A DNA stretch of 64,000 nt from an uncultured Christensenella sp. (GTDB lineage Bacteria; Bacillota; Clostridia; Christensenellales; UBA3700), in the NCBI GenBank assembly GCA_950079155.1, contig CATMWH010000003.1, positions 172,247 through 236,246 of the forward strand, read 5' to 3'. Shown here in pieces: positions 1-64,000 of this stretch (within the stretch, counting starts at the first letter, position 1; the number at the start of each line of letters is the position of its first letter). A program made the translations under genes and the position numbers. The notes under the pieces were generated by a model. The model was given only the letters and a program-made list of their open reading frames with translations, did no database searches and had not been told where the DNA came from.

Positions 1-1
1 C

Positions 2-364
2 GACTTTTTTGCCCCCATTAAGATAGAACTTGCTCCCAATCAAACTGTCAAGATACCTACCGGTATTCGCGTGGAGATCGAAGAAAATTGGGTGCTTAAA
101 TGTTATCCTAGAAGCGGTCTTGGATTCAAGTTTAGATTGCAACTCAACAACACCGTCGGCATTATAGACAGCGACTATTTCCATTCTTCCAACGAAGGAC
201 ATATTTTCTGCAAACTTACAAATGCTACCAATGAGAACAAGACAGTCGTAGTCAATCAAGGAGACGGCTTTATTCAAGGCATATTTATCGAATACGGAAT
301 TACCGTTGACGATGAAGTCAGCGCAAAGCGCGACGGCGGATTTGGGTCTACGACAAAAAAATAA
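2..364 (+). CDS. dut: dUTP diphosphatase (5'-truncated by window edge)
   Basis: Frame open from base 2 (DFFAPIKIELAPNQTVKIPTGIR...); trimeric dUTPase motifs PRSGLG, GIIDSDY, RDGGFGST. Confidence 0.95.
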   Translation, partial: DFFAPIKIELAPNQTVKIPTGIRVEIEENWVLKCYPRSGLGFKFRLQLNNTVGIIDSDYFHSSNEGHIFCKLTNATNENKTVVVNQGDGFIQGIFIEYGITVDDEVSAKRDGGFGSTTKK

Positions 365-372
365 TTTTTTTC

Positions 373-411
373 AAAAATAGAGCAGAAATTTTGATTGCTG
401 CTCTATTTTTT
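373..411. terminator. Intrinsic terminator after dut
   Basis: aaaaatagagcag / ctgctctattttt inverted repeat with A and T tails. Confidence 0.75.
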
Positions 412-621
412 CTAGCAGATGTCGATTATTTGTTTGATAAAATAAAATTCTAAAATTATGTCAAAATTTTTTCTGAATACTATTGCAATTTCTTTTTTAT
501 TATGTTAAACTATACTCAAGATAAGGGTACTTTTATTTTTTAACAATACAATTTAATTGTGTTAAATGGTTGTATATGTTAACTATGGTAATTGTCAAAA
601 ATTTCAAGAGGAGACATAATT

Positions 622-1827
622 ATGGAAGAAGTTAAAACAAAAGTAGTTATAATATTATTAATTTGTGCTATCGTTTTATTGGTTATATTTTCTGGAACAC
701 TATGTACTGGTTCAAAAAATGCTGAACTGGACATAGAATTAAGCAAATTAACAGTGGCAGATGGCGCTCAAAAATTTTATAAATTTATATCTCCAGATAT
801 TGCGTGTGAAATCGTTAAATCCAGAGTAGAGACAATTTATTGTGAAAATGTAATCATTACGAAATGTGATCCTATTTATGATCTGGAAGAGAATTTTTTT
901 GGATATGAAGTAATGTTTGAAACAGAATTTTATTGTGATAAAATGATAGTGTTGGATACAAATGATTTTAATTTGCTTATATATCAATTTACTTTGTACA
1001 CTTTAAAAAACTCAAGTAGTGTTTGTATAAATAATTTGGATTCTACAAATAGAGAGCGTGATAGTATAATAAAAAAATATATCGTGTCTCCCTTTGAAAT
1101 TGGAGAGTGTGTAGATAGCAAGCGGGTTAAAATTTTTAATAATATTGTGAGTTTGGAGTCATTAAAATTTAATCCTAATAAATTTTTGCCTAATACGTTG
1201 TCTATGTCTCATACAGTAGAAGATGTGCTGCCAAATGATTACAAGAAGGATAAGGACTTTTCTAAGTGGTTTGGCAGTGGCAAGAGCATAAGTGTATATC
1301 AAAAATTTATTACAAATGCTGAGAACTTTCGTCCTACTTCCCAAAATTCATTGAACTATGAAACAAGTAATTGTGGTGCGGCTGCGTCTTTCAATGTGTT
1401 GAAATATTATAATGATTGCAGAAGATATAATATTTTTAAAAATAAAAGCGAATATGAGGTTTATTATAAACTTATTAGTTATATGGGAGCAGAATTTGAT
1501 ACCAGTATATATCAAATGGCTGAGGGGATAACCAAATATATAAATAATGAAACTGATAAATCGGCAAGTTTCACTCACTATGTTCTGCCTATGTGGAATT
1601 ATTTTAAAGGAGATTTAGATAATAATAATCCAGTATTATATTGTATAGTTGCTAGTAATGGACCTCACGCAATGAGTGCAGTTGGTTACTTAGAAGTTAA
1701 GGAAAATAAAAAAATATTGCCGAAGAAGTTTAAATTTTTGATAGTAGCAGGCGGATATGGGACTTTATCATATACCAATTTTGATGCAATTGATTGGAAA
1801 TTAGGTTGTGTAATAAAGGTAAAATAG
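622..1827 (+). CDS. Secreted/membrane-anchored protein with C-terminal C39-like (papain-fold) peptidase domain
   Basis: RBS gaggag before ATG 622; N-terminal hydrophobic helix; Cys motif SNCGAAASFNVLKYY and His motif GPHAMSAVGY. Confidence 0.65.
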   Translation: MEEVKTKVVIILLICAIVLLVIFSGTLCTGSKNAELDIELSKLTVADGAQKFYKFISPDIACEIVKSRVETIYCENVIITKCDPIYDLEENFFGYEVMFETEFYCDKMIVLDTNDFNLLIYQFTLYTLKNSSSVCINNLDSTNRERDSIIKKYIVSPFEIGECVDSKRVKIFNNIVSLESLKFNPNKFLPNTLSMSHTVEDVLPNDYKKDKDFSKWFGSGKSISVYQKFITNAENFRPTSQNSLNYETSNCGAAASFNVLKYYNDCRRYNIFKNKSEYEVYYKLISYMGAEFDTSIYQMAEGITKYINNETDKSASFTHYVLPMWNYFKGDLDNNNPVLYCIVASNGPHAMSAVGYLEVKENKKILPKKFKFLIVAGGYGTLSYTNFDAIDWKLGCVIKVK

Positions 1828-1836
1828 AGGGGAACT

Positions 1837-2391
1837 ATGAAAAGAAAAATATTTGTTTTTACAGCATTATTGTTGGTACTTCTGACAGCGACACTTTCTA
1901 CGGCGTGTGTTGGCAGTTGGATAAAGGTCAAGCCGCTAGAAGATTATGATTTCTCGATAGATAATATCGTAGAAGTGCGTATCAGTGATGCGCCAATGAC
2001 GGTGACTCTGCACGGTACGATATTCGGAGTAAAGAAAGGAGATAGCAAAGAGGGAGACGAGGCAATAAGCGCTATAGCAGATGCTTGGTCGACTCTACAA
2101 TGCGATGCGGTTTTTAGAAAAGGTAAAAAACTTAATATTTTTATAGTCACAGGAGGAACGTATTATTATGAATGCATCTTTGCTGACGGCAGTAGCGTCA
2201 AAATGACAAAAGACGTAATAAGCAACTTATATTTCAATGATGGCGGTTGTGTGAGAATAAATGACGAGGATAAACTTGCCACGTTCCACAACGCTTTTGA
2301 GCAGATAAGGAAAAAGCAAAATATCGTAGGTCATAACTCTGTTAATCACGACGACAATTGCGACTGCGACCAACCGCCAACGCAGGAATAA
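1837..2391 (+). CDS. Putative lipoprotein, unknown function
   Basis: Basic N-terminus, hydrophobic core, lipobox-like LSTA-C; RBS gagggg. Confidence 0.65.
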   Translation: MKRKIFVFTALLLVLLTATLSTACVGSWIKVKPLEDYDFSIDNIVEVRISDAPMTVTLHGTIFGVKKGDSKEGDEAISAIADAWSTLQCDAVFRKGKKLNIFIVTGGTYYYECIFADGSSVKMTKDVISNLYFNDGGCVRINDEDKLATFHNAFEQIRKKQNIVGHNSVNHDDNCDCDQPPTQE

Positions 2392-2404
2392 TCTTAATAA
2401 AAAC

Positions 2405-2430
2405 AAACGAGAGCAGATTGCTCTCGTTTT
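2405..2430. terminator. Bidirectional terminator between lipoprotein gene and nrdG
   Basis: aaacgagagca-gat-tgctctcgttt hairpin. Confidence 0.75.
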
Positions 2431-2472
2431 GTCTTTTGTGTATATCGTGTTTCTTTTGTTGACCGATTAGTA

Positions 2473-2961
2473 TTATGCGTGCAAGACCACTTCACCTGTT
2501 TTTAGCGTGGCGGGCACGTCTATTACTCTTTGATTGGAAGAGCCCTTCCAATAGAGTTTTGGATCTAGAAGTTCGATTTTGAATTTTCCGTCGACCATTA
2601 CGTCGAGATACTTGACGATATCCCAATCTTTTACTTCTTCCCACTCGTATCCACTGTAAAGCCAAATCGTCTTCTTAGGATATTTTTTGCGTATCTCTTT
2701 TGCAAGTTGCAATACGCAATCCCTGTTGGCAGGGTGGAGAGGGTCTCCGCCCGAGAATGTAATTCCCGATACGTATGATTTATCGAGTTCGTCAAAGATT
2801 TCTTTCTTTTCAGCGTCAGTGAATTCAAGTCCGCCGTTGACGTCCCAAGTGATGGGGTTTTGGCACTCTTTGCAGTGGTGGTTGCAACCTGCGACCCACA
2901 GAACTACTCTCAATCCGTCGCCGTTGAGCATATCGTCTTTTGTAATATTGTGGTATCGCAT
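2473..2961 (-). CDS. nrdG: Anaerobic ribonucleotide reductase activating enzyme
   Basis: NGDGLRVVLWVAGCNHHCKECQNP radical-SAM CxxxCxxC, GITFSGGDP, WKGSSNQRVID; downstream of nrdD. Confidence 0.96.
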   Translation of the reverse strand: MRYHNITKDDMLNGDGLRVVLWVAGCNHHCKECQNPITWDVNGGLEFTDAEKKEIFDELDKSYVSGITFSGGDPLHPANRDCVLQLAKEIRKKYPKKTIWLYSGYEWEEVKDWDIVKYLDVMVDGKFKIELLDPKLYWKGSSNQRVIDVPATLKTGEVVLHA

Positions 2962-2963
2962 AA

Positions 2964-5084
2964 TTACATACTCTTCCTATCTTTTATTTCTGCCATCTTT
3001 GCTTCATTGAGACGAGTGTCGCCCTTTACTCTCGAATATGAGAGATATCCGTTCATTCTCTCGATCTTAGTGAGGTTTTTGCTTCCGCACTTAGGGCATA
3101 CGTCCATACTTAACTCTTGGTGACCGCAGTCGTCACAATATGCTAAAGAGAGGTTGACGCCTTCGTAGAAACCCATTGCCATTGCTCTTCTTATGAGTGT
3201 GCGAATTGCTTCTTTGTTGTAGTCAATCGGGTATTTTACATACTGTATCTTGCCACCGTTGAGCAAATCCCAAAATCTGTTTTCGAGATTTTGTTTTTGA
3301 ATAGGCGAAAGGTCTTCCGATACGTGACAGTGGAAAGAGTTGGTTACATAAGGTCTGTCGCTTACGTTTTCCACGATGCCGTATTGCTTTCTGAATTGCT
3401 CGACTTGCAATCCGCAAAGACTCTCTGCCGGAGTGCCGTACATTGCGTACAATACGTGGTCTTGTTCCTTAAACTCGTTGATTTTCTTATTGATATATAT
3501 CATTACTTCGAGGGCAAACTCGCCGTCTTCGGCAATTGATTTTTTGTTGTGCAACTCTTGCAATTCGTTGAGCGCAGTGATACCGAAAGACGCTGTCGAC
3601 GCTTTGAGAAGCGGGGCAATTCTGTCGCTGTATTTGAGATGACCGCCGTAGAATCCGCCTTCGCAGTAAGCAAGCGGGTTTGTAGAGGCTCTCATTTGAC
3701 CTAGATACTCGTATGTGCGCAAGTGAAGTTTGCGAATAAGTTCGAGATAATAGTCGAGCACTTCGTAGAAATCCTTTGATTCCTGTTTTGCCTTTGCGTA
3801 TATCATAGGTAAGTGCAGACTTACCGCGCCGATATTAAATCTGCCGACGAAGATAGGCTTATCGTTTTCGTCTTGAGGATACATTCCGCCCTTTTCGTAC
3901 CAAGGTGAGAGGAATGCTCTGCAACCCATAGGGGATATTACTTCGCCGTATTTTTTGTATATGCTTGCAACGTATCCTTCGCCTGTCAAAGACAGCCAAT
4001 CGGGATACATCGTCTTGGAAGAGCAGTCTACGCCGGCTTCGAATACGTCTTCGAGTTCTTTGCCGGGACCGTGCAAGTTTTCGTCATACAAGAATACAAT
4101 CTTGGGGAAAAGCACCGGCTTTTTGCATTCCTTCTTGCCTTGTCCGCCTTTGCGAACTTCAAGCATACATATATTTGCCATTTTGGCAAATCTTGATGTT
4201 CCCAGACCTCCGGAGATTGTAATAAACGGATAATCGCCTCTTGAAGACGCAACTGTGTTGAATTTGTATTCCCAGCCTTGGAAGCCTTGCATCATATCTT
4301 TGCGTACGTCTTTGATTGCTTCTTCTTCGGCTTTTTCTTTGGTAAGCCCCATACCGATATATCTATCGTATTGTTTTTGGAAAGTTTTTTCTGCATAAGG
4401 CTCAAGTATCTTATCTACTTGAGGCACGGTAAATCCGCCGTATTGCTGACTTGCCGCAGAGAGGACTATATCTCCGATTACATCAAAAGCCACGTCAAGG
4501 GTCTTTGGCTCATTGTACCAAATGTTGCCCATTTCAAATCCGCCTTTGAGTACGGTCGCTACGTCAAAGAGACAGCAGTTCATAGTGTCTCTTCTTGCGG
4601 ACATATCGTGAATGTAGATATATCCGTCGCGGCAGGCTTGCAATTCGTCTTTTGTCAAGAAGAACTTCTGATAGAGTTCTTTATTGAGTTGATTGAATAT
4701 AAGACTTCTCTTTGTTGATACGAGCGCAGAATCGGAATTGGAATTTTCCTTGTCGCCTATATACATAATGGCTTGGCTCTTTTTATATACCTCGTCAAGC
4801 ATATGTACGAAATCTTGTTTGTAATTGCGGTAATCCTTATAACTCTTGGCTACAGCGGGGTTGAGCGATTCAAGAGCGTATTCAACGACGTTGTGCATTT
4901 CGCTGATACTGATAAAATCTTTGTTCATAGAAGCGACTTTTTTATTTACAAAATCGCATATAAAGTCAATATCTTCATCGCTGAATTTTACCAATGCTCT
5001 GTAAGCAGACTTGTTGACGGCAGTTACTACCTTCTGGACATTGTATTCTTCTTTAGTCCCATCTTTTTTAATTACGTACATCAT
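2964..5084 (-). CDS. nrdD: Anaerobic ribonucleoside-triphosphate reductase (class III)
   Basis: ATP-cone start (VIKKDG), YIYIHD, TPAESLC, C-terminal CxxC/CPKCGS and glycyl-radical RMNGYL; RBS aggaga. Confidence 0.97.
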   Translation of the reverse strand: MMYVIKKDGTKEEYNVQKVVTAVNKSAYRALVKFSDEDIDFICDFVNKKVASMNKDFISISEMHNVVEYALESLNPAVAKSYKDYRNYKQDFVHMLDEVYKKSQAIMYIGDKENSNSDSALVSTKRSLIFNQLNKELYQKFFLTKDELQACRDGYIYIHDMSARRDTMNCCLFDVATVLKGGFEMGNIWYNEPKTLDVAFDVIGDIVLSAASQQYGGFTVPQVDKILEPYAEKTFQKQYDRYIGMGLTKEKAEEEAIKDVRKDMMQGFQGWEYKFNTVASSRGDYPFITISGGLGTSRFAKMANICMLEVRKGGQGKKECKKPVLFPKIVFLYDENLHGPGKELEDVFEAGVDCSSKTMYPDWLSLTGEGYVASIYKKYGEVISPMGCRAFLSPWYEKGGMYPQDENDKPIFVGRFNIGAVSLHLPMIYAKAKQESKDFYEVLDYYLELIRKLHLRTYEYLGQMRASTNPLAYCEGGFYGGHLKYSDRIAPLLKASTASFGITALNELQELHNKKSIAEDGEFALEVMIYINKKINEFKEQDHVLYAMYGTPAESLCGLQVEQFRKQYGIVENVSDRPYVTNSFHCHVSEDLSPIQKQNLENRFWDLLNGGKIQYVKYPIDYNKEAIRTLIRRAMAMGFYEGVNLSLAYCDDCGHQELSMDVCPKCGSKNLTKIERMNGYLSYSRVKGDTRLNEAKMAEIKDRKSM

Positions 5085-5197
5085 ACTTTCTCTCCTATTC
5101 ATTCGTTGCAAGATTGATTATAGCATATAGATACTGCTTATGCAAGGCAAATATGCAAAATAAATTAAAAAAAATTTATAAAATTTGCTTGACAAAC

Positions 5198-5243
5198 CAC
5201 AATATCTTGTGATTAGTAATATAATAATTGTCTATATACTGTA
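5198..5243. promoter_or_regulatory. Tandem NrdR boxes
   Basis: cacaatatcttgtg (5198-5211) and weaker gtctatatactgta (5230-5243), 32 bp apart, upstream of nrdD. Confidence 0.7.
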
Positions 5244-5479
5244 TTATACCCAAATGTTTTAAATGCTAAAATCGACACATAGCGAGTTTTTATTTTGACG
5301 TAATAATCCTAGGATATGATAGTGTCGAAATTGTTGTATAGCAATTCGATATGCATTGCGATTGATATAAATACGTTGAAAAATATATTGCGGTATTATA
5401 TAATATAAAAAGTATATAAAATCAATATTATATCCAATAAAATAAGCGCTTCAAGCGTTTAATTGTCAAAGAGGTATTT

Positions 5480-6007
5480 GTGCAGAAGAATTTAGATGAG
5501 TTGTTGGAGAGGATAAAGCGAGGGGACGAAGAGGCTTTTGGAGAGTTGTATAGACAGACTTCAAGGCAGGTTTTTGCATATTTGTTGACAATAGTTGACG
5601 AATATCACACCGCAGAAGACCTCACGCAAGATACTTATATAAAAATAAGAAAGGGTGTTGGCAATTATCAGAGTGGTAACGCTTTTGCTTGGATAATGCA
5701 AATAGCAAAGAATGCCGCGTTGTCCGACAAAAGAAAAAATTCGCGGATAACGTCTACTGATTTTGAGAGAGGATATGTGAAAGAACAGAGTTATACTCAC
5801 GATTTTGACGGAATACCTATACTCGAGATAATTAGGACTAGGTTTGACGATATTGACTCCAAAATTCTTCTTATGCACCTGTCGGCTGGATATAAACACA
5901 GAGAGATTGCCTCGCAGTTGAAGATACCGTTGGGAACGGTGCTGTGGAGATACAACAAAGCCATAAAAAACTTGCAGAAAATAATAAAGGAGGAGTACGG
6001 ACAATGA
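5480..6007 (+). CDS. ECF RNA polymerase sigma factor
   Basis: Region 2 (AEDLTQDTY, AWIMQIAKN) and region 4 (YKHREIASQLKIPLGTVLWR). Confidence 0.92.
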   Translation: MQKNLDELLERIKRGDEEAFGELYRQTSRQVFAYLLTIVDEYHTAEDLTQDTYIKIRKGVGNYQSGNAFAWIMQIAKNAALSDKRKNSRITSTDFERGYVKEQSYTHDFDGIPILEIIRTRFDDIDSKILLMHLSAGYKHREIASQLKIPLGTVLWRYNKAIKNLQKIIKEEYGQ

Positions 6008-7296
6008 AAAGAAAAGAGATAAAACAACTTTTGAACAGACAGTTGGACGAAATCGCGCCCGCAATATCCGATAAAGTAAAACGTACTCCGTTGAAAACAG
6101 TCGTGGACAAAAATTTACAGGATAGACCTGTTAAGAAGCCGGGAACAAGAATTGCTTTCCCCAAGTGGGCTTACGCCGTTGCGTGCGTCGCGGTAGTAGT
6201 AGTTATTGCAATGTCTTGCGGTTTATATTACGGACTTAAGCCGTCGGGAGAGAATGGCGCTCCGCAGACTGTATGCTATATCGTCGATATAAATCCCAGT
6301 ATCGTGATTACGGCTGATAAAAACGGAAAGGTCACTCATATATCTTCGCAAAATCAAGACGGAGACGTCGTCTTGTCAAGTAGCGCGTTTGACAATTACG
6401 TCAATATGAGCGTGGATGAGTGTGTCAACGCAATTATTGAGCAATCTGCAAAATTAGGTTATATAGATTGCAATTCAAAGGATAATAAGGTTACGCTTAC
6501 GCTCGTCGGCGACGACGCAAGCAATGCCGTTTCCATTGACTCGATTGCCGATAAAGCTCAAAATTTTTTGAGAAAACTCAACGTGTTCGGAGTGATAGAT
6601 ACATCGGTGTCCGACGTTAAGAGTTACGTGCAGTCTAAAGGCTGGGAATATACGTCGTCAAGTTTGGACGCATATATGGACAATATTATTTTGCAGAGCA
6701 AATATGTGCTTGGCGCGGAATATTGCGGCGACTTTGGCAAAGAAGCGGAGAAATATCTCGGGCAATATTATCAAGATATTGTCGAGAAAAAGATGCTTCT
6801 TGAAAGATTGGGCGCAAAACTCGGCGATATTAAAGACGTGGACGGTAATGACGTCAATTATTGGATATATAAAATGCTTGAAGGCACTTTCCTTGCGCCA
6901 AAATTATCTGATAGCGCGAAGACGGCAGTCAAGGAATGCGACGAGATTGTCGCAAGTCTAAATTCTTTCGGCATAGACGTGAGCAGTAGCGCGCAATACG
7001 GATACTATGTTGCAAAATACGCTATAGCCGAAGAGGTTGGCAAGTTTTTTGACGAAGTAAAGAATTTTATTTACGACAGCGAGTTTTTCAATATGTTTTT
7101 ATCTATTGTAGACGACGAGGACAGACAGAAGTTTGAAGTTTTGCAAAATCAATTGAATGGCTATTACAACGACGTAGTCGTATTACTTGATAGCCGGTTC
7201 AAAGATAGAATAGAGAAGTATTCGCCTATTTTCAATAATAGACCGACGATATCCGATAAGGAATACGACGAGTTTTTGCAAGGAATATTAAAATAG
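6004..7296 (+). CDS. Anti-sigma factor, RsgI-like
   Basis: ATGA overlap with sigma gene; single TM then YIVDINPSIVITADKNGKV, resembling the RsgI juxtamembrane domain. Confidence 0.75.
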   Translation: MKRKEIKQLLNRQLDEIAPAISDKVKRTPLKTVVDKNLQDRPVKKPGTRIAFPKWAYAVACVAVVVVIAMSCGLYYGLKPSGENGAPQTVCYIVDINPSIVITADKNGKVTHISSQNQDGDVVLSSSAFDNYVNMSVDECVNAIIEQSAKLGYIDCNSKDNKVTLTLVGDDASNAVSIDSIADKAQNFLRKLNVFGVIDTSVSDVKSYVQSKGWEYTSSSLDAYMDNIILQSKYVLGAEYCGDFGKEAEKYLGQYYQDIVEKKMLLERLGAKLGDIKDVDGNDVNYWIYKMLEGTFLAPKLSDSAKTAVKECDEIVASLNSFGIDVSSSAQYGYYVAKYAIAEEVGKFFDEVKNFIYDSEFFNMFLSIVDDEDRQKFEVLQNQLNGYYNDVVVLLDSRFKDRIEKYSPIFNNRPTISDKEYDEFLQGILK

Positions 7297-7325
7297 ACTT
7301 TCCCAACATTTTATCCCCCATATAA

Positions 7326-7355
7326 GCCAAGCGGCTCAAGAGCCGCTTGGCATTT
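7326..7355 (+). terminator. Intrinsic terminator
   Basis: gccaagcggctc-aa-gagccgcttggc hairpin. Confidence 0.75.
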
Positions 7356-7476
7356 ATATTGCGAGTTATACTTTTATCCTATGGATAAACTTGACTTTGC
7401 GTCTAAAAATGTTATATATTATTTAAGGTTGAAAGCAATAGGCAGTAACGTATCGTAAATTATATTATTTGTCATA

Positions 7477-9294
7477 TTGCAGGATTTTGTTATGCATACA
7501 CAAGAAAGATTAAAGACAATGGGTGAAAAACTCAAAAATATCGTGCTTCCCGTCGTTGCTTACGGCGGTGTTGCGGGAATTCTCTCCGGCTTTTTGGTTG
7601 GGGTATTCAACTTTGTCGCGCGGTATTTGGTCGAAGTGTCCGGAAAGATATACCAAAGCGTGATTACTCATTTATGGGCAATACCTATCTTTTTCCTTGG
7701 ACTGGCGGCGCTTGCAATGCTTATGGCGCTGTTGCATAGGCATATCCCCAATGTGCGAGGCAGCGGTATTCCCAACGTAGAGGGCAGTGTGCGCGGCGTG
7801 CTGTCTTTTAAGTGGCTGAGGACTTTATTTGGCACTCTCGTCGGTTCATTTATCAGTTTTTTTGCAGGGCTTCCTTTGGGTAGTGAAGGTCCCAGCGTTC
7901 AACTCAGCGCAATGTCCGCGCAAGGCGTAACGGAAATAATGAAAGCCAAACTTACTTGGCGCAGGTACATAATAGCAGGCGGAGCGGGCGCAGGTATAGC
8001 CGTTGCGTTCAACGCGCCGCTCGCAGGCATAATATTTGCAATGGAGGAGTGTCACAAGCGCATAACGCCTATGATACTTCTATGCGCGTCCTCGTCTGTT
8101 ATTTCAGGTACCGCCACGTATAGATTGCTTGGTATGGCTATCAAAGATTCCAAGTGGTCAAGCACTTCTATGCTCTTTGATATCAACGGACTTGAGCCTT
8201 TTGGCGACTTCAAACAAATGAGTTCTGTAGGCGAATTTGCAGGAGTGCTCGGCATACTTATAGGTATAGGCATAGTCATAGGCGCGCTTGCGATACTTTT
8301 CAACTTTTTGTTGATACGTTCGCAAAAAATTCTAGATAAACACGTCAAAAAGTTCCCTTATTGGGCTAGGCTTTTGGTTGCGTTTTTGCTTACGGGCGCG
8401 CTTGGACTTATATTCACAAAATGTTTTGATGAAGACGGATACGCTTTTCTCAATACCGGCGGACATTCTCTGATAGATTTGCTTTGTCACAGCGGAATGA
8501 AATATTCGTTCTTTATGCTTTTGGGCGTACTTATTTTGAGAATGATACTTTTGTTGGTATGCTACAATTCGGGAGCGACAGGCGGATTGTTTATACCTAT
8601 GCTTGCAATTGGCTCGTTGCTTGGCGCAATGTTGGGTACGTTGTTTGTCAAAATGGGTATGGATTCTATGTATTTCCCTGCCGTAATAGTAATATCTATG
8701 ACTACGTTTTTTGGGGCAAGCGTACGCGCGCCTATTACGGCAATCGTGCTTGTAGTAGAGTTGTCGGGATATCAATCCGACTTCTTGCCTGTTGCGATAT
8801 CCATATTCACGGCGTATCTCGTTGCGGAAATACTCGGAAATACTCCTATTTACGACAGTATGGTAGACAGGCTTGTTGAGCAGACGGCGGGCAACGTAAT
8901 CAAAAAAGATTTTGTTATCGCAGTGGAAAAAGGCACTTTTGCCGTAGGAAGACAAATCAAAGATATTATGTGGCCGGCAGGCGCGCTTATTACGCAAGTC
9001 GTCAGAGAAAACGGCGAAAGTCTTATCCCTGACGGTAAGACGGAGTTGCAGGCGGGAGATAAACTTACCATAGCGGTAGAGAGCGTCGATTTCAATGAGA
9101 CAGAGGAGTTTATATCTTATCTTGTAGAGAAAAATAAGTCAAAAGTCAACTTAGATGCTGACGCCCGTCGGGAAGACAAAGCGCAGAGCGTCGAAAAAAT
9201 TTCCGACAATGCCGATCTGGATCAGGATATGTCAAAACAAGATACCGTAGGCGGAGATAGCCGCGAAAAGCAGGATGGAGAGAATGAAGAATGA
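7477..9294 (+). CDS. ClC-family chloride channel / H+/Cl- antiporter with C-terminal TrkA-C domain (start may be 7492 or 7519)
   Basis: ClC motifs GSGIP, GSEGPSVQ, AFNAPLAG, GGLFIP; C-terminal ...IPDGKTELQAGD RCK-C pattern. Confidence 0.9.
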   Translation: MQDFVMHTQERLKTMGEKLKNIVLPVVAYGGVAGILSGFLVGVFNFVARYLVEVSGKIYQSVITHLWAIPIFFLGLAALAMLMALLHRHIPNVRGSGIPNVEGSVRGVLSFKWLRTLFGTLVGSFISFFAGLPLGSEGPSVQLSAMSAQGVTEIMKAKLTWRRYIIAGGAGAGIAVAFNAPLAGIIFAMEECHKRITPMILLCASSSVISGTATYRLLGMAIKDSKWSSTSMLFDINGLEPFGDFKQMSSVGEFAGVLGILIGIGIVIGALAILFNFLLIRSQKILDKHVKKFPYWARLLVAFLLTGALGLIFTKCFDEDGYAFLNTGGHSLIDLLCHSGMKYSFFMLLGVLILRMILLLVCYNSGATGGLFIPMLAIGSLLGAMLGTLFVKMGMDSMYFPAVIVISMTTFFGASVRAPITAIVLVVELSGYQSDFLPVAISIFTAYLVAEILGNTPIYDSMVDRLVEQTAGNVIKKDFVIAVEKGTFAVGRQIKDIMWPAGALITQVVRENGESLIPDGKTELQAGDKLTIAVESVDFNETEEFISYLVEKNKSKVNLDADARREDKAQSVEKISDNADLDQDMSKQDTVGGDSREKQDGENEE

Positions 9295-10838
9295 GTGTAT
9301 TGACAATAAAAGGACTTACGCATATATTTGATTCAAAGACGCTGTTCAACGACGCGGATCTGAGCGTCAACAACGGCGAACATATAGGAGTCGTCGGACT
9401 TAACGGAGCAGGCAAGTCTACTTTTATGAATATTATTACCGGCAAACTTACGCAGGACGCCGGTGAAATCAAATGGCTCAACGGCATTAGGTGGGGCTAT
9501 CTCGACCAGCACGCCGATATTGACAGAAGTCAAAGCGTTATGGAGTATTTGCAAGGTTCGTTTGACCATTTATATCAACTCAATGAGAGACTTGAGAAGT
9601 TGTATGCAGATATGGCAACCGAAGAGGATATGGACAAACTCGACAGAATGGTCAACAAGTCGGCGTCTATGCAAGAGCAACTCGATGAGAGCGGCTTTTA
9701 CGATCTTGATTCCAAGATAAAAAAAGTTGCCAACGGATTGGGAGTAAACAACTTCGGTTACGACACGATAGTAGGCAATCTCAGCGGCGGACAGAGAGCA
9801 AAACTTATGCTATCCAAGTTGTTGCTTGAAGAACTTGACGTGATGTTGCTTGACGAGCCTACCAACTTCCTGGATTTAGAGCAAATAGAGTGGCTCCGCA
9901 AATATCTTGACGGCTTTAAGGGTACGTTTATACTCATATCTCACGACACGGCGTTTCTCAACAGTGTATGTAAGATAATAGTCAATATCGAAAACGGTAT
10001 GATAAAGAAGTATTGGGGCAACTATGACGAGTTTATGCTCCAACACGAGCAAAATGCAAAGCAATACGCAGAAAGTTATGAGCGTCAACAGAGAGAAATC
10101 AAAAAGATGGAAGATTATATCGCTCGCAACAAGGCGAGGGCGGCGACGGCAGGTATGGCAAATAGCCGCAAAAAGATGCTCGATAGAATAGACGTAATGC
10201 AAAAACCCATATCGTTTGAAAAGCCGACTTTCTCATTTCCGTATACTTTATTGGTGACAAAACACTTGCTTGAAGTCAAGAATCTGCAAGTAGGATACGA
10301 CGGCAAAGCAATACTTCCTCCTATATCTTTTGAAATGGAATCAACGACCAAATTGTGGCTTCGTGGTACCAACGGACTTGGAAAGACGACGATACTCAAA
10401 ACTATTATGAAGAGACTGCCGGCAATAGGCGGATCTTTCAACTTCAATATTAACAGCAAAATCAATTATATAGAGCAAGATTTGCAGTTCCGCTCTAAGG
10501 ATATCAACGCAATTACTTTTATGAACGAAACGTATCCTAGAATGAGTCAAAAGGAAATTCGCACTCAACTTGCCAAAGTGGGAATAAAGAACGATTTGGC
10601 AACCAAGTCAATTGCAAATCTCTCCGGCGGAGAACAGGTCAAGATCAAACTTTGCGCGCTTATGCAAAAGGAAAGTAATATTCTCATTTTGGACGAGCCG
10701 ACAAATCACCTTGACGTGTCGGCAAAAGAAGCGCTTTTTGAGGCGCTTGAGGTATATGACGGCGCAATAATTCTCGTAAGCCACGAGCCTATGTATGCGG
10801 AAAATCTTTGCACTGAAATTTTTGATATTGAGTTTTAA
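9291..10838 (+). CDS. ABC-F family ATP-binding protein
   Basis: Two ABC domains (GLNGAGKST/LSGGQ/LLDEPTN; GTNGLGKTT/LSGGE/ILDEPTN), no TM. Confidence 0.93.
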   Translation: MSVLTIKGLTHIFDSKTLFNDADLSVNNGEHIGVVGLNGAGKSTFMNIITGKLTQDAGEIKWLNGIRWGYLDQHADIDRSQSVMEYLQGSFDHLYQLNERLEKLYADMATEEDMDKLDRMVNKSASMQEQLDESGFYDLDSKIKKVANGLGVNNFGYDTIVGNLSGGQRAKLMLSKLLLEELDVMLLDEPTNFLDLEQIEWLRKYLDGFKGTFILISHDTAFLNSVCKIIVNIENGMIKKYWGNYDEFMLQHEQNAKQYAESYERQQREIKKMEDYIARNKARAATAGMANSRKKMLDRIDVMQKPISFEKPTFSFPYTLLVTKHLLEVKNLQVGYDGKAILPPISFEMESTTKLWLRGTNGLGKTTILKTIMKRLPAIGGSFNFNINSKINYIEQDLQFRSKDINAITFMNETYPRMSQKEIRTQLAKVGIKNDLATKSIANLSGGEQVKIKLCALMQKESNILILDEPTNHLDVSAKEALFEALEVYDGAIILVSHEPMYAENLCTEIFDIEF

Positions 10839-10935
10839 CAAGAAATAAAATTTTGTCAAAAATTGTAGTTTTAACGAACAGTTATCTTGACATTGCTTGG
10901 AAGATTATTATATAATAGTCAAAACGGAGAGCAAA

Positions 10936-11415
10936 ATGGGCTTTACTAAACGTCAAAAGATAGCGCTAATAGTATCATTATGGTTATACTTTCTTTGGAT
11001 AGTGACGATATGTATTATTATGCGCGCGCAATTCAAAGGAAAACTTATCAACTGTATTATTGTAGGCGGAATTGGTTGCGTTGTGGTCTTTGTTCTCTAT
11101 CTTATAGTATTCAGCGGAGCGTACTACGTACCTAAGAAAATAAGCCGCAAAGAGAATATACAAAAGATTAAAGTCATTTATCGCAGTGAAAATATATGGG
11201 GAATATATATAAGTATAGTGGGATTTTTCTTACTTTCGTTAAGCGTGCTTTTGCTTGATCAAAACAAAATTTATTCTTTGAGACTTGCTTGGCTTATTAC
11301 CGTATCGTCTTTGTTTTTTATATCGATAGTGTTACTGTGTCTTGACTGTTATCGCAGAATTAAGTCTGCAGTGCGAACTTTTGAACTTCAAGAGAAAAAT
11401 GATGAGATAAATTAA
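10936..11415 (+). CDS. Hypothetical 4-TM membrane protein
   Basis: RBS ggag before ATG 10936; four hydrophobic segments. Confidence 0.6.
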   Translation: MGFTKRQKIALIVSLWLYFLWIVTICIIMRAQFKGKLINCIIVGGIGCVVVFVLYLIVFSGAYYVPKKISRKENIQKIKVIYRSENIWGIYISIVGFFLLSLSVLLLDQNKIYSLRLAWLITVSSLFFISIVLLCLDCYRRIKSAVRTFELQEKNDEIN

Positions 11416-11492
11416 ATAACTGATTTATTAAAAAAACGACCGATTACGGTAATTCCCATAGGGAATTTAATAAAACGCAAATAAAAAGATTT

Positions 11493-11530
11493 AGGCATAG
11501 CGTTAAGCTGTGCCTTTTCTCTGCTTTTTT
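11493..11530 (+). terminator. Terminator just inside cassette left end
   Basis: aggcatagc-gttaa-gctgtgcct followed by T-rich tract. Confidence 0.6.
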
Positions 11531-11603
11531 TGTGTACGAATTATGCTACTCGTAGCATAGTGAGATATAGATATGTTTTATATTTCCCGCAAAATTCAAT
11601 GGG

Positions 11604-11632
11604 TTGCGTTCTTTCATTTTTCGTGATATAAT
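11604..11632 (+). promoter_or_regulatory. sigmaA promoter of cassette gene
   Basis: TTGCGT-17-TATAAT with extended TG. Confidence 0.6.
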
Positions 11633-11682
11633 GATTGTACGATAAACAGTAATTTAACGGAGAGAAAATACGAGGAAATACA

Positions 11683-12498
11683 ATGGTTAAAACACAAATC
11701 GAGGTAGATATTATGGACAATGAATTACATCTTGATAATTCCTACGATACACCGTTGACGCCCAAAGAGCGTAATGCGCTTATACGTTATTGTATTGCAA
11801 TAGGCACGCGTGCAAGATGTTCTACTCGCGCTATCTTGCGTCCGTTTAAGCAAAAATATCTTACTTCCGCCCTTCGTGAAGTGAAGTCAAGCCATCTTGA
11901 ACGAATTGAAAAATTCAAGCAGCAAATTATCCTCTATCAAAACGACGAATCAGAACTAACCGAAGGACTTATTGGTTTTTTTAACGGTATTCCTTCAAAA
12001 AAGCAATATGAAAGATATCTGCGTGAACTCATTAAGCAGGAGAACGACGTTATAAATTTAATTTCAAAAAGCTATTCTATTAACGTTAATTTTTCATGCG
12101 TATCGAAGGAGCTGCTTGAATTTCATAATTCATTAAATCCACGCATCACTTTCGGCTATTCAAGCGTATTACACGAAGAATGCGATTTTGAATTGAACGA
12201 TAAAGTTAAAAACGCGTTTTTAAACGCTTCGTTAAAAGAATTCCCTGATTGCGAACGGGATTGGACGCGTGATTGGGGTTATGTTTTCTTTGATTCAATC
12301 ATTAATTTATTCTATGAAGATTTACGTGTATTTCGCGGCGACCGTTGTATTTTGGATACGATTTCCCACGAACGTATGTTGACGATTAACCTGAACGACG
12401 AGGAACTTGAAAACTTTATCGGCTTTGAAAATGACGGTAAAAATTCCGTATTGACCGAAAAACTGCAAGAAATTAAAAAACGGCAACGTAAGCAGTAA
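11683..12498 (+). CDS. Hypothetical cytoplasmic protein (cassette passenger; alternative start 11713)
   Basis: 271-aa ORF with RBS, own promoter and terminator; no family recognised. Confidence 0.7.
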   Translation: MVKTQIEVDIMDNELHLDNSYDTPLTPKERNALIRYCIAIGTRARCSTRAILRPFKQKYLTSALREVKSSHLERIEKFKQQIILYQNDESELTEGLIGFFNGIPSKKQYERYLRELIKQENDVINLISKSYSINVNFSCVSKELLEFHNSLNPRITFGYSSVLHEECDFELNDKVKNAFLNASLKEFPDCERDWTRDWGYVFFDSIINLFYEDLRVFRGDRCILDTISHERMLTINLNDEELENFIGFENDGKNSVLTEKLQEIKKRQRKQ

Positions 12499-12531
12499 AT
12501 TTCAATTTATTATTCTAAATAATGCGTATTT

Positions 12532-12565
12532 AAAAAGCTCTCGAACATATCGTTCGAGAGCTTTT
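12532..12565. terminator. Bidirectional terminator
   Basis: aaaagctctcgaac-atatc-gttcgagagctttt. Confidence 0.8.
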
Positions 12566-12673
12566 GTCCTCGTTTGAAAGTACAACTCTTAAAAATTTAG
12601 TATTTAATTCCCTATGGGAATTGCGCATTGTTCGGTCGTTTTTTGTTATAATAGAAAATATGCTTTCCAAAAA

Positions 12674-14104
<1,431 letters not shown>

Positions 14105-14277
14105 CTATTAAAATTTAATTTTTTTTATAATTCAACTTTAGTTATATATAGCGAATATTCCAATTTTTTACAATCGATATATTTTATTAGAAAATCGTCA
14201 ATTATTATTTGATTATATTAAAATTATGTAGTATAATGATAACACTTATAAAATATATATTTTAGGAAGGTGGAGAA

Positions 14278-15864
14278 ATGGAAGACAAAACATTAAATCA
14301 AGACCTTGAAAACTCAAAGGTCGAAACAGGTAATGCTCCTGACGAAACTCCAAAAAAGAAAAAAGGCGGAATAAAAGGCTTTTTGCAATTTATTTTGTTT
14401 GTTGTTCTTAGTATGGCTGGCTTTATAGTGCAATTGGTTGTTAAATTGCTCGGTCCAAAGATTGGATTTATTCAAGACTTAGATGCTGACGCAAGCAAGA
14501 ATTTCTTATTGTTTGGTTTGTCGTGGCTAGATACTAAACTCGGTACGTTTATTGTAGTTATGGTTGGTATTTTTCTATGCAAACTCATCAACTTCATTTT
14601 GCACAGAAAAGTATTATTTAAACCAAGAAAAAATTTGGCGTTTGGCATATTTATGTACATAGTTTTCAGCGTGCTTTTGTGGGCTGCTACAACTATTGTG
14701 GATCAACCTTTAACAAATGCGTTTGTAAACGCAGATTGGTGGACAAATACACTTTTCAAAGGAAATATGGAAACGTCTAAAGCAGTGGGCGGAACTCTTG
14801 CAATGATCATCTATTCTTGTGCTGATATGATAATAATGTTCATCGCAGAGAAGTTCTTGATTATGAATGACAAACTCTTTAAGAAAAAAGGTCAAGAGCA
14901 AGTTGCTGTTGCACAAGGCGTTGCAAACGTTGAGGAAAAGGCAGTTGCTGCTGACAGCGCAGTTCAAGAAGATACTCAAGCAGTTGCCGAAGAGGCTAAA
15001 CCTGTTGAAGAAACGTTTGTTCAAGACGCATTTGCTGCTCAAGAGAGTGTGGCAGAGCCTGAGGAGAAAGTCGAAGAGCAAGCGCAAGCAAGCGAAGAGC
15101 CGCAAGAAGAGATTGCGCCTGTCGTAGAAGAGCAAGTAGAAAATGTTCAAGACGCCAAAGCAGAGGAGCCCGCTCAAGAAGAAGTAATAAAAGAGGTCGT
15201 AGTTGAAGAAGTAGTCGAAGAGCAAGTAGAAGAAGTTGCTCAAGAGATAGAGGAAGTCGAGGCTGAGGCTGTTGCCGAAGTAGTAGAAGAGACTGTCGAA
15301 ATTGAAGAGCAACAACCCGAGATTGTTCAAGAAGAGGCAGTAGAAGAGAAAAAGACGCCTGCAAAGAAGACTGCTACAAAGACTAGCGCCACAAAGAAAA
15401 CTACTGCTACGGCTAAGAAGACGACTACTGCCGCTAAGAAACCTGCTGCAACTAAGTCAACCGCTAGCAAGACTGCTGCGGCAAAGGCTACTACTGCAAG
15501 TAAGTCTACGGCTGCAAAGAAGACGACTGCTGCCGCTAAGCCCGCAACAAAGGCTGCAGCAAGCAAGTCTACAACCGCCGCTAAGAAACCTGCCGCTACG
15601 AAGACGGCTGTCGCAAAGAAGACGACGTCTACTAAGGCTACTGCGTCTAAGGCAACTGCCGATGCAAAGAAACCTGCTGCAAAGTCTGCGACTGCGGCAA
15701 AGAAAACGACTACTGCCGCTAAGCCTGCTACAAAGGCTGCAGCAAGTAAGACGACTGCTGCAAAGAAGACTACGTCAACCAAGACAACAACCGCGGCAAA
15801 GAAGCCTGCTGCAAAGGCTACGGCAAGCAAGACGACTGCGGCAAAGAAGACAACAAAGAAATAA
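14278..15864 (+). CDS. GtrA-like membrane domain + Glu/Val-rich linker + histone-H1-like Lys/Ala/Thr tail
   Basis: Four TM helices with NFILHRKVLFK; acidic EEVVEE region; about 170 aa of AKKTT/AKKPAA repeats. Confidence 0.75.
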   Translation: MEDKTLNQDLENSKVETGNAPDETPKKKKGGIKGFLQFILFVVLSMAGFIVQLVVKLLGPKIGFIQDLDADASKNFLLFGLSWLDTKLGTFIVVMVGIFLCKLINFILHRKVLFKPRKNLAFGIFMYIVFSVLLWAATTIVDQPLTNAFVNADWWTNTLFKGNMETSKAVGGTLAMIIYSCADMIIMFIAEKFLIMNDKLFKKKGQEQVAVAQGVANVEEKAVAADSAVQEDTQAVAEEAKPVEETFVQDAFAAQESVAEPEEKVEEQAQASEEPQEEIAPVVEEQVENVQDAKAEEPAQEEVIKEVVVEEVVEEQVEEVAQEIEEVEAEAVAEVVEETVEIEEQQPEIVQEEAVEEKKTPAKKTATKTSATKKTTATAKKTTTAAKKPAATKSTASKTAAAKATTASKSTAAKKTTAAAKPATKAAASKSTTAAKKPAATKTAVAKKTTSTKATASKATADAKKPAAKSATAAKKTTTAAKPATKAAASKTTAAKKTTSTKTTTAAKKPAAKATASKTTAAKKTTKK

Positions 15865-15883
15865 TAAATTATTGTTTGGCAAC

Positions 15884-15916
15884 AAAAATGCGTCACTCTC
15901 AAGTGACGCATTTTTT
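15884..15916. terminator. Bidirectional terminator
   Basis: aaaaatgcgtcact-ctca-agtgacgcattttt. Confidence 0.8.
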
Positions 15917-15919
15917 ATT

Positions 15920-16519
15920 TTAAAAGTCTTTATGTAATTTATGTAGGTGATAATAAAAAGTCGATTGTTTGACGTCAAGCAAGTCAAGCGCGTCAGAGAG
16001 AACAATTTTTTTTTCGTTGTAAAGTTCGGTGACTTCGACAAACATTGCCGTATACTTTTTCTTAGGTCTTCCAAAACTTATACCTCGCTGTTTGGCTAAA
16101 GCAATTCCTTCGGCTTGTCTGGCTCGGATATTCTGTCTTTCGTTTTCGGCTACGAAAGACAGAAGTTGCAGGACTATGTCTGATATAAATATTCCCACGA
16201 GATTGTCGGCTTTGTCTCTGGTGTCAAGCAATGGCATATCCAACACTAATATATCGGCGCCTATATGAGAGGTGATTTTTTTCCATTCGTCAATTATAGC
16301 CTCATAATTTCTCCCCAATCTATCTATTGATTTTACGACCAGAAGATCTCCAGCCCTCAATCTTTTGATAAGTCGGGTGTATTCTTTGCGATCAAAGTTT
16401 TTGCCACTTTTTTTATCGCTAAAAATATTGTTTTCTTCAATTCCGAATTTTAAAAATTCTTCGATTTGTCTGCCAAGGTTTTGATCAGAGGCAGATACGC
16501 GTGCATAACCGTATTGCAA
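15920..16519 (-). CDS. Serine recombinase, resolvase/invertase family
   Basis: YGYARVS catalytic Ser, DKKSGK, VVKSIDRLGRN, FGRPKK plus C-terminal HTH; TTG start with RBS aaggag. Confidence 0.93.
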   Translation of the reverse strand: MQYGYARVSASDQNLGRQIEEFLKFGIEENNIFSDKKSGKNFDRKEYTRLIKRLRAGDLLVVKSIDRLGRNYEAIIDEWKKITSHIGADILVLDMPLLDTRDKADNLVGIFISDIVLQLLSFVAENERQNIRARQAEGIALAKQRGISFGRPKKKYTAMFVEVTELYNEKKIVLSDALDLLDVKQSTFYYHLHKLHKDF

Positions 16520-16754
16520 TTTTGTTGTCTCCTTTTCATTGGTTTTGTCTTCCTACTGCACTAACCGTAAAGAGCACGATACGCGTCTTATTTTTTACGC
16601 TTTAATCAATTTGTGTTCTAATTGGCGTGCCAATGGGTATGATAAAAGAATAGCAAATATATTTTAACAAGTCCAAGATTTTTAAATATTTTGACAACTA
16701 AAAATTTAAAATGGCGAAAATAAAAATAAAAATAGTAAAATATATAATAATGAC

Positions 16755-16796
16755 ATAGAAAATTCGATATGTCAAGTATTTTATCGAATTTTCTAT
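16755..16796. promoter_or_regulatory. Operator: 15-bp perfect inverted repeat flanking a minus-strand -35
   Basis: atagaaaattcgata (16755-16769) / tatcgaattttctat (16782-16796) around tgtcaa (TTGACA on - strand). Confidence 0.65.
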
Positions 16797-16807
16797 ATAA
16801 TAAAGGT

Positions 16808-17020
16808 ATGGAACCTAGTTTTGACGAAATTTTAAAGGAGTTTTTGCTCATCAATAATCTGACGCAAACGACTTTCGCCAATGCTATAGGCGTAAGGCAA
16901 AGTCAAGTAAGCGAGTGGCTAAGCGGTAAAGCCAAACCGGGGTACGACACATTGAGACGTATCTCGTTGGCGTTTAACGTTTCTGCCGACTATTTCTTGG
17001 GAATAAAGGAAAATTTTTAA
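16808..17020 (+). CDS. XRE-family HTH regulator (probably leaderless)
   Basis: LTQTTFANAIGVRQSQVSEWLSGKAKP...VSADYFLG; TATAAT 6 nt before ATG. Confidence 0.88.
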   Translation: MEPSFDEILKEFLLINNLTQTTFANAIGVRQSQVSEWLSGKAKPGYDTLRRISLAFNVSADYFLGIKENF

Positions 17021-17298
17021 TAGTTGTGTTGTGCGAGTTCAACAATTACTTCATTTACCTTAGTGAAGAAGTCTTCCTCAAAGCAATCTGATATTTCCAA
17101 GTCAGTAAGATTTACTTTTGTATACTTTTTTAACGCGTCTATTGATTTGTTAAATTTGGCTCTGTATTGTTCTTTGACTTCAGCAACTTCTTTGGCAGTC
17201 CATAGAGTTGTTTGATTGGAATAATACACAACTTCATTTGGAAATATTTTATATATTGTTATGCAAAATCTCAGAAAAGGCATTGTGACGCAATACAA
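17017..17298 (-). CDS. Hypothetical protein (frame stays open about 43 codons upstream without ATG; start uncertain)
   Basis: ORF downstream of a consensus minus-strand promoter at 17452-17480. Confidence 0.45.
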   Translation of the reverse strand: MYCVTMPFLRFCITIYKIFPNEVVYYSNQTTLWTAKEVAEVKEQYRAKFNKSIDALKKYTKVNLTDLEISDCFEEDFFTKVNEVIVELAQHNY

Positions 17299-17451
17299 TC
17301 TGTAAAATATATCGTGTAAAGCGTCAACTAAATACGCTACGATTTTGGCAATTGTAATTTTAACAACGTCGCGTGGTGAAAAGTATTCTTCGAATTTATA
17401 CGATTGTTCATCATAAGTATTTCTACTTCATATATGCCTATAATAATCTTG

Positions 17452-17492
17452 ATTATAATAGAACTATAGTACATTGTCAAGAACTTTAGTGC
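17452..17492 (-). promoter_or_regulatory. Consensus sigmaA promoter overlapped by repeated operator
   Basis: TTGACA (17480-17475) -17- TATAAT (17457-17452) on - strand; agaactatagtac / agaactttagtgc repeats 20 bp apart flank the -35. Confidence 0.65.
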
Positions 17493-17513
17493 TTTAAAAT
17501 ATAAAATGGTATT

Positions 17514-17711
17514 ATGTTTGGAGAAAGATTAAAAGAATTAGCAATAGAGAGAAATTTAACTCAAAAGCAAATTGCGCTGATGTTGAGCGTTTCGCAAAAA
17601 GTAGTCAGCAAGTGGATAAGAAATCAATCCGAGCCTACGGAGACGAATATCCGCAATGCGGCGATTGCTTTTGGCGTATCAACAGATTTTCTTTTAGGTC
17701 TTGAAGATTGA
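17514..17711 (+). CDS. XRE-family HTH regulator (probably leaderless)
   Basis: MFGERLKEL...LTQKQIA...VSKW...VSTDFLLGLED; TAAAAT 6 nt before ATG. Confidence 0.88.
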   Translation: MFGERLKELAIERNLTQKQIALMLSVSQKVVSKWIRNQSEPTETNIRNAAIAFGVSTDFLLGLED

Positions 17712-17714
17712 GAA

Positions 17715-18539
17715 TTAAAATTCGTCTTTTTTGTTTATTGTGTCCATAATATTGTCGAGATATTCGTCTTCCTCAATCTTGTCTGCTTCGGCAGGCATTT
17801 TCTTTGAAGTAAATCTGCCTTTGGGAACAGAGGAGACTTCTTCAAAATCGTTGAGATAAGGCTCTTCATAAGTGTATTCGTCGCTGTCATCGTAATAATC
17901 ATCGTCGTCATAATATTCCGCAACATTATGGTCATCATACTTGCTGTTTTCGTGATATTCTTCGTATTCACTGTTTCTTCTACGTAAAGCGTTTCGTTTT
18001 TTTCGTTCTTCGGCAAAATCTTCTATAAATTTTTGAAGTTTGTTGCCGACGGCATATGGACTGTCTATATCCAATAATACCACTTTATTATGTCCTGAGA
18101 GAGTAATATCTCCAACCTTAAAAATTCTGTCGATAAAACCTACTTTGACAGATACGTTATATAGTTCTGAATAATTATAACTTTTTATGATGCCTCCGTC
18201 GCGTACTATTACCCTTTTATTTGTCAGAGCGTATTCTAACAATTTATGTTTTCTTCTTGCAGTAAGCACATTATGTATCCACAACCAGACGGGCATAAGA
18301 TGAAAAGCAAAGAATATAAACAAAAATATCATCATACCTTTTGGTACGTTGGTTCTGAAAATCATAGATATTGCAAATCCGTCAAAACACAGCCATATCA
18401 GCGCAATTGGCAAAAGTTGAAAACTTTTTGAAAGAATAAAGGACGCTTTTTGCGGAACGCCTCGCCAAAGCAATTCTTCATCTTCTTTTATTTCCATAGA
18501 AATATCTTTATCAAATGACGTAATTGAATTTTTTGACAT
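17715..18539 (-). CDS. Membrane protein with bacterial PH domain and acidic tail
   Basis: EELLWRGVP, two TM helices, YALTNKRVIVR, GFIDRIFKVGDI. Confidence 0.75.
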   Translation of the reverse strand: MSKNSITSFDKDISMEIKEDEELLWRGVPQKASFILSKSFQLLPIALIWLCFDGFAISMIFRTNVPKGMMIFLFIFFAFHLMPVWLWIHNVLTARRKHKLLEYALTNKRVIVRDGGIIKSYNYSELYNVSVKVGFIDRIFKVGDITLSGHNKVVLLDIDSPYAVGNKLQKFIEDFAEERKKRNALRRRNSEYEEYHENSKYDDHNVAEYYDDDDYYDDSDEYTYEEPYLNDFEEVSSVPKGRFTSKKMPAEADKIEEDEYLDNIMDTINKKDEF

Positions 18540-18718
18540 TTTAACACCTTCTAGATTTCTACATATTTGATTTTATCTATTATAACAATACAAAATATTT
18601 TCGTCAATAAAAATATGTGAATTTAAAGAGTTATATTATGGATAATTAAGTCTTTGAGTGTCATAATGCGAAAGTGAATTTATATAATAGAATAGGCAAT
18701 ATTGAAAAGAGGCTAATT

Positions 18719-19558
18719 ATGAAAACTTTGGGATATTACAACGGAAAATATGGCGAAATAGAAGATATGCAAATACCTATGTTGGACAGGGTATGCTGTT
18801 TTGGCGACGGAGTATATGACGTGACTTATACGCGTAATTACAAAATATTTACGCTCGACGAACATATCGACAGATTTTTTGAAAGCGCAAGACTGTTAGA
18901 TATACGTATACCTCACGACAAGGCAGGAATGAAATATCTCCTGCAAGAGATGGTCAATAAGTGCGACGAAGGCAATCTTGTGATATGTTGGCAAGCCACG
19001 CGCGGGACGGCAATTCGCAATCATACTTATCCCGACGATATGTTTGCCAATATTTGGATTACGATTCGTCCTTGCGACATAGTTGATATGACGGACAAAG
19101 TAGACCTGATTACTGTCGAAGATACGAGATTTTTGCATTGCAATATAAAGACGCTCAATCTCATACCGAGCGTAATGGCGTCGCAGAAAGCTATGCGCGC
19201 CGGCGCTCACGAAGCGTTGTTCCATCGGGGGGATAGGGTTACGGAGTGCGCTCACAGTAATGTACATATCATAAAAGACGGTACGTTGATTACACCTCCT
19301 GCCGATTGTTATATATTAAAAGGCGTTGCAAGAGACCATTTGATAAAGGCTTGCCAAAATCTTGGTATTCCGGTGCGTATCGAGCCGTTCAGTTTGCAAG
19401 ATATCTTTGACGCAGACGAAGTTATTATTACAAGTTCGGGATCGCTGTGTCTACGGGTGGGGCAAGTCGACGGTGTGTCTGTCGGCGGGAAGGCAGAAGA
19501 TTTGATAAAGAAGTTGCAGGACTATCTGTTAGACGAATTTAATAGGGCGACGGAGTAA
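18719..19558 (+). CDS. dat: Class IV aminotransferase, probable D-amino-acid transaminase
   Basis: DRVCCFGDGVYD, NIKTLNL (PLP Lys), TECAHSN, ILKGVAR, ADEVIITSS; adjacent to alr. Confidence 0.8.
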   Translation: MKTLGYYNGKYGEIEDMQIPMLDRVCCFGDGVYDVTYTRNYKIFTLDEHIDRFFESARLLDIRIPHDKAGMKYLLQEMVNKCDEGNLVICWQATRGTAIRNHTYPDDMFANIWITIRPCDIVDMTDKVDLITVEDTRFLHCNIKTLNLIPSVMASQKAMRAGAHEALFHRGDRVTECAHSNVHIIKDGTLITPPADCYILKGVARDHLIKACQNLGIPVRIEPFSLQDIFDADEVIITSSGSLCLRVGQVDGVSVGGKAEDLIKKLQDYLLDEFNRATE

Positions 19559-19561
19559 ATT

Positions 19562-20695
19562 TTGCAGGATTATAATAATTTGACGGATAGGACATACGTT
19601 GAGATAGACGTCGAGGCGTTGAGGCATAATATCATAATTGCAAGAGACAAGGTGGGGAATGACGTAAAAATTATGTGCCTTGTTAAAGCAAACGCTTACG
19701 GTCACGGCGCTACCGCGGTGACAAAGTATTTTCAAGACTTGATTGATTTTCTCGGCGTCGCGACTATCGACGAAGGGATAGAACTGAGGCAAAACGGCGT
19801 AGATCTTCCAATACTCATAGTGGGAGATATTGCAAAAAGCAGATTTAAAGACGCAATAGATTACGATATAGAAGTCACGGTACACTCATTGGAATGCGCG
19901 CTTTTGCTAAATGATTTTTGTGAGTCTGAAGCAAGGCTAGCCAAAGTACATATAGCGGTAGATACCGGTATGGGGCGCATAGGATTTTTACCTGAAGAGG
20001 TAAATCAAGCTGTCGAAGTTTGCCGTCTTGGCAATTTGGAGATAAAGGGGATATTTACGCATTTTGCAAAAGCCGACGAGGTCGACAAGTCGTATACTTT
20101 TATGCAGAAGAGGCTCTTTGACGATTTTGTAGATAGGCTTATGAGAGAAGGCGCGGTCGTTGGTTTGCGCCACGTTGCCAACAGCGCAAGTATATTGGAC
20201 GTTGAGGATTGCAATTGCGATATGGTACGTATGGGAGTGATGACTTACGGATTAAGTCCGTCATCCGACGTTAAATGCAAAGATTTAAGACCTGCAATGA
20301 GTTGGTATTCACATATAGCGCATATCAAGACTCTTCCAAAAGGCCGTCGAATAAGTTATGGCGGAGACTATATCACTCGTGACGACACAGTCGTTGCGAC
20401 CGTTGCAGTGGGTTACGGCGACGGATATCCAAGATTATTGTCAGACAAGAGTTGCGTACTTGTGAAAGGAGAAAGAGCGCCCGTTATAGGACGCGTCTGT
20501 ATGGATCAAATGATGATAGATATCACGCATATAAAAGGCGTTAATGTCGGAGATAAGGTCACGCTTATGGGAAAAGATGGAAATCAAATTATTTTCGCAG
20601 AAGAATTAGCAGACCTTGCCGGTACGATAAATTATGAGATAGTATGCGGCATTGCGCCGAGAGTGCCGCGAGTATACGTAAACGCATTGCTATAA
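19562..20695 (+). CDS. alr: Alanine racemase
   Basis: VKANAYGHG, VDTGMGRIG, GYGDGYPR, GRVCMDQ, GTINYEI. Confidence 0.96.
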   Translation: MQDYNNLTDRTYVEIDVEALRHNIIIARDKVGNDVKIMCLVKANAYGHGATAVTKYFQDLIDFLGVATIDEGIELRQNGVDLPILIVGDIAKSRFKDAIDYDIEVTVHSLECALLLNDFCESEARLAKVHIAVDTGMGRIGFLPEEVNQAVEVCRLGNLEIKGIFTHFAKADEVDKSYTFMQKRLFDDFVDRLMREGAVVGLRHVANSASILDVEDCNCDMVRMGVMTYGLSPSSDVKCKDLRPAMSWYSHIAHIKTLPKGRRISYGGDYITRDDTVVATVAVGYGDGYPRLLSDKSCVLVKGERAPVIGRVCMDQMMIDITHIKGVNVGDKVTLMGKDGNQIIFAEELADLAGTINYEIVCGIAPRVPRVYVNALL

Positions 20696-20722
20696 GCGCA
20701 ATCATAAATAATACTCATAGAG

Positions 20723-21064
20723 TTAATATCTCTTTTTCCCGAATTTAAGTCTAATAAGTATTTGAGTAGTTATTATCGAAGCAAACAATGTGGTTAATGC
20801 AGCAGCCATATCCAATAAAACGACCATCAAAATATCTTCTATAAAATAATTTACAAGGCATATGGCGGGAATGCAAAAAAGTGCGCTAATAAACAACGTC
20901 GCAATAGACCAAACTTTGTTGGCAAAGTACCATACTTTTTCGTCAGATGTACTTCTTATAGTTCTATATCCGAATATAGAATTAGGATTTGGCTTTGCAA
21001 TAAGCATTATTATTGCAATTATAGAAAATAGCGTAGGTAGAAGCAATCCCATTATCCACTTCAT
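20723..21064 (-). CDS. SdpI/YhfL-family membrane protein
   Basis: PNSIFGYRT...W.FAN motif with three TM helices. Confidence 0.75.
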   Translation of the reverse strand: MKWIMGLLLPTLFSIIAIIMLIAKPNPNSIFGYRTIRSTSDEKVWYFANKVWSIATLFISALFCIPAICLVNYFIEDILMVVLLDMAAALTTLFASIITTQILIRLKFGKKRY

Positions 21065-21223
21065 AATTAGTCCTCCCTAATTACATTATAACGAAAAATT
21101 GTTTAGCAAGCAATATCATTTATTGTTATTTTTACAACTATTATGCTTAAATTAAAAAATTTTGTCTATTGACACTATATTGCCCTTATGTTATAATTTT
21201 TATATTAAAATACGAGGGACATT

Positions 21224-23509
21224 ATGAAAAAAAAGAGAATTTTGTCAGTTATGGCATTGACGCTGATTTTGGCTGTGGGGTTGAGTATATTCTGCGCTTG
21301 CGGAGCGCCGAAAAGCGTTGACGCGACTATATCTAGAGACAAGATGGGAGTCGAGATTGCAGACACAATGTACGGATTGTTTTTGGAAGACATATCCTAC
21401 GCAGGCGACGGCGGACTCATATCAGAACTCGTCAACAACGGAAGTTTTGAGTATGAGGCCAAAAAGACGGCATACTGGAATATCGACGGCAACGCAGAAG
21501 TTAAGAGCGGGAGCGGACTTAATGCTTCAAATCCTTCCTACCTGCATTTATCAGTAGACGGAGAAATAAAACTTGAGAATTTGGGTTATATAGAATATTA
21601 CGATTATTTGACGGAAAATTACAATCAAGACAAGATGAATACCTCTGATATGGGATTTCACAAAGACGTTGAATACGATTTGTCGTTTTACGTCCGCGTG
21701 AATGATTTTGAGGGAACATTGTCGGCGGGACTTTTTTCGCCAAGCAACGGCGAGACTGTCAATTTGACAATTCCGTCTCAAAAGGACGAATGGGTCAAAG
21801 TGAGCGGAGTGTTGAAGAGCAAAGCCACAGAGGACGGCGCTTTGGTATTGACGGCGCAAGGCAAAGGCGAACTTGATATCGACTTTGTGTCGTTGGTTCC
21901 GCGCGATTCATACGGATATGCAAGAGAAGAATGGAAATACGTATCTTTGCGGGCAGACCTATACGACGCGCTTGCTCAACTTTCGCCTGCATTCGTAAGA
22001 TTTCCGGGCGGTTGTCTTGCCGAAGGCGACACATTTGAACATCTCTTTGACTGGAAGAAGACCATAGGACCGCTTGAAGAGCGAGAGCAATATCACAATA
22101 TTTGGCGTGATGAGGAGCACGGCAAATATTACAACAACACTTTTGCGCTTGGCTATCACGAATACTTTCAACTTTGCGAAGATTTGGGAGCGCAGGCTTT
22201 ACCTATACTCAACGTGGGTATGATATGTCAGTTTCAAGCGAAATATAATCAGAATGCAAATAAGTACGCGCAAGGCAAGATGAGCAAAACCGAGTGGGAG
22301 GCATATCTTGACAGCGTTGCATTGAGACCGGGTACGGCGGAGTTTGACTCGTATATTGAAGATATAATGGATTTGATAGAGTACGCAAACGGCGACGCTT
22401 CCACTGAATGGGGCGCAAAGAGAGCGCAAAACGGTCATCCCGAGCCGTTTAATATAAGTTATATCGGACTTGGCAATGAGAATTGGGGCGAACTGTATTG
22501 GCGTAATTTCGACGCGCTTTACAAAGCCGTCAAGGAGGCTCATCCGGAATTGACTATAATTTCGTCGGCGTCATATCAATTCAGCGGAGAGAGATTCGAC
22601 GATTGTTGGGAGCATATACACAGTGACTATGCGGACACATTGGTAGACGAGCATTACTACACGTCGCAAAACAAACTTTTCAAGCATAACGACAGATACG
22701 ACAGTTATGACAGAGACAGCGCCAAAGTATTTGTAGGCGAATACGCTGCAAGCAGTTGGGGTATCGGTAAATATTGGTCGCAGAACAATCTTTGGTCTGC
22801 AGTAGAAGAGGCGAGTTATCTGACTGCGCTCGAGCGCAACGGCGACGTAGTAAAAATGGCGTCATATGCGCCTACTTTCGCCAAGATAAACGCGCAGTGT
22901 TGGGATATAAATATGATATGGTTTGACTCTCAAGGTATCGTGCTTACGCCAAATTATTTCAATCAAATGCTTTTTGCCAACAATACCGGCAGTAGATATA
23001 TTGACACGGGTATTACCGCCAAAGGTATTTATTCTTCGGCGTCAGTAGACGAGGAGAGCCAGAGCATCTACGTCAAGATTGTCAACGTAAACGCAAATGC
23101 TATGAACGTGGATTTGACATTTGACGGCTTTGGAAAAATCAACGCAAGTTCTATGCAATATATGAGCGGTCCAAGAGCGGCATACAATGCGCCGGATATG
23201 ACCACCGTTGCGCCTATGCAGGTCGATTGCGCTATCGACGGAGACAGCGTGTCAACAAGAGTGGACGGACAGAGCATAAATATTATCCGTATTTATTATG
23301 GCGACAACGACGGATCTTCGGCTTATAATCTGCCGTATTTGCCGCAGAATATGCAAAATGAAATAACTCAGTTTGACTCGTTTGTAATGACTCCAGAATT
23401 GGGTTTTGCCGTTGGTATAATAGGCGTATCGGTACTTATTGCGCTTGTTTTTGCAGTGTTGGCTAGAATCAACAAAAAATTGATATACAAAAAGGCTGGA
23501 ATAAAATAA
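21224..23509 (+). CDS. GH51 alpha-L-arabinofuranosidase, lipoprotein signal and C-terminal TM
   Basis: YGLFLEDIS, FVRFPGGC, GLGNENWG (acid/base), VDEHYY, VFVGEYA (nucleophile), MASYAP. Confidence 0.9.
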   Translation: MKKKRILSVMALTLILAVGLSIFCACGAPKSVDATISRDKMGVEIADTMYGLFLEDISYAGDGGLISELVNNGSFEYEAKKTAYWNIDGNAEVKSGSGLNASNPSYLHLSVDGEIKLENLGYIEYYDYLTENYNQDKMNTSDMGFHKDVEYDLSFYVRVNDFEGTLSAGLFSPSNGETVNLTIPSQKDEWVKVSGVLKSKATEDGALVLTAQGKGELDIDFVSLVPRDSYGYAREEWKYVSLRADLYDALAQLSPAFVRFPGGCLAEGDTFEHLFDWKKTIGPLEEREQYHNIWRDEEHGKYYNNTFALGYHEYFQLCEDLGAQALPILNVGMICQFQAKYNQNANKYAQGKMSKTEWEAYLDSVALRPGTAEFDSYIEDIMDLIEYANGDASTEWGAKRAQNGHPEPFNISYIGLGNENWGELYWRNFDALYKAVKEAHPELTIISSASYQFSGERFDDCWEHIHSDYADTLVDEHYYTSQNKLFKHNDRYDSYDRDSAKVFVGEYAASSWGIGKYWSQNNLWSAVEEASYLTALERNGDVVKMASYAPTFAKINAQCWDINMIWFDSQGIVLTPNYFNQMLFANNTGSRYIDTGITAKGIYSSASVDEESQSIYVKIVNVNANAMNVDLTFDGFGKINASSMQYMSGPRAAYNAPDMTTVAPMQVDCAIDGDSVSTRVDGQSINIIRIYYGDNDGSSAYNLPYLPQNMQNEITQFDSFVMTPELGFAVGIIGVSVLIALVFAVLARINKKLIYKKAGIK

Positions 23510-23568
23510 TTCTTCTACAGCCGATACAAATCTTTCAAATGCGCGTAGTGTTGGATGATAGGTGAGAT

Positions 23569-24237
23569 ATGACCAAAAGGGAGAAGATTGCAATTTCAAT
23601 ATCGGCAATAATAGGATTTGCGGTGTTCTGCATAGCGCTTGCGCCTATTTGGTTTTTGCTTGGGTATTTATTTGGAGACCATACTTGTTTTGTACGAGTA
23701 GAATATAAAGAATTGCCTTATGCAATGGGAGAGGATTATGTATATGTTTCATCTACTTTTTGGGATGAACTGGATTACAAATTAAAAGATTCCGTGTCAA
23801 TTATGTATAGTGGCAAGTGGGGAAAGTATAACGATAGCAATTTTGAGACGCCGATTCCCAAGACGTGGAATTATCACGCCGGCTTTGAAAAACAATTGGG
23901 TGACGAATGTTTCTCAAATATAAATGTTGCTTGCTCTAAAGTTAATATGAAGAACTATGACGAATCGTCATACGACTGCATATATGGAAAATACAAATAC
24001 AATGTAGATTCTCAAATCGAAAGAGACGGCGAGGGAAATTATGGGTACTATTTAGACTATAACGTATGCGTTGTCGCAGAAAGCGGCATTATTTGCGATT
24101 TCAGCATAACTATTTACGGTTTTGAATTATTAGACGAGCCGTTTAAAGACTCAATCAAAGACGGATTTAAATATCATAGGGTTTTTGAGGGGATGCTTGA
24201 TAATTTAGTAGGGTATTCGTATTTTATTATTCAGTGA
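23569..24237 (+). CDS. Hypothetical membrane-anchored protein
   Basis: N-terminal TM helix, RBS aggtg. Confidence 0.6.
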   Translation: MTKREKIAISISAIIGFAVFCIALAPIWFLLGYLFGDHTCFVRVEYKELPYAMGEDYVYVSSTFWDELDYKLKDSVSIMYSGKWGKYNDSNFETPIPKTWNYHAGFEKQLGDECFSNINVACSKVNMKNYDESSYDCIYGKYKYNVDSQIERDGEGNYGYYLDYNVCVVAESGIICDFSITIYGFELLDEPFKDSIKDGFKYHRVFEGMLDNLVGYSYFIIQ

Positions 24238-24547
24238 TTATGATGTTAGCAAATTAGACTAATGCTTATAATTTTTTAAAGAAATAAAATAATATTAAAT
24301 TTAACTAGAGAGAAAAAATTAGAAATTATTTTCCAAAACATCTAGACAAAAGTTGAGATGAGTGTTATTATATGAATGTATAATATATTTCAACATATTT
24401 TACTTTATTGCAACAGAAATTTTAGAATATATACTAAACTTTATTTACAAGCGCAAAGTTACACTTTATAATGTAGCGAAATTAAGAAATTATAAAAATT
24501 CAAGAGAATAATCGAGGAGTATAGGCAGTAAAAACAAGGAGGCAAAT

Positions 24548-25306
24548 ATGAAAGGGAAGAAAAGAATTGTAGTGATGACGTTGATGGCAATTATGCTAAT
24601 AACATCAATGAGTATAGTAAGCGGATGTGTGAATCATCTAGAAGATGAAGTGATTATAGGAGACTTTGTGTGTCAAGTAATGTCAGATAAGACAGTAAAC
24701 TTGAAGAACTTGTCTGAAGAGGGAAAAAAGAAGAAAAACGTAGTAGTTCCGCAAGAGATAAATGGGATGAAAGTGAATATGCTAGGTTATAGAAATGCAG
24801 TTTTTTCAAGCGGATCAGGTTGTTGGGAGAGTGAAAATCTGAACAAGATATATATTGAAGGAAAGAACTATACAGTAAAGCGAATGATATTTAATGGCTG
24901 TCCAAATTTAAATAAGATAATTTTTATTGACAAAGATAACAATGAGACTAGCGATTTTAGTGTTGTAAATTCAACGTTATTTGTAAATAAAAGCAAGTAT
25001 TTTTCATTTGATATACAATATAATGAAAGTAAAATTCCAAGTTCATATGCTGCTAATGTGTCATATTTTTATAATTATGAAGATTCGTTAAATGATGGAT
25101 ATTATTGGATAGATGATATAGAGGACGGAGCGTTAATAGACTATATACCTAAAGAACCAAGAAGAGAAGGGTATCTATTTGAAGGATGGTATAAGGAAGA
25201 AGAGTGTCTTAACAAATGGGATTTCAGCGTAGATAGAATACAAAAGTCAGAATATTATACAGAATTCATAGAGAATAAACTATTTGCCAAATGGGCAAAA
25301 GAATAA
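24548..25306 (+). CDS. Lipoprotein paralog 1 (LRR-cap-like + InlB B-repeat-like domain)
   Basis: Lipobox VSG-C; VVVPQEING; P.REGYLFEGWY...W.F...LFAKW. Confidence 0.8.
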   Translation: MKGKKRIVVMTLMAIMLITSMSIVSGCVNHLEDEVIIGDFVCQVMSDKTVNLKNLSEEGKKKKNVVVPQEINGMKVNMLGYRNAVFSSGSGCWESENLNKIYIEGKNYTVKRMIFNGCPNLNKIIFIDKDNNETSDFSVVNSTLFVNKSKYFSFDIQYNESKIPSSYAANVSYFYNYEDSLNDGYYWIDDIEDGALIDYIPKEPRREGYLFEGWYKEEECLNKWDFSVDRIQKSEYYTEFIENKLFAKWAKE

Positions 25307-26711
25307 ACCAAATAAGGAAAGAATAGAGATTCAAAAGAGAAAGACGATAATAATAGGATTCGTAATTTCGACCGTAGTGTAGTGAATTGGAGAAATCACA
25401 ACATATTAAATATATATAAAAAACAGAAATGAAAACGAAAAAATATAGAGAAGAATTAAATGACAAGGAGGCAAAAATGAAAGGGAAGAAAAGAATTGTA
25501 GTGATGACGTTGATAGCAATTATACTAATAACATCAATGAGTATAGTAAGCGGATGTGTGAATCATCTAGAAGATGAAGTGATTATAGGAGACTTTGTGT
25601 GTCAAGTTATGAGTGATAACACAGTGCATTTAAAGAATTTATCTGAAGAGGGGAAGAAGAAAAAGTATATAGTAGTGCCGCAAGAGTTGAACGGAATGCG
25701 AGTAAATATGTTGGGTTATAGGAATGCAATATTTTCTCGTGGAAAAAGTAATTGGGAAAGTGAAAATCTAGAAAAAGTTTATATAGATAATGAGTATATA
25801 TTTTTTCATAATAGTTTGTTTGAGTCCTGCCCAAACATTAAAAAGTATATACTGGTTAGAAAACATTATAAAAATGACGCTAAATTTCTAAAATTAGGTA
25901 TAACTACATATATGACGCCGACTTATTATATTGAAGAATGGGGAGGAGACGAAAATTTAGAATATTTCTCAAATGGCGAGTTGAAATGGCGAGGTGCAAA
26001 CATAACATATTATTATAATTATGAAGAATCACCAAATGACGGATATTATTGGATAGATGACGTAGAAGATAGAGAGTTAATAGATTATATACCAGAAAAT
26101 CCAAAAAGAGATGGATATACATTTAAGGGGTGGTATAGAGAAGAAGAGTGTTTGACTATGTGGGATTTTGATAGAGACGTAGTAAAAAAAGCAACAATTG
26201 AAGAATCATATTATGAGAATAAACTATTTGCCAAATGGGCAAAAGAATAAACCAAATAAGGAAAGAATAGAGATTCAAAAGAGAAAGACGATAATAATAG
26301 GATTCGTAATTTCGACCGTAGTGTAGTGAATTGGAGAAATCACAACATATTAAATATATATAAAAAACAGAAATGAAAACGAAAAAATATAGAGAAGAAT
26401 TAAATGACAAGGAGGCAAAAATGAAAGGGAAGAAAAGAATTGTAGTGATGACGTTGATAGCAATTATACTAATAACATCAATGAGTATAGTAAGCGGATG
26501 TGTGAATCATCTAGAAGATGAAGTGATTATAGGAGACTTTGTGTGTCAAGTTATGAGTGATAACACAGTGCATTTAAAGAATTTATCTGAAGAGGGGAAG
26601 AAGAAAAAGTATATAGTAGTGCCGCAAGAGTTGAACGGAATGCGAGTAAATATGTTGGGTTATAGGAATGCAATATTTTCTCGTGGAAAAAGTAATTGGG
26701 AAAGTGAAAAT
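25271..26711 (+). repeat. 497-bp direct repeat, two copies (25271-25767 and 26215-26711, offset 944)
   Basis: Identical by eye; covers the last codons of one gene, the intergenic region and the first ~97 codons of the next. Confidence 0.9.
25477..26250 (+). CDS. Lipoprotein paralog 2
   Basis: Same N- and C-terminus as paralog 1; RBS aaggagg before ATG 25477. Confidence 0.8.
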   Translation: MKGKKRIVVMTLIAIILITSMSIVSGCVNHLEDEVIIGDFVCQVMSDNTVHLKNLSEEGKKKKYIVVPQELNGMRVNMLGYRNAIFSRGKSNWESENLEKVYIDNEYIFFHNSLFESCPNIKKYILVRKHYKNDAKFLKLGITTYMTPTYYIEEWGGDENLEYFSNGELKWRGANITYYYNYEESPNDGYYWIDDVEDRELIDYIPENPKRDGYTFKGWYREEECLTMWDFDRDVVKKATIEESYYENKLFAKWAKE

Positions 26712-27188
26712 TTGGAGAAAGTTTTCATAAATAATGAAAATTTATTCTTTTTAGATGGTTTATTTGCAGATTGTCCTAATATAAAGAAAGTTTTAATTAT
26801 AAATAATAATAATGAAGAACTTGAAGGGTATGGTAGTCAGGTACACGTATTTAGTAGTTTAAATAACTATTTGGAAAAAACTCCTTATCAAAACGATCTA
26901 TTATGGAATTATTCGCATATATATGTTGCAAATATATCATATTTCTATAATTATGAAGAAGCACCAAATGATGGATATTATTGGATAGATGACGTAGAAG
27001 ATGGGGAGTTAATAGATTATATACCAGAAGATCCAAAAAGAGATGGATATATATTCAAAGGTTGGTTTAAGGATGAAGAATGTATTAACGAATGGGATTT
27101 TGAAACAGATAAAGTAGAAAAATTCGAGGAAGGAAAATTTATAGAGTTTAAAGAAAATAAACTATTTGCCAAATGGGCAAAAGAATAA
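26421..27188 (+). CDS. Lipoprotein paralog 3
   Basis: N-terminal ~100 aa identical to paralog 2; divergent middle; ends ENKLFAKWAKE. Confidence 0.8.
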   Translation: MKGKKRIVVMTLIAIILITSMSIVSGCVNHLEDEVIIGDFVCQVMSDNTVHLKNLSEEGKKKKYIVVPQELNGMRVNMLGYRNAIFSRGKSNWESENLEKVFINNENLFFLDGLFADCPNIKKVLIINNNNEELEGYGSQVHVFSSLNNYLEKTPYQNDLLWNYSHIYVANISYFYNYEEAPNDGYYWIDDVEDGELIDYIPEDPKRDGYIFKGWFKDEECINEWDFETDKVEKFEEGKFIEFKENKLFAKWAKE

Positions 27189-27217
27189 AAATATAAAAAA
27201 TAAGGGAGGAAAATAAG

Positions 27218-30200
27218 ATGCAAAAGACAAAGACTATCAGTTTTGTTTTGGTATTGGTGTTGCTGTTTTCAATATTATTGACTGCAATACTAATGTGTAA
27301 TTTTACCAATGCTCAAGCAGAGACGGAGCAGGAGGAAAAATCACTAGCGGAATTATTCAGCAAAACCAATACATACAATTGCAAAGTTGCCGAAGTGACA
27401 AATATTGAAGAAAAGGACGTATATAACGTCCAATACGATTTGTCTGCCAACGGCAAGAATAGTAATCAAGTAATGGATATTCCCCAGATTACCGTACTCA
27501 CTCACGGACTGGGAGGCTCTGCTGCAGATTGGAGTAATAAGTATGATGGAGGAGAAAAAAATAAATTTGAATATGATACAGATTCAATTATACAGAAATT
27601 AGAAAACAAATTCTTTGGTAAAGAAAGCAGTATTTTATTTAAAATTAAACTTGAAGATGATAAGGTAGCGCTATATAGGAATTATTCACAAGCCATAACA
27701 AACACTGTAAATGATATACTGGATATCTCCAAACACATTATTTTAGTCTTTGAAGCCAAGAAATCGCTTGCTTCTAATGACAGTGTCTATTATGAATTTA
27801 ATACTGCAATTAGCAACGTAGTTTTGCAAGTCAAAGAACTCAACGGCGGAATTTTGCCTAAGTTGAATTTGATAGGACACAGCAGAGGAGGATTGACCAA
27901 TATGCAGTATGCGCTTGATCATCCCAATATGGTGGCGTCGTTGATAAGTATAGGTACTCCGTATTTTTCTTCCAACACAGCAAATGTATTAGGCGAGATG
28001 TTTATGGGTGGACAGACCGATGGATTGGACGATATCGTAGACCCCAATATTTATATGCAATATTACAACCGTTGGAACGAGAACTATGACAGCCTTTATA
28101 AGGACATAAATGCTGTGGCAATAGGCGGATATTCGTCACTTTCAATGTTGCCTTTAATACTCACTAATGACAAAAGTAATGTGATAGAAAGTGTAGCGGG
28201 TTTAAATAAAAGCGAACGCGTAGCCGTGGCAGTTTTCCTTGAAGGATTTTTCGCCTACGTCGCGGGAGTTAAGGGACTCAATATAGAATTGTCGTCTATA
28301 AATTCTTTGCTGACAAGAGGACTGAATGCATTGCTACCGCAAAGTAAAATTGTGGATATATTAACTTTAATAAACAGTGAAATCGGCTTCACATATCACC
28401 CTCCGTTTACGGCATATTTTGGAGACTTATTAGTTCCGTTGGATTCTCAACTTGGAATAGAAAACGGCATAGAGTTGATAAACATTCACAAATATAAAGG
28501 CTTTAAAAGATATAAGAGATATTTCAACGAATTCAACACCAACTTTGACAAAGTAGCACAGGCAATGCCGCCGGCAGTGCACAATCTCGAGCCGAGAGAC
28601 GCGCAAATCATTGAGTGGGTCTGCAACGAAGTCAATATGGGCATTGTCGAAGAGGGATTTAGATATAAGAAAGTCAATGAAAGCGGAATAGCGATCACAG
28701 GGTATTACGGCAGGTATGATTCAACTGAAGTAGTAGTTCCTGCTCAGATTGACGGATTTGACGTTGTTGCAATCTATGACAATGCTTTTAACGAAAGTTG
28801 GTTTAGAGAAAATATGACAAAGGTGACTTTGCCTAGTAGCGTCATTTCAATAGGCGAAAGCGCATTTGCCGATTGTAGTGCATTGAAAAACGTTGAGTTG
28901 GGTGAAAACAGTTTGCTTGAAAGCATTGGTAAGGGTGCATTCGGCGGTTGTGTAAGTTTGGATCACCTTCCCGATTTAGGGGCGGTTCAACAAATTGCCG
29001 ACGGCGCTTTTTCAGGAAGTTCAATAAAGAAAATAGATTTTGCGCAATTTCCGTTGATAAATTCAATAGGAGCAGGCGCATTCAGAGAATGCAAAAATCT
29101 TGCGAGTTTAACTTTTGGGAGCAACATAACAAGTATTGGCGAATACGCTTTCTTTGGGTGCGAGGATTTGACCAGCGTTGCTATTCCGCAAGGAATTGCT
29201 GAAATAGGTGTAGGCGCTTTTGCAGGCTGTCTTGCTATGACTCATATAAATGTTGATTCTGCCAACAATGTATATAAGTCAATAAGCGGTGTATTGTATA
29301 GCAAAGACGAAAGCGTAATTTATCAGTACCCTGCCGGACAAGCAGGCTATATGTACGTTGTTCCCGACAGTGTAAGAACTATTGCCGAATGCGCTTTTGC
29401 TTTCAATTCAATGAGAGACATAAGACTTAACAAAGATCTTAAGCAAATAGGTAAATATGCTTTTTATTCCAACAAAAGTCTGACAGAGATAGTCGTCTAT
29501 AAAGAGATAAGCAATATAGATTTGTATGCATTTGCAGATTGTACCTCATTGAGAAAAGTGACTTTGTTTAATCCTAACCCCAACCACCTGTCAGACTGGG
29601 CATTTGACAATATCGCTGATGACGCTAAATTTTTTGTAACATATTATGCATTGAGTAAAGACTACGATGTCAACAAGTTTAATAAATTAGAATATTTTAT
29701 TGATAGATTTGCTCTAAAAGATTACGTAAAAAATTTGAATCCTATCAAATATAACGCGCACTATTATGATGGGGATAAATTAATTGTGACAAGGACGCAA
29801 TACTATTTGACAAAAGATCTCGCGTATGCGGAGAAAGAAGGATATGTTTTATCTTGTTGGCATTATAAGGGTACTAAAAATTTGTTTAATTCTTCAGATT
29901 ATGTATTAGATGAAGAAATAGAACTCCAGGCGCAATGGATTACTAAACAATTTAAAATAAAATTTACTCGTATCAATTCAAGCGGAGGAGTAGAGTTTGG
30001 ATATTTAAGCATTGTCAATGGCGTGGGAGATATAGTAATGCAGCCTACTATGGTGGAATACGGCGCTAAGGCTAATGAAAAGATAAAAGAAAAACTTATG
30101 GATTGGTATTATAATGAGGGAAGGTATTATGAAGGGAAAGTAATAGAAAAATTTGAGTTCTCTAAAGTATGCGTTGCTGGTCCTTCTATAAATCTAGGAG

Positions 30201-30946
30201 GTTATGGACAAGGTGCTACGCAGGGATATAATAAGATTTTAATTGGCGAAAGTTTTAAGCCGGAAGATAATTATGACTATTCTGCGGTATATGCTTTTGT
30301 AGAATCTTTGATTGAAGAAGGCGTAAGAGACTTTGGTGATGCAGACGAGATATGGATAGATCCTCAATTTAGAACAAAAAAAGTAACGTTTAATTTTAAT
30401 CCTAACGGAGGGGAGTTTGATGGCGATCGCAGAGTCAGCAAAGACTTCGGTATGTCTTTTAGTATGGCAGTTCCAGAAATGTGGGGATATAGTTTTTTAG
30501 GTTGGAATATAGAGAGCATTTTAGCAGTGTCAGACAAATATGATACTTCTAAATTACCCAACTTTACGTCTTCAAACAATAGTTATATAGGAAAAATATA
30601 TAATTTTGCAACTGTGCCGGATTTGATATATAAAATTCCTTTTGACTATTCAGTAAATCTAGTGGCGCAGTGGAAATATGAGACTATTGACGCTTATGCA
30701 ATGTCGGGCAGTGAAATTAATGGTGGAAATACCAAGTGGATCGACTTTTCTCGATATCAAGGATTGACAAACGTTTACAAAACTTTTAAAGTCGCAAATA
30801 CCGTGAGTAAATTGTATGTTAAGAATATGGCTCTTTTGGAAAATGTTAATTTCAAGATATTGGGAGATTGTACTTTGATTTTTGAAAATTGCTTGTTTAA
30901 AGCGCCTAATGGCGAGTGCGGCGTTGACGCAACAGGAAAAATTTAA
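27218..30946 (+). CDS. Secreted alpha/beta-hydrolase (lipase-like) + BspA-type LRR + InlB B-repeat protein, truncated by frameshift
   Basis: Signal peptide; THGLGG, GHSRGG nucleophile elbow (27875), GDLLVP, VHN; IGxxAFxxC repeats. Confidence 0.8.
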   Translation: MQKTKTISFVLVLVLLFSILLTAILMCNFTNAQAETEQEEKSLAELFSKTNTYNCKVAEVTNIEEKDVYNVQYDLSANGKNSNQVMDIPQITVLTHGLGGSAADWSNKYDGGEKNKFEYDTDSIIQKLENKFFGKESSILFKIKLEDDKVALYRNYSQAITNTVNDILDISKHIILVFEAKKSLASNDSVYYEFNTAISNVVLQVKELNGGILPKLNLIGHSRGGLTNMQYALDHPNMVASLISIGTPYFSSNTANVLGEMFMGGQTDGLDDIVDPNIYMQYYNRWNENYDSLYKDINAVAIGGYSSLSMLPLILTNDKSNVIESVAGLNKSERVAVAVFLEGFFAYVAGVKGLNIELSSINSLLTRGLNALLPQSKIVDILTLINSEIGFTYHPPFTAYFGDLLVPLDSQLGIENGIELINIHKYKGFKRYKRYFNEFNTNFDKVAQAMPPAVHNLEPRDAQIIEWVCNEVNMGIVEEGFRYKKVNESGIAITGYYGRYDSTEVVVPAQIDGFDVVAIYDNAFNESWFRENMTKVTLPSSVISIGESAFADCSALKNVELGENSLLESIGKGAFGGCVSLDHLPDLGAVQQIADGAFSGSSIKKIDFAQFPLINSIGAGAFRECKNLASLTFGSNITSIGEYAFFGCEDLTSVAIPQGIAEIGVGAFAGCLAMTHINVDSANNVYKSISGVLYSKDESVIYQYPAGQAGYMYVVPDSVRTIAECAFAFNSMRDIRLNKDLKQIGKYAFYSNKSLTEIVVYKEISNIDLYAFADCTSLRKVTLFNPNPNHLSDWAFDNIADDAKFFVTYYALSKDYDVNKFNKLEYFIDRFALKDYVKNLNPIKYNAHYYDGDKLIVTRTQYYLTKDLAYAEKEGYVLSCWHYKGTKNLFNSSDYVLDEEIELQAQWITKQFKIKFTRINSSGGVEFGYLSIVNGVGDIVMQPTMVEYGAKANEKIKEKLMDWYYNEGRYYEGKVIEKFEFSKVCVAGPSINLGGYGQGATQGYNKILIGESFKPEDNYDYSAVYAFVESLIEEGVRDFGDADEIWIDPQFRTKKVTFNFNPNGGEFDGDRRVSKDFGMSFSMAVPEMWGYSFLGWNIESILAVSDKYDTSKLPNFTSSNNSYIGKIYNFATVPDLIYKIPFDYSVNLVAQWKYETIDAYAMSGSEINGGNTKWIDFSRYQGLTNVYKTFKVANTVSKLYVKNMALLENVNFKILGDCTLIFENCLFKAPNGECGVDATGKI

Positions 30947-30975
30947 AACTAGTAGGACTGGGTCAAAATATCATT

Positions 30976-31683
30976 TTGGGCGGGGACAAAGTCGACTTTT
31001 TAAAATCAGCGATGTCAACTTATTGCGCTGGTATTATTGCCAATTCTCTAACAATTGAGGGACCGTGTAATGAAAATGATTATCTGATCATTACTGGGGG
31101 TAATGGTTATAATTCTCAGTCCGCCGGAGTAGACGGATGTATAGGCGGCGTTGGTATCAAAGTTAATGACTTGATTGTTGTGTCAGGCAAGGTTAAGGTT
31201 TTTGGAGGCAAAGGGGGAACCGGAGCAAAAGGCGCAGACGCTGCTTCAACATCTTCAGGCGTCGGATATGTCGGAGGTAAAGGCGGCAATGGAGGCAAAG
31301 GAGGAGTTGGATTGAATGTATTTAGCAGTTGTACTGTGGGGAATAATGTTGACTTTGAAATCAAAGGCGGAGACGGCGGTCAAGGCGGCGAAGGTGGAAA
31401 GGGAGGCAAAGGCGCAGACGGTAAGTTTGCTAATCCCGCAAAGCAAGGCGGTCAAGGCGGAGCCGGAGGCAATGGCGGAGACGGCGGAGCCGCTGTGGAA
31501 AAGCGGCCTATAGTAAATATTGATGAAGATATGATAAGTATTTACGGCGGAGATGGAGGTATGGGCGGAACAGGCGGTCAAGGCGGAGACGGCGGTAAAA
31601 AATATTTGACAAATAATCACGCCGCTCAAGGTGCGTCTGGACAGAAAGGAAATAGAGGAAGTTATGGCGAATACTACATTTAG
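30976..31683 (+). pseudogene. Gly-rich PGRS-like C-terminal part of the preceding gene in the -1 frame
   Basis: No RBS or ATG; the frame is open back across the upstream stop; one extra A in ggaaaaattt (30935-30944) joins both into ...DATGKNLKLVGLGQNIILGGD... Confidence 0.7.
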
Positions 31684-31696
31684 AAGTTAATAAGAC

Positions 31697-31730
31697 CGCC
31701 GCTTACTTATCTGGTAAGCGGCGATTGTTT
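31697..31730. terminator. Terminator between convergent genes
   Basis: cgccgcttac-N7-gtaagcggcg. Confidence 0.75.
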
Positions 31731-31746
31731 ATTGATTAAAAATCCA

Positions 31747-32415
31747 TTAGATATGCAGGCGTCTTTTGAGTTCGCCGAGATATGAGTCCTTTGCAAAGAA
31801 AGACAGAGCAAGCACGTCGACAAAACCTCTTGCCGTGCAGACGTACCAGCCCCAAGTGCAGGTCTTAGTCCAAAGGAAAGATATGCCTATGCAGATTGCC
31901 GAGAGTGCAAATAATTTTGTCAAAGACATCTCGTAATTACCTCGTCCGCCTTTGTGGGCAAGAGTAAGGATTTCAAGTACGGTTTGCCATACTAATACGA
32001 CTATTGGCATACCCAGTGTGAACGCCCAAGGATTGGCGAGTTTTGACGTCCATATATTGATATAAAACAGCAATGCTATTATACCGATAAAGTCCCAAGT
32101 AAGATGTTTGCGCACGCAAAATCGTTTAATGGTGGGTCTGCTTATGCAAAGCCATATCAAGGCAAATCCGAATATTACGTGGATTGACCAAGACACCTTG
32201 TGATTTACCGCAAGGTTGATAGCCAATACTAAAGCCATTGTAAATATTGAAACAAACAAACTTATCTTCAAAAAAAGTTTTCTTTTTGTCTTTATGTTTA
32301 CTTCGGGATATTCATATATAGTGGAATTTGTCTCGTCGTGAGCAAAGGCTCCGCAGAGAGGGCAGTTTGCCAAGTCGTCGTCGACGAAAACTCCGCATTT
32401 GCGACATTGTTTCAT
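31747..32415 (-). CDS. Zinc-ribbon membrane protein (DUF6320-like)
   Basis: CRKC...CPLC then six TM helices, ending ELKRRLHI; coupled to acyltransferase gene. Confidence 0.7.
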   Translation of the reverse strand: MKQCRKCGVFVDDDLANCPLCGAFAHDETNSTIYEYPEVNIKTKRKLFLKISLFVSIFTMALVLAINLAVNHKVSWSIHVIFGFALIWLCISRPTIKRFCVRKHLTWDFIGIIALLFYINIWTSKLANPWAFTLGMPIVVLVWQTVLEILTLAHKGGRGNYEMSLTKLFALSAICIGISFLWTKTCTWGWYVCTARGFVDVLALSFFAKDSYLGELKRRLHI

Positions 32416-32419
32416 TACA

Positions 32420-33694
32420 TTACCTCCTATTGCTGTTGACAGTCACTTCAATGCCGTGTTCTGTGAGGATTTTGAAGAAATCTCTTTCCAAAATAGGATC
32501 TTTGGAAGTTCGAGAAAACGTCACTACGCTTACGCCGTTATACGACGCGCAAGTCATAGAATTTGTCATATATTTTTGCGGACCTAGCACAAATTCAAAT
32601 CTGTCAATATAATCGTACATTTCTTTTGGCGTGACGACGTTGCCTATGTTGCTGAAAGTGCAGGACATAAGATTTTCGCCCACCAGATAAAATGACATAT
32701 TCATAAAGAACGTCTTCAAAAATCTCGGAGCAACCTTGATTATTGGATTTTTTTCCAAAGATACGTTGGAATTGATAAACTTTTGACAGTAATCCGGAGT
32801 AATTTTTTCCTTGAGTTGGCTGTCCAATTCTTTTACTACTTCTTCAAAAGTCATTTCTTCGGGAGAAAGATTTGTGTTGTAATATCCGGCAAAGTTACGC
32901 AGTGTCTCGGAGCCGAAAATCTTTCTTAGATTTATGGGCACTTGCACTCTTATAGGTTTTTTATGAGTCTTTTTTTCATAAAGTTGTCTTTTCAAAAGCG
33001 CGTATGCAAGCACAGCCGTCAAATAAGTGTTTACGGTACATCCAAACGATTTTGCGACGCTGTGGAGTTGTTCAAAAGGCATACGGCCTTGAGTGACGTT
33101 GAGGACGCCTCTTTTTTCTCTCTGTCCTTTTATTTGATACGCCGACGGCTCTTTTCTCGGCAGCGTACCTTTGCTCTTATCTATAAAACGCGAGAAAGAG
33201 TCTTCTACTTCTTCGGGAGTGGGGTCGTCGTCATAGTGCAATATGTCTCCGACGTTTTCTATCTGCGCCCCGCAAAGTTCACAATATCTCATCACCAGAG
33301 TTTTGAGAAAGGTTATATTACCGGTGCCGTCCGTAATAGAGTGGAATACTTCTACGGATATTCTGTGAGAATGATACAATACTCTAAATACATAGTCTTT
33401 TCCCGTAAGTCGCATCATAGCGCAAGGATAATCAGTTTCTTCCTGGATTTTTGGCTTATGCTCTACAAATTGGAAGTAATACCAAAAGAAGCCTTTTTTC
33501 AAAGTCATTCTAAAAGTTGGGAAGCGGTCTATTACGTCGTCCAGCGCTTGCTGAAGAATTTCCGGTTTGACTTCTTCTTTCATTACTGCAGACATACGGA
33601 ATACGGCGTTCCATCTCGAACTTCTTGCCGCGGGATAAATCTTAGCGGCATTGTCGAGTTTGAACCATTCCTTGTCGAACATTGCGTTTTTCAT
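32420..33694 (-). CDS. Alcohol acetyltransferase / condensation-domain acyltransferase
   Basis: WFKLDNAAKIYPA, FHSITDGTG (HxxxDG), PINLRKIFGSETLRNF, FSNIG. Confidence 0.8.
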   Translation of the reverse strand: MKNAMFDKEWFKLDNAAKIYPAARSSRWNAVFRMSAVMKEEVKPEILQQALDDVIDRFPTFRMTLKKGFFWYYFQFVEHKPKIQEETDYPCAMMRLTGKDYVFRVLYHSHRISVEVFHSITDGTGNITFLKTLVMRYCELCGAQIENVGDILHYDDDPTPEEVEDSFSRFIDKSKGTLPRKEPSAYQIKGQREKRGVLNVTQGRMPFEQLHSVAKSFGCTVNTYLTAVLAYALLKRQLYEKKTHKKPIRVQVPINLRKIFGSETLRNFAGYYNTNLSPEEMTFEEVVKELDSQLKEKITPDYCQKFINSNVSLEKNPIIKVAPRFLKTFFMNMSFYLVGENLMSCTFSNIGNVVTPKEMYDYIDRFEFVLGPQKYMTNSMTCASYNGVSVVTFSRTSKDPILERDFFKILTEHGIEVTVNSNRR

Positions 33695-33950
33695 ATCATA
33701 AATCTCCTAACTTAAACTATTATACATTGTTTTTATAAAAAAAGCAATACCGGATAGTACTTTTTCACAAAACGGCGTAAGACACGACAGTTTTATTTAG
33801 CGCTTAGTTATTTTTGAGCGTATATTTTTATATTCTTGACTATTTTGACAGCGTTTTTTATAAAAGTATTGACAAGATTATTAAATTTAAAGGATAATAT
33901 TAACGAACAGTCGGTTTTAGATTGTATAATATATAATTTGAAGGTGAAAA

Positions 33951-34838
33951 GTGAAAAAGATTATTTGTTTAACCGTTGCGCTTTTGATTGTGTCAAGTAT
34001 TGCCATATCGGCAATGGGGTGCGTCGGCGGTGTTGATTTGCAAGTTATGGACAAAAATCTCGGCAATTACGAGGGTAAGAAAGCAGTCGCAGGAATGAGC
34101 GCATTTGATATCGTAATGGAAGCGTACGACAACTTTTTGAAAGAGCCTAATTACACGAGAGAGGAGTATTTTGCTTTTTCTTCTTCTGTAGCCAAGCGCA
34201 ACACGCATCTTATTCGTAAAATCGACGGCAGTAAAGTATACAATCAAGAGGTCATATACGGTACGGGATTTGACAAAGGTACTTGCGCAAAGCGATTTTA
34301 TTATGACACGAATACGGCGAGTTATTTGCATAATTCTAAAAAAAGCGATATAAAGTACGACGCGTCGACAGGTAAGTTTACCGTAAAGAATTGGGGAGAA
34401 TTTCAGCCTTTTTACGGTGATTTGCAAAAAGAACTTTATGAACTTAAGAGTAAAATCACCACTTATGATATTTACAGCAGAGACAACTTATCTCCTACGC
34501 ACGACGACGGCGTTTATATGACCGACGGAGTGTACTACTGCACCATCAAGATAGACTGTAGCCAAGACAAGATGAAGACTGTGCAGAGAGCGGCGCTCGA
34601 CGAATTTTTGGATATGCTTAGCGCAAAAGAAGATGGATTCGAGATAGAAGATACGACTATTGATTTTGCTATTATAAACGTGGACGGAGTATACAAATTC
34701 CGTATATGGAGACGCCACGAGAAATACTCGGGCAGACATAGCAGCGGTATCAGAGTGTCTTGCGAGCAAACTTGCGTCAGTTATTATACATATAAAAACG
34801 CCGTTATCTCAAGCGATGATCTTCTTAATTTGGCGTAG
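33951..34838 (+). CDS. Putative lipoprotein
   Basis: Signal peptide with AMG-C; first gene of the GH20 operon. Confidence 0.65.
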   Translation: MKKIICLTVALLIVSSIAISAMGCVGGVDLQVMDKNLGNYEGKKAVAGMSAFDIVMEAYDNFLKEPNYTREEYFAFSSSVAKRNTHLIRKIDGSKVYNQEVIYGTGFDKGTCAKRFYYDTNTASYLHNSKKSDIKYDASTGKFTVKNWGEFQPFYGDLQKELYELKSKITTYDIYSRDNLSPTHDDGVYMTDGVYYCTIKIDCSQDKMKTVQRAALDEFLDMLSAKEDGFEIEDTTIDFAIINVDGVYKFRIWRRHEKYSGRHSSGIRVSCEQTCVSYYTYKNAVISSDDLLNLA

Positions 34839-34873
34839 AACTTAATATGTAAAAAATTTTGGGGGAAGAAATA

Positions 34874-36445
34874 ATGGAAAGATTAAAACTTATACCTTAT
34901 CCGGCGAGTGTAGAAATTTTTGAGGGTAATTTAGATTGCAAAGAAATCAACTTGATTGGAGAGCCGTGTTTTGCTTTTGATTTTTTTAAAGACTTTGCGC
35001 ATAAAAATTCTTTAACATTGTTAGATAACGGCGTAAAAATTCAATATTGTATTGACAGTGATTTGGCTATTGACGAGGAGGGGTATTTTCTTGAAATCAA
35101 CGCGTCCGGCATTAGCATAAACGCAAACAGTAAGAAAGGAGTGAATTATGCGTTTTGTTCGTTAGTACATCTATTTTCAAACTATGACGGCGTTTTGCCG
35201 TATTGTAAGATACAAGACGAGCCGTATTTGAAATTCAGAGGAATGCTGCTGGACAACGGAAGATACTTTTTTCCCATCGATGAAGTACTGAAATACGTAG
35301 ATTTTTGTTTTCTCAACAAACTCAACGTATTACATTGGCATTTGACGGAAGATCAAGGCTGGAGAATAGAGATTGACAAGTATCCGTTGCTCACGCAAAA
35401 GGGCAGTAAGCGCTCCCATACCAATTTTGGAATCAAGCCTCACGGCGGATTTTATACAAAAGAGCAAATAAGGCAGGTTATTGCTTATGCCAACGAACGT
35501 AACGTCGAAGTAATGCCCGAAATAGATTTGCCGGGTCACGCTCAAGCGGCGCTTGCTTGTTATCCTTATCTTGGCTGTTTTGACAGAAAGTTGAAGGTAG
35601 CCACGCATTGGGGAGTCAAGCACGATCCGCTTTGCGCAGGCAAAGAGAGTACTTACGAATGGGTGTTTGACGTATTGGGCGAAGTAATAGATATTTTTGG
35701 CGGCAATACGAAGTATATACATATTGGCGGAGACGAAGTATTCAGGCACAGATGGACTCTGTGTGAGAATTGTCAAGCGACAATTGCAAAATACGGGCTC
35801 AAAGACGAAGAGGAATTGCAAGCGCATTTTATGCGCAGAGTATGCGAATTTGTTGTTGAAAGGGGTTGTATCCCTATGGCTTGGAACGGCGTAAATGTAG
35901 AAAAGACTGTTCACGAAAAGGTTATATGGCATTTTTGGAGCGACGAGCGAGGCGGAAGCGATAGACTTGTCAAAAGTCTGGCGCATCAAAGCGGAGGATA
36001 TCTCAACAGTAATTCAAAATATAACTACGTAGATTTTCCATACGGTATGACCAGTTTGAAAAAGAGTTATGAACTAAAGCCGTTGCCCGACGATATGGAG
36101 CGCGATAAATTGGTGGGAGCGGAACTCACTCTTTGGACGGAATATATCCCCAATTTTAAGAAAGCCTGCAGATATCTTTTACCGCGTACTCAGGCGCTTT
36201 CAGAGTCAATGTGGAATGATGGAGAAAAGGATTATCAGGAGTTTGAGAAGAGACTTGTGCCGACTCTCAATCTATTTGAGAAACAAGGCTTTAAGTCCGC
36301 GTCTTTGAGATGGGCAAATCCGTCAAAGTTTTTAGGTAAGTGCCAGAATGCCTGGTTTAACCGTCGCGTACTGCATTGGCAGGGATTGCACAATCTTATC
36401 GACGATGCAATCGTCACCGGAAAGTATGGCAAAAAAAGGAAGTAA
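34874..36445 (+). CDS. GH20 beta-N-acetylhexosaminidase
   Basis: RGMLLDNGRYF, KLNVLHWHLTEDQGWR, PEIDLPGH, HIGGDE catalytic motif, LWTEY. Confidence 0.92.
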   Translation: MERLKLIPYPASVEIFEGNLDCKEINLIGEPCFAFDFFKDFAHKNSLTLLDNGVKIQYCIDSDLAIDEEGYFLEINASGISINANSKKGVNYAFCSLVHLFSNYDGVLPYCKIQDEPYLKFRGMLLDNGRYFFPIDEVLKYVDFCFLNKLNVLHWHLTEDQGWRIEIDKYPLLTQKGSKRSHTNFGIKPHGGFYTKEQIRQVIAYANERNVEVMPEIDLPGHAQAALACYPYLGCFDRKLKVATHWGVKHDPLCAGKESTYEWVFDVLGEVIDIFGGNTKYIHIGGDEVFRHRWTLCENCQATIAKYGLKDEEELQAHFMRRVCEFVVERGCIPMAWNGVNVEKTVHEKVIWHFWSDERGGSDRLVKSLAHQSGGYLNSNSKYNYVDFPYGMTSLKKSYELKPLPDDMERDKLVGAELTLWTEYIPNFKKACRYLLPRTQALSESMWNDGEKDYQEFEKRLVPTLNLFEKQGFKSASLRWANPSKFLGKCQNAWFNRRVLHWQGLHNLIDDAIVTGKYGKKRK

Positions 36446-36706
36446 GTATCATTTTTTTATATGATATAATAGTCTTAAGGGCGTAATAATGTCAAATGCG
36501 CAAAGATTTATATGGAAATAATTCAAATTACTGCTAAAAAATAATTATGATTATACTGCGGTAAATAATTTTCATAAAAATTTAAAAAAGCTAACACAAA
36601 TGCGATATTGTATGCTATACTTAATACAAAGCACGCTATTTTGGCGCGCGCAGTAGAGATTATGATAAGAATGTGAAATATTATGCGCTTTAGCGCAGGA
36701 GGAAAT

Positions 36707-38512
36707 ATGGGAAAACAAAACATCTTTAAAAAAGTCGGTTTTTTTGTGACAGACTTTTTCAAGCATTGGAATACTCCTCCCAAAGAGGGATATTACTTGC
36801 CAAACAGGGAATTTGTCGCTTATGCCGTAGGCGGAATGGGAGTGCAGGGATTTGGTATCTTGACCCAATACTTTGCAATCAACGTAGGCGTGCACCTTTC
36901 GCTTGTCTACAATTTCGACGCTATGATAGTTCAGTACACCACTTGGATTATTGCGTTGCTTACGCTTTTCCGCGCGCCTATAGTCGGTTGGATAATTGAC
37001 AATACCAATACCAAGTGGGGAAAATACAGACCGTATTTGCTCTTTACCGGCGTTTTGTGCGTACTGAGTTATTGGCTTTTGGCGTTTATACCCGATTGGT
37101 TTATGCCGGAAAACGCATTGGAACATACTGCCAAGACTCAATGGCTAGTGGTCGGTTCTTATCAGTTGATATTATTTATTGCGGCGACAGTCTTCAGTTT
37201 TTTCTCTTTCGGTAGAACCGGACTTGCGCAAGTTATTACCCCCAACACAAACGAACGTACCAAGTTATATTCGGTCGGCGGTGTTATAGACTCGCTCGGA
37301 CCTTCCATAGTACAGATGTTTTTCCCACTTATTGCAGGTGGAATTTACGGCCAGTCGGGATCTGTATACGGCGACGAGTTCGGACAGATGACTTCGGATC
37401 AGATCCGCAATATGGGATTGAGACTTACATACGGTATGGATAATATAAATACATATAAGGCCGTATTTCCTATAGTCGGTCTTATATGCGTGGCTCTTTC
37501 GTTGGTTATGTTCTTCGGAACAAAAGAGAGGATCATACACGAAAAGAAAGTCAAAGAAAAAATCGGCTTCTTGGCAGGCATCAAGAAGAGTATGAAAAAC
37601 CAGTACTTCTGGATTTTCAATATCTCCAACATACTTGCTTTTGGAAGACTTTTGATATTCTCCGCAACCAACTACGTCTGTCTTTACATTCTCGGTGGAC
37701 AATTGGGTACGGCTATGAGAGGTATAATGCCGACGCTTGCGTCAGTAGGTTTTGTACCCGGAATGTTGTTCTCGCCTATTATCCAAAAGAAACTGGGTAA
37801 AAAGAATATGACGTTGTTATCGTTTGCTGGCTCAACGGTAATATCAGCGTTGCTATTGATATTGTTTAAATTCGCATATCACTCTTCCGTAACGGCTTGG
37901 GTATACTTCGTCGGAGTATTCGTCCATAATATCTTTGCCGCTTTGTGGACGGTTACGTCACCTGCTATGACGGCAGACTATTGCGAATATCAGCAATGGA
38001 AGACAGGTGAAAGACTTGACGGATATATGTCACAGTTTTCATCAGTAATCACCACTGTATGCGGAATGTTGTCAGGTTGGCTTACTACCACGCTTTTGAT
38101 TAAATTCGCAGGCGCTGCGTCAGCAGAAGACTACGGTGAAGAAGGCGTTATGCAAAGCGTGTTGATCATATGGGGCATACTAAGTATCGTCTGCGGTATT
38201 CTTGCAATCATTCCGTTCCTTTTCTGGAATTTGAATGAGAAGAAACAACTTGAGATGGCAAAAGACATCAAGATAAGAGGATATAAAGAACAACTCGAAG
38301 CAAATACGCTGACTCAAGATGATATCGCAGAGGTCGTGGCTCTAGGAGTGCTGACTCAAGAGCAAGCCTTGGAAATGGGATTTGTATTTGAAGAAAAGTC
38401 GGGAGAACAAAGTGCGGTTTTTGAAACAACAGAGCAAGATCAGTTGACAGTCGACGAAGTGACGACTGACGAAGACGCAGAGAATTCCGACAGCGAAAAT
38501 AAATCGGAATAA
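36707..38512 (+). CDS. MFS sugar transporter, GPH family
   Basis: IDNTNTKWGKYRPYLL, ITPNTNER, ADYCEYQQWKTGER; about 12 TM; RBS aggagg. Confidence 0.88.
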   Translation: MGKQNIFKKVGFFVTDFFKHWNTPPKEGYYLPNREFVAYAVGGMGVQGFGILTQYFAINVGVHLSLVYNFDAMIVQYTTWIIALLTLFRAPIVGWIIDNTNTKWGKYRPYLLFTGVLCVLSYWLLAFIPDWFMPENALEHTAKTQWLVVGSYQLILFIAATVFSFFSFGRTGLAQVITPNTNERTKLYSVGGVIDSLGPSIVQMFFPLIAGGIYGQSGSVYGDEFGQMTSDQIRNMGLRLTYGMDNINTYKAVFPIVGLICVALSLVMFFGTKERIIHEKKVKEKIGFLAGIKKSMKNQYFWIFNISNILAFGRLLIFSATNYVCLYILGGQLGTAMRGIMPTLASVGFVPGMLFSPIIQKKLGKKNMTLLSFAGSTVISALLLILFKFAYHSSVTAWVYFVGVFVHNIFAALWTVTSPAMTADYCEYQQWKTGERLDGYMSQFSSVITTVCGMLSGWLTTTLLIKFAGAASAEDYGEEGVMQSVLIIWGILSIVCGILAIIPFLFWNLNEKKQLEMAKDIKIRGYKEQLEANTLTQDDIAEVVALGVLTQEQALEMGFVFEEKSGEQSAVFETTEQDQLTVDEVTTDEDAENSDSENKSE

Positions 38513-38528
38513 GTATAGAAGTAATAGG

Positions 38529-38561
38529 ATTGGGATGGAGTATTGCTCTGTCCCAATTTTT
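38529..38561 (+). terminator. Intrinsic terminator after MFS gene
   Basis: attgggatggag-tattg-ctctgtcccaat then T-tract. Confidence 0.65.
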
Positions 38562-38656
38562 AATATATCCAATGGTAATTCGCGCCGATATAATTGATAT
38601 ATAATGGGCGATATACTTTAAATAACACCCATTATATTTTGATGACAAGGAGTGAT

Positions 38657-38812
38657 ATGAATAATATAATAGAAATCAAAGATTTAAAGAAACATTTCAA
38701 AGAAGTCAAAGCTGTGGACGGTATATCCTTTTTATTTTCTTTTTGTGTACTTATTATAATTTATATTATGAAATATAATTCAAAAGAAGCAAAGAGGGGC
38801 TCGACCAAATAA
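38657..38812 (+). pseudogene. 5' remnant of an ABC transporter ATP-binding gene
   Basis: RBS aaggag, MNNIIEIKDLKKHFKEVKAVDGISF, then similarity is lost before Walker A. Confidence 0.65.
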
Positions 38813-38935
38813 TCTTACAACTGTTTACACCAAACTGCTGTGTCGTTCTAATTTGACGATTTTATCTTTTTTTATATTTAATCATTACTGCTGTCAATAA
38901 AAATATTACGTTCAAAAATTTAATCGCAAAAATAT

Positions 38936-38964
38936 TTGACACATTTAGTTCATTCATTTATAAT
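38936..38964 (+). promoter_or_regulatory. Consensus sigmaA promoter for tRNA-Thr locus
   Basis: TTGACA-17-TATAAT about 100 bp upstream of the tRNA 5' half. Confidence 0.75.
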
Positions 38965-39060
38965 AACTAAGATAGCATTGAAAATCGCTGTAACCAAACT
39001 TAATATTTATAATCTGATATTGATAATGTATTAAGTAAATTATTAAATAGTTTAGAATAC

Positions 39061-39099
39061 GCTGCTATGGCTCAGCAGGTAGAGCACGTCCTTGGTAAG
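39061..39099 (+). repeat. Orphan 5' half of tRNA-Thr (attL; core TTGGTAAG 39092-39099)
   Basis: Identical to 39226-39264, stops just after the anticodon loop. Confidence 0.9.
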
Positions 39100-39182
39100 T
39101 ATTTACTTAACCAATGAAAAAGGTCTTAAAAGACCATAAAAAGGGTAAATTTAACACTTTTAAGCCCTATAACGAAAATACC

Positions 39183-39213
39183 TGTAAAAAAAGTGTAAAA
39201 ACAGTTGTAAAAA
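39183..39213 (+). promoter_or_regulatory. Candidate integrase arm-type sites
   Basis: tgtaaaa x3 at 39183, 39194, 39206; aaaagtgtaaaa (39189-39200) recurs at 45361-45372 near the other end. Confidence 0.5.
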
Positions 39214-39225
39214 TCAGTTAAGTTT

Positions 39226-39301
<76 letters not shown>

Positions 39302-39307
39302 GTGTAA

Positions 39308-39340
39308 GGCACTCTCAAAGTTTTGAGAGTGTCACTTTTT
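39308..39340 (+). terminator. Terminator of element-borne tRNA
   Basis: ggcactctcaaa-gt-tttgagagtgtc then T-tract; homologous to 45572-45604. Confidence 0.8.
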
Positions 39341-39507
39341 ATACGCTAACACGGAGTTTTAATTATAAAGTAAAATCTTTATGCTATTGTCAATACAAAG
39401 TGCCCGAACACATTCTATGTGGATTTATGATTTAAAAAATAAATTTTTAAACTTGTTTCATTTGACTTAGTACTCAACTTGAGTAACTTAGAGGACTTTC
39501 TCATTTA

Positions 39508-39885
39508 TTAATCTTTATAATATTTTTGTTTGTACTCAATAAATTTTTCTTTATAAGTAGGACCATCTACTATACAATCGATTAAAATATGAAAAACTGT
39601 TTCAAGTCTATAATTTATGAGGTCTAATTCTTCAGGAGTAAAATCGTTGCTGACATCAGGAATCATTTTCAATAAACATATTAGGTCGTCTATAATCAAC
39701 GGACCAATTTTTCTAAATGGCACTTTTGAGAAAATAATATCAAGTGTATTAATTAGTTCAGTAGAGAAAAGTTTAGATATTTCTAATTCATCGTCACGTA
39801 GTGGCTTTTTATCTTCAACAATAGGTAGTTCATTTTCATACAAGGTATCTATTAATTCTTTAAAGTCTTTATTTTGTTTTTCCAT
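39508..39885 (-). CDS. Hypothetical protein (element cargo, third gene of operon)
   Basis: RBS gagg; acidic, helical-looking; no family recognised. Confidence 0.7.
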   Translation of the reverse strand: MEKQNKDFKELIDTLYENELPIVEDKKPLRDDELEISKLFSTELINTLDIIFSKVPFRKIGPLIIDDLICLLKMIPDVSNDFTPEELDLINYRLETVFHILIDCIVDGPTYKEKFIEYKQKYYKD

Positions 39886-39891
39886 TTTTGT

Positions 39892-40362
39892 TTACCTCAA
39901 TTTTGCATAATCTGGCATTGGCGGAGTTATTACAAATCCATCTTTTTCTTCTATTGGAATTTCGTGTTCTGGGTTTTCAAGATTCCATTGAACTATTGTA
40001 TAGTCCCACATTGTTGGTATTTTTGCCCCATTGTATTGTAAAGGTCCATGATAGGGGGGGGTCATAAACTTAATAAAGGCCTCGAGTTGACTTTTAGTAA
40101 ATTTACCACTTGACTTATCATGAATAAAATATTCAGATTTATCTAACTTAATACATATATTAAGTTCAGCGCCCATTGTTGAATCATCCCCAATATGGAC
40201 ATGTACTTGGGGAAATCCTTTATCACTTGTAGTAAAAACCTTAAGTCTGTCGCCTTTTGGTTTATTTTCTTTAATTTCTTGGAAATATCCTACAGTAGCC
40301 ATTTCAAAGACATAACCCTCTTTTTTCATTTGCTCAATTAATTCTTTTTCAACTCTATCCAT
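39892..40362 (-). CDS. Hypothetical cargo protein with leader MDRVEKEL...GYVFE-M; DUF4160-like HxH motif
   Basis: RBS aggaga; FPQVHVHI, EYFIH, QWNLENP, MPDYAKL. Confidence 0.7.
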   Translation of the reverse strand: MDRVEKELIEQMKKEGYVFEMATVGYFQEIKENKPKGDRLKVFTTSDKGFPQVHVHIGDDSTMGAELNICIKLDKSEYFIHDKSSGKFTKSQLEAFIKFMTPPYHGPLQYNGAKIPTMWDYTIVQWNLENPEHEIPIEEKDGFVITPPMPDYAKLR

Positions 40363-40378
40363 TTCAAAATTTCTCTCC

Positions 40379-40765
40379 TTAAATACTTTTCATATCAAAT
40401 ATGAAATCATAGATATCATAATCTTCATCCTGATTATAAAATTTGATTAGATTATCGTAGTTAAGGTTAATCCATTTTGATATGGGTTTCATATCCAATT
40501 TACCTTTTTTCAATTTACCAATGCAAGGGTAAATTTCCTGCTTTTCAAAAAAAGGAATAGTAATAAAGTCATCTGGATGTGGGCCATATTTTAGCCTATA
40601 AGGGTTATGTCCAACCTCTCTTTTTTCACCTAAATCATCTAACCAAACTTTATAAGGTAGTTTAGACCTTTTAGGTTGAATAGTTGACATTTCAAAGGCC
40701 GTTCCTTCAAAGGCATAACCCTCTTTCTTTAACTGCTTGTACAATTCTTTTTCAATTCTATCCAT
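40379..40765 (-). CDS. Hypothetical cargo protein with leader MDRIEKEL...GYAFEGTAFE-M
   Basis: RBS aaggag; LPYKVWLDD, GHNPYRLK, KWINLNYDNLIKFYN. Confidence 0.7.
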   Translation of the reverse strand: MDRIEKELYKQLKKEGYAFEGTAFEMSTIQPKRSKLPYKVWLDDLGEKREVGHNPYRLKYGPHPDDFITIPFFEKQEIYPCIGKLKKGKLDMKPISKWINLNYDNLIKFYNQDEDYDIYDFIFDMKSI

Positions 40766-40936
40766 TTTTATTTGGCTCCTTATTTTATATCAAAATTGGA
40801 AATCTTACCTTTCTTTGTGAACTCTATTGGCTCATATCCTGTACATTTCTTTTCTTGACATTTAGGTCAGTTTTGTGTGTCCATGGTTACTATATCACAT
40901 TTACATTGGATTTGATATAGATTATTAATGAAAAGT

Positions 40937-42361
40937 CTAAACATCCATTAAAAACTTGTTATAAATATCAGCGGCTTGTTTATCCTGTGATTTTAAAGCG
41001 TGAGTATAAATATCAAGTGTAATCCTCTCATTGGAGTGTCCAGCCCTTGTAGAAACCACTTTCAAAGGTACTCCAGCATTGAGTTGCATAGTAATACAAG
41101 TATGACGTAGAGAGTGTGGTGGTATGTGTTTAAAGCCGTGTTTTTGTTCAAACCCTTTCAACCAAGAGTTAACCGAACAGGGGTGTATAGGTTTCCCACT
41201 ATCCTGTAAGAATAGATAATCTGTATTTTCCCATAGGTCACCAAAGTTTTTCTTTTGTTCTTCATACCAAGATTTATATTCCAATAACATTATTAATAGT
41301 TGGTCAGGAATAGATATTGTTCTCTTGGAATGCTTTGATTTTGTTCCTTTTGTTACAATACCAAATTCCTTAAAATAAATATTATTATGGTTAATTGTTA
41401 AGGTGTGATTTTCAAAATCTATATCACTCCAACTCAACCCACATATCTCCGCTTTGCGTAACCCTAGAAAAATTGATAAAGAGAATATAATTTTTTTCTT
41501 GGGGTGGGGTTCGGTAAGAACGGCTTTTACAAATTCTCTTGTTTCTTGTTCATTGTATATTTCTTTTTCTTTGGTAGTACCTGTTATAGGTCTAGTGTAT
41601 TCTCTTGAAGCATAGTTGTGTTCAATTAGTTGTTGCCTTTTAGCCTCACCAAGAATAGTACCTAGTATAGTTTTTATCCCTGCGTTAGTAGATTTTGAAA
41701 ATTTAACTTCTTGTTTCTCTACATTAAAGTATTGATTAATGGGAACGTTAAAATGTTGGGATATTGCTTTGGCAGTTGATTTACTTACTTGATTACCTAC
41801 TTTAGAGGCAATGCGTAAAGTAAGTCGATTAATGCCACAATCATTTGCCACTTGAGTTTTGTTTAGATTTTTTGAATCAATCAACTCAAGTATAGATTTT
41901 TTCACGGATACTATTTCTTTGGTATAGGTCCTTTCACAAAGATAATCATAAAATCTTTGGATTATATTGGGTGTTATTTGATTTAATTTATAATTTCCTA
42001 AATAAGGATTGATTATTTCCAATGTATATTTCGACCTTACATAGTAAGAATAACTTTCCTCATTTCTCATTAAGATTCTTTCAAGCCATTTCTTGGAATA
42101 CTCTCCAAAGGTAATATTTGTTTCATAGATAAATGTACCATTGGATTTCTTTTCACATTCTTTTATGAACTCAATCTCATATTTCTTGCGTTCAAGTTCA
42201 ACCTGTTTATAGGGGAGTCCTTGGGGGACTTTCCAGGTTTTTGTATATTGTTTTGGTTGTCCTGTCAAAGGGTCTTTTCCACTATAAAAGAATCTATAAC
42301 TTATAATCTCACCCAATTTATTTTTTCTTGGATAACATAGTTTATTTTTGTTTTTACTCAT
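40937..42361 (-). CDS. int: Tyrosine integrase with internal XRE-like HTH insertion
   Basis: GLRKAEICGLSW (Arg I), TKS (Lys), HSLRH, RAGHS...TLDIYTH; arm-binding N-terminus (GKDPLTG). Confidence 0.93.
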   Translation of the reverse strand: MSKNKNKLCYPRKNKLGEIISYRFFYSGKDPLTGQPKQYTKTWKVPQGLPYKQVELERKKYEIEFIKECEKKSNGTFIYETNITFGEYSKKWLERILMRNEESYSYYVRSKYTLEIINPYLGNYKLNQITPNIIQRFYDYLCERTYTKEIVSVKKSILELIDSKNLNKTQVANDCGINRLTLRIASKVGNQVSKSTAKAISQHFNVPINQYFNVEKQEVKFSKSTNAGIKTILGTILGEAKRQQLIEHNYASREYTRPITGTTKEKEIYNEQETREFVKAVLTEPHPKKKIIFSLSIFLGLRKAEICGLSWSDIDFENHTLTINHNNIYFKEFGIVTKGTKSKHSKRTISIPDQLLIMLLEYKSWYEEQKKNFGDLWENTDYLFLQDSGKPIHPCSVNSWLKGFEQKHGFKHIPPHSLRHTCITMQLNAGVPLKVVSTRAGHSNERITLDIYTHALKSQDKQAADIYNKFLMDV

Positions 42362-42545
42362 ATTATATACTCCTTACTAAATTCACTATCTATATATTGA
42401 GATAGAGTTTTATATGGAAAAGTGAGATTTTGATTAAGTATATAATAAGAGATTTTACTCAAAATCGTAGGGATTTCAAGAGAGTTTATACGAAAACATT
42501 ACTATTTCCTTTGCGGTATTTATTGAGAGATTAAATTGATTGGTA

Positions 42546-43220
42546 TTACAATTTCCCATGTTTTATCGCAGCAATCAATGCTTTTCTTAATGATGCAACA
42601 GATACTCCACTCTCAACAGCAGCTTTTGGAAGTGACCAATTTTCATCAAATTTATAATTTATCCCAGAGTTAGTTTTGACAGTTTCATAAAGTGGTGAGT
42701 CACCTGCTACCTTAACATAGTATTTAACTGCGTCCTCTCTAACATAGTAATCTACAAGTGATATTGCGTCAATCCACTTTTGTTTATCAAGAGTAGCGTT
42801 TTGGGAACTTGTGGACTGCATTAACATATATTCGACAGGTAAATCCTTGAAGTTCTCCTCATACATTTTATAAGCGGACTTACCATTAAGCAATATGAGT
42901 TTAATATCAGTCTTATTTAATAAATCTTGTATGTTATTATAAACAGGATTTTTGATTGTGGAATCTTTTGAGCCCTCAATCTCACAAGCGTCAATTAAAT
43001 CCCAAACTGCAATATCATTATCTATTAATATTTTCACTTTTTCTTCATAGTCATTAGGTATAGGTACTCCAGAATATTTACAGATTACTTCCCAAAACCT
43101 ATTTCCATTATGGTCATAATAGTGACCACTTGTTCTACTTTTATCAGAGGGTATAGTACCTAAAATCAGTATTTTACTTAAAGAGGTAAATATTGGTTGT
43201 AAACCTTTAACTTTTGTCAT
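42546..43220 (-). CDS. Uracil-DNA glycosylase superfamily protein (deoxyinosine/MUG-like) with C-terminal extension
   Basis: ILILGTIPS...HYYDHNGNRFW, AVWD, GSKDSTI, LNGKSA, QSTSSQNA; about 65 extra C-terminal aa. Confidence 0.85.
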   Translation of the reverse strand: MTKVKGLQPIFTSLSKILILGTIPSDKSRTSGHYYDHNGNRFWEVICKYSGVPIPNDYEEKVKILIDNDIAVWDLIDACEIEGSKDSTIKNPVYNNIQDLLNKTDIKLILLNGKSAYKMYEENFKDLPVEYMLMQSTSSQNATLDKQKWIDAISLVDYYVREDAVKYYVKVAGDSPLYETVKTNSGINYKFDENWSLPKAAVESGVSVASLRKALIAAIKHGKL

Positions 43221-43416
43221 TTTGTTATACTCCTTATAGTGTTGTATGTAGATAGTATAACATATAAATTAACCATTGTGAAGTAATAATCACATTATAT
43301 GCCGATATTTTTCAAATACAATATACATAGAGTGTGATTTGAAGTAGTTAATGGTGTACCTAATAAATAATATCCAACCTTATAATTGAAGTGTATATAA
43401 ATTTGTGAGGTTTTTA

Positions 43417-43713
43417 ATGGATAAATTTGATATTATAGATCGCATAGGGTATTTTAGGACAAAAGCAAAACTATCTCAAAAAGCATTATCCATAGATATT
43501 GATATGAATGTTGGGTATATCAATAGGTTGGAGTGTAAGAAAGATTTTTTGCCAAGCCTTGAAGTTTTAATTAAAATTATAAAGGTATGTGGGATAACCG
43601 AAGAAGAATTTTTTTATAATGATTATATGAATTATGAGCAGGATAAACCAATAATTAATAAATTAAAAAACCTCCCTCAAGATAAGAGAGAGGCTTTAAT
43701 AAAACTCTTATAA
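43417..43713 (+). CDS. XRE-family HTH regulator
   Basis: RTKAKLSQKALS...YINRLE...PSLEVL...ITEEEFF; RBS gagg. Confidence 0.85.
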   Translation: MDKFDIIDRIGYFRTKAKLSQKALSIDIDMNVGYINRLECKKDFLPSLEVLIKIIKVCGITEEEFFYNDYMNYEQDKPIINKLKNLPQDKREALIKLL

Positions 43714-43716
43714 TAA

Positions 43717-44598
43717 TCAGAAATTGTTATCTATAAATTCTTTGGTTGTTCGGATAAAAACTCTATCCTTACAAAAGTCAAGGTCTGTAATCTTTTTGTT
43801 ATAAAATACGTGTTGGTCGATTCTTACAAATTTCCCCTTATTCTTACGATACAAATCATTATGATAGTCGATAATGTATTTAAGGTGTTCAGGTGTTATA
43901 TAGGTTTCTTCGTAAGAATTCTTATTAATCTTTGTGCCAAAGTTTTGACTGCTAGTAATTACCTTTGTACCCTTAAGAAAACAGGTCAAATGTGGGTTGT
44001 CTTTATTAAAATGTGGGTCTTTAAATCTTGTAATATACTGAATTCCACTTCTAATATCTTTAGTCCGCCTGTAATGACAAATACCTAGTTTCCATAAGTC
44101 CTCTATAATTTTTTTATTAATGGGTTTTGGAAAATCATTAAATTGTATTATAGAATGAATATGGAGTTTTTGAGTTTTCTTTTGTATTTCAATAGCACGT
44201 ACATACTCAACTTTACCATATCTCCTTTTTAAATATACTAAAAACCTATGGAACTGTTTATTTAGTTTTTGGTAATCCAAATCTTCTTTTAGTGTTAGGG
44301 TAATAAATATACACTTGCTTTCATCAAAATCCCTATCCCATAATTTCTTATGATAAGATTTAAGTAGTCTAACATAATCCTTGTAACTCATAAATTTATT
44401 TGCTAGTTTGTTAGTATTAGCTTTTGGTACAGGTTGTTTGAACTCCCTATCTTTAAATGGAATAAAGTCGTGTAATGTGATAGTCATTCGATTATCATTA
44501 TAAATACGGACTTTATATTTGGGTTTGTTTCCATTTTGAGTATTAAAGTTGTGACACTTCGTTATATTATTAGAATCAAGATATTGTATTTTATTCAT
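43717..44598 (-). CDS. Rolling-circle replication initiator (HUH endonuclease)
   Basis: Motif I FITLT, motif II LHIHSI preceded by EIQK, LWKLG, motif III-like YITRFK; RBS ggaggt. Confidence 0.75.
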   Translation of the reverse strand: MNKIQYLDSNNITKCHNFNTQNGNKPKYKVRIYNDNRMTITLHDFIPFKDREFKQPVPKANTNKLANKFMSYKDYVRLLKSYHKKLWDRDFDESKCIFITLTLKEDLDYQKLNKQFHRFLVYLKRRYGKVEYVRAIEIQKKTQKLHIHSIIQFNDFPKPINKKIIEDLWKLGICHYRRTKDIRSGIQYITRFKDPHFNKDNPHLTCFLKGTKVITSSQNFGTKINKNSYEETYITPEHLKYIIDYHNDLYRKNKGKFVRIDQHVFYNKKITDLDFCKDRVFIRTTKEFIDNNF

Positions 44599-44806
44599 TA
44601 TCATTACCTCCAGAAGTGTAGTTCAAATAATTCAATAGGTTGTCCAAATTCACAAGATATTTGTTACCTGATTTGAAGTGCTTGACCTTACCACTTTTAC
44701 ATAGTGACCTAATAAAGTTTTCAGTCACGGCTGTGTTGTTGTCTAATGATTTGATTTCCATTAAACATTGTTGGATAGTTCTTATCCTTGCTGTTATGTT
44801 TTGCAT
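44591..44806 (-). CDS. Excisionase-like DNA-binding protein
   Basis: 71 aa; RTI...TENFIRSLCKSGKVKHFKSGNKYLVNLD pattern; RBS ggagg. Confidence 0.75.
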   Translation of the reverse strand: MQNITARIRTIQQCLMEIKSLDNNTAVTENFIRSLCKSGKVKHFKSGNKYLVNLDNLLNYLNYTSGGNDNE

Positions 44807-44933
44807 ATTATTTCCTCCTAAAAAAATTAAATATAATAGTAAATAGAGTCTTAAATTTTAATTTGGATTGAAAATTTGACAAAATCTATATGAGTATGTA
44901 TAATTTTTATAAAATACATAGTTGGGTGTGGAT

Positions 44934-45362
44934 ATGGCGGAAAAACTAAATTCAAATGATTATAAGGTACTTGAGAACTTTGGTAATCAACTAAAATCAT
45001 TACTAAAAGAACTTAAATTAACACAAAAACAATTAGCTAAAGGTATAGATGTTAAACCATATACGGTATCTTTATGGGTTAATGGCAAGGTAAATATTAC
45101 TTTAACCAATTTATATAGTATTATAGATTTCTTTCACGATTCATATCCAGACTCTAATCCAGTATTAAGTATTCTTCCTGATTTTATAGGAAATGAATAT
45201 ACAAATATGTGGAAGAAACAACGGACCAATATATTAAATAGATTAAAGTCAACTTGTAAAAAATTAAATTATGATTTATTAAATGATTTAGGTATAAAGG
45301 ATTGGACTGATTTATTTGAGGACCCTTTAGAATATAAGATGAAGAAAATACTAAATAATTAA
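44934..45362 (+). CDS. XRE-family repressor divergent from xis-rep
   Basis: LKLTQKQLAKGIDVKPYTVSLWVNGK HTH. Confidence 0.8.
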   Translation: MAEKLNSNDYKVLENFGNQLKSLLKELKLTQKQLAKGIDVKPYTVSLWVNGKVNITLTNLYSIIDFFHDSYPDSNPVLSILPDFIGNEYTNMWKKQRTNILNRLKSTCKKLNYDLLNDLGIKDWTDLFEDPLEYKMKKILNN

Positions 45363-45522
45363 AAGTGTAAAATAATTAGTAAAGTTATATGGGGATTTTG
45401 TAGAAGTTATAGGTAACGAGAGAGTATAGAGAGTAAATAAAATATATTAAAGAGTATATGAATGACCTGTGGTAGGGGGAGTATATAAACCATATAAAAC
45501 CTATTTTAGGTATTATATATAA

Positions 45523-45567
<45 letters not shown>

Positions 45568-45571
45568 TTAG

Positions 45572-45604
45572 GACACTCTCAAGGAATTGAGAGTGTCGCT
45601 TTTT
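45572..45604 (+). terminator. Host tRNA-Thr terminator
   Basis: gacactctcaa-ggaa-ttgagagtgtc then T-tract. Confidence 0.8.
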
Positions 45605-45817
45605 AACTGCAAACGCGGACAGCCCAAATTTGTGACGTTCGTACGAGACGCTCCGCTTTGACTGCATTAGATTGATTAGATTTACTAGAGATAGTTATAT
45701 GCGGAGGCAAAAAAGAAGCGTCACAAAATCAAAGAGTTGATAAAAATAGAGACAAGGTGTTATACTTTGTCTTTTATTGTTAAAATAAATAAATTTTTGA
45801 CTGATTTATCGCTTTGG

Positions 45818-45846
45818 TTGACATATTTTTGCTAGTAGTATAAAAT
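45818..45846 (+). promoter_or_regulatory. sigmaA promoter of ECF gene
   Basis: TTGACA-17-TAAAAT. Confidence 0.6.
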
Positions 45847-45875
45847 TATAGAAAATTAGGTTTTAGGAAGATTTA

Positions 45876-46400
45876 GTGAAAACATTAAACGTCAGTAAAA
45901 TAAATAGATATCTTACAAGTATTAAGAAGGGGACATTAAGTAGTCTAACTAAGTTATTTAAATATACGTATTCTAATTTATATTGCGTAGCGTTCGCATA
46001 TGTAAGAAATAAAAATGACGTTGAGGATGTTTTAAGTCATGCGTATGAAAATGCTGTAAGATACATTCATACTTTTGACAAAACTATGAATGGGTATAAT
46101 TGGCTCTATACAATAGTTAAAAATTGCGCAAAAGAGTTTAACAAACAAGAATCCAAGAGACAGAAAGTAGTTTGTGATATTGACGAAGAAAGAGAAGATG
46201 AATTTGAGATTTTGGATCATATTGTATTAAAAGTGGCAATAAATTCACTTTCAGACCAAGATAAGAAACTTTTGTATCAAATATATTGGGAAGGTTGGAC
46301 AGTGAAAGAAATTGCGAGAGTATCCGGCGTTCCAATGACGACTATTTACAGCCGATTGGGGAGTATTTATAAAAAGTTGCGAGAATTCTATAAAGAGTAG
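45876..46400 (+). CDS. ECF RNA polymerase sigma factor
   Basis: DVEDVLSHAY, NWLYTIVKN, region 4 WTVKEIARVSGVPMTTIYSRL. Confidence 0.88.
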   Translation: MKTLNVSKINRYLTSIKKGTLSSLTKLFKYTYSNLYCVAFAYVRNKNDVEDVLSHAYENAVRYIHTFDKTMNGYNWLYTIVKNCAKEFNKQESKRQKVVCDIDEEREDEFEILDHIVLKVAINSLSDQDKKLLYQIYWEGWTVKEIARVSGVPMTTIYSRLGSIYKKLREFYKE

Positions 46401-46429
46401 TCGTAATTTGGTCAGAGAGTGACACTATA
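46400..46429 (+). promoter_or_regulatory. Candidate ECF promoter 1
   Basis: gtCGTAATtt...ACACTA, identical 20-nt offset to the copy at 48171/48191. Confidence 0.55.
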
Positions 46430-46468
46430 CATACATAGATAAGTAAACGAATAAAAAGGAGAGAATAA

Positions 46469-47341
46469 ATGAGGAAGATTTTTAGCAATGCAAAATTAGT
46501 ATTGATGTTGTCAATATGTGCGCTTATGATTGCGTCGATAAGCATTATAGTTATTGCGCCATCAATGATTATTGAAGCGCAAGCAAATGCGCTTAACGTA
46601 AGCAGCGTTGAAAAGTATTATTTCACACCTCAAACGATATCGTCTAGGTCTAACTCGCAAGAACGCATTGAGTATACGTCCTATAAAGTGGCGCTTGATA
46701 ATGAGATCTTGACTCCGCTATATTATAATTTAGATTCTAGTCTCATAAATGTTTGTGGAGCAGTAGCAGGCGCAAACTTAATAGGTTATTATGATATTGA
46801 ATATACAAATCTTATACCTAATTATGATTCTGCAATAATACGCAGTGGAAAAAAGATTTTTAAGTCAGTAAGTACTAATACTCAAAACGTAATCAACAAT
46901 TTATATGTAAAAATGAATACAAATGCTACGGGAGTGGGGGTTACATATGGTCAATTTATAAACGGATTGACGTCTAATGTAAACGAGGCAGGATATAGCG
47001 CAACTATAGATGAGTGTGTTTCTAATGGACAGATCAGCGTAAATACGATAAAGAATAATATCGAAAATGGAATTCCTATGGTATGTTTTTGTACAATGTC
47101 ATATTATATAAATAATATTAGCATTGGTTCAAGCGAAACGACGTTGACCAAAGTAGATTATCAAGCGAATCACATTATGGTTGTCAACGGAATAAAACAA
47201 GTGGCATATTTTCAAAACGGCGAAAACTTTAGGACGGATACTTATCTTAAAGTTGCGTCGGGGTTGCAAGAAAATGTAAGCGCATATATTTTGTTATCAT
47301 CAATTGTTTTGGATAATATGAAAACGGTAGCGATAAATTAA
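46469..47341 (+). CDS. Secreted C39-like (papain-fold) peptidase
   Basis: Signal peptide; NVCGAVAGANLIGYYD (Cys), NHIMVVNG (His). Confidence 0.7.
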   Translation: MRKIFSNAKLVLMLSICALMIASISIIVIAPSMIIEAQANALNVSSVEKYYFTPQTISSRSNSQERIEYTSYKVALDNEILTPLYYNLDSSLINVCGAVAGANLIGYYDIEYTNLIPNYDSAIIRSGKKIFKSVSTNTQNVINNLYVKMNTNATGVGVTYGQFINGLTSNVNEAGYSATIDECVSNGQISVNTIKNNIENGIPMVCFCTMSYYINNISIGSSETTLTKVDYQANHIMVVNGIKQVAYFQNGENFRTDTYLKVASGLQENVSAYILLSSIVLDNMKTVAIN

Positions 47342-47350
47342 GGTGTAGAA

Positions 47351-48085
47351 ATGAGAAAATCAAAGTTAGATAAATTAATACAAACAAAAAAAGATAAGAA
47401 AGAACTCAATTATTCTGTATTAGACAAAGCAAAAGAGGCATTGAGTGAGCAAAAAAGACTAAAAAAATCAAGAACAAGTTTTCAGTGGAAAGGATTTGCT
47501 AAAATTTTGGTTCCGGCTTGTTGCGTGTTAATAATTGTTATTGTCGCTTGTGTTGTATTCTATCATCCGGCAGAAGATGATTCTTCTTTACCGCCTGTAA
47601 TAGACGCTCCCAAACCGGATGAGAAGCCTGACGATAGTGATGAAAAACATTTTGGCTCTTCTGAAAATAATCAACGTAATATACAATCCATAGAGTCTTT
47701 CAACAAAGAAAAGAATATTTCATTGCGATACTTCAGTTTGGAAAACATTGAAGAAACTATCATTATTCATGAGGACGTGGAAAACACAAAAGATAAAGAC
47801 GTGTTGTTGTGGCAAAGAATACTTTTGTTGGAAACTTATGAAGAAATCAAAATGTATATCGAGTTGCAAGGCGGCTATATATTTGACTTTTTGGATAGAT
47901 TTGAAAATCTCGGGCAGAAGCTAGAAATAAAAGGTACAGTCGTGAATTATGATACATTCTTTGACGAGGAGCAATATTTATTCTGTACAAGAACAAGCTT
48001 TGAGATTGGCGGATTCAATTATAAAGTAGAATTTTTCTTAGAAGACCAAGAGCAGTGGTGTTCTTATCTAGAGGAAATTTTATAA
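47351..48085 (+). CDS. Single-pass membrane protein, probable anti-sigma factor
   Basis: Short basic N-domain, TM helix, Pro/Asp linker, extracellular domain; in ECF locus. Confidence 0.55.
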   Translation: MRKSKLDKLIQTKKDKKELNYSVLDKAKEALSEQKRLKKSRTSFQWKGFAKILVPACCVLIIVIVACVVFYHPAEDDSSLPPVIDAPKPDEKPDDSDEKHFGSSENNQRNIQSIESFNKEKNISLRYFSLENIEETIIIHEDVENTKDKDVLLWQRILLLETYEEIKMYIELQGGYIFDFLDRFENLGQKLEIKGTVVNYDTFFDEEQYLFCTRTSFEIGGFNYKVEFFLEDQEQWCSYLEEIL

Positions 48086-48168
48086 TAGATTTGCAATGAG
48101 TAGGGGAAATAATAAATATTTAAAGAGAACACTTGCAATGTAAAGTTTAAGTAAAATTTTAATACAGT

Positions 48169-48199
48169 GTCGTAATTTTGTCAAGTTACAACACTAAAC
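48169..48199 (+). promoter_or_regulatory. Candidate ECF promoter 2
   Basis: gtCGTAATttt...ACACTA upstream of the large surface-protein operon. Confidence 0.55.
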
Positions 48200-48269
48200 A
48201 CTAATGAGAAAAGAAAATGAGGAAGAATTTTTTAATTTAGCACAGCTAAAGAAGGAGATTGAAAAACTT

Positions 48270-51200
48270 ATGAAGACACTTATTTCATTAGTATTGACTT
48301 TTATAATGTCATTGACTTCGACATCAATATTTTGGACTTCGGTGGATTTTGAGAAATTGAATTCAGTTGATAGTGGTGTTAAAGAAACGCCTGTTGCTTA
48401 TATTGAAAACGATGATTACGTGCCATATCAATATCGCAATTATACGCAAGATGATACTACAACAAGGGAATATTTAGATTTCAATCTAAATACAGAGTTT
48501 GAGACAGTATTTAAGACGATTACAGTAATGACAACCGCAACCGGCGATCCCAAACGTGGGAATTACGTGGCAAGTAAACCGATAGCCGATGCTCTTGTGC
48601 GTGTGGACGGAGTGCCGAGATATACTGATAGCAAAGGGCAGATTACTGCGCCTTTGAATAGGGAATACGTAGAGCTTTATGTTGAGTATAGCGGATACAA
48701 TCCATATATAGAAATTATAGAGGCGACTGAGGAGCAGAAAACTGTATATCTCAAACAGCCAAGCGATGATATAGAGATTATAGACGTAATGTTTAATCTT
48801 CAAGGATACGTCTTTAATATTATGTTGCAGCCTTGCTATTATTTGAAAGGGCAGATGGAGACTGCAGCTCTATTAGAAGTACATTCAAATGTAGAGTATG
48901 ACTACATATTGTTTTATGTAAATGGACAGTTAGATAGAATAGGATTTGATGATATTCTGTTTACAGAAGATGATCTAAACGATTATGACGTAGACGATGA
49001 ATTTGCCGTTAGCATATCTTATAATGGAATAGATTCAAAACTCGTTGAATTGAATTTAAGAATCGAAGTGTTTGATGGTAGTGATATGAAAGCTCAAATG
49101 AAGTCTGCTTTAATTGATAACTGTGACTACAACTTGGGTACAGAGATGGATGACCCTTTGGGAATAGGTAGCATAGGAGCGGTAACAGTTGGCAAAACGC
49201 AAATTCTAGAACTAATTCTAGAATCTATCTTTTTTGCAGACCCTGAAGATAATTGGAGTTTTAATGTAGATATTGGCGTATTAAGTTTTAGTTTTACGTT
49301 TGACAGATATAGTGGCACTATCAAATTTCTAGGCGGATTAAAATTCGATTTAAAAAAGCCGATTATGAATAAATTAAAAAAAGATGCGGCAAACGGCAAA
49401 AACGATTACAAAAACGCGGCTAAAAACAGCGGTCAGCAGCAGGCGGAAGAAGATGCTTTTGACGCAATAAGCGATTATAATGAAAAACTAGGCAATTATA
49501 ATAACTTGAAAGAACAAGAAAATGTAGCAAAAGAGGTGATGGACAAAGCTAAGCAAGAACTAGAAGCTGCAGAGGAAAGAAAGGCGCAAGGTCAAAGTTG
49601 GAAAAAAAGCGATGGATATCGCACTTTCAGAGATGAGCAAGGTAGATTTATTTCTACAATAGATGGATTGACAAAAGAGTATAGCGCTGCTCAAGAGCAA
49701 TATAATAAAATTCATAATACGGTAGAAAATCTAAGTAATACTTTAGATAATCCCGTTGATAATACGCCGAGCGCTAATAGTCAGTCAGGACCAAGCAAAT
49801 TTCAGACTATTCTGGATTATTTGACAAATATTGATGGAATTACAAATCAGATACAAAAATTGAAAAACTTTTTTGATTCGGGTAGTCTCGGCACTCCGGG
49901 TTTTGATTGGAGTTTGGATTTTTCGGTATTGGCATCAATAGAATCATCGTACAGAACGGGGGAACTACTGCATTTCTCAGTTTATACTGAATTATCTTTT
50001 AAGCCATCGTATACTTGGATATTTACAGTGTCGCTTCCTCCTGTTATTCCTGTACTGCCTATGTTTGTTACAATACAAGGCGATTTGCATGCTAAAGCAG
50101 AGACTATTATGGTAGATGATAAAAACGGAGTAAATCTTACTTTTGCTGAAGCTTTGAAACAAATTGAAATACTTATAGGCTTCTATGTAAGAGTAGATTT
50201 CGCAGCAGGTCTAAAAGGAGTTTTTTCCGGCGGATTATTTGGGAAAATTGGTTTGGATATGTATTTTTCTCCTGAAATTAAAGCTAAATTCATATGGGAT
50301 GTAGGATTTAAGGCACAGTTTTTAATGTTTGAAAGGGAATTTTCAATAAAACCTGCTGCGATTATTATTGATGAAAAAGGCTTTCATGTTGAAGGGGCTG
50401 ATAATTACAGTTTACTTAGTCGGGTAAAATCAAATACAGTGAATATTAGTGATAATCAGTTATTTGATAGGATGTATCAGTCATCTCAACCTCAAATGAT
50501 CAAACTAAATGACGGAAGGAGTATTTTATTTTGGATAGAGGACGATATTGAGAGAGATGATTATAATAGATATGTGTTGAAGTATTCTATACTTAACAAT
50601 GATATATGGAGTCAACCTCAAGCGGTAATAAATGACGGAATGGCGGATTATGATTACGACGTATATTCTGACGGAATAGACGTGTACGTTGCTATACAAC
50701 GTACTAACAGAATAATTACAGAATATGATCAAATGGACAACGTAATTGAGACACTTGATATCTTCGTAGCAAAATTTAATAACAGCGATAATGTTTTTGG
50801 TGACATCGTGCAAATTACCAATGATGATAGTTATCAGTCCAATCCTCAATTCGCGGTAAGTTCTTCAGAAGTTGTCTTGACTTGGAGAACGAATACTCAA
50901 AATGATTATTTTGGCTTAACAGGAGAGAATTTAATTTGTTCAACTACTTTATTAAATGGGAATTGGGGCGATATAAAAGAACGATATAGGAATTCTGCAA
51001 TGTTGTATAATTACTCTTCAGCATTTGACGATGGGAATTTTACTCTAGCGGTATGTGAAACTTTGGATGGTAGTGTATTAGCTTCTGATACTGTATTGCG
51101 TGTGACAAAAAATCAAAGCGAGGTGTTTGTCAAGGAAAAAGTCATGAATGCTAAGTTTATTTCTTTGCCATCTGGGATGTCATTGTTATATTCTGACGAA

Positions 51201-52202
51201 GAGAATTTAAAGGTTACATCAGATTTTGTAAATATAAATACTGTAGTTTCTAATTTTGCTTCCCAAAATTTCAATATTGGGAAAACTTCGGATATACCAA
51301 CGATATTTTATGATTCTTATGACGGTAATTTAAGCAAGGGGTATTGCGCATTGTATCTTGACGGAGATTGGGTAGAGAATATTGTTGTCACTGATGAGAT
51401 TAAGGAAGATTACGTTATCTCTGCCTTGACAGGATATTATGAAGACGGTGTGATTTATTCTGCATATAATTATAATAAGCAAGATAGTGAAGATCTTGAT
51501 GCAGGGATTGCGCTATGTGTCGCAAATCACGATATGGGGTATAAAATATATACGGAGGCTTACACTTCTGAGAGAGTTATTGACGGAATACAATCTGATA
51601 TAAGGCTTTACGTAAAGAATGTTGGGGACTTTGTAATAAAAAAGTTTAAAGTGAAAATATGCAATCAGGATTTTGAGATTGTTTGCAATCAAGCGTTGAG
51701 GATAGGAGAGGGAAAATATTTTACAGTATCTTTTATTCCGCATTTGAATGAGTCCTCTTATTTGACTGTCACTACAGTAATTGAGGGCAGGGATGAAGTA
51801 GAATTGGCAAAAGATGAGTGTAAAATACTTGTTAAATACACTGATTTAGACGTAGATTTCTCTAGGAATATATCAAATGGAAAACAACATTTTGAGGTAA
51901 GCATTAAGAACGTGTCAGATATAGATACTAGTTTTGATATTACGGTATATGTCAATGGAGAAATCAACCGGAAAATGTCAAGGAAATTAAATGCCTTTGA
52001 TGAATGCATGTATGACTTCACTTTTGATGAAATCGCTGAAGGGGATTATATATTTATAGAGGTTGTAGCTATGGAGAAAGAATTTAGTATCATTGACAAT
52101 TCAAAAGGTTATTATTCTCTGCGTACTGAAAAGTTGCAACCGCCTGAAGTGGAAAATCCTTATCAAAATATTTTAAAAAATATAAAGGCTTTAGTGAGTT
52201 GA
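48270..52202 (+). CDS. Large secreted protein (Ig-like N-terminus, coiled-coil insert, beta-rich C-terminus)
   Basis: RBS aaggag before ATG 48270; signal peptide; YTDSKGQ Ig-like motif; central helical segment. Confidence 0.75.
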   Translation: MKTLISLVLTFIMSLTSTSIFWTSVDFEKLNSVDSGVKETPVAYIENDDYVPYQYRNYTQDDTTTREYLDFNLNTEFETVFKTITVMTTATGDPKRGNYVASKPIADALVRVDGVPRYTDSKGQITAPLNREYVELYVEYSGYNPYIEIIEATEEQKTVYLKQPSDDIEIIDVMFNLQGYVFNIMLQPCYYLKGQMETAALLEVHSNVEYDYILFYVNGQLDRIGFDDILFTEDDLNDYDVDDEFAVSISYNGIDSKLVELNLRIEVFDGSDMKAQMKSALIDNCDYNLGTEMDDPLGIGSIGAVTVGKTQILELILESIFFADPEDNWSFNVDIGVLSFSFTFDRYSGTIKFLGGLKFDLKKPIMNKLKKDAANGKNDYKNAAKNSGQQQAEEDAFDAISDYNEKLGNYNNLKEQENVAKEVMDKAKQELEAAEERKAQGQSWKKSDGYRTFRDEQGRFISTIDGLTKEYSAAQEQYNKIHNTVENLSNTLDNPVDNTPSANSQSGPSKFQTILDYLTNIDGITNQIQKLKNFFDSGSLGTPGFDWSLDFSVLASIESSYRTGELLHFSVYTELSFKPSYTWIFTVSLPPVIPVLPMFVTIQGDLHAKAETIMVDDKNGVNLTFAEALKQIEILIGFYVRVDFAAGLKGVFSGGLFGKIGLDMYFSPEIKAKFIWDVGFKAQFLMFEREFSIKPAAIIIDEKGFHVEGADNYSLLSRVKSNTVNISDNQLFDRMYQSSQPQMIKLNDGRSILFWIEDDIERDDYNRYVLKYSILNNDIWSQPQAVINDGMADYDYDVYSDGIDVYVAIQRTNRIITEYDQMDNVIETLDIFVAKFNNSDNVFGDIVQITNDDSYQSNPQFAVSSSEVVLTWRTNTQNDYFGLTGENLICSTTLLNGNWGDIKERYRNSAMLYNYSSAFDDGNFTLAVCETLDGSVLASDTVLRVTKNQSEVFVKEKVMNAKFISLPSGMSLLYSDEENLKVTSDFVNINTVVSNFASQNFNIGKTSDIPTIFYDSYDGNLSKGYCALYLDGDWVENIVVTDEIKEDYVISALTGYYEDGVIYSAYNYNKQDSEDLDAGIALCVANHDMGYKIYTEAYTSERVIDGIQSDIRLYVKNVGDFVIKKFKVKICNQDFEIVCNQALRIGEGKYFTVSFIPHLNESSYLTVTTVIEGRDEVELAKDECKILVKYTDLDVDFSRNISNGKQHFEVSIKNVSDIDTSFDITVYVNGEINRKMSRKLNAFDECMYDFTFDEIAEGDYIFIEVVAMEKEFSIIDNSKGYYSLRTEKLQPPEVENPYQNILKNIKALVS

Positions 52203-52203
52203 T

Positions 52204-52797
52204 ATGAAAAATGATAACAAAAAAGAAAAGAATGCACGGCATTATGATATCGGATCAATATTAGTGACATTGTTACTATACGCCATATTCGGTACTGTGT
52301 ACGGAGTATTGTTATGGGGGTGGATAAAAACATGCGACCAAGTGCACGGCGAATATAAAGCTATTGAAAGTGGAGTAATAGTAGATGCGGAATTAAATGA
52401 TATTTACTCAACTGTTGATAGAAGCAGTAATGGTATGAAAGTGCGATATGACGTAATATATGAATATATAGATGGAGATATAAGATATCATGGTATAGCG
52501 GTTTATGAAGTAAACGAATATTATGAGGCAGAAAAATATTTGGGTAAAAAAATAAAAATATATATTGACGGTAAGGGGCATAGTCTTCCTGTAGGCAGCA
52601 AGCCTAAATTGTTAACTGTAACAATAGCAACAGTATTTGTAGTGGTATTGTTTTATCCAATGCTTTTTTGGCCTTTGCTATTAAAGCAAATAAGCAAGCG
52701 CCAAAAAAAAAGGCAGGCAAAGAGAGAGCAAGGTAATTGTCAGGGGAGTATGTTTTTCCCTTATATTAAACCGAATGATAACGACAACAAAAAGTAA
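52204..52797 (+). CDS. Two-TM membrane protein (DUF3592-like)
   Basis: TM - beta domain (YDVIYEYIDG...GKKIKIY) - TM. Confidence 0.6.
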   Translation: MKNDNKKEKNARHYDIGSILVTLLLYAIFGTVYGVLLWGWIKTCDQVHGEYKAIESGVIVDAELNDIYSTVDRSSNGMKVRYDVIYEYIDGDIRYHGIAVYEVNEYYEAEKYLGKKIKIYIDGKGHSLPVGSKPKLLTVTIATVFVVVLFYPMLFWPLLLKQISKRQKKRQAKREQGNCQGSMFFPYIKPNDNDNKK

Positions 52798-52851
52798 TAG
52801 AGAATTATCGCAGAAGATGAAGTAATGTGAGATAAGAGAAAATAGAAAGAA

Positions 52852-53640
52852 ATGAGTAATGGTATACAAATAAGAAAAAAGCAAATAGTCATAATAATTA
52901 CAGCGCTTGTCGTTTTATTGGCAACGGGCTTGACTTGCGCAATTGTCTTTTGGCCAAGAGAGAAAAAGTTGACTACGCAAGAGTGGCTAGATGCTTTTAG
53001 TGAAAGTCTCGATTATGCGACAATGACAAAGGATGAGGACGGCAACGCCTTGGAAACATATATAGCGCGGGAGATTGAAATCAAAGAAATAGAAGACGTG
53101 GTGGTAAAGTTCAAGCAGACTTTGCAAATTGCCATTGCAGAAGACGGACAAGCTGCGGCATATTTGGCGATTGAAGAAAATTATCCCACGTTGGAAGAGT
53201 CAAAAGACGATCTTATGGATGAGTATTATTTGTGTCAAGGCAAGATGTATACTCGCAGAGAAAAAGGTGGGAAAGTGCAGTCGTCAAGTTTTGATTCCAA
53301 TTTGGATATTCTTTTGACGGTTGCGTCGGAAAATTTGGGCAACGCTCAATATAATTTTGAGGAAGATAACTTTTTGCCCGTTGAGAATGGAAAAGGAATC
53401 ATAGCACACGATGGCAATACTCATCAAATAAATGCAATGATAAGCCAAGACAAGTATAATAAGTTTTTTGGCAAAGACGCAAATATTGACGGAATGAGCG
53501 AAGTCAAAATACAAATGCAGATGACAGATAGACGTTTTGATTGGTTGCAAATTCAATACAAACAAGGCGACTTAAGTTCTATGATAAAAATTACAAGATA
53601 CGATATTCAACCCGTGGCAACGCCGGAATGGGCGAGATAG
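52852..53640 (+). CDS. Membrane-anchored hypothetical protein
   Basis: N-terminal TM, acidic beta-rich ectodomain ending PEWAR. Confidence 0.65.
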   Translation: MSNGIQIRKKQIVIIITALVVLLATGLTCAIVFWPREKKLTTQEWLDAFSESLDYATMTKDEDGNALETYIAREIEIKEIEDVVVKFKQTLQIAIAEDGQAAAYLAIEENYPTLEESKDDLMDEYYLCQGKMYTRREKGGKVQSSSFDSNLDILLTVASENLGNAQYNFEEDNFLPVENGKGIIAHDGNTHQINAMISQDKYNKFFGKDANIDGMSEVKIQMQMTDRRFDWLQIQYKQGDLSSMIKITRYDIQPVATPEWAR

Positions 53641-53651
53641 AGAGGTAACTT

Positions 53652-56600
53652 ATGATAAAGGCAAAAAACAAAAGTTTAGTTCAATACATAATAATCCTAG
53701 CTGTAATTTTGGTTATGGCAACAATTTGCGCGACTTTTTTAAGTACATCGACTGCGTCCGCTAAGTCGGATTTCAGTCAAGGGACAGGTACGGAAGAAAA
53801 TCCGTTTGTCGTGACAACGGTAAAGGAATTTAATGCTATTGCCACAAGACTTGACGCATATTTTGTTCAGGGCGCAAACATTGATTTTACAGGCGAAGAG
53901 TTTTATCCGATTGGAGACCTTACGCATCCATTCACAGGTCACTATGATGGCAATCAATATTTATTGACAGGTATCAATGCGTATTGTCCCAACAAAGACA
54001 ACGTGGGTGTTTTTTCCTTCATATATAAAGGCGGAGTAGTCAAGAACGTAAGAGTGGAAAATTCAACGTTTATAGGCAATCAGAACGTCGGCGCAATTGC
54101 AGGAATGAACGCAGGTAGAATCGAAGGCGCCGTTGCTAATTCTGATGTCACTTCCAACACTAATGCCGCAGGCGGAGTAGTAGGCGCAAATTCGGGTTAT
54201 ATCAGTTGTTCTGTCAACTCAGGCAACGTCAAGGCCTTAGGTATGTATGCCGGGGGTATAAGCGGAGTCAATACAGGTAATATTTCTGACATATATAATA
54301 AAGGAAGTGTCAGCGCGCAGACTTATGTTGGAGGAATCGCCGGTTTGAACAACGGAAAGAGTAGCAAAGCGGTGATTGAGCGCGCTTTTCAAGTAGGCGA
54401 AGTCAGCGGTAACGTCAGGGGCAATGTCTCGGGCGATAATATGAATGCGTCAATCAAGCAATGTCGCTATATACAGGGCTCGGATATTAAGGCAATTTCT
54501 GCGTTTAATTCAGGCGGTAACATAATGGCTTGTATCGCAAGGCCCGCATATGAATTCAAAACAAAGTCTGCTTTTTCAGATTGGATAGGCTTTGAAAATA
54601 ATTTTATGTTCGTTGCCGACGTCAATCATCCCATACTCAGAGCGGAGTACGTCAAGGTGTCAGGCATTGAGTTTGGCGCAGGCAAATCAATTAAACTTCG
54701 TCCGGGAGACGAATTGGAGTTAGGAGCATACGTTACCCCTTCTCATGCAAGCGTACAAAAAATTAAGCTTGATATTAATTCCGGCGGCGAACTCTGTTTG
54801 TTGACCGATGGCGTTATCAAAATCAAAAATGACGCGCAAGTCGGTTCATTTATCACAGTTGTCGGCGAAGCCGAGGGTGTGGTAGGTCTTACTCAAATAG
54901 AGATAGTACCTATTCGGGTAGAAAGCATAGAACTAATGTCCAATGATAATCGAGAAACTGTCGTTCCCGGAGCGCAGTTACAATTAAGTACAAAGATATA
55001 TCCCAACAATGCGTCAATTAAAGATGTGCGATATACTTCGTCTAATAGCTTGGCTGATATAGACGCCGACGGAGTTTTGAGAGTATCTCAAGATGCGCCC
55101 GTGGGATTGATTTTCACAGTCACGGCTTCGTCTTATGACAATATCAGTATAAGCGATGTAATGACCTTTACCGTTATTGAAGCGCAAGTCAAGTCGGTAG
55201 ACGTTACCAATACCGTTACTGACTTTAAAGTAACAGGTAGTCTAAATCTTATGGGATTGGCAGTCACCGAGAGCTTAACTACCGATGAAGTAGAATTTGA
55301 AATAATACCTGAAAAAACTACAGCCGAAGGCGCAAGAATAGTAGGCGGTAAGTTGTATGCAGATTTACCGGGGGAGATAAGTGTCTTTGCGCGCTATGCG
55401 GGAGCAAACAGCGAACCGGTCGTATTTGTTGCAAAGGAAGAGCCGGTCACTAGCATAGAATTTTTGAATAACAATTCATTCCCAATCAATCAAGCGCTCA
55501 ATATCATTGCTCTGGCTTTACCGGATTATGCGACTTTCAGAGACGTTACGCTTACGCTTGTAGGCGGAGAGAATACAGGAGCAATGCTTAATGGCAATAT
55601 ATTGACGGCTGAATCCACAGGTATGATAACGATACGCGCAGAAGCGAGCGGCGTGTATGCGACGATAACAGTATATGCAGAACCCGCAAGCGAAGTTGAC
55701 GTTGACGTAACAGGTATCTCGCTTGCCAAGGATTCTTATTTGTTGACGCGTACGTTGACGCTTGTTCCTGTCATCGAGCCGAGTAATGCGCAAGCAGCCG
55801 TTTATTTTGAGATTGTCAGCGACGGCGGTACCGGGGTTGAACTTGTCAACGGCAAACTTCAAAATGCAAAAAGACCCGGTTTGATTCTTTTGTGCGCATA
55901 TACTTCTAAGTTTAGAACTTACGTTACGGTAGAAGCGCAAAAAGTAGAAGTTGAAAATGTATATTTTACAAACGTCAACAGATTTAAGATAACGAAGTCT
56001 CTTGCGCTAAACGTGGCTACCAATCCTGCAAATCCAACGTATCCGGAGGTCAATTATCAAATAATTTCAGCTACTGCCAACGGCGCAGATATTTCAAACG
56101 GAATTTTGACTGCGCAGAGCGTGGGTGAAATCGTATTGCGCGCCTGGGTCGACGGGGTGCCGTCAAGCGAATTCAAGGTGTATGCGGACAAAGAGCCTGT
56201 CACAGACGTGCGTTTTACTTCGTCTAGCAAGTCATTTAAGCATACGGAAAGTCTTATACTCGAAGCGATGGCATTGCCTATGCAGGCTACATATAAGAAC
56301 GTAGAATTCCATATAGATGAAAGCGGAACGACTGATGGAATTGAAGCAAACATCAATAACGGTAATGTGCTCACCGCAAAGGCGCCGGGTGTCGTTACGG
56401 TAATTATGAGTTGCGATGGACACGATTATCCCGTGATAATCTCGGTTGATAAAGAGCCTGTTATTGGCGTAAGCGAATTAGAGACTAGATTGTGGACGAA
56501 AAATACCTTGGAAACCGAGTTTAAGACAAGCGGTATTCTAGAACTTACAGCATACGTTTATCCTTTTAATGCGACTTATCAAAATATTGAGATATCTATC

Positions 56601-58640
56601 GTTAATGACGGCGGTACCAAAGCAAGATTCGTTAACACCCCTGACGAGAAAATTAATTGGGATAACAATCCTGTTACAGCCAAGCGGATACTTGCAGGTG
56701 AGAAGAACGCAATATATTTGGCTGCAAGATATGCCAATAACATAACGGTGAGAGTAAAATCGCTTGATAATACTGAAATTTACAGCGATTATAACATAGT
56801 TGTCAATGAAGAATACGTTTCTGAAATACATTTCGGAATGTTGAGTGATAGCGCTATTAATACGGCAAAGTTAGCGCAAGAAGACATCTCATCCGATATG
56901 ATAGTAGGCAATAGAAATGAAAAAGATTATTATTATTTTAATAAAATGTTTTTCATAACAAATCAATTGGATGAAAATAAAAACTTGAAAGAAACCTACT
57001 CTCTTACTTACAGTGTATTTGCATATGCAAATGATCGTGTTGTAGAGCCTACTTTTGATGATGAGTATGAATTGTATTATTACAAGAACTATGATGATTA
57101 TCAAAACAAAAATATCGAGAAACGCATAAAGGTTGGCAGTGATGAAGATAAATATTTGGTAAAACAAGGTAGTAAGTTGATTGCCAATACCAAAAAGGTT
57201 ACGTTGTGGTTGATTGCGGTATCAAAACACGGTGAAAAAAATGCGCAAGGCAATCAAGTCGAAATAGTGTCCGATCCGATGGAATTGACAATATATCCTA
57301 CAAATATAGCTGATCTTAAATCGCTTGCTATTGATGAAACTAGCGGTATTATAAAAGGTAGCAAAACTGGAACTGCGTCAATTAAAGATATGTCGGGATA
57401 TGAAGTGACAGTCAAGTCAAACAAAATCAACTTTACAAAATTCATTTCCACACAATATACAGAGTTGTGGCTCAAACTCTATAAATACAGCGTCAAGTCA
57501 TATGACGTAACGGTTGATGTTTTGTTTGATTATGGCAAAGATGATGAATATAGATTTAGGATTCCGACGGAAAATTTCCATGGTATTCAATCTATACCAA
57601 AGAATCAGGTAAGTTCAAATATACAGGGAGGCAGTCAATATAATGCGATAGTAATCTATGATTTCAACTTTAATAAATATACTTTCAATAATGAAGTTGA
57701 GTTTGACAACGGAGTTAAGTATATGTATCTATACGGCAACCAAGCGCAACAACATTTGGGAATTAACTTTGTATTCAATAATGTAAGTCCGGTTGAGATT
57801 ACGTTGCATGATATCAACTATGTAGCAAATGCAAGCAAACATGCAATACGTATAAAAGGCGATGGACATTTGACTCTCAACGTATTAGGAAATGTTACAA
57901 TACAAGGTGGCGCAAGCAGTAACGGCAAAAATGGTAGCGACGGTAAATCTTATTCAACCATTGAGCGCGCAAGCAGTGGAGCAAGAGGAAAAGATGGAAA
58001 TATGAATTGGAATCCTTTTGGAGACGTTCCGAGTGGACAAGACGGCTTTGACGGCTCTAAAGGCAATAAAGGAGGGGATGGCGAGAACGGCAAGAATGGA
58101 ACCAACGGCGGTTTTGCTATACGTTTGGCAAAAGATAATAATATTACTCTAAATATTGAATCGCCTTCAATGTTGAAACTCGTTGGTATAAATGGCGGAG
58201 ACGGCGGAGACGGCGGAGATGGCGGAAGAGGTCAGAACGGCGGTCATGGCGGTGGAGGTGGAAACGGTGACGTAAAATATGCCGTGTTTGCGGCAGTTCC
58301 TGGCAATGGCGGTAATGGCGGCAATGGCGGTCGAGGTGGAAACGGCGGTAGCGCAGGAAACGGAGGAAATGCCGGACGCGGAGGATTGTCTATCAATGCT
58401 TCTGGCGTCAAGAATAAGAGCAACGTTATATGGATAGATGGAGAAGATGGCAAAGTAGGCAAAGCAGGTACTAGAGGAAAGGGCGGCTATGGCGGTTACG
58501 GCGGCTATGGCGGCTCAAAAGGCGAAGTCCTTATATTGGGAATTACATATAACGGCAAGGACGGAAGCCCTGGCAAAGACGGAGAAGATGGCAACTACGG
58601 AAATTATGGGATAGATGGTATATTAGCTGATTATGATTAA
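53652..58640 (+). CDS. Large secreted adhesin-like protein: GLUG region, Ig-like repeats, PGRS-like Gly-rich C-terminus
   Basis: GTGTEENPF, FTGHYDGN, VGGIAG repeats; PxNATxxxVxF Ig repeats; GGxGGxGG tail. Confidence 0.85.
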   Translation: MIKAKNKSLVQYIIILAVILVMATICATFLSTSTASAKSDFSQGTGTEENPFVVTTVKEFNAIATRLDAYFVQGANIDFTGEEFYPIGDLTHPFTGHYDGNQYLLTGINAYCPNKDNVGVFSFIYKGGVVKNVRVENSTFIGNQNVGAIAGMNAGRIEGAVANSDVTSNTNAAGGVVGANSGYISCSVNSGNVKALGMYAGGISGVNTGNISDIYNKGSVSAQTYVGGIAGLNNGKSSKAVIERAFQVGEVSGNVRGNVSGDNMNASIKQCRYIQGSDIKAISAFNSGGNIMACIARPAYEFKTKSAFSDWIGFENNFMFVADVNHPILRAEYVKVSGIEFGAGKSIKLRPGDELELGAYVTPSHASVQKIKLDINSGGELCLLTDGVIKIKNDAQVGSFITVVGEAEGVVGLTQIEIVPIRVESIELMSNDNRETVVPGAQLQLSTKIYPNNASIKDVRYTSSNSLADIDADGVLRVSQDAPVGLIFTVTASSYDNISISDVMTFTVIEAQVKSVDVTNTVTDFKVTGSLNLMGLAVTESLTTDEVEFEIIPEKTTAEGARIVGGKLYADLPGEISVFARYAGANSEPVVFVAKEEPVTSIEFLNNNSFPINQALNIIALALPDYATFRDVTLTLVGGENTGAMLNGNILTAESTGMITIRAEASGVYATITVYAEPASEVDVDVTGISLAKDSYLLTRTLTLVPVIEPSNAQAAVYFEIVSDGGTGVELVNGKLQNAKRPGLILLCAYTSKFRTYVTVEAQKVEVENVYFTNVNRFKITKSLALNVATNPANPTYPEVNYQIISATANGADISNGILTAQSVGEIVLRAWVDGVPSSEFKVYADKEPVTDVRFTSSSKSFKHTESLILEAMALPMQATYKNVEFHIDESGTTDGIEANINNGNVLTAKAPGVVTVIMSCDGHDYPVIISVDKEPVIGVSELETRLWTKNTLETEFKTSGILELTAYVYPFNATYQNIEISIVNDGGTKARFVNTPDEKINWDNNPVTAKRILAGEKNAIYLAARYANNITVRVKSLDNTEIYSDYNIVVNEEYVSEIHFGMLSDSAINTAKLAQEDISSDMIVGNRNEKDYYYFNKMFFITNQLDENKNLKETYSLTYSVFAYANDRVVEPTFDDEYELYYYKNYDDYQNKNIEKRIKVGSDEDKYLVKQGSKLIANTKKVTLWLIAVSKHGEKNAQGNQVEIVSDPMELTIYPTNIADLKSLAIDETSGIIKGSKTGTASIKDMSGYEVTVKSNKINFTKFISTQYTELWLKLYKYSVKSYDVTVDVLFDYGKDDEYRFRIPTENFHGIQSIPKNQVSSNIQGGSQYNAIVIYDFNFNKYTFNNEVEFDNGVKYMYLYGNQAQQHLGINFVFNNVSPVEITLHDINYVANASKHAIRIKGDGHLTLNVLGNVTIQGGASSNGKNGSDGKSYSTIERASSGARGKDGNMNWNPFGDVPSGQDGFDGSKGNKGGDGENGKNGTNGGFAIRLAKDNNITLNIESPSMLKLVGINGGDGGDGGDGGRGQNGGHGGGGGNGDVKYAVFAAVPGNGGNGGNGGRGGNGGSAGNGGNAGRGGLSINASGVKNKSNVIWIDGEDGKVGKAGTRGKGGYGGYGGYGGSKGEVLILGITYNGKDGSPGKDGEDGNYGNYGIDGILADYD

Positions 58641-58674
58641 CAAACAAATAAATTATAATAACTTGGAGGTTAAA

Positions 58675-60453
58675 ATGAAAACAACAAAAAAGATTATTGC
58701 GGTCTTACTTATGACAGTAATTATGATAGTAGCGTTTGCTGCATGCGCTAGATTAGGTTCAGACCAAAAGAAAGAGTATGAAGAACCTACAGATCTTAGA
58801 TTCAATGTCACGGCCACGACAATTGAGCTAATTGACGATTATACGGAACTTTGCGCAAACGGAGAAGTTTTGGAATATCGTCTTGAAAATGGCGATTGGC
58901 AAGACAGTCCGCTTTTTGAGGGTCTTAATCCAAATACTACATATAAGATATATATTAGAGTAAAAGGAAATGATAAGTATAAGGCAAGCAAGGAGCATGA
59001 ACAAGAAGCTACAACATTAAAGCTTTCGCAAAATGCGCCTAATGTCACTTATGAGCAAGCAGAAAAAACTATTACCATTCAAGCTGCTGAAAATCTAGAA
59101 TATTCTTTTGATGGCGGCGCGACATATAGCACAGAGAATAAGCACACTTATACGGATAATGGCGACAAAATAATCAATGTTAGATATAAAGAAACCGAAG
59201 ATAAATATTCGGGAGAAGCGCAAGTAATCAAGGTTAAAATAACAGATTTTTATGGCGGTACAGGAGAGGAAAACAATCCATATTTGATTTTAACCGAGGC
59301 GCATTTCATTGCATTAAAAGATGGGGTATCAAGTAATTCGTATATTAAACTGATGAATGATTTGGATTTCACTTCAAAGACGTTTTCTCCTGCAAAAATC
59401 GGAGGTTGCGTCTTTGATGGGAATAATCATAAGATCGAAAATATTAATTTTGAAAATGAAACTGATTTAAATGATGTTGGAGTATTTGCCAACGTTGGTA
59501 CTGTCAAAAATCTTACGCTGAATAACGTCAACGTAAATTACACTTGCATTGATAATTCTGCTAGACCGAATATCGCTATTCTTGCAGGAAGAGCTGTGAA
59601 CGTTGAAAATTGTAAAGTAAATGGAGAGATAAATATCAATAATGATAAGTCTTACGGCGATATGAAGATTGGCGGACTAGTGGGTAGTATTACGGTTAAT
59701 CGTAGCGGCAAGAATAGATTTAATATAACAAACTCTTTTGCAGATGTTAAGATAAAATATGATTCTCAAGACGGTAGCGACGCTAGAATTAACGTAGGAG
59801 GATTATTGGGATACTATATTAATGCTATTGGAGACGCAAAAGATAGTTTTGTAACAATTTCAAAATGCGGAGCAAATGTAGATATTGAATTATCAGGTTT
59901 GACCAGTACCGGTTATGCCGCAGGTCTTGTCGGTTCTAATATTATGGGTAAGATTGAAAATTGCTACGTAACCGGTCAGTTAAATACAAGCGGTCGTTCA
60001 GGCAGTATGATAATAGGTGGATTAATTTCTCAGAAAGCTGTTCGCAATTCATCGGATAACGATAGATATGGCAATGCAAGTATTGAATCGTGCTATGTCG
60101 CTATGGATATCTATGCCGATAAGACCAATCAAGATATACGTATGGGAGGTATTTCTTCATTGATGCAAGCTTTTGAGGATCGGAATGTTATGAATTGTTT
60201 CTTTGCGGGATCATTGTTAGTTTCACAAGGCAGTAAAAGCGCTTTTATGGACAGTTTTGCAACGTCCGTACTTACCAAATATAGTCAGGAAAATTGCTAT
60301 CATTCAGATAATTTAGTTGCGCCTGTCGAGACTCAAAATACAATAGCAGTATCGCAAGAGACAATGAAAACAGTAGTTTGGCAACGTGATACGCTAAACT
60401 TTAGCGCAGATGTTTGGAATTTTGTTGATGGACAATTTCCAACGTTGAAATAA
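58675..60453 (+). CDS. Lipoprotein with FN3-like and GLUG-motif domains
   Basis: RBS ggaggt; FAA-C lipobox; FEGLNPNTTY; GGTGEENNPY; IGGLVG repeats. Confidence 0.8.
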   Translation: MKTTKKIIAVLLMTVIMIVAFAACARLGSDQKKEYEEPTDLRFNVTATTIELIDDYTELCANGEVLEYRLENGDWQDSPLFEGLNPNTTYKIYIRVKGNDKYKASKEHEQEATTLKLSQNAPNVTYEQAEKTITIQAAENLEYSFDGGATYSTENKHTYTDNGDKIINVRYKETEDKYSGEAQVIKVKITDFYGGTGEENNPYLILTEAHFIALKDGVSSNSYIKLMNDLDFTSKTFSPAKIGGCVFDGNNHKIENINFENETDLNDVGVFANVGTVKNLTLNNVNVNYTCIDNSARPNIAILAGRAVNVENCKVNGEININNDKSYGDMKIGGLVGSITVNRSGKNRFNITNSFADVKIKYDSQDGSDARINVGGLLGYYINAIGDAKDSFVTISKCGANVDIELSGLTSTGYAAGLVGSNIMGKIENCYVTGQLNTSGRSGSMIIGGLISQKAVRNSSDNDRYGNASIESCYVAMDIYADKTNQDIRMGGISSLMQAFEDRNVMNCFFAGSLLVSQGSKSAFMDSFATSVLTKYSQENCYHSDNLVAPVETQNTIAVSQETMKTVVWQRDTLNFSADVWNFVDGQFPTLK

Positions 60454-60493
60454 TCTATTTGAAAATAAAAAGAAAAATACTTAAGGAAAAAAG

Positions 60494-63400
60494 ATGCGAC
60501 GAGCAATTGGAAATCAAAAACTTATGATATTGAGCCTTGTTTTGGTTTGCATAGTCATTGTTATGGGGATAAATAATTATCAAGATAATGACGTTGCTTA
60601 TGCAGACGTAAGCGCGCAACCATTTGCTACGTCGCATGAAATATGCACGCCGTCTGATCTTTTGACGTTGGCGGATGAAGTCAACAAAGGACTTTATGAC
60701 GGTTTTTATGGTATTAAGATTGAATTGAAAAATGATATAGATATCGGTATGATTTGCGAGGAACTCGATTTTGGAGCCGGATGGATTCCAATAGGAACTT
60801 CAACTTATCCATTTAAGGGGGATTTTAACGGCAACGGATATACTATCAATGGACTTTACATAAATAAAGAAGATACTGAACGCGTCGGTTTGTTTGGTAA
60901 TACTCATTTCAATGCAACAATTTCAAATCTTACAGTTGCAGGTTTCGTCAAAGGGAATAATTATACAGGTGGCATTGTAGGATACAATCAAGCGCAAATT
61001 GAAAATTGCGTAAATATAACGACTGTTGATGCGAAAGATGGATCTATGCACTTGGGAGGTATTGCAGGATATAATTCCGGAACCATATCAAAATCAGGAA
61101 ATATGGGCAGTATTAACGCAGGCTTTGTCAATTTTGTTGCCGGTATTGCGGGAAGTAATATAGGCGTAGTTAAGGAATGTTATAACAACTCAAATCTAAA
61201 TACAATGGATTCGGTAATTGGAGCAATAGTAGGCAACAACTCTTTGGACGGGGTTATAGAAATTTGTCTCAATGGCCAAGAAATTTCAGGCAAAGCAAGT
61301 GTTGGGGGTATCGTCGGTAGTAATTATGGATTTATAAAGAATGTTTTCAATTCAGGTAGTGTCAACTCTGTCAATGGAACAGCAGGCGGAATAACCGGGT
61401 ATAATGATGAAAGCGGTGACCTCTCATATGTCTTGACTGCATCTAAAGTCACAGGCGCGGAAGATATTGCAGCCGTTTGCGGTTACAATCGAGGACTAGT
61501 TAGAGCGGCTTTTTATGATAATACGATATATGAAGGCGCGCTTCTTAATGGTTTAACTGCCGAGTATTCCGCAGGGCTAACAACACGCATTTTATCGCAT
61601 TCGGATGTTTTGAATGTAGAAGATAAATTAGGCGCGTTGACAGAGTCAAATCCTGATATGTGGACTAAAACATCTTTTTGGGAGCAAGGTTGCCATTATC
61701 CACAACTAATATATTTTTTAAATAATTTACCGTCTCTTTCCAGTCAGGTATGTAGCGTAACGCAAACTCAATTAGATAGCAAAGACGTTACTCTTGGCAA
61801 GACGTCGTTTGTTTATGACGGAGAGGATCATACAGTTGATATTTATTATGGCGATATTTTGCTTGAACTAGAACAGGATTATAATGTGAGATATGACGAC
61901 AACGTAAATGCAGGAACGGTAGAAGTTAGCGTAACGTTTATTAATTCTTTCTCAGGCAGCGCTATAAAAATTTTCACTATTGAGCAATCTGTTTTGACAG
62001 TTGCATGGGATGTGGATAAATATATTTATGACGGAGAGACGCATATACCAACGGTGAAAGTAATAAACGGCTTGATAAATGGCGAATCGGTTATTTTTGA
62101 TTATTCGGATGTGACAGCTATAAATGTTGGCGAGTATTACGTTAAAGCTGATCTATCAAACGCTTCTATAAATTCAAATTATTCACTTCCTGTGACGGAA
62201 CTTTGGTACGAGATTTCGCCTGCTGTCATCACTGTTGATTGGACGGGTGATAATTTTGTTTACAATGGCAATCTGCAAAGGCCGACTGCTTTCGTGTTGA
62301 CGGGACGAGTTGGAAACGACGATATTACATTTCGATACGAAGGACTAGATAATATTAATGCAGGGGAGTAAAGTGTTACAGCCTTTTTGCAAGATACTTC
62401 TATAAATAGTAACTATTTATTTGCAGGAGATACTGATATCTACACTATAGCAAAGCAACCTATAACTATAGAATGGGAAGATAGTGATTTTTATTACAAC
62501 GGATTTGTCCAATATCCAAAAGCTAGAGTATCAAGCGGTAAGATAAATGATGACGATATTACTTTTGACTACTGTGGGTATGAGAACAATATCCAAGCCA
62601 ATGAGGATGACGGTTATACGGTCACGGTTACACTTGCAGATACAAAGGTAAATGCAAATTATTATTTTGAGGATGTCAGTATCGCATATTTTATATGTAA
62701 GGTTCCACTTACTCTTGCTTGGTGGGATATTACGTTGGAATACACGGGGTTGCCACAATATCCACCATTTTACATTGAGCAAGGTCTTATCGGTGAAGAA
62801 GAGGTTGAGTTTGATTTGTCGGACTATTCTCACAACGTAAACGCTAGTTTTGGCAATGCTTATACTATTAACGTATCATTGTCTGATAATCCGGTAAATT
62901 CTAATTATTCGTTGAAAGATACTTCAAAATCATATGATATTTTCAAAGCTGATTTCGATTTGTACTCAGTAGAATTTCGTTCGCGTACGTTGGGCTATGA
63001 TGGTGCACCTAAAAACATTGAGATTGACAATGATTTACCAATAGGTGTCGACGTGGTTTATGACAACAATATCCTTACCGATATCGGGGAATATATTGTT
63101 ACGGCTAAATTTTCAGTGGATCTTGTCAATTACAATCCTCTTGAATATGACACGTTACAAGTTAAGATTTATATTGCTCAGATGATATTTAGAGATGCGT
63201 CAAGTGGAATTATTGTTACTAATAAAGGGTCGGCTGATTCATTGTTGCAACTTGATTTGGTATCAAAGTCAAAGTCTTCTTTGAAGGAATCAGGTAAAAA
63301 AGTGTTTCTTGCATATGAAGTTGATTTTGGAAACGTTATGGCGGAGTATTCAGTCCCTATTAGTGAAAAATTGCAGAAAAGCAAAGGATTGAAAGTGCTT

Positions 63401-64000
63401 TGCAAAAACGCCTCTGGCGAAGTTGTCGCAGTTGATTTTATCATTGAAGACAGCATGATAATTTTTTCTGCAGAGGATATTGTCGAATTTGCAATTATAA
63501 CGGATTACAATTTTACGGCGTTATGGATTGTTTTAGTGGTAATAGGAGTTGCAATATTGGCAGGAGGCGTTGTTTCCATTTTAAATATCCTGAAAAGACA
63601 TCAGCGCTCTGCAGCCAAAGTTAATATATCAGGAGCTTTGGCAGATGCCCAAACAACGTTGACAATTGATGATAATGCAGTTCAAGCGGCAGAGAATGTT
63701 GAAGAATTATCAAATGAGGAAGTTTTAGCGTCTGAAAACATAGCGCAAGAAGAGCAAGATAATAATCGAGATATATTGCCAACGCAACAAAGTCATGAAA
63801 TCGGTAGCGATAATTCGAATATCGAAGTTGGAACGGAATTTGTTTTTGATGGAGTTAAATGCGCTTCGTTGGAGTGGTTTATGAAAAGCCTTGGAGTTAA
63901 GACTGTCTCAAAGCAAGAGCGTATTTGCGCTGGCGATGACTATGCTTTACTTTTATTCGAAGCCAGACCTCTAAGCGTCGTTTATTGGCAGGGAAAACGT
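60494..64000 (+). pseudogene. GLUG/MBG-repeat surface protein interrupted by in-frame TAA (62369-62371); continues through a TM helix into a NADAR-like tail beyond the window edge
   Basis: Manual translation of 62372-64000 in the same frame has no stop and continues the repeats (..NINAGE*SVTAFL..INSNY..); TM at about 63521-63583. Confidence 0.8.

Follow-up and report, generated by a model that had tools for sequence, protein, structure and literature searches.

Polymorphic toxins of the MuF type, carried by temperate phages, are loaded into phage heads and injected with the DNA. In concept, the locus described here would resemble the Dar system of phage P1, for which anti-restriction proteins are described that are packaged as accessory proteins in the head and enter the cell together with the DNA (PMC12810830). 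In phage T4, the capsid-targeting sequence (CTS) is described as a stretch of 10-19 residues in which positions 4 and 7 are named for targeting and positions 8 and 10 for processing, and which is cut after a Glu residue (PMC9026906). For giant phages, cleavage at AXE/SXE and also at TFE is reported, and the paralogues gp53 and gp54 have identical N-termini (PMC5694885). The two genes studied here, A and B, share several traits with the T4-like internal proteins (Ip1-3 and variants) as these are described: they encode small proteins side by side in a variable locus, with only the leader in common; the last leader residue is Glu, and the residue two places ahead of it is aliphatic or small; and the bodies are diverse, which in T4 are injected anti-restriction proteins (PMC12373910, PMC9026906, PMC3012670). 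Moreover, leader A contains Leu8-Ile9-Glu10 in addition to Val-Phe-Glu20, and this Leu8-x-Glu10 falls on the positions to which processing of the IPIII CTS is ascribed (PMC12373910, PMC9026906, PMC3012670).

The original prediction for this locus was that two adjacent open reading frames encode proteins with dissimilar bodies and a common leader of about 20 residues; both reading frames were confirmed (Table 1). Alignment of A with B by BLASTP returned a single match, over residues 1-20, in which 15 of 20 residues are identical (E = 5e-8; next match E = 3.8). At the DNA level, repeat analysis detected a match of 62 nt (82% identity; 40303-40364 and 40706-40767) that extends from 2 nt upstream of the ATG to the Glu codon, and the eight leader codons, out of 20, that differ between A and B comprise three synonymous changes and five mostly conservative replacements. 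When the two families (7 sequences for A, 15 for B) were compared with hhalign, only the leader and the EM(A/S)TV sequence were aligned (24 columns, probability 92%), which excludes chance as the source of the leader similarity. Thus, the bodies are indeed dissimilar, and the alternative of ordinary full-length paralogues is not supported, as A and B align in the leader region and not end to end. The duplicated gcctttgaa noted in B is also present, and gives two tandem Ala-Phe-Glu motifs, whereas the orthologues of B have a single one.

Table 1. Features of the element carrying genes A and B. Positions are those of the window, that is, the whole stretch of 64,000 nucleotides that was analysed.
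Feature	Position	Strand	Description
tRNA-Thr (GGT)	39226-39301	+	Integration target (ARAGORN)
attL	39257-39301		Left direct repeat, the 3' 45 nt of tRNA-Thr (exact repeat)
Hairpin and T-run	39305-39355	+	Directly after tRNA-Thr (repeat analysis, sequence)
Gene 3	39508-39885	-	Acidic protein of 125 aa (pI 4.6); closes the operon; leaderless
Gene A	39892-40362	-	156 aa; start MDRVEKELIEQMKKEGYVFE-MAT
Body of A	39892-40302	-	Residues 21-156, first residue Met21
Leader of A	40303-40362	-	Codons 1-20, MDRVEKELIEQMKKEGYVFE; predicted helix 3-14 and linker; end Val-Phe-Glu
Gene B	40379-40765	-	128 aa; start MDRIEKELYKQLKKEGYAFEGTAFE-MST
Body of B	40379-40690	-	Residues 26-128, first residue Met26
Leader of B	40691-40765	-	Codons 1-25; 5-codon duplication giving two Ala-Phe-Glu motifs
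Tyrosine integrase	40937-42361	-	Pfam Phage_integrase E = 5.4e-26, Phage_int_SAM_3 E = 2.1e-11
Uracil-DNA glycosylase (UDG) superfamily protein	42546-43220	-	Pfam UDG E = 1e-7
HTH regulator	43405-43713	+	Pfam HTH_3 E = 3e-6
Rolling-circle replication initiator-like protein (Rep)	43717-44604	-	Pfam REP_ORF2-G2P E = 9.9e-13
Second HTH regulator	44922-45362	+	Pfam HTH_3 E = 8.7e-10
attR	45523-45567	+	Right 45-nt repeat, end of the element (exact repeat)

A 45-nt exact direct repeat bounds an element of 6.27 kb, and A, B and gene 3 occupy its end next to tRNA-Thr. The hairpin that follows the tRNA has a 78%-identical copy after the right repeat (45569-45619). The G+C content is 0.28-0.33 within the element and 0.39-0.43 upstream; of 22 congeners, 21 lack the element, and one genome (G409) has a decayed remnant at the same tRNA. 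The repeats, the integrase and this patchy distribution identify the region as a tRNA-integrated mobile element. In tblastn searches, the relatives of its Rep were four small rolling-circle plasmids (27-31% identity) and no phage, and no capsid, scaffold or protease gene is present within the element. A close relative of its tyrosine integrase adjoins an array of four leader-bearing genes at a related locus, L009 (see also below). In L009, a UDG-like gene is also found after the array (E = 0.003, below the cut-off).

In related elements, the leader is found on at least eight body types, in arrays of four to five consecutive leader-bearing genes. The array in L009 combines the bodies B, A, C and D, every leader ending in AYE-M, and that in L007 comprises five genes with M[RKS]FIKE-like starts; in L010, body C and a DUF3293-like body carry the same leader, with the ends ATE-T and ANE-S. 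A profile of the leader alone (29 positions) was searched against 1.84 billion representatives with a cut-off of E ≤ 1e-3; seven matches were obtained, all from residue 1, with body D, two further helical bodies, a short A-like body, B and one fragment. All seven are small cargo proteins and none is a head protein; fusion of the leader to diverse bodies was found, and its occurrence on phage head proteins was not. Within its own genome, the leader matches A and B only. Two leader types are each seen on A, B and D bodies, and the B leader is identical at 16 of 20 positions to that of a protein with a D body (P0023) and at 11 of 20 to that of its own orthologue P0009, though the whole-sequence identity to the latter is 79%. 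By these comparisons, leader types are shuffled among bodies. Bodies also occur without a leader: L017 and L021 have C-like ones, and the 166-kb phage G002 has an A-like one. The number of body types, the exchangeable leader types and the leaderless bodies all support the earlier view of the leader as a transferable module. A and B also occur apart from each other. A scan of metagenomes recovered A on one 1.4-kb contig and B in none of 596 stretches.

The leaders are 11-25 residues long (16-25 in most) and amphipathic, and residues 4, 8 and 12 are conserved as hydrophobic. AlphaFold2 places, at low confidence, a helix at residues 3-14 (pLDDT of about 50), followed by a disordered linker, and the leader is predicted to lie outside the folded body. 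A GGAG-type site, mostly AAGGAG, is found about 7-12 nt before the leader ATG in all 14 genes checked, and a ribosome-binding site precedes none of the eight junction Met codons examined. Because of this placement, and because Met is replaced at some junctions by Thr, Ser, Gln or Ile, an internal translation start at the junction Met was rejected. As read from the sequences, the leader is translated, and each cassette is formed by a ribosome-binding site, the leader, an Ala-(Tyr/Phe)-Glu-Met junction and the body.

Across 37 junctions, the P1 residue is Glu in 36, P1' is Met in 33 and P2 is Tyr or Phe in 32; at P3, Ala is found in 25, Val, Leu and Ser in two each, Ile in one and other residues in five. 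The codon for the junction Ala varies in its third base, which indicates selection at the protein level. The junction is retained behind whole domains, both in a KptA-PPFE-M-B body fusion and in a protein with tandem A-like bodies, the second of which comes after MYE-M; it is kept there as it would be in a polyprotein. [quoted passage not shown] Tyr or Phe at P2 and Met at P1', however, are stricter than those motifs and could mark another protease or a binding motif. The junctions are consistent with putative cleavage after the Glu and a putative role in capsid targeting.

The His motifs singled out earlier in the two bodies are real and conserved. The A body carries the motif H-x-H...C..LD..EYF.H, and residues H54, H56, C70, L73, D74, E77, Y78, F79 and H81 are invariant in the family, extended to 11 sequences; a Pro precedes the H-x-H, at a spacing that differs between close members (P-x-x-H-x-H, as in PQVHVH) and distant relatives (P-H-x-H). 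In the B body, which has no H-x-H, the conserved motifs are STxQPKRS, WLDD, HNP, KWINLNYD and EDYD, and the His of HNP is nearly invariant. The AlphaFold2 models of A and B (pLDDT 70 and 75) gave no match to a solved structure at E ≤ 0.001 in a Foldseek search of the PDB, and the best structural scores were Z 3.9 and 4.4, respectively (VIA-align, wide). Sequence searches of the PDB with profiles of A, B, C and D gave best E values of 0.45, 0.2, 0.075 and 0.023. Foldseek paired A with the uracil-DNA-glycosylase inhibitor Ugi (E = 2.6-2.9, TM 0.25), a weak match dismissed as being at noise level, and a match of B to colicin N (VIA Z 4.4) was dismissed as scoring less than chance expectation. As a side observation, the element that encodes A also contains a gene of the UDG family. 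A, B and gene 3 have no match in Pfam, PHROG, PADLOC or NCBIfam, and PADLOC-DB 2.0 gave no family at E ≤ 1 for any of the three.

Relatives of bodies A, C and F are found in large phages, and the arrays on related elements, in line with the link to phages or mobile elements that had been expected. Viral contigs of 80-166 kb, and also a 10-kb fragment of a tail module, contain A-like, C-like and F-like genes. A fragment of a jumbo phage (G001) has two neighbouring genes whose products are alike over about 60 residues at the N-terminus (77% identity), and an A-like body comes after HLE-M; the C gene of phage G403 has a leader ending in Leu-Asp-Glu that is in no other open reading frame of this phage, and the A-like gene of G002 has no Glu junction. 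No close homologue of A or B was found in 2.9 million viral contigs, in which the relatives of A are at 25-26% identity only; the viral scan for B was negative in all 100 stretches, and the N-terminus of B (34 aa, with the leader) had no match at E ≤ 10 in 50,697 phage records searched by tblastn. Gp141 of Bacillus phage G was considered as a relative of A (tblastn E = 0.7), but was set aside as a chance match because it lacks the A-family motifs. Peptidase_S77 (PF03420), the family of T4-type prohead proteases, was found only in two phages carrying distant body relatives, G002 (30 bits) and G403 (47 bits; cut-off 27). It was not found in the genome of the element itself (completeness 95.8%) or in five further genomes with arrays, in a search whose controls were positive in none of 14 genomes. 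The element, its own genome and the five array-bearing genomes yielded no prohead protease, capsid gene or leader-bearing head protein.

As to the activity of the bodies, residues 183-291 of a 336-aa protein of L017 match Pfam S-AdoMet_lyase (PF23780; E = 1e-8, 35.6 bits, cut-off 28), and this SAM-lyase-like body sits behind an internal leader; SAM (S-adenosylmethionine) lyases are a family of anti-restriction enzymes. A leader-bearing 188-aa protein of L007 is homologous to it (E = 2e-5), itself having no Pfam match. Neighbours of the arrays in relatives include genes for an EcoRI-like methylase, an HNH protein, a ResIII helicase and a TIR protein. The suggestion that A or B is an anti-phage toxin is not supported: because there is no PADLOC match, because bodies are found in phage genomes and because one leader-bearing body is SAM-lyase-like, the balance tips towards cargo that derives from phages and has a counter-defence role. 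A and B belong to a set of unrelated small phage-type accessory proteins.

The reading that we prefer, with a probability of about 0.4, is that a capsid-targeting or propeptide-like leader is carried by counter-defence cargo of a plasmid-like element. [quoted passage not shown] A Glu-specific prohead protease of the T4 gp21 type would then remove it after Glu, and the body, now beginning at Met21 (A) or Met26 (B), would enter the next cell with the DNA and act there as a counter-defence factor. Gene 3 would be a further cargo protein, without a leader. Against this reading, a rolling-circle replicon of 6.3 kb is not readily taken for a phage satellite, and its Rep resembles those of small plasmids. 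A more specific version, which we regard as unlikely, is that a tiny non-viral integrative replicon, which has an integrase and a rolling-circle Rep but lacks structural genes, marks its own counter-defence proteins with a mimic of the capsid-targeting propeptide of its helper phage, the Glu-specific prohead protease of the helper processing the cargo and the helper virions bringing both the element and the proteins to the next cell.

The leader may alternatively be an uncleaved docking or regulatory helix that binds, with the A-(Y/F)-E-M sequence, to one common partner, whether a chaperone or adaptor, the transfer or secretion machine of a mobiliser, a host target or each other; we consider this rather unlikely. 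The amphipathic character and conserved hydrophobic positions 4, 8 and 12 suit such a helix, as do leaders that are more alike within an array than between orthologues, which co-evolution with one partner predicts, a four-residue junction more specific than the known prohead-protease motifs, and host genomes with no detected protease. However, the arrays have no conserved candidate partner (gene 3 is missing from L009, L007 and L017), the junction persists behind unrelated, helix-free domains, as in the KptA-B fusion, and leaderless bodies are found in phages. A quite improbable reading is that of a protease-triggered defence, in which the leader would silence a toxic body, a phage prohead protease would free it and the infection would abort, with gene 3 maybe as the antidote. 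CBASS is reported to sense prohead proteases (PMC12991175), the Glu in 36 of 37 junctions would provide the cleavage site, and the genes lie in the cargo region of a mobile element that has defence-type neighbours in its relatives; yet PADLOC gives no match for A, B or gene 3, none of the three has a toxin-like fold or family, phages themselves encode bodies A, C and F (two of these phages with an S77 protease), the SAM-lyase-like body represents a counter-defence activity, and four to five different pro-toxins in an array without cognate antidotes would be unusual.

Very unlikely, in our view, is that the leader is a by-product of recombination, the ribosome-binding site and leader being kept as homology for cassette shuffling and the peptide having no function. 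In L007 the DNA of the ribosome-binding site and first codons is nearly identical between cassettes, and leader types are reassorted among bodies, both as this reading predicts, but the similarity between A and B begins only 2 nt before the ATG and stops at the Glu codon, three of the eight differing leader codons are synonymous, and divergent leaders keep the helix pattern and A-(Y/F)-E-M while third bases vary. The least probable reading, to which we give hardly any weight, is an ordinary toxin-antitoxin or DUF4160 module, in which A and/or B would be DUF4160-like, as had been suggested for the bodies, and gene 3 the partner. Like DUF4160 (PF13711), the A family consists of small proteins with an H-x-H after a beta-strand near the start of the domain, and ESM Atlas clusters containing DUF4160, on 16-17% of their members, were retrieved for A and B at 0.85-0.86 (below the lead threshold of 0.9). 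Unlike DUF4160, A has in addition the invariant C70, LD, EYF and H81 and a C-terminal part of about 70 residues. No DUF4160 match was found by hmmscan at E ≤ 1 in A, B or four A-like relatives, and hhalign against five genuine DUF4160 proteins gave probabilities of 5.9% over 15 columns for the A family and 0.2% for the B family, so that this assignment is not supported. Nor is the role of gene 3 as a partner or antitoxin supported. It belongs to a separate, narrow and leaderless family (five clusters, conserved end to end) that is absent from the L009, L007 and L017 arrays, is not next to A or B in these loci or in L008, was found in none of 141 stretches in a search of genome contigs, and has no similarity to body D of L009 or to the fifth array gene of L007; A and B, moreover, are found separately. 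Conserved adjacent partners and a known family, by which type II toxin-antitoxin modules are recognized, were thus not found, and there were no family matches.

Should the leader be a targeting propeptide, an internal-protein-like system would exist on small integrative elements of gut Firmicutes and, to our knowledge, would be the first outside large lytic phages. About 20 residues and A-(Y/F)-E-M would then constitute a portable capsid-loading tag, at least eight uncharacterised families would be candidates for new counter-defence functions, and helper phages could be traced through head proteins or proteases matching the tag. If a replicon does mimic its helper, this would be satellite hitch-hiking at the protein level, with a leader that can be retargeted to different helpers. 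Even if the leader has another role, the cassettes show clearly how modules evolve on mobile elements: they join a common, translated leader to a strict junction of four residues, leaders are shuffled between bodies, and fusions retain the junction.

Of the traits that define a CTS of the T4 type, leader-only sharing among unrelated small proteins and a leader end of the form (L/I/A/S)-x-Glu are both found here; an encoding phage with Peptidase_S77 and a scaffolding core is not. A and B differ from the T4 internal proteins in being carried by a 6.3-kb integrative, plasmid-like element of gut Clostridia-type MAGs that has no head genes or prohead protease, and the leader differs from the T4 CTS in being longer (16-25 residues in most) and in its much stricter junction, A-(Y/F)-E-M. 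With the propeptides described for the giant phages phiKZ, 201phi2-1 and SPN3US, the leader shares candidate Glu cleavage motifs, in several sites (the two AFE of B), and the occurrence of shared N-termini, a pattern also seen in G001 with an A-like body; these propeptides, however, are mostly longer than 100 residues and are described on the phages' own virion proteins (PMC5694885). The Dar proteins of P1 and the MuF toxins are large, and are incorporated through head-protein domains and not through an exchangeable leader of 20 residues. We know of no report of leader-tagged cargo arrays on tRNA-integrating small rolling-circle elements, but in its architecture the element resembles the small integrative (mobilisable) elements that integrate at tRNA genes and carry a rolling-circle Rep or relaxase: it has the 45-nt repeat of the tRNA 3'-end, a tyrosine integrase, a Rep_1/G2P-like initiator, HTH regulators, a low G+C content and a patchy distribution.

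Genes A and B are alike in a short N-terminal leader only, as originally noticed: residues 1-20 are their sole BLASTP match (15/20 identical, E=5e-8), and comparison of the two family profiles aligned the leader plus EM(A/S)TV alone (24 columns, 92%). In DNA, the match covers 62 nt at 82% identity, from 2 nt before the ATG through the Glu codon; eight codons differ, three of them synonymously, and a 5-codon duplication in B gives the Ala-Phe-Glu motif twice. In the families recovered from 5.8 billion clustered proteins (7 clusters for A, 15 for B), the body is well conserved; the first 16-25 residues differ among members in both length and sequence, always leading into an almost invariant E-M-A-T-V-G in A and (A)-(Y/F)-E-M-S-T-(V/I)-Q-P-K-R-S in B. 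A, B and gene 3 had no meaningful match in Pfam, PHROGs, PADLOC or NCBIfam. AlphaFold2 models of A and B (pLDDT 70 and 75) gave no clear match to a solved structure (none at E<=0.001 in Foldseek; best Z 3.9 and 4.4 in VIA-align wide), and the sequence profiles found nothing in the PDB.

The end of the leader is strongly conserved. Of 37 junctions, 36 have Glu at P1, 33 have Met at P1', 32 have Tyr or Phe at P2 and 25 have Ala at P3. The junction Met might have been a hidden start codon; this was ruled out, as a GGAG-type site (mostly AAGGAG) lies about 7-12 nt upstream of the leader ATG in 14/14 genes examined and upstream of the junction Met codon in 0/8, and some junctions have no Met at all.

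A mobile element carries A, B and gene 3 at one of its ends. The last 45 nt of the tRNA-Thr gene recur exactly at the other end, each copy being followed by a related hairpin region, and the 6.27 kb between the repeats encode, besides the three genes, a tyrosine integrase, a UDG-superfamily protein, two HTH regulators and a rolling-circle Rep. The G+C content is 0.28-0.33 within the element vs 0.39-0.43 upstream. Relatives of the Rep were found on four plasmids of 1.5-2.5 kb (27-31% identity) and in no phage record. In 21 of 22 other genomes of the genus the tRNA-Thr gene and its flanks stand alone; in the remaining one, G409, a related element has decayed to a remnant at this tRNA. The B family was present in 1/400 other genomes of the order. 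A UDG-superfamily gene also accompanies the leader array of a related element (L009), and may serve repair of the rolling-circle replicon or counter-defence. The large proteins beside the element carry Big_2 and GLUG motifs; they are probably surface proteins with no relation to the leader.

Features of the window and of related loci
Feature	Locus	Positions	Strand	Remarks
tRNA-Thr(GGT)	window	39226-39301		end of element
Gene 3	window	39508-39885	-	125 aa; 6 nt after A
A	window	39892-40362	-	156 aa; 16 nt after B
B	window	40379-40765	-	128 aa
UDG-superfamily gene	window	42546-43220
UDG-superfamily gene	L009	4141-4812
Second copy of 45 nt	window	45523-45567
ECF-type sigma factor and very large proteins (1332, 1662, 606, 625 aa)	window	45876-62371		just outside element
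Gly-rich 9-nt-periodic repeat	window	58059-58510		among the large proteins
Element remnant	L036 (G409:C17)	about 1030-1823		59-aa gene 3 fragment abuts last ~85 integrase codons; no A or B
374-aa protein, C-terminal HNH domain	L006	3203-4327		just upstream of leader array, beside EcoRI-like methylase
Near-identical cassette 5' ends	L007	4670-6800
Adjacent gene pair	L011 (G001, jumbo-phage fragment)	757-2775		~60 N-terminal residues common, 77% identical, then diverging
Tandem A-like protein, 256 aa	L016 (RHMF01115762.1)	157-1428		two A-like bodies, each after a Glu-Met junction
Operon	L017 (G281:C10)	479-2802	-	higher-G+C genome of same order
Four consecutive small genes	L021 (10-kb viral contig)	3075-4982		between baseplate-like and tail-fibre-like genes

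That the leader is a transferable module, as had been proposed, is borne out by its many bodies, by the exchange of leader types among them and by bodies that lack it. In L009, a Clostridiales MAG contig whose integrase is closely related to that of the window, four consecutive genes (B, A and the new bodies C, 163 aa, and D, 134 aa) bear leaders ending AYE-M. Five consecutive genes of L007 begin with an M[RKS]FIKE-like sequence, among them a B and a short A-like protein with junctions LME-M and LIE-Q, and are followed by a tyrosine integrase and a Rep resembling those of the window; the same cluster adjoins a large serine recombinase in L006 and L008. Elsewhere (L010), body C and a DUF3293-like body have one leader in common, ending ATE-T and ANE-S. 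A 29-position leader profile gave seven matches at E<=1e-3 in 1.84 billion representative proteins, all from residue 1: two D bodies, two other helical bodies and three fragments (one short and A-like, one of B and one unassigned). A, B and D bodies are each found with both of two leader types, MD.IEKEL... and ME(F/M)(V/I)DK.INE.LN.EL..., and the leader of B in the window shares 16/20 residues with that of a D protein (P0023) vs 11/20 with that of its own orthologue, P0009, to which the whole protein is 79% identical. Leaderless bodies are C-like in L017 and L021 and A-like in the phage G002. The L017 operon comprises the leaderless C-like gene, a 147-aa protein with a leader ending QPFYE-M and a B-like start, a fusion in which the junction is retained behind a whole domain (KptA/Tpt1, an RNA 2'-phosphotransferase, Pfam E=4e-43, then PPFE-M and a B body), and, last, a 336-aa protein with an N-terminal domain, an internal type-2 leader copy and a SAM-lyase-like body. 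In the tandem protein of L016 the second body follows MYE-M and the first a leader read by eye as LLE-M; the preceding ORF is another A-like protein, starting MLYE-M, and together these look like a polyprotein. The body families, at least eight, are uncharacterised, and it is their modular anatomy alone that we observe.

Some bodies lead to phages. Distant relatives of A (25-26% identity) are encoded by a complete 166-kb phage, G002, and by the 80-kb fragment G001, where the A-like body of the first gene of the pair follows HLE-M; a paralogue of the middle part of the second gene lies just upstream. Relatives of C occur in the 126.6-kb phage G403 (leader ending LDE-S) and in the 10-kb tail-module fragment, which also has an F-like gene; the four small genes there, C-like and F-like bodies included, have a common MK(K/R)YI-type N-terminus that may be another leader type. 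G002 and G403 both encode a Peptidase_S77, the family of T4 gp21. The ESM Atlas clusters nearest B are mostly viral, a lead only. One leader-bearing body is recognisable as a putative enzyme: that behind the internal leader of L017 matches S-AdoMet_lyase (E=1e-8), and the protein is homologous to a 188-aa leader protein of L007. Phage SAM lyases act against restriction. Array neighbours include an EcoRI-like methylase, an HNH protein, a ResIII helicase, a TIR protein and UDG-like proteins. The N-terminus of the 374-aa HNH protein of L006 appears by eye DUF262/ParB-like, hence GmrSD-like, with no Pfam support.

Because the architecture is that of T4 internal proteins, we take the leader as a head-targeting propeptide cut after Glu. 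It would guide its cargo to a phage head under assembly and be removed after the junction Glu, and the bodies would be counter-defence factors delivered along with the DNA. To a capsid-targeting or propeptide-like leader on such cargo, a tentative reading drawn from sequence and analogy, we assign a probability of about 0.4; we infer targeting, cleavage, the protease, the helper phage and what A, B and gene 3 do. The reading is weakened by several observations: the element, plasmid-like in its replicon, has no structural genes; neither its own genome nor five others with arrays yielded an S77 protease; the leader-profile search, the own genome and GenBank phages gave no head protein bearing the leader; 2.9 million viral contigs gave no close homologue of A or B; the A-like gene of G002 has no Glu junction; and the junction is stricter than prohead-protease motifs are known to be. 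An uncleaved helix by which all bodies dock onto one common partner would need no protease, and the models show residues 3-14 as a low-confidence helix, followed by a disordered linker and a body of four strands plus helices; we consider this reading unlikely, the junction being kept behind whole domains too.

A pro-toxin held by the leader until a protease triggers it would again involve a cut, and is improbable. Slightly more so is a by-product of recombination. In its favour, the RBS and first codons of successive L007 cassettes are near-identical in DNA (TAAGGAGATAA.T.AAAG ATG ...TTTATTAAAGAA), which suggests gene conversion or cassette shuffling; against it, the third base of the junction Ala codon varies, so that constraint acts on the protein. 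Least credible is a module of toxin-antitoxin or DUF4160 type. The three genes are closely packed on one strand. Nothing marks gene 3 as an antitoxin, which had been suggested as a possible role; its family (five clusters, conserved end to end) lacks the leader and was not seen in other leader arrays. Nor did the proposed likeness of the bodies to DUF4160 hold: hmmscan gave no match, hhalign against five genuine members aligned 15 columns only, around H-x-H, at 5.9% probability, and ESM Atlas gave leads below threshold only. The extended A-family signature, H-x-H...C..LD..EYF.H, is distinct from DUF4160 and suggests a metal site.

A limited, phrase-based literature search turned up no earlier account of integrative elements with arrays of leader-tagged cargo; among the titles listed, those using 'capsid targeting sequence' concerned T4, P1, P22, giant phages or T4 engineering. 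On that basis the novelty lies in the carrier, the clade, the leader and the junction motif, and the logic of a common leader on diverse bodies is already known. T4 Ip1-3 have nothing in common but an N-terminal leader directing packaging into capsids, all three inhibit GmrSD restriction enzymes, and T4-related phages have many further internal proteins of this kind (PMC12373910). The T4 leader spans 10-19 residues; positions 4 and 7 determine its targeting and positions 8 and 10 its processing, and it is cleaved after Glu (PMC9026906). Giant phages cleave at AXE/SXE, frequently at more than one site, and their diverged paralogues can retain identical N-termini (PMC5694885). The leader arrays have the same architecture as the T4 internal proteins, a common leader on diverse bodies; the known prohead-protease motifs are looser than the junction described here.
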